From Phoronis australis (taxonomy: Eukaryota > Animalia > Phoronida): a stretch of DNA of 56,513 nucleotides. The notes under the pieces were generated by a model. That model saw only the letters and a list, made by a program, of their open reading frames with translations, was not told the origin of the DNA and made no database searches. Made by a program: the position numbers and the translations under genes. The DNA lies in assembly GCA_002633005.1 (NCBI GenBank), contig NMRA01000051.1, positions 363,968 through 420,480 of the forward strand, given 5' to 3'. Shown one piece after another: positions 1 to 56,513 of this stretch (positions within the stretch are counted from its first letter, which is position 1; the number at the start of each line of letters is the position of its first letter).

Positions 1-42
1 AGGGAGGGAGGGAAGGAGGGAGAGAGAGAGAGAGAGAGAGAG
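1..42. repeat. (GGGA)n/(GA)n purine microsatellite
   Basis: Directly visible: agggagggag...gagagagaga. Confidence 0.9.
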
Positions 43-1220
43 AAACTCAGTACACAGTAACTAGCTAACACATAAGGCGGTAATCACAAGCGTATTCGTT
101 CGCTTAAGCCAGAATAACATTGATATGACGTGGCAGTCTGCAATAACACATGCACTGCTTAAAGGTGAAAGCCACCCAAAAAACAATCAATTTAGATCGT
201 GTAGTTCCACTAGATAACAGAAAAGTCAGTTGTTTTACCTGACATCTGACGGGAAGTGTTGAAATTAAACAATGACGTAAGCGGTTCGAACAGAGTCTGT
301 TCAGTCGTTCATAACACGCTTACTGGTGTCAACTTATCGCTTGAATTCATCGTTTTACACCAATAAATCTTACAAATTCGATTTAAAACCCTTACAGATC
401 CGTCACGTTCTTGAGCAAACGGGTTGTTTTATTTCACTGTTACGGATTTTGTATAGGTATTTGAACGTACCGTAGCCTACAGAGTTTGGTAGACCAATTT
501 ACCATGGTCGATCGCGGGAGGTTGGGTCTGTTTGGTGAGAAAAGCGAATCATTCGTCCATGAAATACAGACAGCAGAACATAAATAAGTGTTGTATTTTA
601 GAGTTGCAATTTTTTCAGTTCTAAACACACAAAACGCTTGTTATCCCACCAGTGGCTCGAAACCCGATCAGGCCGTCGCGGCCGACGGAACTGAACATCA
701 CGAACATAAACCAGAAACCAGCTTAAGTTTGAAACTTAACCTCCATTCACGAAAACAGTAGAATAGTGAGCCAAAGAAATAATGAGCACGTAATTATTTA
801 GACGAATTAGTCACGAAAAGTGAAAATCTACTTAGGCTACTTGTCGGGGGCCGCGAAGTCAGGTTCCCTTTCCACAGAACCGTCAGTGCATAAGTTGTAC
901 AGCCAGTAACTATGATTTGAATAATGTATTTGTACATGTACATCTAAATAAAGATTCTCCTAACATGTGACCATAACATATAAAATCGAGTTATTGTTTC
1001 ACAACAGCTTTTTCTCAGCAAACACTGAATTAGCATGCGCTCACACGGCCTCGGCGCCGGTTTATTCATTGCTGGCTTCTCAAAACATTTGCACTCACGA
1101 ATGCTTCAAAGGCATTACAAATTATGTCTAATGAGGCAGACTTTGTTTGAGTTTATTTAAGCATTGGTTAGGGTGAGAATAATTCATTTTGAAACAGAAC
1201 ACAGAATAATAAACGTCAAC

Positions 1221-1733
1221 ATGGCAACTCGCAATCCCGACTTAGACGAGAGCTCAGCTGACGAAGACTCCACTGGTGGATCGTTAGGTTTCACAGTCTA
1301 CCAGTTCGAACCGGAATACACTGATCAAGAAATACTAGAGAGGCGCCGTGAACATGCACACGTCGGAACGTATGGATAGTTCTTTGGAAAGCCGTCATTC
1401 ATCAGAGAAATCATTGTCGACGAAATGCCGGCCACAGACACGGAGACGTTTCACTGCCTCATACTTGCTATTAACAGCGTTGCTTTCATTTTTCAATACC
1501 ATGAGCTACTTGCTAAGCATTTCGGGCTCTGGAGGAAGTCGAAAAAACAATATACCCGCTTTCTTCGTAGCTTCATAGTTTGTAAATGCGGGAACGATGC
1601 ACCGCAACATAGTGACATTAACTCTGCAGATGAACCACTGATGTCGCTGCGTCGTTTTTCACCTTCCTCCCAGGTTAACGCGACACCTCTCGGCAAGGTT
1701 AAGTTCACCGTATCCGAGGCGATGTGGGTATAG
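1221..1733 (+). pseudogene. KolX-like (P2X7 intracellular-domain-like) accessory ORF remnant
   Basis: MATRNPDLDESSADED...VYQFEPEYTDQEILERR matches the acidic N-terminus plus YxFEPE motif of KolX/P2X7-like proteins. After a stop it continues with MPATDTETFHC, resembling the MPT..E..CC motif. Confidence 0.5.
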
Positions 1734-1742
1734 ACTGATTAA

Positions 1743-2180
1743 AGACGAAGGCAACCTTTTTTAGCAAAAATAAGGTTTGTTGGTTATTCCAGACACATTT
1801 TTTACTTAAGTACAGCTTTTTGTATTTTAATTTGATTATTCGTTCTCTACTCCGGAAGTGACGCTTTGGGAGGCAAGAATTTCCCGCCTATTTCTTTTCG
1901 TGTAGTCTGACTATGACAGCTGCCGAGTCAGTCATTGTTCTATCTCAGTTTTCATAAGTTCGGTCATCGTGTGATTTTGTTCACGATTCAGTCAACATAC
2001 TACACTGTTGCTGCGTACAGAAATTGGCGAAATCCTTGCCTCCCAAAACGTCACTTCCGCAGTAGAGAACGAATAATTAATCAAAGTATGAAAAGCTGTA
2101 GTTAAGTGGAAAACATGTCTGGGATAGTCATCGAACCTTATTTTTGCTAAAAATGACATGAAAAAAGATTGCTTTTGCCT
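1743..2180. mobile_element. Non-autonomous TTAA MITE nested in the Kolobok-like element
   Basis: ~150-bp imperfect inverted arms (1743-1890 vs ~2025-2180; e.g. TTATTCGTTCTCTACTCCGGAAGTGACG vs CGTCACTTCCGCAGTAGAGAACGAATAA). TTAA flanks at 1739-1742 and 2181-2184. Confidence 0.75.
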
Positions 2181-5100
2181 TTAAGAAAGTAAAAATTAGC
2201 AATTAAATCGGATAGCATTCTCCTTTAAAATAAAGGAAGAAGTCAGCGAGAGCACACATCCCGAACTGGTATTATTTTGTATGTACATGTACAGGATGTA
2301 CGCTGATCTCTTGAAGTCGCTCAATCAAATGAAGTGCACTCACGTGAGACTTGAGAACAAATTCTACAGCAACCGCTAGTTCTCATTTTTACGGACAAGT
2401 GTTCAGTGCTTCACTTAGGTGTTTAATGTTGGTAAATGAAAACCGGTGATAGGTCAGTGAAAGGAAAAGGACAACACTCTTAACCTACGTGTTTTAAGGA
2501 TTTAATTGGGCGTCCGTACTGTCGTATCCCGATTGTCGGAGATGATAGAATAGGAATTATTGACGGGAAGTTTTACTTTGTCTGAAGACAGTGATAACCT
2601 CTGCTTGTGATTCACAGAAGGTCATTAGTATTTTGGTAGAATATTGCAGTTGCTGAGGTGCAGCGCCAATGACTACATGTTTTTTCTCAACGTTTGCAAA
2701 AGGTTTATAAGTGTTTGGGGATCTGAATCAGATTCTTATGGAACTACACGTTACATAACGTTCAAAACCGCCGATATACAGTACACTGTTTGGCTTCTGA
2801 GTTTACTGTCTCACCTAAAAATTTATTACACAGATCTGATGGCATCTCTAATGCATATACACGTACACTGAAACCAGAAAAGATATGACAATTTTTTACA
2901 GACCCTATTCACAACTGAGCATTTGTGGTCCCAACGAGCAGTTTTACTGCGGTTATGGACGAGGACGAGTGACATCAACGGATGTAGTTAAAGATCGAGT
3001 TTAGTGATCGTAGTTGAAGGTCGGCTACGAAATAAACGCAGCTCCTTGTACATCAGTCATTCAGAAAAGCAAAGCTACAGTACAAGCTACTGCTAAATTG
3101 TGCTACACATGATAGATATTCCAAGCTACCATGTATGAAGTTTGTCATCAGCACCTGTACATAATGTACACACCATGTTCTACGTTGTCCCTCACTGAGT
3201 GTGCGACGGCATGTTTGTACTTCCACTCTGCGAGTCCAGAGACTGAGCCTGACTGTAACGTGAAGAAAAGATTTCAGTTTTATTTAAAAACACTTGAGTC
3301 CACATCGCTTTTAATTTAAACTCTGGGTGACCGTGGTGGGAGATCTTCACCAATGTGGCAGTTGCTTGCAGTTGCGAGCGACAGTACTTCACCTGCCGCC
3401 AGACGCCCTTAATTCAGCGCCAAAGGAGCTACTGTCGACTATACTTTAGCATGACTATCAGCGTTCAAAACGAATTAGTATTTTTGCGTGTCTGAAATAA
3501 ATTTGTTGAATCTACATTGTATCCATATTGCACCCTCCAAGTATCGGCCGAAGAGCAGACGGTGCTCGATAAGTTGGTGACGTTACACCAGACAAGCTCA
3601 TTATACAGAGTAGGGTCCTTAATAGATGCGGGTACCCGGGTACACGCTGCATACATGTACATGTACATTGTATCTATGGCTTAAAGGTTATGCAGAACCC
3701 TAGAAAATGTCCAAATTAGGCTAACTTCCGAATATCATAACTCTGATTGGATTCATGTTAAACTTTTAGATATTTTGCATATAAGTGCTTCATGCACTGT
3801 TATCTAAAACGCTGACAGGAATTGTTTTAAAATTGTTCTCCAATTGCAGGAAATGTTACCAAACTTAGAACTTTTTTGATTTTCATGAAAAAATATATAT
3901 TTTAGAAAATGTTAACAACGTTTTCGAGATATCACCTTGAAATATGCTACCCAAGCCCTCTCCTAATGGACATAGTCACGTGACTCGATGAATAATAAAT
4001 CAAATTTTTCAGACTTTAAACTTTCAGAAAACATATTATTTTACTGGTTGAAATGAAAAAAGTTGGTGGGTCAAGTTTGCAAACCTTCAACTTCAAAGTG
4101 GTATAAATGAGAAGGGATTGCCACAATTGGTATTCATTTTTTTCTTTATTTGAAATTTTTTTAAATAAATCAAGTTCAGAAATTTGATCTCTGCCCGGTT
4201 AAGGAAGTACCGGCATCCTTGGTCAGTGGAAAAATTTTGGCACGAATACAGTTACTTTTAAGACAAGTGGAAATTGGCAAAAATCTGAACGTTCATGACA
4301 TAATTAAACATCGATTTCTAGAATCTAGGGTGCAAGAGCATTGGATTGGCGTCTTCTTTGCACCAGAGCAGTGGTGAATTTGTGATTTAATTTGCGAGGA
4401 GGCCAAAATCACATTGTGGAGCATGAGAGCACCATGTGAAATTCCTAGGGGTCAACACAAGGTCAAGAAGAATTTGTTGCAGACGGTGGTGAGATCAGCT
4501 GAAGAAGCGTCGTGGTTGCTAGGGTTACAACGAGAGAACAGGTGGCACTCCTAGTGATGATCGAAATCTGACCAATTTCGGGGACCCGGCATCCGAGAGG
4601 ATTTTAGATAAGTCGTCGAAATTATAGATGAGGATGCATTCTAGCTGATGGCAGCACTTGGAGAGACACACACATTATTTGAGTTTCAGGTGATTTTAAG
4701 TTTGGATTCATGCAACATCTGACACTTCTAAAATATCGTTTGTGTTTGACGAACACTTTTAGATGAGAGAAAAGACCTTAACGTTTTACGCTACTGAAGT
4801 TAAACATTCATTTTTAATTGACCCTGAGCATGGGGTAATATACACACTGACTAAATTGCCAGGCGTTACAGTATTCAGTTGAAACTCGAGTTGTTAAAAA
4901 GAATTGTGCTCTCTGATTATTGTGTAACCGTTCCGTGTTCACATTGTTCTTCAGTACGATTCGTTGCTGGTAAAAGTAACTGAAGGTCGGTCGTTCTTGA
5001 ATGTAGGTGTAAAAGCTATTTCCTCTCAAACTTTGGTCCTTATAACGTTCTGACTGTTGATAGCATTTTCCGTTTTTGTACTCTTTTGGTACTGAACATG

Positions 5101-7847
5101 GGGCACCGTAATCTCCTGGTATGAGGTAGCTTTTAGAAAAAAAACGTTTCTACCACAGCACCAATTTTTCGCGGAGGAAACGAGACGAGATTCTTGTTTG
5201 CGGTACCAGCGTTTTACTTACAATGAACGACGGAATCATTTTATGCCTAAAAAACACCCCCCACCTCGTGTTCGGAAATATTTTGACGAGAACAGCGCAA
5301 AGTTCGTTGGTGCATGTCTTTGAATATTGTCGGCTTCTTTTCTTTTTTTGGCAGTTCTTGTGGAGAAGTCGTCAGTTCACCGCTTTACCGACGGGTACCA
5401 ATAAAAGTGAAGGTAAACCAGTAAGGTCGGTGATTGAACTAGTGCTGAAGGAGAATATCTTTTCTGTCAAACAATTTGCCTCACGCGTTACAGGTATATA
5501 ATTCGCGCTTGTTCTGTGGGGCAGTGTCTCTTTAAGGACTTTGGAAGCTCCAGTATAGATTTCCAAAAGCATATTACGCGTGGCCGTCCAGTGGCTACTA
5601 CAAATAATACCACGGTTGGTACAAAATATGATAAAATATTTCATTTACTGCAACAATTCAACTTGCGTTTTCCGTGTATTGATCAGAAAACGAAACGTCG
5701 CTCAAATTCCAACACGACTTTATGCTGCGACAGTTTGTTGGCAGTGATGCTCGTACGACTGTGTTTGGTTGAAACTTTTCCGGTTCCGTCTTTGTTTATC
5801 GTATGTCGTCTCATTATAAAACCATAAAGTGTGATTCGTTGACCCAGATTTCCAATAGTGCGAATGGTATCGACATTTATCGGAACTTTCTTAAAACCAA
5901 AGTCTCTTGGTCGAGTGTCAATGAAGGCTCCCGTTTGCGAGAGAATAACGTGTACATGTTAAAGAGAGATCGGCATTGAAACGATAGTTTTGGAAGACGA
6001 TGTGGACACATTTGCATGATCACCTGGACTTTCAACTGAATATCGCAATAACGTAATCGATGTTATGCAAGTTAGTCCAAGCGTGTAAATTGCCACATAT
6101 TCAGTATGCATTAAAAATCAAGTTTTAAATTCCTTAACACAAAATAGTGAAGTTCTTGTCTATTATCTAAAAGTGTTTGTCAAATAGAAGAGATGTTGGA
6201 AAGATATTTTGGAGGCAAATGTATCAGAAGCCACATGTACATGAATGTATGATTGGTTACGAGCAGGTGCTAACAGGCATATTTATTTTTTTTCTTATTT
6301 GTAGACATTGTCCGTTATATGTGTGCTATTAAGTCCTCGTTCACTCTTGCTATTTTGATCCATGAACTTTCTGTTTGACCGATTATGACAACGGAGCTGC
6401 ACGCTTGGCCTATTTTGGACCTATAAGAACTCTTTTTAAGTGAGTCAATGATATGGCATGTGCTAATTCAGTACCTGGTAGTATGCATTGACGCGTGTAA
6501 GAACAACAAATACTCCAGATATCTGTTTTATGTTCAGGTGTGACATAGATGACCATTTTTGTGCATTTACCTGTCAATCTGTTTTAAATAAATGATTCAT
6601 TTGTCACAATTTGTTGACAACAATAAAATGCCAGCCGACGATGAGCCATTTTCGTCACAGGCTCATCTCGTGGGGCTGACGCTTGTAATAGCAGCTTGAG
6701 GGACCATTTATTAATACTGCTCCGACAAATTGCAGATTTTTTCATCCTTCACGTGCTCAGGAGTAGTCTAACATGTTTTCGTCGAAAATATAAAGTAACA
6801 TGATCAATGCCCTATCCAGAAAAAATGAGAATAGCCTCCATCCATCACAAATGTTTGACTGCACAGAAAAAACCAACTTCGTCAAACGCTGGCTACTATC
6901 AAACAGAGAGAGGGAGTAGGACAGTTACAGGGAGACGGAGAGAGAGAGGATGGAGGGGGAGGATTGGGAAAAGAATTTGTCCATGCGTGTATACAGCCGT
7001 GCGTGCTCGTGTGCTCGTGTTGTTATGGCGTGGTTATACACTTTTAAAGGTGATTATGATGAGTGTGGCTTTAAGGACCAAAAAAGACGAGTGACCCCTG
7101 TTGTCAAGTGGCTGCACGAACTATGCGATACAACCAATGACATTTATAAAAGCTGAGAGATGGAGGCAGATTTAGGGGACATGCCTTTTTACTGTTGATG
7201 CAAATGCATTTCCTTCAAAAATTCATCATAGTTCACCCTAACGACGCCCTAGATCCTCCACTGGCCAGTTAGTTTTATCCGTAAATTGTGATTTATTAGC
7301 AGTTATAAATATGTTAAAATCGTGACACAGTCACGGGCAATTACCTGCGGAGCGAAGGAGGATAAGTGAAATATATACTTTGAAAGATGTGCTAAAAATT
7401 GATAACTTTCATTGCATGCCTTGGAGAGGTAAAACTTTGTCTTTTACTTTGATTTTTTTAAAGAATTTTCTAATTGAACACACTGTGTACCCCGTTGGCA
7501 TCTTTTAACTATTCGATACCATTCGAACTATTATTTGATACTTTTTAGTTTTGTTGCATTGTCATACAAATTTCAATATCTGTGCAAAATTGATGTTTTT
7601 GTCCTGCTGTGAACAGCGTGAAGTCTAGAAACAAATGCAGTGATAGTAATAGTTAGTGAATGCATCATGATGATGATGATATAATTATGGTGATTTGAGA
7701 TGGAACGGGGACCTCTCTCTTTTAAAACCCAGGTATGTGTCTTGTACTCGTTGGAAACTGTGAAGCCATAGTCGTATTATGAGTTTTCCTTAAGGGGCTC
7801 GACACAGCTTTAATTTAACCTTGGAATTTCTGACATTTGTATTTTAA

Positions 7848-8399
7848 AGAGCCTCGGAACGCCATAAACAGATTAAATTGCAACACTGAAAGTGGTTTTA
7901 TGCCACTGAAACAGAACTCAATCTGCTCACTAGGTAGTTTTAGGGTTTGTTCGTAAAGACTTTTAATTTCTGCTGACACCAAAGCATTTTTTTTCTGTTT
8001 CAAATTTCAAAAAAAACGAGATTTCAACTGCTCGCCACTTCGTCGATTTTACTCCCTGAACGCAAAGCACGTCTCCTTATTTGGTGTGGCAAGGCATAGA
8101 CGTAGCACATTTTCCTTATATGGAAAGTGTGGACTTTGACCTCAAGCTACTTCAAGCAACTGACTGTGAACGCGTGTGCGCATTTATCAAAAGCACGAAG
8201 GAAATTAAAAAGTCTGTTTTAAACACAGATTTCTACCTTCGCGCGTATTTCGAAAATAGTGAGTTTTGTGGTTTTTATGAAAATTTGCTCTCAGAAGATA
8301 ATGAATTACTCTTAACTAGACGTTGCGAGATGGCACTTTCGTCAGGAATAATTATTGATTAAAATATATTTTTGACGAGCTTTCGGGTTCCGTGCCTCT
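7848..8399. mobile_element. TTAA-flanked non-autonomous element of a dispersed repeat family
   Basis: TTAA|AGAGCCTCGGAAC ... GTTCCGTGCCTCT|TTAT. Internal 8000-8140 recurs at ~13605-13750 (direct) and ~19600-19650 (inverted). Confidence 0.55.
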
Positions 8400-10440
8400 T
8401 TATTGCTTGCCTACGACGAATCTCTAAAACACATGGGTTTCACCGAATTAGATATTCCGTTACAGCTGCGTAAATACAGTAAATATACTTTGATAAAATA
8501 TGAAATTTAAAGGAGTTCCTGAGAAGTCACGTCAAATTAAATTACTGATGTAAATCCTTTAAAAAGCGAACAATTTCATTTTGAGATCTCGGTCAGTTTA
8601 CACACTCTCCTATCTTCCGGCGTGCAGTTCTACAGTTGTGCCTTCGACAAGGTTTATGTTTCGTTTCGAAAACATGTAGGCGGTCGCAGACTTTATTTTT
8701 GAACCATTCCAGCTCAAACAATGTCAAACATCAGTGAGATTTTACTTTCTCAAAGTCAAGTGAGCAGATTTCAAGATTCCGATCACCCTGTTGCATTTCA
8801 CAGCGATTATGTTATGTCGTTGGGAAAGTGACAAAAGTTAGTTGACAAAAAACATTTGAAACAAGTTTTACTTAAAGAAATTCAAACTTGCCGTTTGAAT
8901 TAGATCTAAGAAACAGTGATTTCAACGATTACCGGGATGTTACAACATGCTATGACGAAGCCATCAGTAACTACGGGGTAATCTTCAAGATCTCCGTTAG
9001 TGAAAAATTGCAGTTGTTGCAATCTGGAGCCGAAGGGTACGTCGACATTTTAGATTTACCGATGAGACGGAGTTAAATTCATCAAGGGACGATTGAATGA
9101 GAAGGCCTTCTTTTTGACTGGACAGGTGTAATTGACAGTGAGTAACTAAACCGTGAACAACGAACGGTACAAGATCATAATAATTAATTAATCGCCTGAC
9201 TGCTTTCTATCTGACTGGAGGACTTGGATTTTAAACCCCGCTCACAAAAAGAGGTATTTAAACACACTCTTGTATTCTACCTAATTTGTTTGAAAATTGT
9301 TTTTTCACCTGTGCACAGGTGTACAATCATCTCTAGGCTAATCAGCTATTTCTTGACTGGCAGTAGAACAATTTCTCAATTAATTGAAATAGTCCACACC
9401 ATTTACCCTGAATTTCTGAAAGGCAACAATGTCAGGTTCGTCTTTCAATGTTTGACGTTGTACTCCAAAACTTATTAGTTAAATTATAATCTTTTGGCTG
9501 CCCATAAACTATAGTTCACAACACTCCTCCTGTTCAGTTTACATTTTCGATCATTTAATCGGAAAACTCTTAATTTTAAGCAGAGGTGGTATTGATTGTA
9601 AGTTTTTGTCATGCTTTAAATTATGTTTTGCAAGCTCTACGATTAGCATAACGTTTTTTTATGAAACGGAAAATAAGGAGTGTTTCGCGTGCGCATTGGC
9701 AATCAATTTCCCCCTTTCGTCGCCAATATTCCGACCACCGATTCCCTTCCCGAGGCAAGCGAACACGATCGGGCTTACGTACTTTTGCCAAAAGATTCCC
9801 CTCAGTTTAGGTCTTGTAGTACTTGGCGTGCGTGCTTGTACCTTCGCGGTGAGGCACGGCACTTAGTGCTGGCTGCGGGAGATCCAACGTATTTTCATAA
9901 TTTCAACTTGCATCTACATGTACATGTACATTAAACAGAAGGTGTCATATGCAGAGGAACAGTTTAAATTGCTGACAATACATGGTAAAATCTGTATAAA
10001 GAGGACCAAAACGAGCATCAAATACAATCAAACAACAAAACGGCGATTTTACGTTTATGTGGTAATGTCGTACTCCGGCAACCGGAAATAAATATAGAAT
10101 TTTGCCAGTGTTTCTCGTACATGACACAAGACAAAATTTCAACATGGTTGTAATTACGTTAGTTAGGCGGCGGGTATTCGTTATTTTGTCTCCAATCAAT
10201 CGTAATTTGAATTTCACAAGTCCCTAATTTGTAGCGGTATTGTTTCATCGTGTTGACACTTTCGCGTAAATTGTTGCGGACAAATAAAACAACAATAATA
10301 ATAAATATTTTAAGTTGTATTGGGAATTTCAGGTTCACAGCTCTACAAATAAATATTTGACAGAAGGAACCAGATGGGTTCCTTAATTACAAGAGATAAC
10401 ACACACATTTCCGATACCCAAAGTGTAATTGAGTATCGGA

Positions 10441-10630
10441 TACTAAGTGGCACAGGTTAGCATAGTACCAATTGGGTACATAATACCAAATGGGTATTGG
10501 CCGATTGCCTACCAAGTGGGTCGAGCAAAGCGGCAAATTCAATAACAACTACCAAGTGGGTACAAACTGCCAAATGGGCAAATATCATATAAAGTACCAA
10601 GTGGGTACACCAAACATCCAACTGGGCTAT
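10441..10630. repeat. Array of ~8 copies of TACCAANTGGGTA with variable spacers
   Basis: Copies: taccaattgggta, taccaaatgggta, taccaagtgggtc, taccaagtgggta, tgccaaatgggca, taccaagtgggta, atccaactgggct, plus a degenerate tactaagtggca. Confidence 0.7.
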
Positions 10631-12172
10631 AACAACCTGCAAAGCAGGTTCCGGACAAGCTGAGTGAGCAGACCAGCCGGAGTGATAAAAAGAGATATTG
10701 TAAGGAACGTGGTGTTGTGGCTCAGTATGTGCCGAGAGCTGTGACCGGGGTGGAGAGAAGCAAGCTGCAGTAATGGATGCTCAAGTACAGGTCTGGTCGC
10801 TAGCCAATGACGTCGGTTCTTGCCTGACGGTAACACGCTCCGGGCTTGAAGAAGGTACCAGCAGTGACTGTGAAAACAACAATAGCCAACAGCACATTTT
10901 GTTCGGCACAAGGAATGGAGCGTGGGAAAAGTAGAAAGCGGTTGACGTGAAATTTTATGATACCCCGGGTAGGGAGGGCGGGAGAGGTATAAACTTGTCT
11001 AATTAGGAAAATTAAGAGTGAATGTACTGTTGCTTCAAGCTGGGCCAACAGGAAGCTGGAGAGAAAGAACAAACAGTGCAACCATCGGACTTGGTAGAAA
11101 CTAACTAGGAGTTGGATATGAAGCATGAAGGGCTGTATTTGCCCAAATAATAGGATTTATGTCAGAGTGCCATAAATCTCACTATTCAAATTGTGAAAAA
11201 TTCGAGACGGGATTCAGACACATGTCGTGTCTAATTTGTAAGGATGGCTTAAGTGTGATTTATTGAAATACTTAAAGATTCGCAAGTCTTTGAAATAAGA
11301 AAACGTGCAACTGCAATGGAACATTTTGGAGACTTCTTGTGTAATTTGTCATAGCACTACTTTATTGTTTGTGCTGCGACTGCCGACGTTGGAGTTTTCA
11401 AATTTGTCTTGAAGCTATTATAATGATTCTCAGTTTCATTAAGTTACAATTGTTGCAAAGCCTCACTTTTCCTGTCGCAGAGAATGATTGAAAATCATGC
11501 GATTTTGGTTACTTTTACCAGTGACGGAATTGTTGCATGTGTCGGAAATCGGTTTCTGAGCCTTTCACATTAGTTCCAGATTGCCAGAAAGTGAGAATAA
11601 TGGGAGATAACTTTGAAATGGTTTATTGTTACTGTCGATCTTAGACAACAACTTATCAACCCCTATATGTTTATAGGAATTTACAAAACAGGCGCCTCAC
11701 TTTCCCAACATTCAATTCTGTTTCTGGTTTCTGTCAATCGACGGAGTTGCCCGAAGTAAACCGTACCATCACACTAGGCGCCGCTCGTGAATTGTGATGC
11801 CGAAGCCAATGGTGAACTTGTGTGCGAGCTACTAACCAGAAACAGTCGCAAGTTCCAAAATTTCATCATTCCACTTTTGCCTAACTTTCCCAAACATATC
11901 AATCCAGTATTGTTTCAAGTGTATATTGCTGGCACCCAGCATGACTTGTTTTTTCGTATTTTTGTCTCTCTGAGCTGTCTCAGCCCCGTGAAAAATTGGG
12001 GTCGGTCTAAGTGAGTAAAATTAATGAATTCGGAATGAATACGTGTGCACTGGGATTAGTACTGGAAACTGATAGCCTCCAATTATCCTTTTTCAAATGA
12101 TATTCGATTTAATTACTAGCCATAGAAATCCATGCTTATTTTCTGCTTTTCTTTTCTAGTTTTTGCACAACA

Positions 12173-12236
12173 ATGAAGTTTCTCATGGTCTTGTTGCTGA
12201 GCCTTCTGGCCGCTATTTCTGTTGTTCACAGCTTTG
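12173..12236 (+). CDS. Triple-knottin precursor exon 1 (signal peptide)
   Basis: Acceptor ttttctag ends at 12159. ATG at 12173, MKFLMVLLLSLLAAISVVHSF, donor G|GTAAGT in phase 1. Confidence 0.85.
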
Positions 12237-15200
12237 GTAAGTGATCCTCTACTGAGCAAGCGGGCTTCGTTATAAAATCGAACCAAAGTTGAATGTTCCC
12301 GTGGCGCTCTTGCACAGTCGTGTGCGACTTTGAATGTTTCCGTGAGGTTAAAAGTGTCGTTATAATCCTGAGGGTGATGTCTATTGGAATTTCAACGATG
12401 GGTTATAGCCCGCTTGTGGACTATCAGCACAAAAACAATTAGACGAGATTTGATCACCAGTGTCATATGAACCTTGACCTAAGGAGGGCCTACATAATTA
12501 TGAGTTAGCGATCGGCTTAATGTACAAGTCAAATTTCGAGGAGACATGCGTCCAATATTTAACATACATGTGGCTTTTAGGCAGCTTGATAAAATATACC
12601 CTAGCAGAAGCGCTACTTCTGGCAACTTAGGAGCTTTCTGTTACTTTGTAAATTGTCTAATGTATTTATGTAGGAATTCGACCCCTCGTTTTGAGAATCA
12701 TTGAAAGACGCAGTTCGACTTCAGCATGAGGAATACCATTTTCCTGTTTCAGTCGATGATGCTGTGAGCGAAGACGCAGTGGAGCGGGAGGTTTCAGAAG
12801 CACTGGACAACGAAGAAGGCGCGTCGAATATACGGAGTTTTTATTCTCAAAAATAATTGCATTATAAAAATATCTCAGAGTAAGGTTACCTTAATAAGCG
12901 TCATTTTTCGTAATTGCAAAAAGCCTTCCTTAACAAAAAATCCTAACATAGCTACAAATTAAATATAATTCTAAACCAATTGAGCTTTTAAACGTATTGG
13001 AAGTCGATACGTGAGCATCCCAGAAGCTCAGATCTGTGGAATTCATTTTCAAATTTGGAATGTAGAAAGTGTACGCAGGCGATCGTCTGCTCCTAAGCTG
13101 ACAATCGGATAGATTCTACATGTTTACTCTATCTCTGGTAAACTACGCATCTGACTGCTTAAAATACTACTAAAATATTATAGTGTTGTCTACAAATCGT
13201 ATATCTACATCAGCTAGCGGTGCTACTAGGGATTACCACTATTCTACAGTCCTTTATGAAAATGTCGTCTCTGGCTATACACTAAAACAGACTGGTTTTT
13301 CGGTTACAGATGATGATGTCCAGGAGGGCGACGACATTGGGGAAAGGGAGCTATCAGACATTGAAGCCAACGATGAAAGTAATACATGTGGATCAAAATC
13401 GATTAGTGCTAAGATTTTACGTATTTCTATACTCAAGCTTACAAATGCAGGTCCAATTTAAAGGGGCATTACATGTTAAAACAGATTAAATTGAATTATT
13501 CAAAGTGGTTTTCCAAAACAGAAGTCAAACTGTTCACCAGATATTTTCATGGTTTGTTCTTAAAGATTTTGAATATGTGTTGATGTCAAAGCATTTTTCG
13601 TTTACTTTCAAATTAAAAAAAAAAACGATCTGTCATTGCTCGTCGCTTTGGCGATTTTCTAACACACGGAAAAGGACCTCTCCTTGTTTGGTATGGCAAG
13701 ATGTAAACGTATTACATTGCACTTATATGGAAAACGTAAACTTTGATCACTGATTTAAACAAAACAATGGCGATATCATGCAGCAACCAGGCCGACTTCT
13801 TTGAGCTCCTACACTGCATAAGCATACATATTACTAGAGACGAAGAATTTAAGAGAGTATAAAACCCAACAGGTAGAGTCTATACCACAAATCACGGATT
13901 TTTTGAGACTTGGCACATGATTTTGGTTGGGTGAGATGTAGAAAAATTCTCTTTTTAAGAATTTTATCCATTATTACTCTTTTTATGACATAATGAATAA
14001 TTTAATGGCAAAATTTTCAAAATTCCTTTTTTAAATTTATATGTTTTGATTTTGAGTTTCAAAAACGGTTATTTTGCAGGTTTTCGCAGAAGCCATTTTA
14101 GGTCAACTTTGATGCTGACCTTATAATAATTCGTTTAGTAGTACTAACCTCTTCATAATCTGAAATAAAAAATCTCGACTCTCCCGTTGTTTTTGCTCAC
14201 GAATCATTGCAAGAACTACCCTTCGTCCTATTTGCCTGTACTCAGTTGCCTCAAACACAAACAGGGGGCGTCTTGATCACGTAAAAATTTTGTATTTATA
14301 GGTAACAGCACTACTAATTACCATTCTCTCAAAACCACGATGATGATAATTGCTTATTATAAAAAAATTATGTACATAAATTGTGACTTGCCTCCGTGCT
14401 TCGCCTAAGTGATGGATAGCATACCGGTAGCTGTTTTTTTACATGAAGACTTTGGATCCGACTACCAGCCGAAACTGGCATTGCCGTGTTCTTTCCTTTA
14501 GTTGCGAGAGCCGCTGGCATAGGAAGGGATGCACCTAAGGGGATTATGGCCCTTTCTTCAGTGCAAAAAAAACTTCGACTTATAATAATTTTGCAGTTAT
14601 ATTAAAATATCCGCACCCGTCGCCGGCCACCCCAACGTTGAATATTTCTGATAGTGCGATCATTAACGGTTTGAAAAGGTCAAGAGAAAGAATTCACGAA
14701 AGACAATTGTATTAATGAATCAGTTCACGACAGTCATTAGGTAAACATAGTTCAACACAACGGTCTGGACATCATAGCAAACTTACAGACTGACTCACCC
14801 TGGTGCCGATCAAAGGGGTCAGATGCCGCCAGCACCTGCCGAGGGGATGGGAATGCTAATCAGCTGTCGTCCAAGGGGAGTGGGGGGCACCACTGAGACA
14901 TCAGTTAAGTGGGGGTTACACAGCTATCAACACGGGATTGTGGGGGGCTCAGCAGGTGCTCCCTATACACGCCACTGGACTGACTACTGCAATTTCACCT
15001 GCCGTGTCAACTGACTCGCTGGACAAAGGTCATCCAGTTCAGTTTTGATCCTGGTCGCGCAATACATTCAAAAACACCTCGTTTTCATTTGAAAGACCTT
15101 AGACTTGACTTTTATTACAAATTAAAGCAGATTTCGTGTTCATAATTCCGTTCAATTTGTCTGTAAACTATGCTCATCATTTCTAAAATCGGCAGTTTTG

Positions 15201-18200
15201 CAAGATAAATTTCATTGAATGTAAAGTTGAGGCAAGATATTGTTTGGGCATTCCTTAACATCTATTCTATAACTGTATGTTCAAAACGTTACATAAAGCC
15301 ACAAGTTGCAATAAGTAAGAAGGTCACAAAAACGACCACTAGTATGAGCTAGGAAACGTGCTCTGGGGATTATCTCTCCTGTATAGCACAAAGCCGTCAA
15401 ATTTGAGTAAATGTCAAATAATTATTTACAGTCCACATAGGTTATTCCAGCCCCCAAAGTACAACTTTCAATCTATTTTGTAAGTTACTTATTTTTGTTG
15501 CTAAATACTTACAACTTTGGAAACGGCTAATTAGACTAATTGCAGTGGTGAAATTAAGGGTTATTGAGTGCACAAAATGTGGCATTCAAATTTTCATTAG
15601 ATACCCATCCATGTTGTTTTGAATTTTGACGTATAGACTTGTTTTTGAAAATCTACTGGTTTTTATATAAACTGCTTCCAAGAAACTGTTTAGGGATGAA
15701 AGATTTTTTATTGCTCCTGTGCTTCAAAAATAGTGAATCTTCAGATTTTTCTAGAAATTCTTACAAGATACAAAGTGAATAACTCTCACGTTAGCATCCC
15801 CCAAAAGTAGATTCGCCACCATCTGTTTAAAAGGCATTTTTATTAATTTTCGCGTTCCATGCTTTAAGCAGTGATTGCGACAATAGCTGATAGAAGCACA
15901 TGTTAACAGTACGTGCAAGTTCTGCGGTCTCAATCTCTTTGAAAATTTGCCCAACGCTCCCCAATTATTATCATATCAAAAACAAATGTTTATGCAGATT
16001 AATACATTTTACTTTTGTCTGTGGTTGTTTTATAATTTACTTAAAGATTGCTTGCTTAAGAGGTATATTAAACTTTCTCCAGAATTTTTTCACTATTCTC
16101 AGGTAGAGAATCTTAATTTTATTTGGATTATGTCCAAGCTGTTGTACAAAATATGCCAAATTAGTTTAGAAACAAAAACAGTGCCTTCCCGTCATCTTCT
16201 AGTTCCTCTTAAATGGTAGAAAATATTGTTATACTTATTAACAAGCTCGATTGGATAGGAAACTTCTATGAATTGCGTCCTTTATAAAATTGCAATTGTA
16301 AATTCTACTGGACCCTACGTAGCTGGGCAGATAAGTGCAAATATGCACCAGAATTGTGCAAATGATGATACAAGCACCAAATTTTCCATGATGACTCATA
16401 ATAGCATACTTAAGAGATCTGTCCGACTAGCCACCTGAAAATCTAAGATGGCGGCCATTTTTCAAGATGGCTGCCGTCCAGTGTTCTTGATAATGATTTT
16501 CCTTGTAAATCAGTATCTACCCAACCGATTTTAGTGATCTTGGGGTCAAATGTTATAGTTTTGGGTATGCCTAATTCATTTTGGACACTGTGAACACTCT
16601 GAATTACATATATTGTCAGGATATAGACAATCATACACTTTAATTCGGTCAATTTATATGATTTTTGTCTGGGCGAATGCTTTGGTCATGCTGCATTTGT
16701 CTTGTATCAATAGCTGATTATATATTATGCATGGGGTGTGCAGGTGTACGATATCATATACAATTGAACTACACTGTATTGTAATAAAATTTCCACATTT
16801 GTGGATTGCAGTGTCGGATGACGAAGAAGCTGAAATGGTGGCGCGCAAAGTGGAAGAAGGTGACTCTGCAATAGCGGATACAGGGGAGGCTTTTGACGGG
16901 TAAGAGCGCCTAACGGCGTTGCTTAAAGTGATTGGCACAATCGGAGAGAGCAGTGTTTTTAGATCAGTCTCAAGATGGCCTCAACTCATGATCGCAGCTG
17001 TCACAGTCCGACGTTTTGCTAAGTAGTGCATGCATATTTAATTGATAAAACCATGGGCTTCAATTTTAACGAATGATTGTCTACTAACAGAATCGTGGAT
17101 TGTTATAAAATCACAGAAACCTCACAAATTTTGTTGTTATAAACATGTAGCTATTGTCAAAGCTTGACAACTTCATCCACCGATCGACCCTAAACCGTTT
17201 GTGTCTATGTAAAAGTGATAAATAAATTTAGTCTGGCGTGTGTGTAAATTCAGTTTACAATAATCGTAGTCTTATCAAAACGAAAAGAAAATTTAGGCAA
17301 GACGTCGGTTACATTTTGTTTCCGTCTTGTCATTTTCTTTTTCATCTAGTTGATTGTATAGCCATTGTCCAGTTACACTCTTTCACAGTGCTAGGAAAGG
17401 TAGCCCTGTGGTTTTTTGGATAACATGGCTTCTCATTGGTTAAAGTAATGAACCGGCGTCATAGCATTCAGTCATTCCCATTGGTTGAAATCTGGGAAAC
17501 CCCTTTCAGTATACTGTTACGTATTATGGCGACCACCTTTGACTTCAATACTATAGTTGCAATTTATGAAAATGGACAGTGACCGATTTAAACAAAATTA
17601 AGAAAACCCCGATCCAGTGGCTTAAGCCCAAACAAGTACTGGTGCATGAGGTGGCGATGTGATCGCTGAACTTCCGACCAAGCATGCGTATTGATTCCCA
17701 CACATGGAATTCCGTGTGTCGATCATCACGCTTACAGGGCTACTTTTCAGTATAGGTGGCGCTGTGTGAGAGGGTAGTGTCCAGTAATCTGTTTACATTT
17801 CAGATCCTCTGGTTGATGATATTATTTTTTTATTAGAACAACCCCAGAAACCGCTTTCTTACAATATCAAAGTTCTCATTCACTGCCTTACATACATTTA
17901 CTACTAAGCGTATTATTCATCATCTTCAAATCGGCTGACATGATTTTCAAAAGTTTTAACACGTTTTATCGATCGTATGATAACAACTTTTGATTTTGAT
18001 CACCTGCCGCCCGTAAATTAAAGTCAAATAATTCCTTAGTCAAATTCGAAGTGATTTCAGGCTCGATATTGCTTGGGATCAGACCTACAATCTAGTCTGT
18101 CGCGGCGTGTCTTTGTACGCCGAACGTGGTAAGGAGCCGTCATGTCTTTGCAATCCTAGAAATGACTTCTCAAATTAAGGAACAAGTTGAGGCTAGTTGT

Positions 18201-20412
18201 ATAGGGGTAGATGATCTAAATCAATCAAAATTTTACTTCTGTGGACGATGGAAAGCTGGCTACGTAACGGTAGCAGGCTTGGAGGAGGTCCATTTCAATG
18301 TAGAAGTGACTTTGAACAGAAACGCGTAAACCTACAACTGACGGCCTTGTATTCTGGACACAAATGTCACTTGCGTGGCTTCGTTTCAAAAGCAAAATTT
18401 TGTAGGCTACTGTACACTCAGCCGAATCGTAAACTTGAAGAGTCTTTCGGACTATTAGAATCATACGGATATTAAAGGGAGGGCCACTACCCCCAACCCA
18501 GTTCGGGTTCGACCAATAAGCCATAAAACGCCGTCGGTGCTGTTTTTTAGCGCTTACGCGTACATTTTCCATGGAAATTGTAGTTGTGCCCGCCCTTAGA
18601 TTCATCAGTGAGCCCAGCATACCTAGAAGCAAAAGGTGAAAGTATACCGTTCCTTGTGTACTAAAACTATACATTAGCCGTGTATATTTTGAACTATACA
18701 AAGACTTTGTCAACTCGGACTTTCTCACCGGTCCTCGTAGATCTTCAGCCAATTATTTGGGATTTCATCAGCCATCAACCGACCTTCGATATTTAATCGA
18801 CTCGCTGAGGTGTTTCATAGGCCATTGGGGCCTTGACATCGCCCTCTTGAAGGGCACATGGGCGCGATTTTGTTAGCATATTAAAAAGTTTTGAAATGGA
18901 GATACATTATGTATGTGTGCGGTGGTAAGATAGTGGTTTGTTTTGTCTGTCACTAGTGTAGAAGAAACGCCCAACCTTGAGCTAGGTAAAAGGCTTTGGA
19001 GTTCATGCAGCAAGACAACATGGTGAGTTTAAAGACTCTTACCTTCGTTTGTAATGTATTTGAACTTTCTATTCATTTGTTATGCCTTAAAACTGCGTGC
19101 ACACCCGTCTGACCGATTCACAGAGGTGCATGCTAACTGCCGAGATTTTTGTTAGCTAATGTCTTCAAATGCTTCTCATTAAAAAGAGTGCATTGATATC
19201 TTTTGGACACGGAGCAATAGAGTACCACACGCAGACGATGCCGAATGGGCATGTGACAGTATCATTCAAAACTGCATTCCCTTCAGATTGCATCCAAAAA
19301 AAAAACAAAATCAAATTGAACTACTTAACGTAGCCTGGAACTCGAAAACTCATATAAATACCATTAAAAAGACGTTGTCGAATCTACTTTTGGGGATGCT
19401 AACGTGAGAGTCATTTACTTTGAGTATTGCAAGAATTTCTAGAAAATTTCCTCAAATTCGCTGTTTTTGAAGCACAGACGAAATATGAAGTCTTTCATCC
19501 CTATACAATGTTCAAATTCTACGTCTCTAATAATATATGTGAGCATTTAACGTTGTTTAGTTTATAAATGTACCAAAGGACAAAAATCACATTTTCTACT
19601 TAAGGGAAATGTTGTACATACATGTCTTTGCATACCAAATAAGGAGACGTACATGTACCAAGCAAGATGCATAAAGCTAAGCTGCTATCGGTTGGTATGG
19701 ATGTTTATTAGGTCTTAGTTTTGAAGTTGCAAGACCTGAGATTGGCGAATAAGACATTTAAAAGTCAAATTGAACCGAATTTTGTGTACGTTGTACATCG
19801 AAATGAACCATGGTCCTTGATTCGGTTACAAGAGATCCCTGCGCTTGCATTTTCTAAGAATAATCACGGATAATTTTAATTGGTGTCCCGGGTAGGCTAA
19901 AAGATTTGACATATTGGCAGTCAAATATCAGTGACTTGTTCGAGGAAATTATCAAAACTTTGTGAAAACATAACAAATGATCCAGTTTCAATTTCAAGCA
20001 ATTCAAAACCAATCAAAGATGGTAAAAACGAGAATTCCACAACCTTAACATTCAACCGCTAGGGGTAGTGCACATCAGTCCTACGTTTGCTCTGATATAG
20101 CAACTTGTAAGCTGCGTGTTCGTAATGAGTACGTTATTTTCTTATTTATTTAGTGTCTGGAGAAGATGCTGCAGCGGCAGGTATTGCAGTAATGTGAAGT
20201 GGTGCAGAAAATGCGGAAGACGCAACGATAAGTGCGGCGTGCTTGGACTCTTTAAACGATGCTGCCCGGGTCTGTACTGCAGAGGTCTAGTCAAGAAATG
20301 TCAACGCTGCCGGAAGAGAGGAGAGCGGTGCGGGGGCCATTCGTTGGGTCTGCGCCCACCCTGCTGTAGAGGCCTAAGATGCAAGGGCTTCTTTAAACGG
20401 AGATGCAAATAA
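12173..20412 (+). CDS. Secreted prepro triple-ICK (knottin) cationic toxin/antimicrobial peptide precursor, 203 aa, 6 coding exons
   Basis: Exons 12173-12236, 12753-12818, 13310-13378, 16812-16899, 18957-19022, 20154-20412 total 612 nt with compatible intron phases 1,1,1,2,2. Protein: MKFLMVLLLSLLAAISVVHSF-VDDAVSEDAVEREVSEALDNEE-DDDVQEGDDIGERELSDIEANDE-MSDDEEAEMVARKVEEGDSAIADTGEAFDG-VEETPNLELGKR/LWSSCSKTTCVWRRCCSGRYCSNVKWCRKCGRRNDKCGVLGLFKRCCPGLYCRGLVKKCQRCRKRGERCGGHSLGLRPPCCRGLRCKGFFKRRCK*. Three C-C-CC-C-C modules. Confidence 0.85.
12753..12818 (+). CDS. Triple-knottin precursor exon 2 (acidic propiece, probable GC donor)
   Basis: Acceptor ttttcctgtttcag, then VDDAVSEDAVEREVSEALDNEE, donor AAG|GCGCGT (non-canonical GC). 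Confidence 0.65.
13310..13378 (+). CDS. Triple-knottin precursor exon 3 (acidic propiece)
   Basis: Acceptor ttttcggttacag, DDDVQEGDDIGERELSDIEANDE, donor A|GTAATA; 69 nt, phase 1-1. Confidence 0.75.
16812..16899 (+). CDS. Triple-knottin precursor exon 4 (acidic propiece)
   Basis: Acceptor gattgcag, MSDDEEAEMVARKVEEGDSAIADTGEAFDG, donor GG|GTAAGA in phase 2. Confidence 0.75.
18957..19022 (+). CDS. Triple-knottin precursor exon 5 (GKR cleavage site and first two Cys)
   Basis: Acceptor ttttgtctgtcactag, VEETPNLELGKRLWSSCSKTTC, donor TG|GTGAGT in phase 2. It supplies exactly the two Cys missing from knot 1. Confidence 0.8.
20154..20412 (+). CDS. Triple-knottin precursor exon 6 (Cys/Arg/Lys-rich mature region)
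   Basis: Acceptor ttcttatttatttag, 85 codons with 16 Cys, then TAA. Confidence 0.9.
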
Positions 20413-20531
20413 ACATTTCCGTTTCGGTGTTCCTGGGTTAAAAGGAGTTTGTTCTACCTGACTCGAGCAAATAAGATATTTGTTTAACCTAGTCACGAAA
20501 CCAATAATCATGTAAAATTTATTGCGCCCAC

Positions 20532-20537
20532 AATAAA
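20532..20537 (+). terminator. Candidate polyadenylation signal of the knottin gene
   Basis: AATAAA ~120 nt after the stop, followed by a GT-rich tract (tgttgtgttg). Confidence 0.55.
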
Positions 20538-23500
20538 AACTAACAAAAATGTCTAATGTTGTGTTGAGTATTAAAACAGTAAATTACGTGAAAACATCTT
20601 TAAATCCCACAAAAGTATTAGATTATTGAGATACAAAGTTAGTCGCAGTTGCAACACAGCTCACGAATAGATCTGACCGCGGCCGGCAACGATTCCGCGA
20701 TCGGTCGTAGCCAACTACGTCCGGACAATTACCGTCCTGCATGGCGTCGTTAGGTCGGTCCCCACTACAGTCTTCACTTGGATTTGAATTCCTAACAAGT
20801 AGCAAATCACCACCGCATGAGAGCATTTTCTTTTAACATTTGCGCATGCAGTGAAGCAATGTTTTATTACTACAGTAAATGAAAAAGAAAACATTGGATG
20901 TGGCACGACAACAGATAGTTTACGAGACTGTAATCGGCCGTGTGGTCTTCTGCCAGTCCGTTAAAAAGTAAAAAACCAGTCGGCTACTGTTCGACCGGGC
21001 GACAACTGGTCGCCGTCTTGTTTCCGACCAGTCGGAGGAAAATTCATGATCTGTGATGTACATGTATATAGTTCCATGCAAACCAAATACCACGCGTTCG
21101 CAGTGAAGTGACCTGGTGCAAGAATGCCGGTGGGAAACCGTCTGAATACCTGGTCATTCTACAACGTGCACTGATTAAAATCATTATATAAACCTAATGA
21201 TGAGAAGAGTTTTAAAAATAGATCGTGAATCGAATGAATGAAGTTCAATCTGTGGGAGCTCCAAATAATTTTCTAATGCTATCTTCATCTCGTTTGAGAG
21301 CAGTGATCTACCTGTAAACAGGTGGCCCAGTTGATGAAGTCATTTACTAGAAATCGTCAGCGAAGTAATGATCATCCCTCGGACTTCCTAATTTATGCAA
21401 TGAGATGATGGTACCTGTGGAAGCGGTTAAAACACAACAATGGTGTACGTTTACAATTTTAGCGTTCGCTAATTAGGCAACACCACTCCCGCGTTTAACA
21501 AAGTTTGTGTACAAGAGGGGCTGCTACCAAATTACTCCGGTTTCAAGAGAGGAGAGTCTCTTGGAACCAGGGGATGGGTTCTCTTTTTGTGACGCTTGTG
21601 AAGAGTTGTGTTTTCGTGCTGCAGAACACTCGACGTTTGCAAGTCTGTGCGAGTGTGTTTCCCTCAGGTTCGACTGGACCTTTTTCAGAGTCCTCATTCA
21701 ACCTCATTTGCACCCTGACAATCACAAAATGATTAATGATTACTATAATATCAATGTTATAAAGAGTAACCTCATCATCATGAACCAGTGATTATAGATT
21801 TCCATTTTCACATCCGGCAACATGAATTTGCTTATTGACACTTGGTTGCTTCAAATTTTACATCTGCCTTCACTGAACTAACACAAGAAGCGTACATACT
21901 TATTGACAACATTTAGATCAACCATCTCTAAAATATTTGACAACTCTCAATTCAACAAAACGTTTAAAATTGGAGGAAGCGAGTTTCATACCTGAAATAC
22001 GTCATAGCAGTTTGGATTGACAGAATTGTACGATGTCGTACACTTGGCATTCCTCCATTTCCAACTCTTTATTTATGACACTTGGTAATTGGCCCATTAT
22101 GTTGCAGGTCCAGCAGAATTAATGATAGCAGAATACTGTCTGTGGACTGTGGTTGCTGTCCGATTTTCAAAATTCAAAATATCACCACGTGTACTTTTAA
22201 CGATTCAACGAAAAAAATTGTTTAAAAACTCTCAAAATGAAAATTTGAAATACATTATTTTTGCCTGGTGACGTTTGACTGACAGAACATTGGAGGTGCC
22301 ACTAAATGAAGTTTACATGTACGTATACTTTGTTAACCAACCATGAGACTGCAGGTTATTGTAAAACGAACGCGCTAATTTGGAAATTATATGGTACGTA
22401 AGCTCTCTTTGCTGTACTTACAGGTCATGTTCCGACATTGAAAGGTTATTTTCGTGAGATTACCTTCTTATTAATAAAGTTACTGAATCTTCCAGTAGAA
22501 TGTTTAAAAACACATAAATTAATAACGTGAATCAGTCACAAGGGCAATTAAGTGATACGGCTTGAGTGCATGGGTTTGTTGGAGCATAACCACACCTAAT
22601 TTGTTTGGTGATAACCCATGTTTCATTGTACACTTTGGGTTTTTTGTGTGACGAGAAAACAGCGGGATTAGCACTAGTAGGAGGTTAACTTTTGTGTTAT
22701 TTAGAAGTGTAACCAGGTGGTCATCTTAGAATTGTCACGTGGTGGTTATCAGAGTCGATGAATTGTTAAAACCAGAGGGCAGGTTCTTGCCTAATCTGAC
22801 GATGAAAAATATCCGTCTCGGAATAAATCTTGCATATGACCTGGCAATCGTAATGAATATTCATCTAAGATCTTGGTAGTTATGGGGGAAGATGTAAATA
22901 AATACGACATTGTCACAAGGGCAAATGCACAGCAGTAATCTAAGCTCGATCGAAAATCAACGCAAATCTTGCATTCCAGCCTGCTTCAAAATGAACTCGT
23001 CTGCCAGGTTTCATGCCAATCCTCTGCGCGCTTTGGCAGAGAGGCCGTTCACAAAAAGGACACTAAATCCGTCCAAAATAGCTATCTAATATCCTCTCCA
23101 TGAAAATCCTCCAAGAAATTGTTAGATACAGAGAGGGCGCGAGAAATCGATATGGCCACCAGGAGGCACCGTGCAACTTGGCCCAGCTACGAACAGTTGT
23201 GTGCGCCGTTCTCTCCAAAATAAAAAAATGTGCGCAAAATTTCACGAAGATCCATCCAAGGCATTGGAAGACAGAATGCTCGGCTCTGCTCATGGTCGCC
23301 ACCGAATCATAAGTAGACGACCCCCAGCCATGCTGTATTAACGTTTTTGCGATAAGGGTAAGGTTTCATAGCAGGAGAAATAAAATCACTATTGACTATA
23401 GTTGCTACTTCCCCGAAATCCACTGCGTATATTCTAAATCTGTTTTGATAGGAAATTTTGGAACTGGAAATCATGCAAATGGTTTCATAGTTAAAAGCAG

Positions 23501-23782
23501 AGGTTTTAATGGAAATCAGAATTCAAAAATCCTGCTTTAAAATTGCTTCTCTTTATCAGCGACCTACTTTTGCTATGTGCAATAAATAATATGACCTTTA
23601 TCCGTCAAAGGAAGTTGTTTGTGTACATTGTAAACTGAATAGAGGGCTGGTGAGGCAAACGGATTTTGTTCATGTATTGTTATCTGGTGTCGCACAATTG
23701 TCTACCATTTGCCACAAAAAGAACTGACGGGGTCATCTACGTCTCGCTTAGTCAAAGCTAAATTGGTATACACATCGTTAGA

Positions 23783-24535
23783 ATGTTGGTAGCAATGTTC
23801 GCAAGTATTCTTTCGGCAACAGTACTGGGTACGGTTTGGTATTCATCTGCTGCAATGGGTAGACTATGGGCCGTTAACGCCTTTCCAGGGAAACGATACG
23901 AGGACATCGAAAAGAAAGGATCTTTTATGGCATACCTGTTCACAATCGCAGCAAACGCACTGTTGTCGATTTTGGCGAGCTACTTTCTCAGGTATAAAAA
24001 GGTCAATTCACAGATGGAATTAGTTCTCTAATTAACTTAGAGCAGCAAGGACAACATTTAATGTTCAAATTATGTTTATTGATAAGTGCACGCTACTTTC
24101 CAAGGTGGTCTGGCTCAATTCTTAATAAACGCATGTTCCACACTGCTATTTGTTCGTTGTCTTCCTCCTGGAATCACTCAGACTACATGGCTGCCAATGA
24201 AACTGAAGTTATGAGAACTACTAGACCTTCTTCATACATATGGTAGACCTAGAAATGCCCATGAATGTTAACCCTAGTTAGTCACACCTCAAATCCATTG
24301 TTTAATCTATCTGAGGTCGTGCTGAGCAGCTTTTTGTATTTTTTGTAGACTACTGGGCGTCCAAAGTGCTACTGGGGCCATGCAGGGAGCTTGTTTGTTG
24401 GCGATAGCGTCTAGTTTGACCCAGATCAGTCACTACGCGTTCGAGGAGAAAACCTTCGCCCATTACGCAATTAACATCGGGTTTGATGCAGCGGTAGTAT
24501 TCGTTGTCACCATGATAACGTACACATTATCTTGA
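23783..24535 (+). CDS. DUF1761-like small multi-pass membrane protein, copy A (131 aa, exons 23783-23991 + 24349-24535)
   Basis: MLVAMFASILSATVLGTVWYSSAAMGRLWAVNAFPG...YFLR|LLGVQSATGAMQGACLLAIASSLTQISHYAFEEKTFAHYAINIGFDAAVVFVVTMITYTLS*. LGxxWYS..(F/M)G..W and HY.FE...INxG(F/Y) motifs are typical of DUF1761. Phase-2 GT-AG intron; in-frame stop upstream of the ATG. Confidence 0.8.
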
Positions 24536-27500
24536 CTTTTATAAAGTATGCCTTTTTATAAAAAAATGTGCGTATTGACAGGCACAACTGAATTCAGAAT
24601 TATCACTTAGACTGTGTCGGAGAGTATCCGTCCTGTTCACGCTACAGTGGTAAAGCTTCAAGAAATAGCTCTGTCAAGGGATGATGAATCAGGCATCTAG
24701 TGGGTTAACGAACGAAGAGACCGACTCGGATTCTCCGATTGGTTGGTCGAAAATGACATTCAGACACTTGACTGGTTGAATTTTTAGGAATTACGACCGT
24801 CATGCAATAGCAAGAAACTTATTGGGTTGCATAAGGCATATTCACATACGAAGTTCTTGTCCTAAGCTAAGGCACCAACTAATAACACAGATCGAACGAT
24901 TCACTTCTTTAACATCCATTTGCTTAGAACAAACGAGTTTTATGGCCTGGTCATCCATTCAGCCAAAAGTAGTTCCAGAGGTGGCTTATCAGCCAATTAT
25001 TCACGCATGCTGACTCACAATAGAAGCCTGATAAAAGTGAAGGTGGATAAATGCGGTGTTCCTACAGTTTCTTGTTTTAGTGGATGTGTTCACGACATGG
25101 TACAAATTATGCACTGATGGCCAAACACGCCGGGACTCTACGTGTCAAAGTACCATCACGACATTTCCACATTGCAATGCACGGGCGTTAGAGGTTATTT
25201 GTGTAGGAAAGAAAGTTTCAGAAAGCTGATTTTTTTGGTCAATAGTTCATGCTGAGGATCCAATCAAGAATCAGAAAATACCCCAAAATCTACGCCTTGG
25301 TTCTGCAAAATTAACATAAATGGCATATCGAAAAGAAGCTTCTCGTTGAATTACCTTTTTTGCTAAGCTTTAACTAAAGATAAGGAGGACTTGAAAAGGC
25401 TATATTGAGCTGACCTGTTATTTGGTAAGGCTTTGCATTTGCCAGTGGAAAGTTCTAGGTCAAGATCAAAAGCGAAACCTTTCAAGATTTTTTGAATTTT
25501 TCTTGCGTTTTATTGTATATGGTTTTAGCTAACTGCAATTTAAAAGCTTCGGGTGACAGTTTGGCTTTGTTATTTAAGAGTTTGATCAATAAATCTCGAA
25601 TATGGTGAACAAAATGGCTACCAGGCGGGAAATAAAAAAAATATTGAAAACAGCGAAGTAAACATGACGAACCGATATAAACTTAGTATTATATTTACTG
25701 TGTAATAAGTCAAAATACAAACACAAGCTGCTCACATTACAAGTAACTTAGAAGCTGTTGGCGCCGACAATTCCCACACGGGGTTGTGCATAATTAGTCT
25801 AATTTGCATAGGGTCTACTAATGAGGCGAAAAGAAGTTTCTCCTTAAGGTTATCTAGGTTCTTAATAAACGACCTCAACTGTATATCAAATATCGAAAAA
25901 TGTTTGCTGACGGTTGCTTCAGCGCAAAAACTTCCTCTGATCCTCTTTTTAGGGACTGTGGCCGCCATATCTTGTTTTGAAGTTACTTGACACAGCACTA
26001 CCCTCAGAAGTATTAACTGTGGGAAATCTGTATGAACTACATGATCAGAAAAAATATCTTGTCTCTGTGACCACTGACCACAAGTATCAGCCATATTCCT
26101 TTTTTCGCACACACAGGCGCTAGACGTCTCTACGATCCATAAAACAACAATGGCCGCCAGTGGCCGTCCAATAGGATTTCGCTAGGTGAAACGTCTCCCT
26201 CTCCACGGTCTCTAGCTGTTGCCACCCTTCCACAGATAGCGCTGTGCCAAACAAGCACACTCACGGTGGGCAGGGATAACTCCGGAAATTATGTAGATAC
26301 AGTGTATACTGCTGAATAGAGCGGCTACTTGACTCAGGTAGCCCTGAAACAGGTCCGCATTCCCAAACGTCCGACATTTGCGGCGAAAAAATGTGGTTTA
26401 CTGGTCGGAATCAGAAATTTCCCCGGTGGATCTCTACTAGATGGCATGTGGATGTTCAGCAAACTTGGGTGGGAGGAATTCATACGCAGAATGGTGCATG
26501 TGGACCATGACCCTTTTGTGTCTCTGAGGTTACATGCACGCTGGCGCCCATATAGTGGAGGTCTGAACGAACAGTTGGTGGAAACAAGGAGTGTACGTAG
26601 AATAACACTCCTTTGTGGAAAGCCTAGGCCTAGTGGCAATGGAGCCAGGCTGACACTGAGGCGAAACAATTTGTATTAGGACGCTGAGTCCTTGTTTTTT
26701 CATATGTAGAAACAAAATGTCCGAAAAAATGAATGATATATATCAACTTAATTCATGTACATAATTTCAAATGTGATATTGAATGATTGTCAGTCACCAA
26801 TCAGTAGTTAGAGTTGTGAAACCGTTGCCGGCTCAGTATGGAATGGATTTGGTGTCTTTTTAACATGAAACTCTACGGAAAGTTTTCAAGCAACTCTTGT
26901 CAATAGTTCTGGCTATGCCAGTGAGCCACAGAGTAATATTTACTATATCAAGTGCCCTGAACTATTTCACACCAGTTAATCAAAACAGTTTTGTCAAATG
27001 AGAAAATCAGGCAAGAAAAGCTGCCTAAAAATTGTTGTAGCTGGGTTTTGGGAAAATTTTTATAGACTGTTCATGTACAGCGGGTACCCCGGTAATACGC
27101 ACCATTGGCAACAATGGTAATCAAAACAGCGTGTCGAAACTTGTGGCATCCATTCATGATCTACTGAAATACGTCGTACATGCTTTTTTCAAATAGATGA
27201 TCATACACCTGTATATAAACTGTGTATTTACCACGAGTCATCGCGTTTAACGTCTTTTCCACGAAATTGCATTAATTTTGCCCGTGGTGGAAATGTAATC
27301 AGCTTGTACTGCTGTTACCCGAACGAAGCAGCGCCAGATTGGATGTGTGTATTTTAAGTACCTCCAAATTTGCCTGAATATGTAATTAAATTTGTCACAT
27401 CTTGCCCTTCAATTTTGCCTAAAACTCGTCCAAATTTGAAAGCTATAATGATTAGCTTCCTGTCTTGTGTACAACTCATTTGTCTATTGAAATCCAAAGG

Positions 27501-28508
27501 AACCTAGCTCAGCATAGGGACATTCTCTGTGAAGAAAGTAATTTTTCAGAAATTTCAGTTAGCGTCAGTATCGAACCCACTAACTCAGTATGTCTGTTGT
27601 ATGTCACAATCCATGATTTACGCACTCTTTCCGCAGCATGGAACTTTGCACCTACATATACAAAACGACATACCGCAGTGCATCTGCAGTTTCACCGCTG
27701 GTGAGGAAAACCAATGCCGTCGCATTTCCATCGCAGCTGTAGGTGTTCCCGGAACTATAGAAATAACACATTATATAGTGAGGCCGGCATTTTGAGTTAG
27801 TTTTGATGACACAACAGTGTAAATCCAGAGCAACTTTCTTGGGGAAGCGGCTCCCGGCTACTAAGTTTACCCGTCACACGAGAACATAACTTCGAAGTGA
27901 TGGTCTTAGCGATTTTGTCCAAGAAATGATCAAAGATAGTAGTGAAGAATTGCACCTGCTTGTTGGTGCTACGTATACTTTACCTTTTTCATGTTCTGGA
28001 GTTCAGAGCCACTGAGCTAATTATGGTATACATCATGATAATAACACAAGACAAACCAATCTAACGAGGCTAACTTGTCATTCTTTATTTTATGTTGATT
28101 AATTTCATTTGTCTGTGTGTGTGCTAAATAGGTGAAAAATTGCGGTACAACTACTAAAATTACGAGTTGCGAATAAATATTGCTGTTTAATAGCTATATT
28201 TTGCTGCTATCGTTGTCCCATTTTCACCGGCACACACTACCTCTCTCACCTCTCGCCAATCTCTGACCTGACCTGGTGGACAGAGGTCAGTTCATGAAAC
28301 AATGACAACGTCATGCGCGCTGCCATCGCCACGCCGTAAAGAAAATAATGACAAGTTTGTGGCATCTAGAGTTACGAGGTCACACGGATCGAGCAGGCCT
28401 GGACTGGCATAGTCAAGGTGTTTAGATTTAAAGTAGGCCGACAATGCACTATTAAAGCAGAAAATCCCCGACATTTCACAGGATCTACATGTTCATCGGT
28501 ACCTCAAC

Positions 28509-29609
28509 ATGCTACTGGCGATTGTAGTTAGCATTTTAGGCACGAGTCTACTAGGAACAGCATGGTATTCAGGGGCATTCGGTAGCGTTTGGGCCCGCGA
28601 CGCTTTCCCAGGAAGACGGTATGAGGATTTGGGAAAGAAATCAGCTCACTTTGAATATGCATTGGCAACAATTGCACATGGCTTGCTGTCGGTGGTGTCC
28701 ACGTACGTCATCAGGTAGGTTCCTCCGGGTGTCACAGTTCCGTTGGTGACTGCTGCAATACATGTAGATCAAAACGAACTTGACAACAACGGCTGTAGGC
28801 TACCTTTCAAAAGCCTTCTCGGGAGGATTCTGACGGCGAGTCACGATAAAAATGCAACAACAGACGTAAAATTAATCATGTTCAATGAAATCATGAAATT
28901 TCTGGAAAAATACAAAGTCCTTAGTGGTGAGATGGGGACACGTATGTTTGTTATAAAAGTAGACTTTAATTGGCTGTCTTGTACACTTCCAACTGATGAA
29001 AATCTGCGGTCAGTGCTTGAGAACTACCTAATAACAACTATAGCGCCTCAGTTTTCGGCTGGCTTGTGCAAATTAAAACGTATATTTTAAGCATATGTTT
29101 TAGTGATATTCCGTCACTTTTTGTACAAATTGCTTGATGAGGTGGCAAACTAACAACTGAGGCAAAGTGGACTAAAAACTTGTCTCCGGTATCCCAGCAA
29201 GATTTAGGCGTTTCAGATTAAGCTCGTCGTTGAATTGTCGGACGTACTGAGGCGTATCGTTTTGAAAAAAAAAAATAACGCACTGGTATATGCTACGCTT
29301 TTAAACCTTTCTGAAACTTCCCGGTGTAGCTAATCTATACTCTCTAGCTAGACTGTCAATCTCTGTCATTTTTTAGAGTTCCCTGGCATGTAATGTGATA
29401 GGTGTTGTAATTGCCATTACAGATTACTAGGCGTCCACGACCTTTATGGCCTCCTGCAAGTAGCAGCTGTGATGATCACCGTCGCCAGTTTGACAAAGAT
29501 CAGTCACTACGCCTTTGAGGAGAAAACTGCCACCCATTACGTCATTAACGCCGGATTTGATGCCATGGCTATTCTTATTGTAACCTTCTCGAGTTATTTC
29601 TTTTCGTAA
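28509..29609 (+). CDS. DUF1761-like small multi-pass membrane protein, copy B (130 aa, exons 28509-28714 + 29423-29609)
   Basis: MLLAIVVSILGTSLLGTAWYSGAFGSVWARDAFPG...YVIR|LLGVHDLYGLLQVAAVMITVASLTKISHYAFEEKTATHYVINAGFDAMAILIVTFSSYFFS*. Paralog of copy A with the same intron position and a 187-nt second exon. Confidence 0.8.
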
Positions 29610-29727
29610 AGAACACAATGGAAAACAAAGGCTCCGAGAAAATTATTTGGTTTTCTTAACAGTGACTTTCGTAGGTATTAAACTTTGTGCTGCCACATGA
29701 ATCTGGTCTTTGCTGAATTGACTTGAT

Positions 29728-29785
29728 GACACACACACGGACGCACGCACGCACACACGCACGCACACGCGAACACACATATATA
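29728..29785. repeat. (CA)n/(CGCA)n microsatellite
   Basis: acacacacggacgcacgcacgcacacacgc... Confidence 0.8.
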
Positions 29786-30097
29786 ATATGCTTTTTCAAA
29801 TTTTGCTTCAAGCCCAGAGTGTAAACTGTAACTGTTATTTTTGCCGTTAAAAATCTGTCAACTAGCTCATTGCCATATCTTTCTCATCCATTCCACATAG
29901 GCCTGCCTACTCTTACATCTTTTGTCGATCAACTTATGACCTTATGACCTATGTTCAATTTAGGAACATTTCCCAAACGATAGATTTACTCCCTTTTGAT
30001 GTTAACCGCTTCAAAGTCGACTCGCATCTTTCGTGGACTCGGTTATTAAAATGCTTATTCCACAACCAATCAACACTTTCCGTGAAATACAACATTA

Positions 30098-30601
30098 CGG
30101 CGTTTTCCCGTTGCTCCCATCTTGTTCGATTCTACAGCCCAACAACAAGTTGGGAAGATCTCCCCCGTAACCAATATCTTACACGACTGATTAACTCCAC
30201 CCTGGTATTTATGGTGTAGGCCGGCTCTCTTTTGTTCGATAATTGCTGCAATCTCCGATCAGATCGTATAAGCCTCACTGGACTTTGCTGCTAAAAATGA
30301 AAGTTAAGTTGGTGATTCAAAAACTAATCATGGCCAGCATTCGACAAGGAATTCAGAAAATCAATGCTATTGGTTTATGTTCAAATATGTTATAACTTAA
30401 CTTTCATTTTAGCAGCACAGCACAGTTAGGCTAGATACGATCTGATCGGAGATTAGAGTAATTGTCGAACAACTGGCCTTCCAAACATAAATGCCACAAT
30501 GGAGTTAATTAGTCGTGTAAGATATTGGCTACATGGGTGATCTTCCCAACTTGTTGTTAAGCTATAGAATCGAACAAGTTGGGAGTAACGGGAAAACGCC
30601 G
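30098..30601. mobile_element. MITE/foldback element with ~210-bp inverted arms
   Basis: 30098-30310 is an imperfect reverse complement of 30394-30601 (CGGCGTTTTCCCG...CGGGAAAACGCCG). A partial copy lies at ~53670-53893. Confidence 0.8.
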
Positions 30602-31466
30602 CAAGTGCAGATTCCGGTATATAAGATCTTTTATTTTTCGAGAATAGCTCACCAAGGGCGGAGGGGAGGTGGGCCTAAGTGTCGAGGTGACAAGAAACTC
30701 GTTAAATTTCTGCTTCAATATCTTTCTTGGCAGTTTCAAGTGAGGCACTCCTGAAAACAAACCCCCCATTTAGCCTTGTATTCAATCGCTCTATTTTGAC
30801 CGGAGAAATAAAGAATGTTATAAATTGGCACAGAATGCATTAATAAGTTTCGACAAGTTTATGGCGGATTCCGAAACTGATGATTTTACAAACCGCTTGC
30901 CTCCTGAAATTGAATTCCCCCTAAACATGCTACACTTTTAACCAGATAAGGAAGAAAGGGAAAAAGGGGTTTGAGTTTTTGTTCCTTGTAGCTGTGACTC
31001 TTCATTTGAACCGCGGTAGATAATTGGTCTGATAGTCGTGATGCGGACCAAAGAGCAAGGGCATGTTAACAACGGCCCCCTGGGCACGCTTCGATTTGGA
31101 AACCGTGTGTAGAGTTGAAACTAAAAGCAAGGTTTTGTAATGTACCACGGCCACAGTCGCTTTCTTCGAGTCCACTCTCATAAAGAACAGGAATCATTTT
31201 CCAAGTGCACACCGTCAAAAATCGTCGAGTATTTAACGCGGGGAGAAGGTGCCAGAAATAGTCGCACGGGAGTGAAGTCTGCGTTCACAACTTTTAATAA
31301 TTGTCAAGATCCAAAATTAAACCACGAAGTTTCGAGATTCATTTATTTAACAGGTCAGTCGTGTCGTAATACAATAAAATAAATACACCATGTTCAACTC
31401 CTTAACAGCCTCACAGTACAGCAGTGGCTTGCTTTCATTGAATTCAGTGCAACAACGGGCATGTTC

Positions 31467-31758
31467 CAGGGGCGGATCCAGGATTTTGAGGTGGGGGGGG
31501 CAGGGCACAGGCAGAATTTCGCCACATGCGCGCGCCCAGCCTAAAATATAGGGGTGCAGGGCTCTCGAATTTTTGGGTTTGTGAACCTTATTACCAAAAA
31601 AAGCCTATGCATTGTGCGTCGCCCCCCCCCCAGCACCCTGGGTGCGCGCGCATGTGCTAGTCAGCAGTTCGCACCCCGTACTGCCAAATGGTATCTGGGA
31701 GAATTTTAGGGGGGCCATGGCACCCTTGACCCACCCCACCCCCCTAAATCCGCCACTG
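31467..31758. mobile_element. Non-autonomous DNA transposon, CAG termini, 5-bp TSD
   Basis: TGTTC|CAGGGGCGGATCCAG ... TAAATCCGCCACTG|TGTTC. Confidence 0.75.
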
Positions 31759-33064
31759 TGTTCAGTGAAAAGAAAAAGCGGATTATAACAAAACCATCAG
31801 TGAGATTCAACTCTGTTACCAGTTCATCACAGTAGTATGAATTGATGTTTCCAGCACCAACATACATGTAGTTGGACTGATTACAACCACTGCCTTGCGA
31901 ACTTGAGATGTCGAAACCGAAAATCAGGGTGCGAAATGCGGATCATCTGAGCATATGCGCGCATCCAGGGGGTTCGGGTGGGGGGGGGGGCGAATGCACA
32001 ATGCGCAGGCCTTGAACAAACTCCGATTTTTTTGTAATAAGGTCCACTCGAAATGCTGGATCCCCCTGGGTCATACATGTCAATAACCGTGAATACTTTG
32101 AGCTGAGCCTAGCCACTTAACAATGTGTACCAACTTACAGTTGGTAATACCACCACCACAAATAGGATAAAATGAATAACAATAGACCTAAATACAACCC
32201 TTTACAACCCTTTGGAATAAAAGTTGAAATCAGTTTTCTTAGTCTGCCAAACGGGCAAGTATGACCGACCTGACGTATAAGGGAGTTACACATGGGAAAG
32301 ATGACCCATCAAGAACCAAAATATCCAATCTGTGACACTGAAAGTGTGAAATTTTAGTTGAATCTTGCTTTTATCATTCAAGTGGGATGCCAGACATGCA
32401 ATAGCAGGTGACAGAACGAGGACTGGATGAATTTATAAAAACATGGTTCAGCATCATTTAAAGTAAATCGGGAGATTATGGGATTATTTTTATCTCCTAT
32501 TTTGTGCCTGTCTGTGCTGAAATTTCATATGCTCACCACCTGAAAAATGGTTCAAGGAACTCGGTTCAAGACTCCATTACATGTTCATCAGAACATCAAA
32601 GACCTCACAACCAGTGTAATTAATAAAATTGAATTATCTAAGGCAATGAAAAAGGATAACACAAGAACGTACCTGAGAAAAAGTGACACTATATAGATTA
32701 TCTAGACGCAAATTTGTTAAAACAGATTAATTTCAACAATAACCTGTAAAAGCATAATAGAAAATTCATCTTATAAATTAAAGTATTTTCAATGCCTTAA
32801 TTAGTGCTCAGATGTTCCATACCTACTACGGAGCCTGCCACATCAAACTAATTCTCAGCTCAATGACAATCTCAAAAACAGGAGAAAAAACTGTGGGAAC
32901 ATCACGAGCAATCAACGCTCATGAGGGAAAGCAGATTGGAGACATGTTTTGGGCCATTGAACATGCTCGTTACTGACTGCCTCCAGTTCGTTGCATCAAG
33001 ACGCTCAGATGAGCTTGGGCATTCCAAGTTTGATGAGACAGGGTCCTAGAGGACCACAATCAAA

Positions 33065-33152
33065 CCAGTGACATCACACAACATTACAGCCAGTAACATC
33101 ACAACCCGTGACATCACAACCAGTGACATCACAACCAGTGACATCACAACCA
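33065..33152. repeat. 15-bp tandem repeat (CCAGTGACATCACAA)n, ~5 copies, in the predicted RNF144 3' UTR
   Basis: Directly visible. Confidence 0.8.
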
Positions 33153-33493
33153 TTGTCGATGGAATACTTCAAAAATGAAACAGTTCAATCTATTGACAAG
33201 TACATGAGTTTTCAAAAGAGTGGATAAAATACAATGAAATACATCTGGCTTAATCAAGTTATGGAAGAAAAAAACAGATGAATTGTAAAACTAAATATTT
33301 GAAAATTAATCACAAACCTTTGCTTCAAAATTTTGTCAAGGTGTAACTATAACTTAACAAGATGGACAACTCTCCTCAACATATCCAAAGCACTGCCCAT
33401 CATTTCAACAGGCCAAATACACAGACCAATATTCAAGTATCCCAACAGGGTACAGTACGCCAGGACCTTACATGCACTTTGCTTTGGCTACCA

Positions 33494-33634
33494 TCATTTT
33501 TTCTCTGTCGTTTCCTCAGGGCTTTCTTCACACTCGCACTTTTTCTTGCAACAGATTATGCAGGGTAATGCTAAAACTAGGAATGGACATGCCACAAGGA
33601 ACAGCAGACTGAACCCAGCAAACACGCCAACCAC
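33494..33634 (-). CDS. RNF144: RNF144 last coding exon (TM segment)
   Basis: [46 protein letters not shown]. Confidence 0.9.
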   Translation of the reverse strand: MVGVFAGFSLLFLVACPFLVLALPCIICCKKKCECEESPEETTEKK

Positions 33635-36600
33635 CTGCAATACACACAGGTTTGTATCAAGAATGCCCTATAAACTACATAATATCAACAAGTTTTGAAA
33701 CTCAAGTTTTCAAGTTCAGGTGAGAATGGGATAGGGCTTACGGGCTCTGCCACATCATAGTAGAGGTAGTTCTCATAAAGATATCGAAAATAGGAAAACT
33801 AGTGACTACTGACCATACTGCAGTCTGTGTACTCATGGAATGTACTGCATTTAAGGTATGTTTTTGGCCCAAGTTGTTTATTTCTGTCTATCCCTAACTT
33901 GTTTTAACAAGTTGATCAGACAGACTTGAACATTTTGAGATTAAGTTAGGTACTACAAGGTCCAATGATCCATGAAGGAACCGACAGAGGTACTTCATCA
34001 TTAAGAAGATTTTGGCATTTCCACAGCAAACACAGGGAGATTGTTGAAAATGACTCAATCACGTAACACTGAATAATGTTTTTAGTAATTGAAAGTTCAT
34101 GCAGTGCTGAAACTTAAAACAGTTATTCACTTATTGCAATCTTGTATTATAAATTGACGCCATCTTACATATTGGAATTACTGTGTCATAAATTAATGTA
34201 AAAAGAAGAAAATATTTACTCTTAAAGCAAGTCAGACATAGGTAAACAGTATGGTTTCTCATATGACTTGGAATGTGTTACGATACGACTGGTTAATAAC
34301 ACTGAGTACGTAATTTTTTGATGTTACATGGGCGAACCACAAAGTAGCGCAAAGTAGAAATTCATAAGCTATACATTTTATCGTCTGCAAAACACTAAAA
34401 CAACCAAATGCGTGCCAACCAAGCAATTCCGGAATTCCATGAAGGTGACACGGTTGTGATTGACAAATCAGAAGGACATGCAAACAGCTTCTTAAACGGA
34501 CCCATCTTTGACAGCGAATTCCATAGCCACGTTCATTCAAACAGAGACAAACCTCAACTGAAGAAATGCAGTGAGACTGTCTAGCTGTGCTGTTTCAACG
34601 TCAATTCAGAGCTCATGCACGGGGAAGCCTTGGTGACTGTTCTTTATAAACATTATTTGTTAAGTTTTAATATTACAACTTCAAAGACTATTTATTAGAT
34701 TCTAACTTGAATATTTGCTACGCAAGCAGAATGCAATTTACAATTGTTAATATTAAAATAAAACTATTAGCAAAAAGTAACTGAATTACTTTACATTGTG
34801 CGAGCGTGCTTTTACAAAAGTTGCGTCATGTTATTGAAAGTTTTAGGAACATCACGTTTTTTGGCAAAACAGATCGTTTTTATGGTTTATGTGAGAAAAC
34901 AAATCCAACAACGGTCTCAAGTTTATGACATGAACAAAGCTTCTAAGTAAATTTGGACAAAATTTCTAAGAGGTTTTGCCCATCTCATCAACTTGAGACT
35001 ATATATCACACCAATGGTAATCTACGAGAATGAATTTTAGCAAATTGTGCTTGAGGCGATTTCCAGCTAGCCAATGTGAAAACCAAGTTGCACTAACATG
35101 AAACTATTTTTGTTCTCATATTTGTCAGTATTCAATAGTCAATAAATTAATAAGATGATATTAATTACTTCTCAAAGTGGATCTGTCCACAGTCGAAGTT
35201 ACAAATTCCAACTATAGTCACTACTAGTTTCCTATAAAAACATAAATCAGAAATTGTCACTGATTGGTGTGTCAGCTCCATCTTCTGGAAATGATGAATT
35301 ACAAAAAGTTCTAGTTCACAACAAATATGGGACAAACCTGAATCCGATGCCAAATAATGTTAGCTCTGTTATGACCCAGTTTGTCCTTGCATGGGCCGCT
35401 GTCATAATGCCTCAGCATGAAATCAGTCTGAAAAACAATGACATTCAGCAGATACAGCCTACAGGTTCATAGTACCCAACTGGTGCATGATAAACAGAAA
35501 GTCTAAATCAGGTGCTTAATGTAGTTTCAAAATAATATTCCAACTACAGTGGGCATTGCAGTAAGGGTAACTGTTGTATTTGTTTGAAAATTATTAGGTG
35601 GTAATCATTCATTACCAGACAGTTAATAAGCAAACATTGCTAACTTCAATTCAATGTCAATCAAGCAAAATCAAAAATTACCACTAAGGCGGGTGCCACA
35701 CTATCTTCAATCACCAAAGGTGCACATTTCCACCCGTTTCTAACCAGGTTCATCAACTGAGATAGTCAGATGGGCTCAGATGTTCTGAGAAAGAGCTTGT
35801 TGTGATAATACTTTCATATTTTAGGCTTGGAAGGGTAACTAGTCCCCGCAGTTGTTTGGGCGGTTCAAGTCATTGGACCAGTGTACTTCATACACAACAG
35901 TCCTTCTGAAATTGACAGGTGTTTTACCAGGGATCACTTAGTCATATAAGTATTGTAGTTGGCCAATGTATGTAAACACAGCTTAAAAGAGTTTGTGGTC
36001 CTGACTCAGAGGACAATTGTTTACTGCCCCCTGTTGGCACTGAATAGTCCAGCCTGGAATGTTCAATAAATTCAACAGTTCAGTTGTATGTAGCCTACCT
36101 CAAGACTCTGTAAGCAGTACCAGCAGAAGAGATGATGACATCGTTTGCAGAGCATCTGAGCACAGCCTTTATCTCGCTCAATTAGAACATGACACTTGGG
36201 ACAACGTTTGATATCGGAGTTTTCAGGGGAGACTCTAAAAATGAAGTCACAGATGTGGAAACTATAAAAACTGAGAATTGCCAGCTATGAGTTCCTTTTT
36301 TTCTCGCCACCCTACACATTCAATAAAAATTTATTAGACACAGTGCTTAATCAACAGCTATTGAGAAATTATGGAAGATGATAATTATAACGTTACAAGC
36401 CAAAGTATTCAGGCAAAATGACTAAGCTAGATCAGGAGCTTTTTCCTCTAAGGACATCAAAAGAAATTTTAGCGACAGTAAGGTTAGCCACAGTCAACTC
36501 AAGCCCATTCAAAACAGCATGCCCATCAATCTTTGTTAGAAATCAGTGCACCTATGAGATTGGGCTTGTTTCATTGGAGACACAAAGGGTATGGTAATGC

Positions 36601-39600
36601 GTTGTCCGCAGTCAATTGAGGTGAGGTGGGAGCGTTGATTTTTAACACAATTTATAAGTTAATGCTGATTCGTCGCAGCAGTCTTCCCTCCGCATTTGGG
36701 ACAAAAAAGTAAAGTGGCTAAGCCATTCCACAATTAAAATTTTGCCCCCATAATAGCGATTACCAGTCGCGTTTTCTGGAACTAGCGGGAAGCAGCAACT
36801 TTTCTGATTACTTTCATCTTGCACACACCTTGGCAGAGAAGTGACTATTTTTCAGCCATTACTCAGCAAAAATCAAAATTAAGTACATTGCAATCAACCA
36901 ATTATCAGCTTGGATAGAACAGCCTGAAAGTTATAAAACATTCTGATAAAGTTTTCATTATTCCCAGCAAGATAATCAGCTTTTGAAAAATATAAAAATC
37001 GTCATTTTGGCACTTATTTTGTGCAAAATATGCAGTAAGTGAGTCGTCATAAGCAGACAATATTTGTGGGATAAAATGGAGATTGATCCTAATATTTAAA
37101 TTTGTCACAGTAGGTCATAGGTCAACATGAGCATGTATTATTTTGGTGACGAAACAAGCATGACACTATCTTGTAATACTACGCATCAAAGGCAATGCCA
37201 AGTGATCATTTCAATCTGCATTTAACAAGAACTGAGCTTTATTTCTGCTGCTTCCCCTACATGAGTTCATACGATAACAACCAAAAGTTTTAGGGATTTC
37301 CCAAGGCCGGGATTCCTTAGGCATCTGTCATTGAAAGAGAACTAAGTGAAGGTAATTTTCCCAAAACTCAAAATTTAAGATACCGTACCATAGAGATTTT
37401 TATTTGAGTAAGAATCACTTTCTTTCAAGGGGATGCAATTCCTTTCAAAATCAATATCGAATTGACTCTCCGTTCGGTAATGCCACTTTAAAAGTAATTC
37501 ATGTTCCTAGTCATTACATCCATCTAAGTAATATTCCTACAACACTTGCTAGTTACATGACAAAAATTTTCTGCCTCAAGTTGCAAAACCTTCAAGCTTG
37601 ATTTAAAATCATAGTTCTCTTGAACATCTTAATTATTTTGAGTGAACTAATGAAATGTCGGCGATTTCAACGACACGTTGTTTGGTGAGCCGACTTGAGA
37701 TAGAACTGGTGTTGCCACCTGGCGACTGATGTTTTCCTGCATCCTGACTGGCTGGAAATAACCTTGACTGGCATGTTGGAACTATCTATTCATGCTCATT
37801 CAAGAAGACATATTATCACAGGCTAGGATGTGAACATCGTATCAACACCAAGATGTAAACATCGTTCTATCAACACGAATATGTGAACATTGTTCTATCA
37901 ACACCAAGATGTGAACATTGTTCTATCAACACCAAGATGTGAACAGTATCAACATTACAAACAATACAGTAATTCTTCACCTATTTCGTACACAATACTA
38001 TCATTGACAAGTGAAATTTCATTATTATATTAAATTTCTCAGCAAACACCAATATCAAAAAAGTTCATTTATAATTACTATGCTTTGTACTGGTGTGTAA
38101 AACAACATTTGGTAGTCTCCAACGTTTGCAGAAACGTAATCAATCTTTAGAAAATAGAAAAAGAGCAATTTTATTTTGACAGTTATAATCATTGTGGGCA
38201 ATTAGTGAGGCATCACAGTACATTGTATTCTACCCAGTCTTACTTACCCCATGAGCTCTAAATCGATTGTAATGCAGGTTAGATTGGGATGCCATGCTTG
38301 TTTGCAGATGGAACAAAACTCCACACCGCACTGCAATAAACAAATTTAAAGACCAACACAATGCATTGATAGGCACTCACATTCTATTACCACACTGCCA
38401 ACAGCATCGCTACAAAGAAGCACATTTTATTCATTGCCAATAGGTGGAGCATAAGTTGCCTTCTACCAGGGTCAGATGATAAATTTTTTACAAGCAGACA
38501 GTTAGATCCTGTGCAATGACCAAGTATGAACAGAGAATGTAATGTAAGCTTCACACAGTAAAAGTGCAGGTATGGTGTTAGATGATCAGAAAAAAATTAG
38601 GTGAAGGAAGTGTTTGGATCTGGATTCTCTGAATACCTCAGAGTCTTTGATACGAATGTCCACGCGTCGATGTTTTGGGGAATTGTGGTCAGTATGAATG
38701 CTTAACTTCGGTCCTGGATCAAAGTTAACAGCGCCAGTTAACTTTGCTTTAAACAGGAGGATTTAAGAGCAGAGTGTCGACGTTGTGGTGCAGTATGAAC
38801 AGTCACATCGGTCCTATCGAAGTTATTGCCAGGTGTCACTCTTATCATCAACAATTACAGGGTAGTGCCGTTGCTAATAGTTGGTTATATTTTGCTCTAA
38901 TAATCTCTAATCGATTTAAAAATACGTTTGATGTCAATTAGCACATGTAAATGTTCCTAAATTGTCACATTGAAAAAAATCTTAGCATGCAGCTCTACCT
39001 TGCCATAACTTTGATGATGACAGCATCACAAACCATTTACTTCGATGTTCATTAACTACCGAAGCCAGTATGAACAGTCCAGTTAACTGCTCTGTTTACG
39101 TTGATGTTCCCCTCAGACCGGAGTTAAGTCAATATGAAAGGGCCTTTAAACAAAGCCATAACTATACACAGCTTAACTTAAAAGCTTTATGGTTCTGGCT
39201 GAGAAGTTATTGTTTTATTACCCATCAATTATCGTACTACTCCTTCTTCTATGATAATTTTCCACTTATTTTGCACAAAAGTTATTGCCAAAGTTGTCAT
39301 TTTCCATATTTCAAAGACTGATTAATTTACTTAAAATATATATTGAAAATCCAACAAATATTGTTTAATGACATCTACACAGTACAAACAATGCTACTAA
39401 TAGAATAAAATTTCCTTAACCTATATTTTTGTGAAGAAACTTGACAAAATAGAATTTCACTTGTTGGCCATAAAATGTGCTAAACAAGCAAAGAATTATC
39501 GTATTACAACTACTACCGCAGTAAAGTCTGACCAATTTTGGTGAAAATAATAATGTTGCCCTTTTATCACCCTACAATAGCTTCTAACATTGTTGTGAAA

Positions 39601-42600
39601 GCGCACAATGTTCAAAACATACTGATGGCAGTTATGGTATATAACCTGAACATAGGACAGCAATAATTTGGTGATTTCATATTTTTCAAGGAAAAACAAC
39701 GAAATAACATTTGACTTGTTGGTCAGGACTTATTGTGTCCTAAATTGGCGATATTTTGCAGTACTACTACCATTCAATGTGGTTTTGATTGCAGACTGAC
39801 ATCCGTACAGACAATACTGAAATTATCTCTCCAATTAGAAGCCCATCTCATACCCACCTTGTCACAGGTGACTGACACTGGCACATCTTCTCCGTTGTTA
39901 TGCACCTCACACACCTGTTCACACCCTGGCATGGGGCAGAATGCCCGGCAGGGATCAAGGTGTACCTCTGCAAAAAGACCAAAGTCGTGCTTCATTTTAA
40001 AGATTCCTTTCAAGCTAAATCCGGACAGAAAGTACTCAGAGGTAAATCATAACAAGTACATGCAAGATTGACGGAAAGATGAACCCAACTCTGAGCTCAG
40101 ACACAGAGTGGAGTCGGTTATGTACGATTAGGAAAACGTCCAAATTTGACTACTATTGGAAGTTGGTATCTCGGAGAAGGCTGAACAGATTTTACATGAA
40201 ACTTTCAAATCTTATTCTTTGTGCACTGTTCTTCAAGACCCTGTTAGGAATAGTTTTTTTTTGTTTTTTAAATGTTCCACTTTTGCAAGAGGGGCTATAA
40301 AGAATAGAACTTCTCTGATTTTCATGAAAAAACAAGTTGTATAAAATAAAAAATGAAATAACTTGGCTCCGGGGGTTCGAATTAGCCCCCCAATTTGGCG
40401 AATTGGGCAAAAGGTCCACCTCAATGAAAAAGTCCGAGTAAATGACACCAAAGTCCACAAAGGACACAGGAAATCGGCGGGCCTGAACCTAGTGGTGCAC
40501 TTTTTTTATTCCTCGTTGATTTTGATCAGTTAAAGGTCATTGAGAAATTTGAGCCTCCCCCCATATTTCAGGCTGGGTGGGTCTGTACTAAAGTTATCAT
40601 ATCGTACATCATCTTAATAACTAGTCAAAAGAGCTTTTTCATTCTGAACACTCAGGCTAATCAGCTCCCAGAGCTCCTGTTGGACAGCTATAAGACACAC
40701 CAGCTTTCTTTGCCTTAGACAATCACATGCTGAACAGGATGCCCTAGGTAGAGTGACTATCTAAATTTGAGTTAGGGTGTCCATTTAGACGCGTTACAAA
40801 TTCGTTACATGAAGTCCTCCAGGAGAGAGACGGCGATACTATGCAACATATAATGAATACATGTGGGTACATAAAAATTGAATTGTACAAACCTCTTTCA
40901 AACTTGAGCTTTTGGTACCTTCGGAAAACATTACGACTACAAAGTCGGGAAATCTACGAAATCAAAAACCAAAAGTGAATACAGTGAGAGTACGATAATT
41001 AGAACTCCAGTAATTTTGGAAAAACATAATTTCCAAAATTGTCGCTTTTCTGAGATTCGAAGGCTGATTAGCTTGCTCCAGACAAAAAGATGGAAAGTAT
41101 TCCAAATGTTGTTTCATGATATCTACACAATACGTGCCATGTTGGCAATAAATCAAAATGATTTTAATTTTTTTTACTTTTGAGGAGAGATTTGACAAAA
41201 TACAATTTTTAAAAATTACTTATCGGCCATATTGTTTGCTAAATAAGTAATGAATTAATGTATCGTGAGCAATATCATGGTTTTCAGAGGACTCCCAGAA
41301 ATGTCACATATTTCAGCATTAAATTTACTGTAGTATGTTTTGTATCGAGTGCTGCTAAAGATAGAAAAAGTCGGTAAAGAGATGGATTTAAAAGTGGTCA
41401 TTTTTGCCTGGACATTTATGACCAGCTTCTTTTGTTTGGGCATTAGGGAAGAGAAATATATGAGTGTCAGTGAAAGCCCCTTGGGGCAACATTCTTTTAT
41501 GCCTATTGTAGACAGTGAGGACTATAAAAACTAAACCTGTCTTTGAAAATTAACTTTTTCATTGTCTGAAAGGCAAAAATCCGTTACTACAAGAGAATTA
41601 GCATCCATTAGAGCTGTTCCTTTGTTAATCATGGCTGTACATCATAATTAGATAACTCCACTTTGATGCTTGCTCAGCTTATAGCCATTAGTTCAGTGTT
41701 TCCTTCGAGTACGTACGGTAAAATCTCACCAATTTTGGATAAAATAATCACCAAAATTGGCTTTTCCCCGTTTTTCAAAGGTCCATTGCGAATGCCCCTA
41801 TTTTCTCAAAACACTTTCTGATGGTAGCTATATTGCTTGCAAGTGAATACTGGTAAAGCCTTTATTTTGTGCTACTTATATTGCATGAAACTAATGAAAA
41901 AATAAAATTTCACTTGTCGAGCATATTGTGTCCTAAATTGGTGAGACTTTACTGTAATATACAATTCAATCTGAAAAGAAAGCTCCAAATTGAAGAATCC
42001 TCGTGGCTCAGTCTTAAAATTTAGAAACAGTTGATATTATCACCTTTATCCATGCCCAAGTATACTGAGTATGACAGTTGTGTGCATGTATCCATATTCA
42101 AAAGTCATCTAAGGCTGGAGATGAACAACAGATGCACAATGTATCCCTATGGACCATGATCACAAATCAGCCATGCATGCCTTGCTGATACAATGCCAAC
42201 TATACACATAGGACCACTGTTGGTATTCATGCACTCTGACACTTCATGTACCATGAACAAAACAGGCATTACCCTCTAATAGTTCGCTCCATAGGTGGGT
42301 GTTGGACAGAAAATAGTCCTACACCTTTGTAGCAGTAAAGATAACTCTTTACACTGACATCAACTTCAAGGGTCATGAGGAGACAATGTGGCTCAGTGGT
42401 TTGAGCTCGGGGCTCCTGTTTGGGAGAATCGAGTTCGAATCCTGTCTTTACTGACAGACAATCGAGAATTGCACAAGTGTCTCTCACTCCTCTGAGCTCA
42501 GTCTTATTAGTGAGTGATTGAATGTAACTATGTACTAAGTGTAACAGAATGAATGAGAGCCACTTCGGAATGTGTGAAGTGTAAAGAAGAAAAAAGAAAA

Positions 42601-45600
42601 CGGACTTAAGACATTTGGCCTGATGCTCCCACTTTACAACTGCGGAATAAAAGCTTAGTTAAGTACTTATGAGTGTATCACAGTCTAGAAATAATTTAAA
42701 TACATTATCCCAGTAACTAGATGTTACTACGTGAAAATTCTCAGAGACTGAAATTTTGTTCAAGTGAGATTTGATTACTTGTTGGAAATAGATGTGTGCA
42801 GCGTAACGCCAAATTTCTGACTTAAGTCTTGAGTCACTTTTCATGAAACGGACCACAGAGCTGGAGTCATTCATGGACTTCAACACCCTGGATTCACTTT
42901 GAGCCTATGGGCTTCTACTAAAGCTAATGGTGTAAGTAAAATGCCAAGGACTTAAAACAATTTATCGGAGAAATATCCCCGTTTATCGTTATTCCAGTGC
43001 CCAACTGGCAAGTCAATTGTAAATGGTACTGGTATACGTAAGGCAGTCCACTCTTGAAAGTTTGGAAAGATCCGGACATTGCGATAAAATTTCACTGTCT
43101 AATTTAGGACACAATAAGGCCGAAAAGTGAAATTTTATTTGATCATTGCTTCTTGTGAAACATATGCGGTGCACAAATTAAATGATTTCCATGTTCAAGT
43201 TTTGTACCATGGTTACCATGAAAAATTGAAACATTTGGCATTCACAACAATGTTAGAATCCCTTGAAAACTTAAAATGGTCATTTTGGCAATTATTTTTA
43301 ATGAAATTGGGAAAATTTTACCATACTACACAATAGATAACACAAGCTTGCACCAACAGAGGTGGGCTTATAGATGAAAATGAGTAAACCTATTAGAGGT
43401 ACCAAGATTGAATTTATGTTGAATAGGAGAATACCATTAGAGGCAAACATGTTCTGCAACAATAAAATAACCTAGCTATCACCTTTGTGGTTGAGTGAAT
43501 TAACAGAAACCATCGAGGCATACTTTATGAATACACAGCCTTAAGGATAGTCACAAATATGTTTCTTTACTTTATGGTTGAAGTTTTGTATATGCAGCAC
43601 AACTAACAAGTGCATGGGAATTAAAAGTTATTCACTGGCAGTCTGCCAAGTTAAATCAATTTTTGGCCATAGTAAGATTAAAACCCAGACAATTTCTGCA
43701 CAAATAAAAAGTTCATGTTCAATCAACGTTTCACCTATTCATTACAAAGCATCACGATCGGACAGTAAGTGCCAACATGCAGCTCAGGTAACAACCATAA
43801 AGTGAAGTGAGAGATACAGGGAATAGTCAGTAGCTGGTCATCACCATAGTTACAGGGTCACTGAGCTCTGCATGTTATTCAGAGGATCAGTAGCATGCTG
43901 GTTCTGAATGGCCAATGACTCTTTAATGTACAGTAATTCCTTATCAAGTTCACTGCAGAAAATACAAACTGAATTGGCTTGGTGATTGTTGCTAACACAA
44001 TTCCCATATATGTTGCTTTTCTCTGAGGTGTGATGTTCTTTCAGCCTGTCACAGAGGCGTATCTGTGTGAGTCCCACATAGAATTCCTTGCAGTTGTCAC
44101 ATTCAATATTATAAATAACATTGCAATTGTTCAAGAAAGGGATGGGTGACTTCAGATAAGTTTGAAGCAAACAGCATCCTAATTAGTTTTTTCATAAATG
44201 TCAACAAAAACTTGTATATCTCTTCTGCAATAAACCAAAGATGTCTTTTAGCCAGCAGTTTGCTAGTAATCAAGTATGTTTAATAAATTGACAAAATAAA
44301 AAATACATTCAGGTAGCTGGTGTCAGGTCATGAACACTTTTCAGGTCGCCAACCTCAGACCTACCTGTACACACAACACTAACAACAATGGCAATATGAG
44401 CTGAGGTCACAATGTGATTTGCCAGGATTAATAATTATCTCTGTTTTTTCATTGGCCTTAAAATTTGTGAATGGCACATGGTCATGACTCATCACTCTCA
44501 TAGAGTGCACAAGTTACACTCCCTCCCATTTCTGCACTTCCTTCCCAGTGTTATGGCACTCTACGAGTTAACAGAAAGTTGTGCTTCATATTGCAATGTT
44601 CCAATATTCGATATCGAAACATCGACATTGGGTAAATGAAGTTTGGCTTGATGCACACATCACGGAAATGTCCAAACTTACACTTTTTAATAGCCATGCT
44701 CAGAATAACGACCAGCTCCAATTGATAAGAAAGAGACTCCCATGCAAGCGCCTGTCTGGTCCATAATTGAGATCCAAAAACATCAATGTCACCGAAGCTA
44801 CAGTGAATGGGAACACTTAAGTTTTGGTCTTGAATCGAAGTTAACAGTGCCAGTTCACTCCAAAGTAAAGAGATTTAACAGCGAAGGGATGACCCTTCGT
44901 TACAATGGGAACACTTAACCTTGATACCATCGGAGTTATTGGCAGGGGTCACAGCATTGACCAATACCAGGCAGTGATTGGTTTGTTAATATATTGTAGT
45001 AATTATTGTTTTGACAGTATAAGCAATCATTTATTCATGTATTGGCTGGATTCCTTACATTAAAAATGACTGAAAGTATAGTGTAGACAAAACGTGCTCC
45101 CGCCCTACAACATATCGCCTTTGTTTGGATCAGCTGCTACTATATAGCCTACTTCACAGTCGAGTCTTTTAACATGTTGTGTTCTAAGTATGTCATCATT
45201 GTCCCAATGGGGCAACCGTTGGATCGCTTGTGAAGTTGACATTCTAGTTTCTATTTGGGAAGAGGGAGAGGTCCTTGCCATCGAAAATGGCAAAAACAAC
45301 AAGGCGCATGACCGAAGGTCATATTAGTGCTGCCTTGCAATAACTTTGCTGAACTAGTTTCCTAAACAACTATAAAGCTGATGGAACACTTAATGCTTAA
45401 CTTGCCAGTTAACCATAATTAGCTTTGAAGCTGCGTTATAAGCAGCGTTAACTATATAGGAAATAGCCTTTAGTCCTACAAGTTGTGTATGAACGCTAAA
45501 CACGTTTTAGTACCCAACAAGAGCACATTGAAATTTACAAAAAGCCTGGATACTAACTACTGCGGGCACAAAAACATCAGAAAACTAATAGCTTAGTAGC

Positions 45601-46647
45601 ACAAGTCATACAAGCATCCTTGTTTCAAATGAATGAGAACATTCCTCAAGTCTTACCTGGTGGTCAGTGAGCTGCCGATCATCTAGACACTGGCCATCTG
45701 GACATGAAATGGACAGTACATTGCCCTCGATGACCATCACTTCTACATATTGCATCAAACACTGTAATGAAACAATGGTGAACAGCCTTTTGGGACATAG
45801 CAGCAACTTAATGAATATTGATCGTTATCGCTAACAGTGACAGCTGGAGTATTTGGTTGACAATGTTGAGCGCCACCAACCAGTCGCCTGTTTCTTGGTT
45901 GAAGCATTAAGGCTGAGGGATTACACAGTTTTTTTTAAATTCTTTGTGATCATCACGCCATCAAATTATCATTCTACACTGAAATATTCATGAATGTATA
46001 ATCAATTTTAAGTTTTCCAACATATTGCATTTCGTCTTATCAACTCAGCCTATATCCTGCACACCAAAATTTGAAATTGGGTCAAGAGAAATTGGGTAAA
46101 AGAGAAATTGGGTCAAGAGAAATTGGGTCAAGAGAAAGTTTCTCTTGTGGACTCATTACGCTAAAGAATGAATAGAATATATATGTCAGATATTTGCTGG
46201 AAGAGTACAGTTACTTGTTATACTATCTGGTACATGAGTAGCATCAGATGTGTGTTTAAGACAATCCACAGTCTCTTCTTCACAGAATAGGCCATGGATT
46301 GGTATGGGTGAAAAAAACAAGCCCCACATCCAGACCCAGGTCCAAAGAGGCATCGAACTGTCTCATGCCTTGCAAAGTCTCCCCACATGATCATCCTGGG
46401 CCTATTTATGTCACATAATGAGACTCACCATTTCACAAAACAAACACCCACATGTTTCCAGCTTGCACATATTCTTGGCATCTACTTCATCCAAGCATAG
46501 TTTACATGTGACCAAGGGTGGTTTAATCACACTGTAATCACTTTTCACATCACTAGTTTGTGAAGGAGAGTTGCTCGTAACTTCAAGTTGAACAACTTCG
46601 ACGTGATTACTCAAGCTTGTAGCAGCATTGTTGACATTGCTCGCCAT
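33494..46647 (-). CDS. RNF144: RBR-type E3 ubiquitin ligase, RNF144A/B ortholog, 314 aa, 8 coding exons
   Basis: Exons 46647-46429, 45761-45657, 40953-40893, 39967-39858, 38330-38248, 36234-36099, 35427-35338, 33634-33494 total 945 nt, all GT-AG with consistent phases. RING1 (CKLC...CGCLFCEMC...CPDGQC), IBR (FCPMPGC...[17 protein letters not shown]), RING2 ([33 protein letters not shown]), [14 protein letters not shown], and a C-terminal TM with GxxxG. Confidence 0.93.
35338..35427 (-). CDS. RNF144: RNF144 coding exon 7
   Basis: [30 protein letters not shown]. Confidence 0.9.
36099..36234 (-). CDS. RNF144: RNF144 coding exon 6 (RING2)
   Basis: [45 protein letters not shown]. Confidence 0.92.
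37827..37955. repeat. ~28-bp intronic tandem repeat (GATGTGAACATTGTTCTATCAACACCAA)n
   Basis: About 4.5 copies visible. Confidence 0.8.
38248..38330 (-). CDS. RNF144: RNF144 coding exon 5 (IBR)
   Basis: [28 protein letters not shown]. Confidence 0.9.
38690..39140. repeat. Dispersed intronic repeat, possible old MITE; related copy at ~44805-44990
   Basis: CTTAACTTCGGTCCTG ... CAGACCGGAGTTAAG inverted ends. The block aagttaacag(c/t)gccagtt...gatttaa...agttattg is shared with 44.8-45.0 kb. Confidence 0.5.
39519..39764. mobile_element. MITE family with CAGTAAA-type termini, copy 1
   Basis: cagtaaagtctgaccaattttgg ... tgtgtcctaaattggcgatattttgcagta. Homologous to 41714-41955 and, inverted, ~43080-43325. 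Confidence 0.6.
39858..39967 (-). CDS. RNF144: RNF144 coding exon 4 (IBR)
   Basis: [37 protein letters not shown]. Confidence 0.9.
40893..40953 (-). CDS. RNF144: RNF144 coding exon 3
   Basis: [21 protein letters not shown], with tag acceptor and gtttgt donor. Confidence 0.85.
41714..41955. mobile_element. MITE family copy 2, TA-flanked, Tc1/mariner(pogo)-like
   Basis: TA|CGGTAAAATCTCACCAATTTTGG ... CCTAAATTGGTGAGACTTTACTG|TA. Confidence 0.7.
42379..42600 (+). mobile_element. tRNA-derived SINE
   Basis: Pol III A box TGGCTCAGTGG (42389-42399), B box GAGTTCGAATCC (42431-42442), no complete cloverleaf, A-rich tail at ~42585-42600. Confidence 0.65.
43080..43325. mobile_element. MITE family copy 3 (inverted, degenerate)
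   Basis: ctaatttaggacacaata...gtgaaattttattt is the reverse complement of the 41.9-kb end of copy 2. Confidence 0.55.
43850..44170 (-). mobile_element. Penelope-like element GIY-YIG endonuclease fragment
   Basis: [19 protein letters not shown]...RLCDRLKEH...LYIKESLAI...LN, the typical PLE Uri domain pattern. Confidence 0.8.
45657..45761 (-). CDS. RNF144: RNF144 coding exon 2
   Basis: [35 protein letters not shown]. Confidence 0.9.
46074..46137. repeat. 15-bp tandem repeat (GAAATTGGGTCAAGA)x4
   Basis: Directly visible. Confidence 0.85.
46429..46647 (-). CDS. RNF144: RNF144 coding exon 1 (start, RING1)
   Basis: MASNVNN...[28 protein letters not shown], donor GTGAGT; acceptor just upstream at 46652-46653. 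Confidence 0.9.
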
Positions 46648-47039
46648 CTTTCTGAAGAAAAGAATGACAATGTTAATTTAGATGAGGATATAGAAAAACT
46701 TCCATTCATTTTAGATCAACACCAGCAAATTGGTGAAAATAAATGCCAGGGAAATAGGATCCTTCACAGTAAAGAATGTTTTGAAACAGAGTTTACTACG
46801 ACTTGAAAATAAAAGGCTGGGTTGATTTTTGATTTTAGCCAACCAGACAGGGCCAAGGCAACAATATCACTGTCCGGAGGCAGAGTGAATGTCCTCAACA
46901 GGCATATAAGTGTTGGTGGACCGACTAGGCAAAACTACCTCCTCTCAGCTCAGCTGGTACAAGAACAACCGTACGGCTTTTTTAAATCGAAATTGTGGAA
47001 AATATATTGAGATTTTCTGAGTGTTTCTGTGATACTTAC

Positions 47040-47275
47040 GACGGCACATCTGGTGCAAACAGCTTACTCTACTGGAAGTGCGACAAAGTAAAAATCTGCA
47101 TCCTGAAATAGTACTCTGAAAGGTTCAAATATCTGTGGTTTCCCATCATGTTTTGCCTGCTGGTTACGAATGAGGAAACAAACACAAACCAGACCCCGGG
47201 TTCAAGATTCAAATAGAGACTCTCCTCGGGGAGTACGAGAACTACAGCGCAGAGTTTAGAGCGCCATCTATTGTA
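47040..47275 (-). promoter_or_regulatory. Probable RNF144 5'UTR exon and proximal promoter
   Basis: Strong minus-strand donor GTAAGTAT at 47039-47032 and a CTCF-like motif CAATAGATGGCGC at ~47261-47273. Confidence 0.35.
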
Positions 47276-47858
47276 ATGGTTTGAACCTGGATTAAAGTCT
47301 TTCCAATATTCTTATCATGTTAAACTGTGCGTTTTTGTGTGTATTTTGTCCATTTTAATATTTTTATTTGTATAGTTCACAACATATTGAAAAAACATTA
47401 TTTTTAATGGTTTAGTCAACTTTTACAAACGGATGTCGACGAGTGAAAAAATATTGAATTGCCTGTAGTGTCCTGCCGTGGAACAAAACTGAGGTCCGGC
47501 ATTGAATGGCGTAGTTTCGCAGATGACTGAAGTGGATGCCGAGTCTGTCAAAAACACATTAGCCTGGATAGATAGCAGGACGCGTCCAAATGACTCGTCA
47601 CATGAACGCTATGGAGCCGTACTCGCCAATTTACTACGTTAATTTTGGTGGCCGAAAGGCAATCACTTTTCTTTATCGTTATAGTTTTTAGTTAAAAGAT
47701 TTTCTCGTGATAAATGAGAACACCCTGATTTTTATCATGCCGAGACTGGGAGGCCATAAACACTGGATGAGTGTGACTTAAATAGTGTTTCTTCAGTTTT
47801 GACTTCCTAAAACCGCTCAGAGGTGGTGGCATGTTACACTATTGTCTATTTACACTGT

Positions 47859-47898
47859 CACGACAAAGTCGGTCTCTCTATCCGGCCATCGTCAGGTG
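47859..47898 (-). ncRNA. Degenerate minimal hammerhead ribozyme in the Penelope terminal repeat
   Basis: Minus strand: CAC-CUGACGA-U-GGCC-ggauagaga-GACC-GAC-uuu-GUC-GUG. Stem I (CAC/GUG), the CUGANGA core, stem II and the GUC site are present; the GAAA box is mutated. Confidence 0.45.
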
Positions 47899-48281
47899 CT
47901 CCCGCGTTTTTAGAAGAACGAGCACGGATATGTGGTACACTCATGGTGTGATTTTTTTGTCCTATGCCATTTACTTAGATGGGATTTGATTATGCTAAAC
48001 CTTCCTAAGTACAGTGAGCCACAGGTGTCACTTGGTTGTTTGCTTGGCTGACTGAAGACATTGTCTTGTACATGGCTTCGGCCTTGATCTTTCTCTTGGT
48101 CCAACCTGTTTCAGTGTCAAGTATTCGGATGTTGTTCCACTGGATATTGTGTTGAGCTTCGAACACACGTGTTCTGCTACTCAGAGGTATTACCCTCTCT
48201 ACGGCACCTCTTATGTTCCGCAGCAATTCTCGTCTCCAGTGTTTTTAATGTTTCACCGATATATGATTCACCACATTCATG

Positions 48282-48884
48282 ACATTTGTGGACATGAAGA
48301 AAGCTTTTGACTGGACAAACCATGAACTTCTGTTTTATAAATTACAGCAAAATAATATTAATGGTAAAATGTATGATGCAATTCGTATGATTTACAGAAG
48401 TCCATTGAACTGTAAACGATTAAATGGCACTCTGTATAGTGGTTGGTTCACTCCTGAAAATGGTGTCTGTCAGGGTGACGTACTACCACCGACACTTTTT
48501 ACATTGTATATAAATGACTTAGCTCTGAGAATGAAAATGACATGCAAGATATGTTGAAGGTTTTAAACAACTGGTGTAAAAAGTGGAGAATGGCTGTGAA
48601 CATGGCAAAGATTTGGTTGTCCATTTTCGAGCTAAGTCTAGAAGAAGCAATTTCGAATTTATTTTGAAAAGTATCATTAGTAATAAACCCTCATACAAAT
48701 ATTTAGGCTGTATTCTGGATCAACACCTTGACTTCAAAGAAAATTCGAATGCTTTATATGAAACTTGGGGTAGAGCGTTAGGGAAGATATGCTCAACACT
48801 CCGTGATAGCAAGAATCTAGGATTCGAAATGTTAAAAAAATTATTTAATTCGTGTGTGACACCGATTTTGGATTACGGGTCATC
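48282..48884 (+). mobile_element. Internal fragment of an AP-endonuclease-type LINE reverse transcriptase inside the Penelope element
   Basis: FVDMKKAFD...GVCQGDVLPPTLFTLYINDL...YKYLGCILD...PILDYGS, frameshifted, opposite strand to the PLE. Confidence 0.85.
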
Positions 48885-49624
48885 TGTTGTTTGTCTCTTC
48901 TTCCATTGCGAATCTAATTGTAGGTGGTATGCTGTTCAGGCGGTCAAGGAACTCTGATGGATTTTCTTTGAGTCTTGGCTGAATATTGTGAATGTGTCAT
49001 CAACGTATCGTTTCCACATCTTCGAGGGTCTGTTAGCTGATCTGAGATTGGTTTGTTCGAGCCACTCCATGTACAAGTTAAAACTGGTGATAGTGGTGAA
49101 CCCATTGCCATTCCTTGTGTCTGTTCGTAGAACTTGTCTTTGTATTGGAAGTAGGTGGCATTGACACAGAATGTCACTAATTCCAGAATGGAGCCTATTG
49201 TGAGGTTTACATCCTCTGATGGCTTGTGGTCATGTTCTAATTTTGACCTGAGTAAGGGGAGAACCTCTGACGTTGGTACACTTGTGAATGGGCTTTCGAC
49301 ATCAAAGCTCACCATGATGTCCTTTGGTGTATATGTTGACTGATGACATTGACACGAAGTGCTTCGAGTCCTTTACGTAGGCCTAAGAGTCAGTTGGGGA
49401 TATGATGTTGTTGAGGAATCTATCTAGTTGGTGGCAGGGAGAACCAATCTTTCTTATAATTGGTCTCATTGGTGTCGTGACAGTGTAAATAGACAAGAGT
49501 TCGGTGTAATTAGACCAAGAAATTTTAATAGTAGTTGTTCCTTCATTTTTTTATAAGTGAAGTGCGAGTGAAGACAATTCAGTTAATGCATCCCGAACGG
49601 TATTAGGGCAGTGCCAACGTGTCC

Positions 49625-50030
49625 GTTAGCAGCAGAGACGGTGGGGCTTCCATGGGACCTTCATACGCCAGAGGATTTTTGGTGAATTATTCTCACATTG
49701 ATTGAGTTACGTTACTACTATACATGTTGTAAGTACCTTTGGAGATAAGAGTGACACCTTAGGAGGCAGTCGATGTTTTAATTCCAACCTGAACTCGAAC
49801 AAATGCTCCCGCAATCACACTTTTTTCGAGCAGTCCTTTGATCAGTTGCCCCGGCATATCGGCATCTGGCCATTTTACACACGACAAGGAATTAAAGACA
49901 TCAATAGCCTCCTAAGGTTTCCATAGGCGCGAAAGATAAGGAAAACGTGCCTTCAGTGTCGGTGAGGCATATTCACCGAAGAGCTTCCGGCGTATGACGG
50001 CTCTATGAGAGCATCATCGTCTCTCCTTAA
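49625..50030. mobile_element. Old foldback/MITE element
   Basis: Nested inverted pairs: ~49657-49696 vs ~49962-50001, and CCTTAGGAGGC...TTAATTCC (49757-49785) vs GGAATTAAA...GCCTCCTAAGG (49888-49917). Confidence 0.6.
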
Positions 50031-51619
50031 CAGCAGGGACGGTGGTATTGTCTACATGAACGACTGCGTGAGTGAAAATTATGGAAGACATAGGAGCAAT
50101 CTTACGATCGACGGTTGATAATAACGAGCCATTGGCGTGTTAACGGATGGATAATTTATGACTTGGCAGTTGAAAATTGATCAGCTCAGTCTTATTGCTG
50201 TTTACATGTACATGTATGCAAAACATTACAATAGGACTTGACAATTGAACCCGTCTCCACCGACAGGAGCCCCTTTTCACAGTCTTCTCTACAACTACCA
50301 TGCAGTCTGTGTTTTTAGACTGTTCCGCAGGCAGTAGTCCTAGACAATGCAATAACTTCATAACCACTATGTTTTCTTCAAAAAGAAAAGCCTTAAGGAA
50401 CAAATGTCTGAATGCTATGTAGGATCTTACTGACAAGTCTGCATTTATAAGCTAAATATTTACAAAACGATACATTTGAACACTATAGGTTCTTGAAAGT
50501 GGAAATCCTGTAGAATTTTATTCTTGAATTTTTACCACCCTGTCATTAATTTTGTCATGTGACCATGTTTTGGAAAGAATTTAGCAACAGAGAAAAGTAA
50601 GTTGATAGCAACGAAAATAACTGTATAAATGAGCTTGAACTAAGTACACTTGAAAGAAATGTTCGAGATAAAATGTCAAAAAACACTGTAGTGAACACGC
50701 ATTTTTTCTGCATTATCATCTCGTTTCCATTTTATACATTACATTTTATCCATTTTATTATCCCTCTTTCAAAAGTGGAGCTCAGAAATTCGAGCCCCCC
50801 CCCCCCTTTTTAGACTGAGTGCGCTCATGGAAGCAACTTTTGGTTCAAACTTCTTAAGCCTAGCAGTTATAATACAAATATCATCACGTTCCTTACTCAC
50901 GTTGGCCTGGGATGAACTCCCAGGTCGTTATTACGATAGACAATGTCAATAAAATTACTTCAGGGTTAATCTCAGTGACCAAGTCGGTGTGGCCATCAGC
51001 AAAATTGCAGGTTATTTTCATAACCAAATAATCAACTTTTAATTCAAACAAATGTTTAAAACGATGTGACTTTGCTTTGGAAGACAAAAAAGCCTGTGGA
51101 GAAAGTTGATGGTTTAAAACCAAATGTTTCACATAGGCGCATGGGCCTAGGCGCACGGGATTACAAGCGATCACGGTACACAACAGCAGTTATTCATCAA
51201 AATATCCTTCACTACAATACAGATAAGCGATTATTTACCGTGCTATATGTATTTAGTAGCTAGAGAAAATAGGTAATGTTCCACTAAGTTATTATGGCTA
51301 CGTGGTGCTCTAGTGCTTAACTTTATAAATACAAGTTAAATAATTCTGAGTGTACGTAAGGTTATTACGGCGCAGACGCATGCCCACAACGAAAATGAGG
51401 AAGATTCAATCACAACAACAAGCCGATTTTCTTTTAAAATATGACCAAAGAGATAAAGGACCCCCTTAACATGTGCTATTACACATCAGGAAAGGGTAAT
51501 TGATGCCAACATCGGGACCTCCTCTGAGAGAATTATTAACAAGTGAGCCAAGTAATTGCCAAGAGTTCTGCCACCTAGTCACAAATATTGGCCACCTCAT
51601 GCGAGCATGAGAATGTGGA

Positions 51620-51820
51620 CAGTTTACTTAAAAAACGGATTTTGGTAGTTCCTGCCTTTTTTGTGGACTTTTGTATCGTTGTCTACTTTTTCGGAATTTT
51701 TGTTTCTCTGAGGCGGACCTTTTTGCCCAATTCGCCAAATGAGTGGGAGGGCTCGTTCGGCCCCCCGAGCGAACGAGCCCCCCGAGCCCTTCCCCCACCG
51801 TGGGTGTGCGCATGCACCTG
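51620..51820. repeat. GC-rich dispersed repeat (CATGCGCAC-type terminus), related pieces at ~40370-40580, ~50785-50830, ~53895-54072
   Basis: Shared blocks tttgcccaattcgccaaat / atttggcgaattgggcaaaa and aattcgagcccccc...gtgcgc(g/t)catg. Confidence 0.55.
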
Positions 51821-52289
51821 ACGGAATTCAGGTTCGTAAACTTTCACCAATTTCGACCAATAAAAACAAACAACGCTTTTTTCATTTTTCGAAGGGGTTT
51901 AGCATTGTTTTTGAATACCTAATATTCAGTTCATGACTGACTTCCTCGCTCGGTCAACGTGTTGATTTTCATATCACAAAACAGGATAATGACCGAGGTG
52001 GACGCCGGGCCAAGGACAGCCTCACACTTTTTGGGTACATGACCCATGTATGAATCAATATAAAATGTACAATTGACTTGTGTAGTGTGACAAAAACCCT
52101 GTCTGTATACTCCAACTTTTGCCCATCAGTGAAACTTGTGCGAATGTCTTACTAAAAGTGATTATTTCTAACAAGGCACCGATGGTCTACCCATAAATAA
52201 GAACATCTGTAGGCCTATAGGGCAAGCTAAATTTTAATATTGAAACAGTATTTTCGTCATTGCTAAACGCCTCTATCCGCGGCCGGTAA

Positions 52290-52435
52290 CAGGGACGGAT
52301 CCAGGATTTTGAGTTAAGGAGGGGCAGGGCAGAGTGTTAGCAAGGATTTTGTTAATCAGACAATCGCATCTCCGAACTGCTAAATGGAATCTGGGAAAAT
52401 TTTAGGGGCCATGCCCCCCCTTAAATCCGCCGCTG
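52290..52435. mobile_element. Second copy of the CAG-terminus, 5-bp-TSD MITE family
   Basis: GGTAA|CAGGGACGGATCCAG ... TAAATCCGCCGCTG|GGTAA. Confidence 0.75.
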
Positions 52436-52740
52436 GGTAAAGGCGGCTAAAGCCGACATATTACTTTTTAAATTTTATTTCATAAACATAAGAATATACA
52501 ATGTACAATTGATAACATCAAGGAATGATGGGAATCTGGGGTCTGTTGCCATCGTTACACGTACAGAAACGTCCTCTGTTTTAGGAATTGTGTCTTTATG
52601 TAAGTATAAGTCTTTGCGGCAACGACGCATTAGGCAAACAAAATATAGTTGATGAGCATGGATGAAGACTATCATTCTTCTTGGTAGGACAGAATCTCGA
52701 TATCTACAGTACAATTGCGAGCTCTGAACTGACGATATCT

Positions 52741-52806
52741 CTACGTCGATATTCTTGAAATCAACTCTTTAACGCTCTCGATATTCGTCCCTATAGCTTG
52801 CCCCAT
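52741..52806 (-). CDS. Thioredoxin-like gene, last coding exon
   Basis: Acceptor ttttgcattttgcag, then MGQAIGTNIESVKELISRIST*. Equivalent to the thioredoxin C-terminal 'G(A/T)N..L...I' exon, phase 0. Confidence 0.7.
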   Translation of the reverse strand: MGQAIGTNIESVKELISRIST

Positions 52807-53669
52807 CTGCAAAATGCAAAAATAACCATTTTCAAATAGTCATGTCAATGCCAAAACGTCGTCACTAACTTCGTGGGAAGATGTTATCAGTAGCACTGAA
52901 GGTAATTATTGACGGAGAGGCTGTCGTACCTACAAGCATATACATGTAGATGTACATGTACAGCGTATTCGTTATCACATTCCTACTTTAGGGCTATCGT
53001 ACGTGTGGCAAAAGACTTGGAAGGCCGTATACCCGCCTGCAGAATCGTACCGTTAACGTACAACAGTCGCATAATTTGCTCATGATACGATCACACTATA
53101 GTGTCATGTATAAAGCATAGTCCACATCAACTTTCAAGACTTTTTCAACACGCAGGTGCTAGGTTTTTTGAAAGTTGCCGCAGTCGTTGCATAATAAAAC
53201 GAGTCAGTTGTTGGTTGGTTGTGTGTATGTCGCAACACAATCTAAATACAGATAGGCCTACTGCGGTATATACAGTAGCAATTAAGCAACTACTGCAATT
53301 TGGTGACCCAAAAATTAACATCTGCACCAATGTGCAAAAAGGATGCACTTGCGCCTCTTAAGAACACTGTAGACGTTTAACGTTAAACTATCGTAAGACT
53401 TCCAGGTACCTTACTAATTCTATTCACCAGGAATCGCACGACGGTTCTGTGGTAAAATAATTGTAGTAGAATTGTAGTTACACTCTTATGTTCTACTTAG
53501 TCCCATCATTGTCACCGTCCGTAAACTTGTCGTTGCACCAACGACGTGCGTGACACCGTAGATACTCGTTAAAGTGTCTATAGTCTATGGTGACACGAAC
53601 TCAATGACGGCATATTCCCGTTCAGTGACTTTACCAGACGTAGAAGGCCGTGAGCTCGCGATTCATAAA

Positions 53670-53893
53670 TGCTATCGGTTGATGTTCAAGTACGTTATAA
53701 CTTAACTTTTATTTTGAACAGCACAACCCAGTCAGGATAGATACGATCTTATTGGAGATTAGAACAATTATCGAACAAAAGAGACCTAGCCCTCCATACA
53801 TCAATGCCAGAATGGACTTAATCAGTCGTGTAAGATATTGGCTACAGGGGTGTCAGTCTTCCCAACTTGTTGGAGTATAGAATCGAACAAGTC
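53670..53893. mobile_element. Partial copy of the 30098-30601 MITE
   Basis: ttataacttaacttt...atacgatct...gtcgtgtaagatattggctaca...atagaatcgaacaagt matches 30390-30580. Confidence 0.75.
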
Positions 53894-54204
53894 CGCCCCC
53901 GAGAGACAAAAAGTCCTATTAAACGGGACAAAAGTCCACTAAATAAGTGCAAATGCGCACTTCGCAGCAGGTGCTCCAATTTTTTTTTGTCCGCTCGCTG
54001 TTTTGTTAGCAAAAGGTCCAAGTCGTGTCAAGAATTCGAGCCCCCCATGTTGAAGGCTGGGTGCGCGCATGATCGGGTAGGCCTACCTATTCCACTCAGA
54101 CCATATGAATCACACTGGTCGGGTGGTAGATTCGTGCCAATGTTTGTGAGCCACAGGGTGTTTTGATTCAAGAGTACTAGATGATTCGGATTTAAATCTC
54201 AATG

Positions 54205-54287
54205 TGGAGGCCCGTGGAAGCCAGTGGAAGCCAGTGGAGGCCAGTGGAGGCAAGTGGAGGCCAGTGGAGGCCAGTAGAGGCCAGTGA
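54205..54287. repeat. 10-bp tandem repeat (CCAGTGGAGG)n, ~8 copies
   Basis: Directly visible. Confidence 0.85.
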
Positions 54288-55346
54288 GAACTGGCAAGTT
54301 GTAACCATTATTTTTGCAATAAAGATAGAAACACCCGAGGTTGTAAACGCAAAAACTCGGGTAAAAACTTTGCAATGTGTGCAACTGTCACTTTATTACA
54401 AAGATCCCGTAGTCTGAGAACCCCGATTTGATCAATGTCCGTTATTACAGTGAATAAAATCCGGGTTCTCAAAATGTTTCAGTGCAGAGTCAGCAAGACT
54501 AGTTTGTAAAACATGTGTCAACAAAACCACAACAGAATCGCGAAGGCTATGATTGCATCGGGTTGGCTTCCACCGACATTAGCCTTCTGTGCAAAAACGT
54601 CATCTCGCCAACGACCAGTTCAGGGTGTCAGTCAGTAGATTTTGGTGGTAATTGCCATGCACTTTTTGTGTTCGCTATAGCATGACTTATATATAAGTCA
54701 CACAAAGGATTGGCGATTGGTGAAGAACGATGCCGACGTCAACCTGCCATATTAGGCGACATTCGGGCGATTAGTGGAAGATTGTCGAGAGAGTCGACGT
54801 AAAAAATAGCAATTGTTGCAATATCCGTCATAGGTCAACTTCAATGGCCATGACGTCGGAAAAAATCACCGAGGCAAGTTGAAATCACTTGGCAATCACC
54901 CAGTAATATTCAGATTGCCGGCTTGATTTCAAACTAAAGGAGGGACTAGTCCTATAGCCAATGACCTTCACCTGTCTTCCACTGGCAGATGCTCGCGTAA
55001 TGATACCCGATTGGGCCAACATCAGTTTACATGTGTATATCCTTAAAACATAAGACCACTACTCCCGATGTCAAGAGATCATCCGATCCAACCGACCACG
55101 ATGCTTGTCCATTTAAAGAACATGATTCCCTGGGTCAACCGAGCATTATAAGTCCCGATGTTATATGACTTAGGAGTTCCAAGGAATGTGTTGCAAACTA
55201 AATTGGATCATAGATTATAGACAACACACATGAACTATAGTTTATGATTGGATTTACTTGCTGTTGTAATAATGAACTAGCACGTCAATTCCCTCAATAA
55301 TGCAGTATTCTATTACCATGGTAAATAAAATGCAAGTTATAGTTAC

Positions 55347-55415
55347 CACTTGTCCATTTAGAATAGCAATGCACGTGGGCATGACGCTTATTTCAAAGTC
55401 TGACGCAATATCCTC
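55347..55415 (-). CDS. Thioredoxin-like gene, penultimate exon; upstream exons apparently outside the window
   Basis: Acceptor tttgcttgcag, EDIASDFEISVMPTCIAILNGQV, donor GTAACT. It has the cis-Pro MPT motif and NG turn of the thioredoxin fold. Confidence 0.75.
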
Positions 55416-56513
55416 CTGCAAGCAAAAACAAATATATTTGTCTAAAATATACAACAATAAAAGCAGCAAAGAGGTATCAATGAATTTCCGAAAATGAAAC
55501 AAGTACACAAAGAATGCATGCCATGTGAACCGTTTTTTCTTTTTCTTTTTTTAAGATAACTCTTTTTAACTTTTTTCTTTTTTTTTCTAAGATAACTCTT
55601 TTTAATCTTCATTAGAAGTTCTCAGAAGGTTTCTAGTTTCCTTGGTTCAGGGCAAAAATTTTATACTCGTGTGTCTTGTCTCAACTGTCAAGTCAAGATC
55701 TGGAGCAAAATTTAATTTTGGGAAGTTTGGAGGTACTACAGAAGCTGCCTAAATTGTCGCCAGTAACGGCATCTTATGCAAGGTTTGTCAATTTCATGTT
55801 GAGACATCTAAGCAATTGGGGGTCTATGGACTTCAAAAGAATCAATGAAATTCCAGGATGATTGTGGTGATCAGAGGTGATCTGGTTGGAAGAAGCACGG
55901 ACCCCCTGAATGTCCGCCTTTGCTCTTGATACGCCAGTCATACGGTCCACTCAAACCATTTTGCTAGTTCTTCGAAAATTATAGCGAGTGATTGGCCGCA
56001 GAGCAATCTCCTGAATCGAACGAATATAGGGCTAAGTGTTCTGACACGAAATCGAAAGCGTAATGGTCTTAAATTAGCTATTTTTTGTAAGGTTCTACAT
56101 AACCTTTAGTGACAAACCGTATGCGACTTTTGAACTCAAAAATCGTGTGGGAGCAACTGTCTGCACTCTTAATCGTAGTCGACGCTGGTACCGTGTGCAA
56201 ACACCTTTATGCACTTGCTGTTGTGTCTCCCTTATACCTGTATGGTTTGTCTTGATTGCCACTGGCAGAGATTACAGTGTACATTTCCTTTGCTTTTGAT
56301 AAATAACGTAGAAAATATATCTGAAACTAAATAAGGCGATCCAGATCCTCCCAAGAATACTATTGTTTCATGAAATGAAGAATATAAATCGGTAAATAAA
56401 ACAACAAGAATGGATCAACTGAAATTTGAAATTTTCGGATGTAACAACTTCCTTTATCAACAAAAACAGAAATAAAGTAAAATCAAACACAAAATGACAA
56501 TTGACATATAAGA

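Follow-up and report, generated by a model that had tools for sequence, protein, structure and literature searches.

A transcribed six-exon gene of Phoronis australis encodes a precursor with a polycationic end of three predicted cystine-knot-type modules

We found that a gene with six coding exons is transcribed and spliced within a 56,513-nt stretch of Phoronis australis DNA (56.5 kb, hereafter the window). Its precursor ends in a strongly basic 95-aa region with three six-Cys modules, and we give an even chance to the reading that this region is a polycationic three-knot peptide, released by a convertase and acting in host defence.

All features of the gene lie on the plus strand. The coding exons join, with intron phases 1, 1, 1, 2 and 2, into a CDS of 612 nt for a 203-aa precursor. 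Exon 1 (12173..12236, 64 nt) encodes a signal-peptide-like segment, exons 2 (12753..12818, 66 nt) and 3 (13310..13378, 69 nt) carry repeats A and B of an acidic pro-region (net −9 and −10), and exon 4 (16812..16899, 88 nt) adds further acidic pro-region (net −9). The end of the pro-region, an L-G-K-R sequence and the start of the mature part are found in exon 5 (18957..19022, 66 nt), and exon 6 (20154..20412, 259 nt) bears the rest of module 1 together with modules 2 and 3. The initial annotation had proposed six exons spliced in phase and had named RNA-seq mapping as a check. We confirmed the structure with RNA run X2, in which all five junctions were spanned, by 4, 5, 5, 4 and 8 reads with 4, 4, 3, 2 and 6 start places for junctions 1 to 5, in a sample of 11.3 million records (about 19% of the run). 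Every junction read was a first mate aligned to the minus strand, as expected of plus-strand RNA in most stranded libraries. Four of the five junctions, including those after exons 2, 4 and 5, also occur within a single 691-nt contig of X4. Intron 2 (12819..13309) is a 491-nt skip in both X2 and X4; its reads were aligned as 12816>13308, with two letters fitting on either side, and so read the intron is GC..AG, with a GC donor after exon 2. Expression was low and sample-dependent, being detected in X2 only among three raw-read runs from one study; runs X1 and X3 spanned 0/5 junctions.

The stop codon and 3′ UTR extend over 20410..20539, with AATAAA at 20532-20537 and the end of the X4 contig at 20539. 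Exon 6 of this contig shows four coding differences from the window (three replacements and one silent change, none at a Cys), which are too few to allow an inference of positive selection. Just 5′ of the ATG, a pyrimidine tract followed by AG forms a candidate splice acceptor (12140..12159), with 18 of 20 letters being pyrimidines as against 12-16 in the five confirmed acceptors. This strong acceptor, 13 nt 5′ of the ATG, suggests a further upstream exon; no junction to such an exon was present among the junctions listed.

The spliced CDS yielded the prepro layout that had been claimed from the genomic sequence: a signal-like N-terminus, an acidic region, the LGKR site and the 95-aa mature part, in this order. 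The exon 1 peptide has a basic N-end and a hydrophobic core (1.6-3.1 in 9-aa Kyte-Doolittle windows), and small residues at −3/−1 near aa 20 of the precursor point to signal cleavage at about this position. The precursor is presumably secreted. A convertase would be expected to cut at the KR of LGKR, in which GKR corresponds to aa 106-108 (nt 18985-18993). The pro-region comprises 84 aa over four exons with a net charge of about −31. Recounting the mature part gave the same 28 K/R vs 2 D/E as originally stated, a net charge of +26, and the part encoded by exon 6 has a pI of 10.35. The pro-region would neutralise the mature part and likely mask the 95-residue polycation until the predicted cut at LGKR. 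This charge balance favours a defence role, although it is not fully discriminating because acidic pro-regions occur in toxin precursors too. Neutralisation of cationic marine antimicrobial peptides (AMPs) by anionic propeptides is described in PMC10608444. Exons 2 and 3 are both phase 1-1, and their likeness was reached by 31/5000 protein shuffles and 1/3000 codon shuffles; exon 3 is likely a duplicate of exon 2.

The mature part contains 18 Cys, 17 in whole codons and one in the codon split between exons 5 and 6, with spacings of 4,4,0,4,5 / 2 / 6,8,0,4,6 / 2 / 6,10,0,4,7, exactly as claimed initially. With the register set by the first and last mature Cys, a six-Cys C-C-CC-C-C framework is present in 3/3 modules, separated by linkers of 2 aa each. 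Module 1 (C-x4-C-x4-CC-x4-C-x5-C) has its Cys I in exon 5 (19006-19008) and the rest at 20154..20205, a phase-2 intron falling at Cys II. Module 2 (C-x6-C-x8-CC-x4-C-x6-C) and module 3 (C-x6-C-x10-CC-x4-C-x7-C) occupy 20212..20301 and 20308..20406, respectively. Exon 6 holds both of the two matches to a strict ICK-type (inhibitor cystine knot) pattern in the six frames of the window. We rejected as chance a CC-x4-C-x8-C pattern at 48130-48177, which adjoins a reverse-transcriptase remnant. Identity between modules 2 and 3 is 47%, one of 5000 Cys-fixed shuffles reached their similarity score, and the sequence comparison establishes them as internal duplicates.

The ICK framework that had been assigned to all modules was upheld in its Cys spacing for all three and, at the level of predicted structure, for module 3, and much less firmly for module 2. 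The model of module 3 (pLDDT 79) predicts an ICK-like fold; its match scores were weak, the top VIA match having a Z of 3.8, with every row at Z <5 and Foldseek E values >= 0.76. By what we take to be their families, 33/44 of the VIA rows are ICK peptides, mostly toxins. Tachystatin A, an antimicrobial ICK peptide of the horseshoe crab, aligned over all 36 residues of the module 3 model and shared the top place (Z 3.2, rmsd 2.2). From its single sequence, exon 6 was modelled poorly (pLDDT 52), with non-significant Foldseek rows, and the sole VIA match of module 2 within this model, the ICK toxin GxTX-1E (Z 2.3), weakly suggests an ICK-like fold.

Dickkopf, Bv8, colipase, IGFBP and cellulose-binding modules also appeared among the fold rows of module 3, illustrating that the knottin fold is multi-purpose. 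The product may serve structure, adhesion or signalling instead of defence, whether as a matrix component that binds polyanions, as a binder of proteases or carbohydrates, or as a precursor of hormone type whose pro-region also releases an acidic peptide amidated at GKR. Amidation is usually signalled by G-K-R, and the pro-region is long and built from duplicated exons. We nevertheless consider such a role improbable, as the lack of known relatives, the matching charge of the pro-region and the resemblance to tachystatin suit defence better, and conserved signalling peptides should have findable homologues, though database coverage is poor.

Homology searches at the protein level used the 85-aa exon 6 frame alone, so that their blanks apply to exon 6. 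Screening 21 longer and 4 near-length candidates with this frame gave no homologue at E<=1, NCBIfam gave no family, and a metagenome scan returned 598 pattern matches of which none was confirmed; no animal homologue emerged from the protein searches with exon 6. The frame of a neighbouring DUF1761 exon, taken as a control, was equally blank (0 matches among 2 candidates), and the blank searches therefore say little on novelty; the databases probably lack the host lineage. Searching 1.84 billion representatives with phmmer gave one match, P0002, a JGI/IMG hypothetical protein of 167 aa (E 2.5e-4, 41% identity) with tandem CC-containing six-Cys repeats and 2-residue linkers in the same register. 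P0002 is a singleton without an acidic pro-region or strong positive charge, and the likeness probably reflects Cys-driven convergence. Its N-terminus resembles a bacterial twin-arginine leader, which an NCBIfam search did not confirm. Bacterial transfer was rejected: only the Cys repeats are alike, and in layout this is an ordinary prepro gene rich in introns. Within the window, tblastn found no paralogue and Rfam gave 0 matches. The GC content is ~39% and the commonest 8-mer is TACATGTA, which is present in several marine invertebrate phyla and is non-discriminating. Our literature search, which covered the main texts of mostly open-access papers, gave no account of this peptide, and a 9-residue motif occurred in 0 papers.

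Among PDB sequences, module 3 had a sole match, tachystatin A (1cix, E 4.1e-4), with 15/32 columns identical, 10 of these non-Cys. The best Pfam match was likewise Tachystatin_A (PF11406; E 0.036, 14.6 bits, under the gathering cut-off of 25). The module 3 match does not stem from Cys alone, because module 2, which has the same framework, had no PDB sequence match at E<=10. Both module 3 and tachystatin A are cationic, but tachystatin A is a single knot of 44 aa to which modules 1 and 2 have no match, and the likeness may have arisen by convergence. Tachystatins are chitin-binding, broad-spectrum AMPs (PMC8984021, PMC10608444). In the defence reading, the released polycation, with three stacked predicted cystine knots on one chain, would act like tachystatins by attaching to LPS, to anionic lipid or to walls that contain chitin, leading to growth inhibition or membrane damage of the microbe or parasite. 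Having three knots would raise both the charge density and the avidity, the target being a repetitive surface and not a single receptor. Against this stands the mussel peptide sCRP-I H1, the closest analogue in architecture to have been tested, which was inactive against bacteria up to 32 uM but showed cytotoxicity as well as toxicity in Galleria larvae (PMC10138031).

Also counting against defence, most fold matches of module 3 are spider and cone-snail ion-channel toxins, although with weak scores, DkTx and Xt3a occur among the Foldseek rows, and the ESM Atlas pointed, as leads only, to theraphotoxin clusters scoring 0.79-0.80. The peptide could be a mucus or venom toxin whose knots remain linked and engage an ion channel multivalently in predators, prey or parasites, in the manner of the bivalent DkTx, Hi1a and Xt3a, with the basic surface helping it to partition into membranes or enter cells. 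Avidity is increased in tandem ICK toxins (PMC9950431); the Leu-x-basic-basic site suits the preference of Tex31, a conotoxin-processing enzyme (PMC5864730); and unclassified ICK peptides occur in nemertean mucus (PMC10674772, PMC11768458). Yet toxins among PDB sequences gave 0 matches at E<=10 for queries from exon 6, and Pfam Toxin_7 reached only E 0.28. The 2-aa linkers are shorter than those of 4, 6 and 12 aa given for the three characterised bivalent toxins (PMC9950431). The host has no known venom, and low RNA with no local gene array in the window is, as a weak indication, not what a toxin array or a dominant transcript of a venom would lead one to expect. Use in venom and trivalent avidity, both suggested initially, are at present hypothetical; the only solved-structure sequence match is antimicrobial, and RNA is low or absent across runs. 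We regard a toxin as a somewhat unlikely alternative.

The gene shares with DkTx, Hi1a/Hc1a, Xt3a and U1-Pm2a tandem ICK-type modules formed by intra-exon duplication and a signal plus pro-region; the PDB and Pfam searches found no sequence similarity to these toxins. U1-Pm2a, a putative triple-ICK toxin from a tarantula reported in 2026 (PMC13172734), has three domains, as here. Genes of the Hc1a family have three exons with the entire mature peptide in the last, whereas module 1 here is split by an intron. For the double-knot toxins, venom-gland origin and channel targets have been demonstrated, while the present gene is known from its sequence and RNA reads.

The closest architecture that we encountered is that of the Mytilus multi-CRP-I (mCRP-I) precursors, with a signal, an acidic pro-region and KR followed by 2-5 modules with 2-4-residue linkers (PMC4558851, PMC10138031). 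Common to both are the signal, acidic pro-region, dibasic site, tandem C-C-CC-C-C modules with short linkers, predicted knottins, cationic character, a phase-1 intron after the signal exon and intra-exon repeat duplication. However, the pro-region of 84 aa over four exons compares with ~15 aa in CRP-I. CRP-I genes have four exons with all Cys arrays in the last, whereas the present gene has six coding exons and an intron inside module 1. Module 1 (4,4,4,5) fits the CRP-I array consensus C(X3-6)C(X1-7)CC(X3-4)C(X3-5)C (PMC4558851), but modules 2 (6,8,4,6) and 3 (6,10,4,7) fall outside it. The exon 6 part is far more basic than mCRP-I (pI 7.2-8.8), and there is one copy in the window as against a large cluster for CRP-I. 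CRP-I is reported from Mytilus only. The sequence seems to represent an independent family, one of extreme charge. The multi-knot architecture itself is not new, mussel mCRP-I and tarantula U1-Pm2a preceding it, and any suggestion that three knots lack a precedent is not supported.

As proposed for multi-MgCRP-I, the mature part might be a polyprotein from which, after its release, cleavage between the modules yields three peptides of one knot each. Basic residues are present in both linkers (2/2 and 1/2), and cleavage between modules 2-4 residues apart has been proposed (PMC4558851). On the other hand, 2-residue linkers flanked by disulfide-bonded Cys would be poor protease sites, the second linker has no dibasic pair, and mCRP-I has been predicted to remain an intact 'pearl necklace' (PMC10138031). 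Because the linkers sit between disulfide-bonded Cys, we infer that the mature part persists as one chain, and consider cleavage into single knots quite unlikely.

Natural multi-knot peptides are rare and are valued as stable, avid ligands, and the literature surveyed contained no three-knot peptide with functional characterisation. The gene described here is verified by RNA, is without a close relative in the searches made, and pairs knot duplication with duplication of acidic pro-region exons. A bolder proposal, which we hold to be unlikely, is that of a three-knot rod of independent evolutionary origin that stays uncleaved, has linkers as short as they can be and a net charge of +26, and acts as a truly trivalent ligand of a channel or a repetitive microbial surface; its pro-region would have lengthened by exon duplication in step with the charge gained as knots were duplicated. 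Given the paired duplications, tracking of mature charge by pro-region charge is directly testable. ORF-based annotation misses such peptides when, as here, the gene has short exons and a GC-AG intron. If the product is an ordinary cationic knottin AMP, it would still represent a new family, albeit a conceptually unsurprising one; if the bolder proposal is true, it would be the first triple-ICK peptide of demonstrated function, from a lineage beyond spiders, remipedes and mussels.

Concerning the structure of the peptide gene, six coding exons were recognized on the plus strand from sequence and splice phase (12173–12236, 12753–12818, 13310–13378, 16812–16899, 18957–19022 and 20154–20412). In a splice-phase test the introns were of phases 1, 1, 1, 2 and 2, intron 2 being GC-AG, and the 612-nt coding sequence specifies a precursor of 203 residues. 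Every number in the initial annotation held, including the six exons splicing in phase, the mature length, the charge counts and the Cys spacings.

The four RNA data sets X1–X4 were aligned to the window, and the raw reads of X2 and the contigs of X4 were aligned again over a wider stretch. In X2, of which 11.3 million records were read (~19% of the run), all five proposed junctions were spanned (4, 5, 5, 4 and 8 reads for junctions 1–5). The first mate lay on the minus strand in all of these reads, an orientation that indicates plus-strand RNA in most stranded libraries. A single 691-nt contig of X4, presumed to represent RNA, covered exons 2–6 at a depth of 112.5 and stopped at 20539, shortly after an AATAAA at 20532. 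Within exon 6 it differed from the window at four coding positions (three replacements and one silent), none at a Cys. None of the five junctions appeared in X1 or X3, which belong to one study together with X2. The peptide gene is real. At its 5′ end, a strong splice acceptor 13 nt upstream of the ATG suggests a further exon, and no junction from upstream into exon 1 was present among the RNA junctions listed. Upstream of the ATG the frame stays open over 20 codons or more, so the start codon is deduced from the signal-like segment that comes after it. Introns 3 and 5 carry an inverted pair of dispersed repeats (15687–15830 and 19364–19507), and in each of the four data sets numerous partial reads fell on another dispersed repeat, which lies in intron 4 (17374–17777), outside the mRNA.

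A unit of ~915 bp (10270–11186) lies 1 kb upstream of the ATG, with a depth of about 430-fold in X2 and 1400 in X4. First mates in X2 were on the plus strand, so the RNA is likely from the minus strand, and reads joined the end back to the start (26 in X2, 7 in X4), as would arise from circles or from head-to-tail copies at other sites. None of the four frames in it matched Pfam, and Rfam was blank; the unit is likely to be a repeat that is transcribed, or the end of a mobile element. Downstream are two tandem two-exon DUF1761-like genes (23762–24535 and 28437–29610, plus strand; Pfam E 3e-6, 9e-4 and 2e-5, under the cut-off), whose second exons have in common a 77-nt stretch, 83% identical. 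On the minus strand an RBR E3 ligase gene, presumably RNF144-like, is represented by IBR-domain exons (36075–36284 and 39777–40046; Pfam E 8e-12 and 0.005); together with the introns and the base composition, this neighbour suggests that the host is an invertebrate animal. Retroelement remnants at 43853–44182 (minus), 48267–48554 (plus) and 48947–49372 (minus) comprise a GIY-YIG frame, which may be Penelope-like, and a reverse-transcriptase frame, both from Pfam, and a reverse-transcriptase-like frame recognized by eye. MITE-like inverted repeats occur at 30095–30604 (119-nt arms, 87%) and 1758–2153 (nested arms of 75 and 52 nt).

The primary structure of the precursor was examined. Exon 1 is computed to be hydrophobic and reads as a predicted signal peptide. 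A GKR motif occupies residues 106–108 (split codons counted as X). The 84 residues preceding it contain 35 D/E and 4 K/R, the 95 following it 28 K/R, 2 D/E and 18 Cys (one codon is split by the exon 5/6 junction, the other 17 are whole), giving net charges of about −31 for the pro-region and +26 for the mature part. Cys spacings in the mature part are 4,4,0,4,5 / 2 / 6,8,0,4,6 / 2 / 6,10,0,4,7. Modules 2 and 3 share 47% identity, and their score was reached by only 1/5000 Cys-fixed shuffles (93/3000 codon shuffles at the DNA level). In its tail, module 1 is similar to module 2 (23/5000) but not to module 3 (1703/5000). Exons 2 and 3 are each of phase 1-1 and probably duplicates (similarity reached by 31/5000 protein and 1/3000 codon shuffles); no kinship of exon 4 to either was detectable. 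The similarities between modules 2 and 3 and between exons 2 and 3 indicate that the knots multiplied within exon 6 and that the acidic region lengthened through exon duplication; the two processes may have been coupled.

Relatives were searched for with the 85-aa frame of exon 6. Two word-index protein searches found none, 0/598 pattern matches were confirmed in a metagenome scan, no paralogue was present within the window, and the scores from the ESM Atlas, for theraphotoxin clusters and one Cys-rich cluster from bacteria, were at lead level only. A phmmer search of 1.84 billion representatives returned a single match, P0002, an unnamed 167-aa hypothetical JGI/IMG protein that has six-Cys repeats in tandem, placed in the same register. 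Its C-C-CC-C-C repeats, with 2-residue linkers, stand behind a Lys-rich spacer and what we take to be a twin-arginine-like leader; together with the Myxococcota cluster in the ESM Atlas, P0002 suggests that bacteria also produce tandem knot-like repeat proteins. As a control exon frame from the neighbouring DUF1761-like genes, one of which was tested, likewise found no homologue, the blank searches probably reflect poor database coverage of the lineage. Against PDB sequences, the sole meaningful match of exon 6 was tachystatin A (E 0.0023). Module 3 matched it at E 4.1e-4, with 15 of 32 columns identical, 10 of these non-Cys, and module 2 had no match at E≤10. In Pfam, Tachystatin_A scored 14.6 bits, under the cut-off of 25, and Toxin_7 E 0.28.

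The initial annotation had assigned the modules to the inhibitor cystine knot (ICK) framework. Modelled from its own sequence alone, exon 6 gave a poor result (pLDDT 52); the Foldseek matches to this model lacked significance, although the double-knot toxins Xt3a and DkTx ranked first, and VIA aligned it with a single structure, the ICK toxin GxTX-1E, across module 2 (Z 2.3, rmsd 2.6, 33 aligned). For module 3, an alignment of three rows yielded a model with pLDDT 79. Of its 56 Foldseek matches at E≤10, none passed E≤0.001; most were ICK peptides, but Dickkopf and Bv8 ranked high among them. In VIA, 44 structures matched at Z≥2, none of them at Z≥5, and 33 of these 44 were classed as ICK peptides. 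The best VIA match was agelenin (Z 3.8, rmsd 2.0), and tachystatin A gave Z 3.2 (rmsd 2.2, 36 aligned). As VIA scores in this range may mean no more than a common arrangement, the modelled fold of module 3 is consistent with ICK but not proven.

In the reading we favour, at roughly even confidence, the precursor would be secreted and the polycation kept masked by the acidic pro-region until freed through convertase cleavage after KR; the mature part, remaining one chain with its three knots stacked closely, would then bind to microbes or parasites at surfaces that are anionic or contain chitin. Cationic marine antimicrobial peptides are neutralized by short anionic propeptides, and tachystatins are broad-spectrum chitin-binding antimicrobial peptides (PMC8984021 and PMC10608444); the Phoronis peptide may act as tachystatins do. 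The evidence against a defence function is real: the fold neighbours are mostly toxins, and a single-module mussel CRP-I peptide was inactive against four bacteria up to 32 μM, while being cytotoxic and toxic to Galleria larvae (PMC10138031). That the peptide is a mucus or venom toxin binding ion channels multivalently is possible but less probable. In DkTx, Hi1a and Xt3a, with linkers of 12, 6 and 4 residues, the paired knots act bivalently (PMC9950431). That the mature part is cut into three single knots seems improbable, and a role outside defence equally so.

In build, the precursor has a counterpart in mussels. Mytilus multi-CRP-I precursors possess a signal peptide, a pro-region of ~15 residues, some of them acidic, then a KR site, and 2–4 C-C-CC-C-C modules, 2–4 residues apart, all in the last exon (PMC4558851); a later paper describes 2–5 modules with pI 7.2–8.8, predicted as knottins in a pearl-necklace arrangement (PMC10138031). 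A putative triple-ICK toxin, U1-Pm2a, was reported in 2026 from a tarantula venom transcriptome, its authors knowing of no earlier triple-domain ICK peptide (PMC13172734). The sections available of PMC6262176, PMC5864730, PMC10674772, PMC11768458, PMC5357004 and PMC4058007 contained no comparable three-knot peptide, and no description of the present peptide was found in the literature searched (mostly papers free of subscription). As the Phoronis gene fails the spacing and gene-structure tests for CRP-I and falls under the Pfam cut-off for tachystatins, we place it in neither family. It seems to represent an independent origin of an architecture that is rare but already known. What distinguishes it is its extreme charge and minimal linkers, together with a long pro-region with duplicated exons and an intron that interrupts the first knot.
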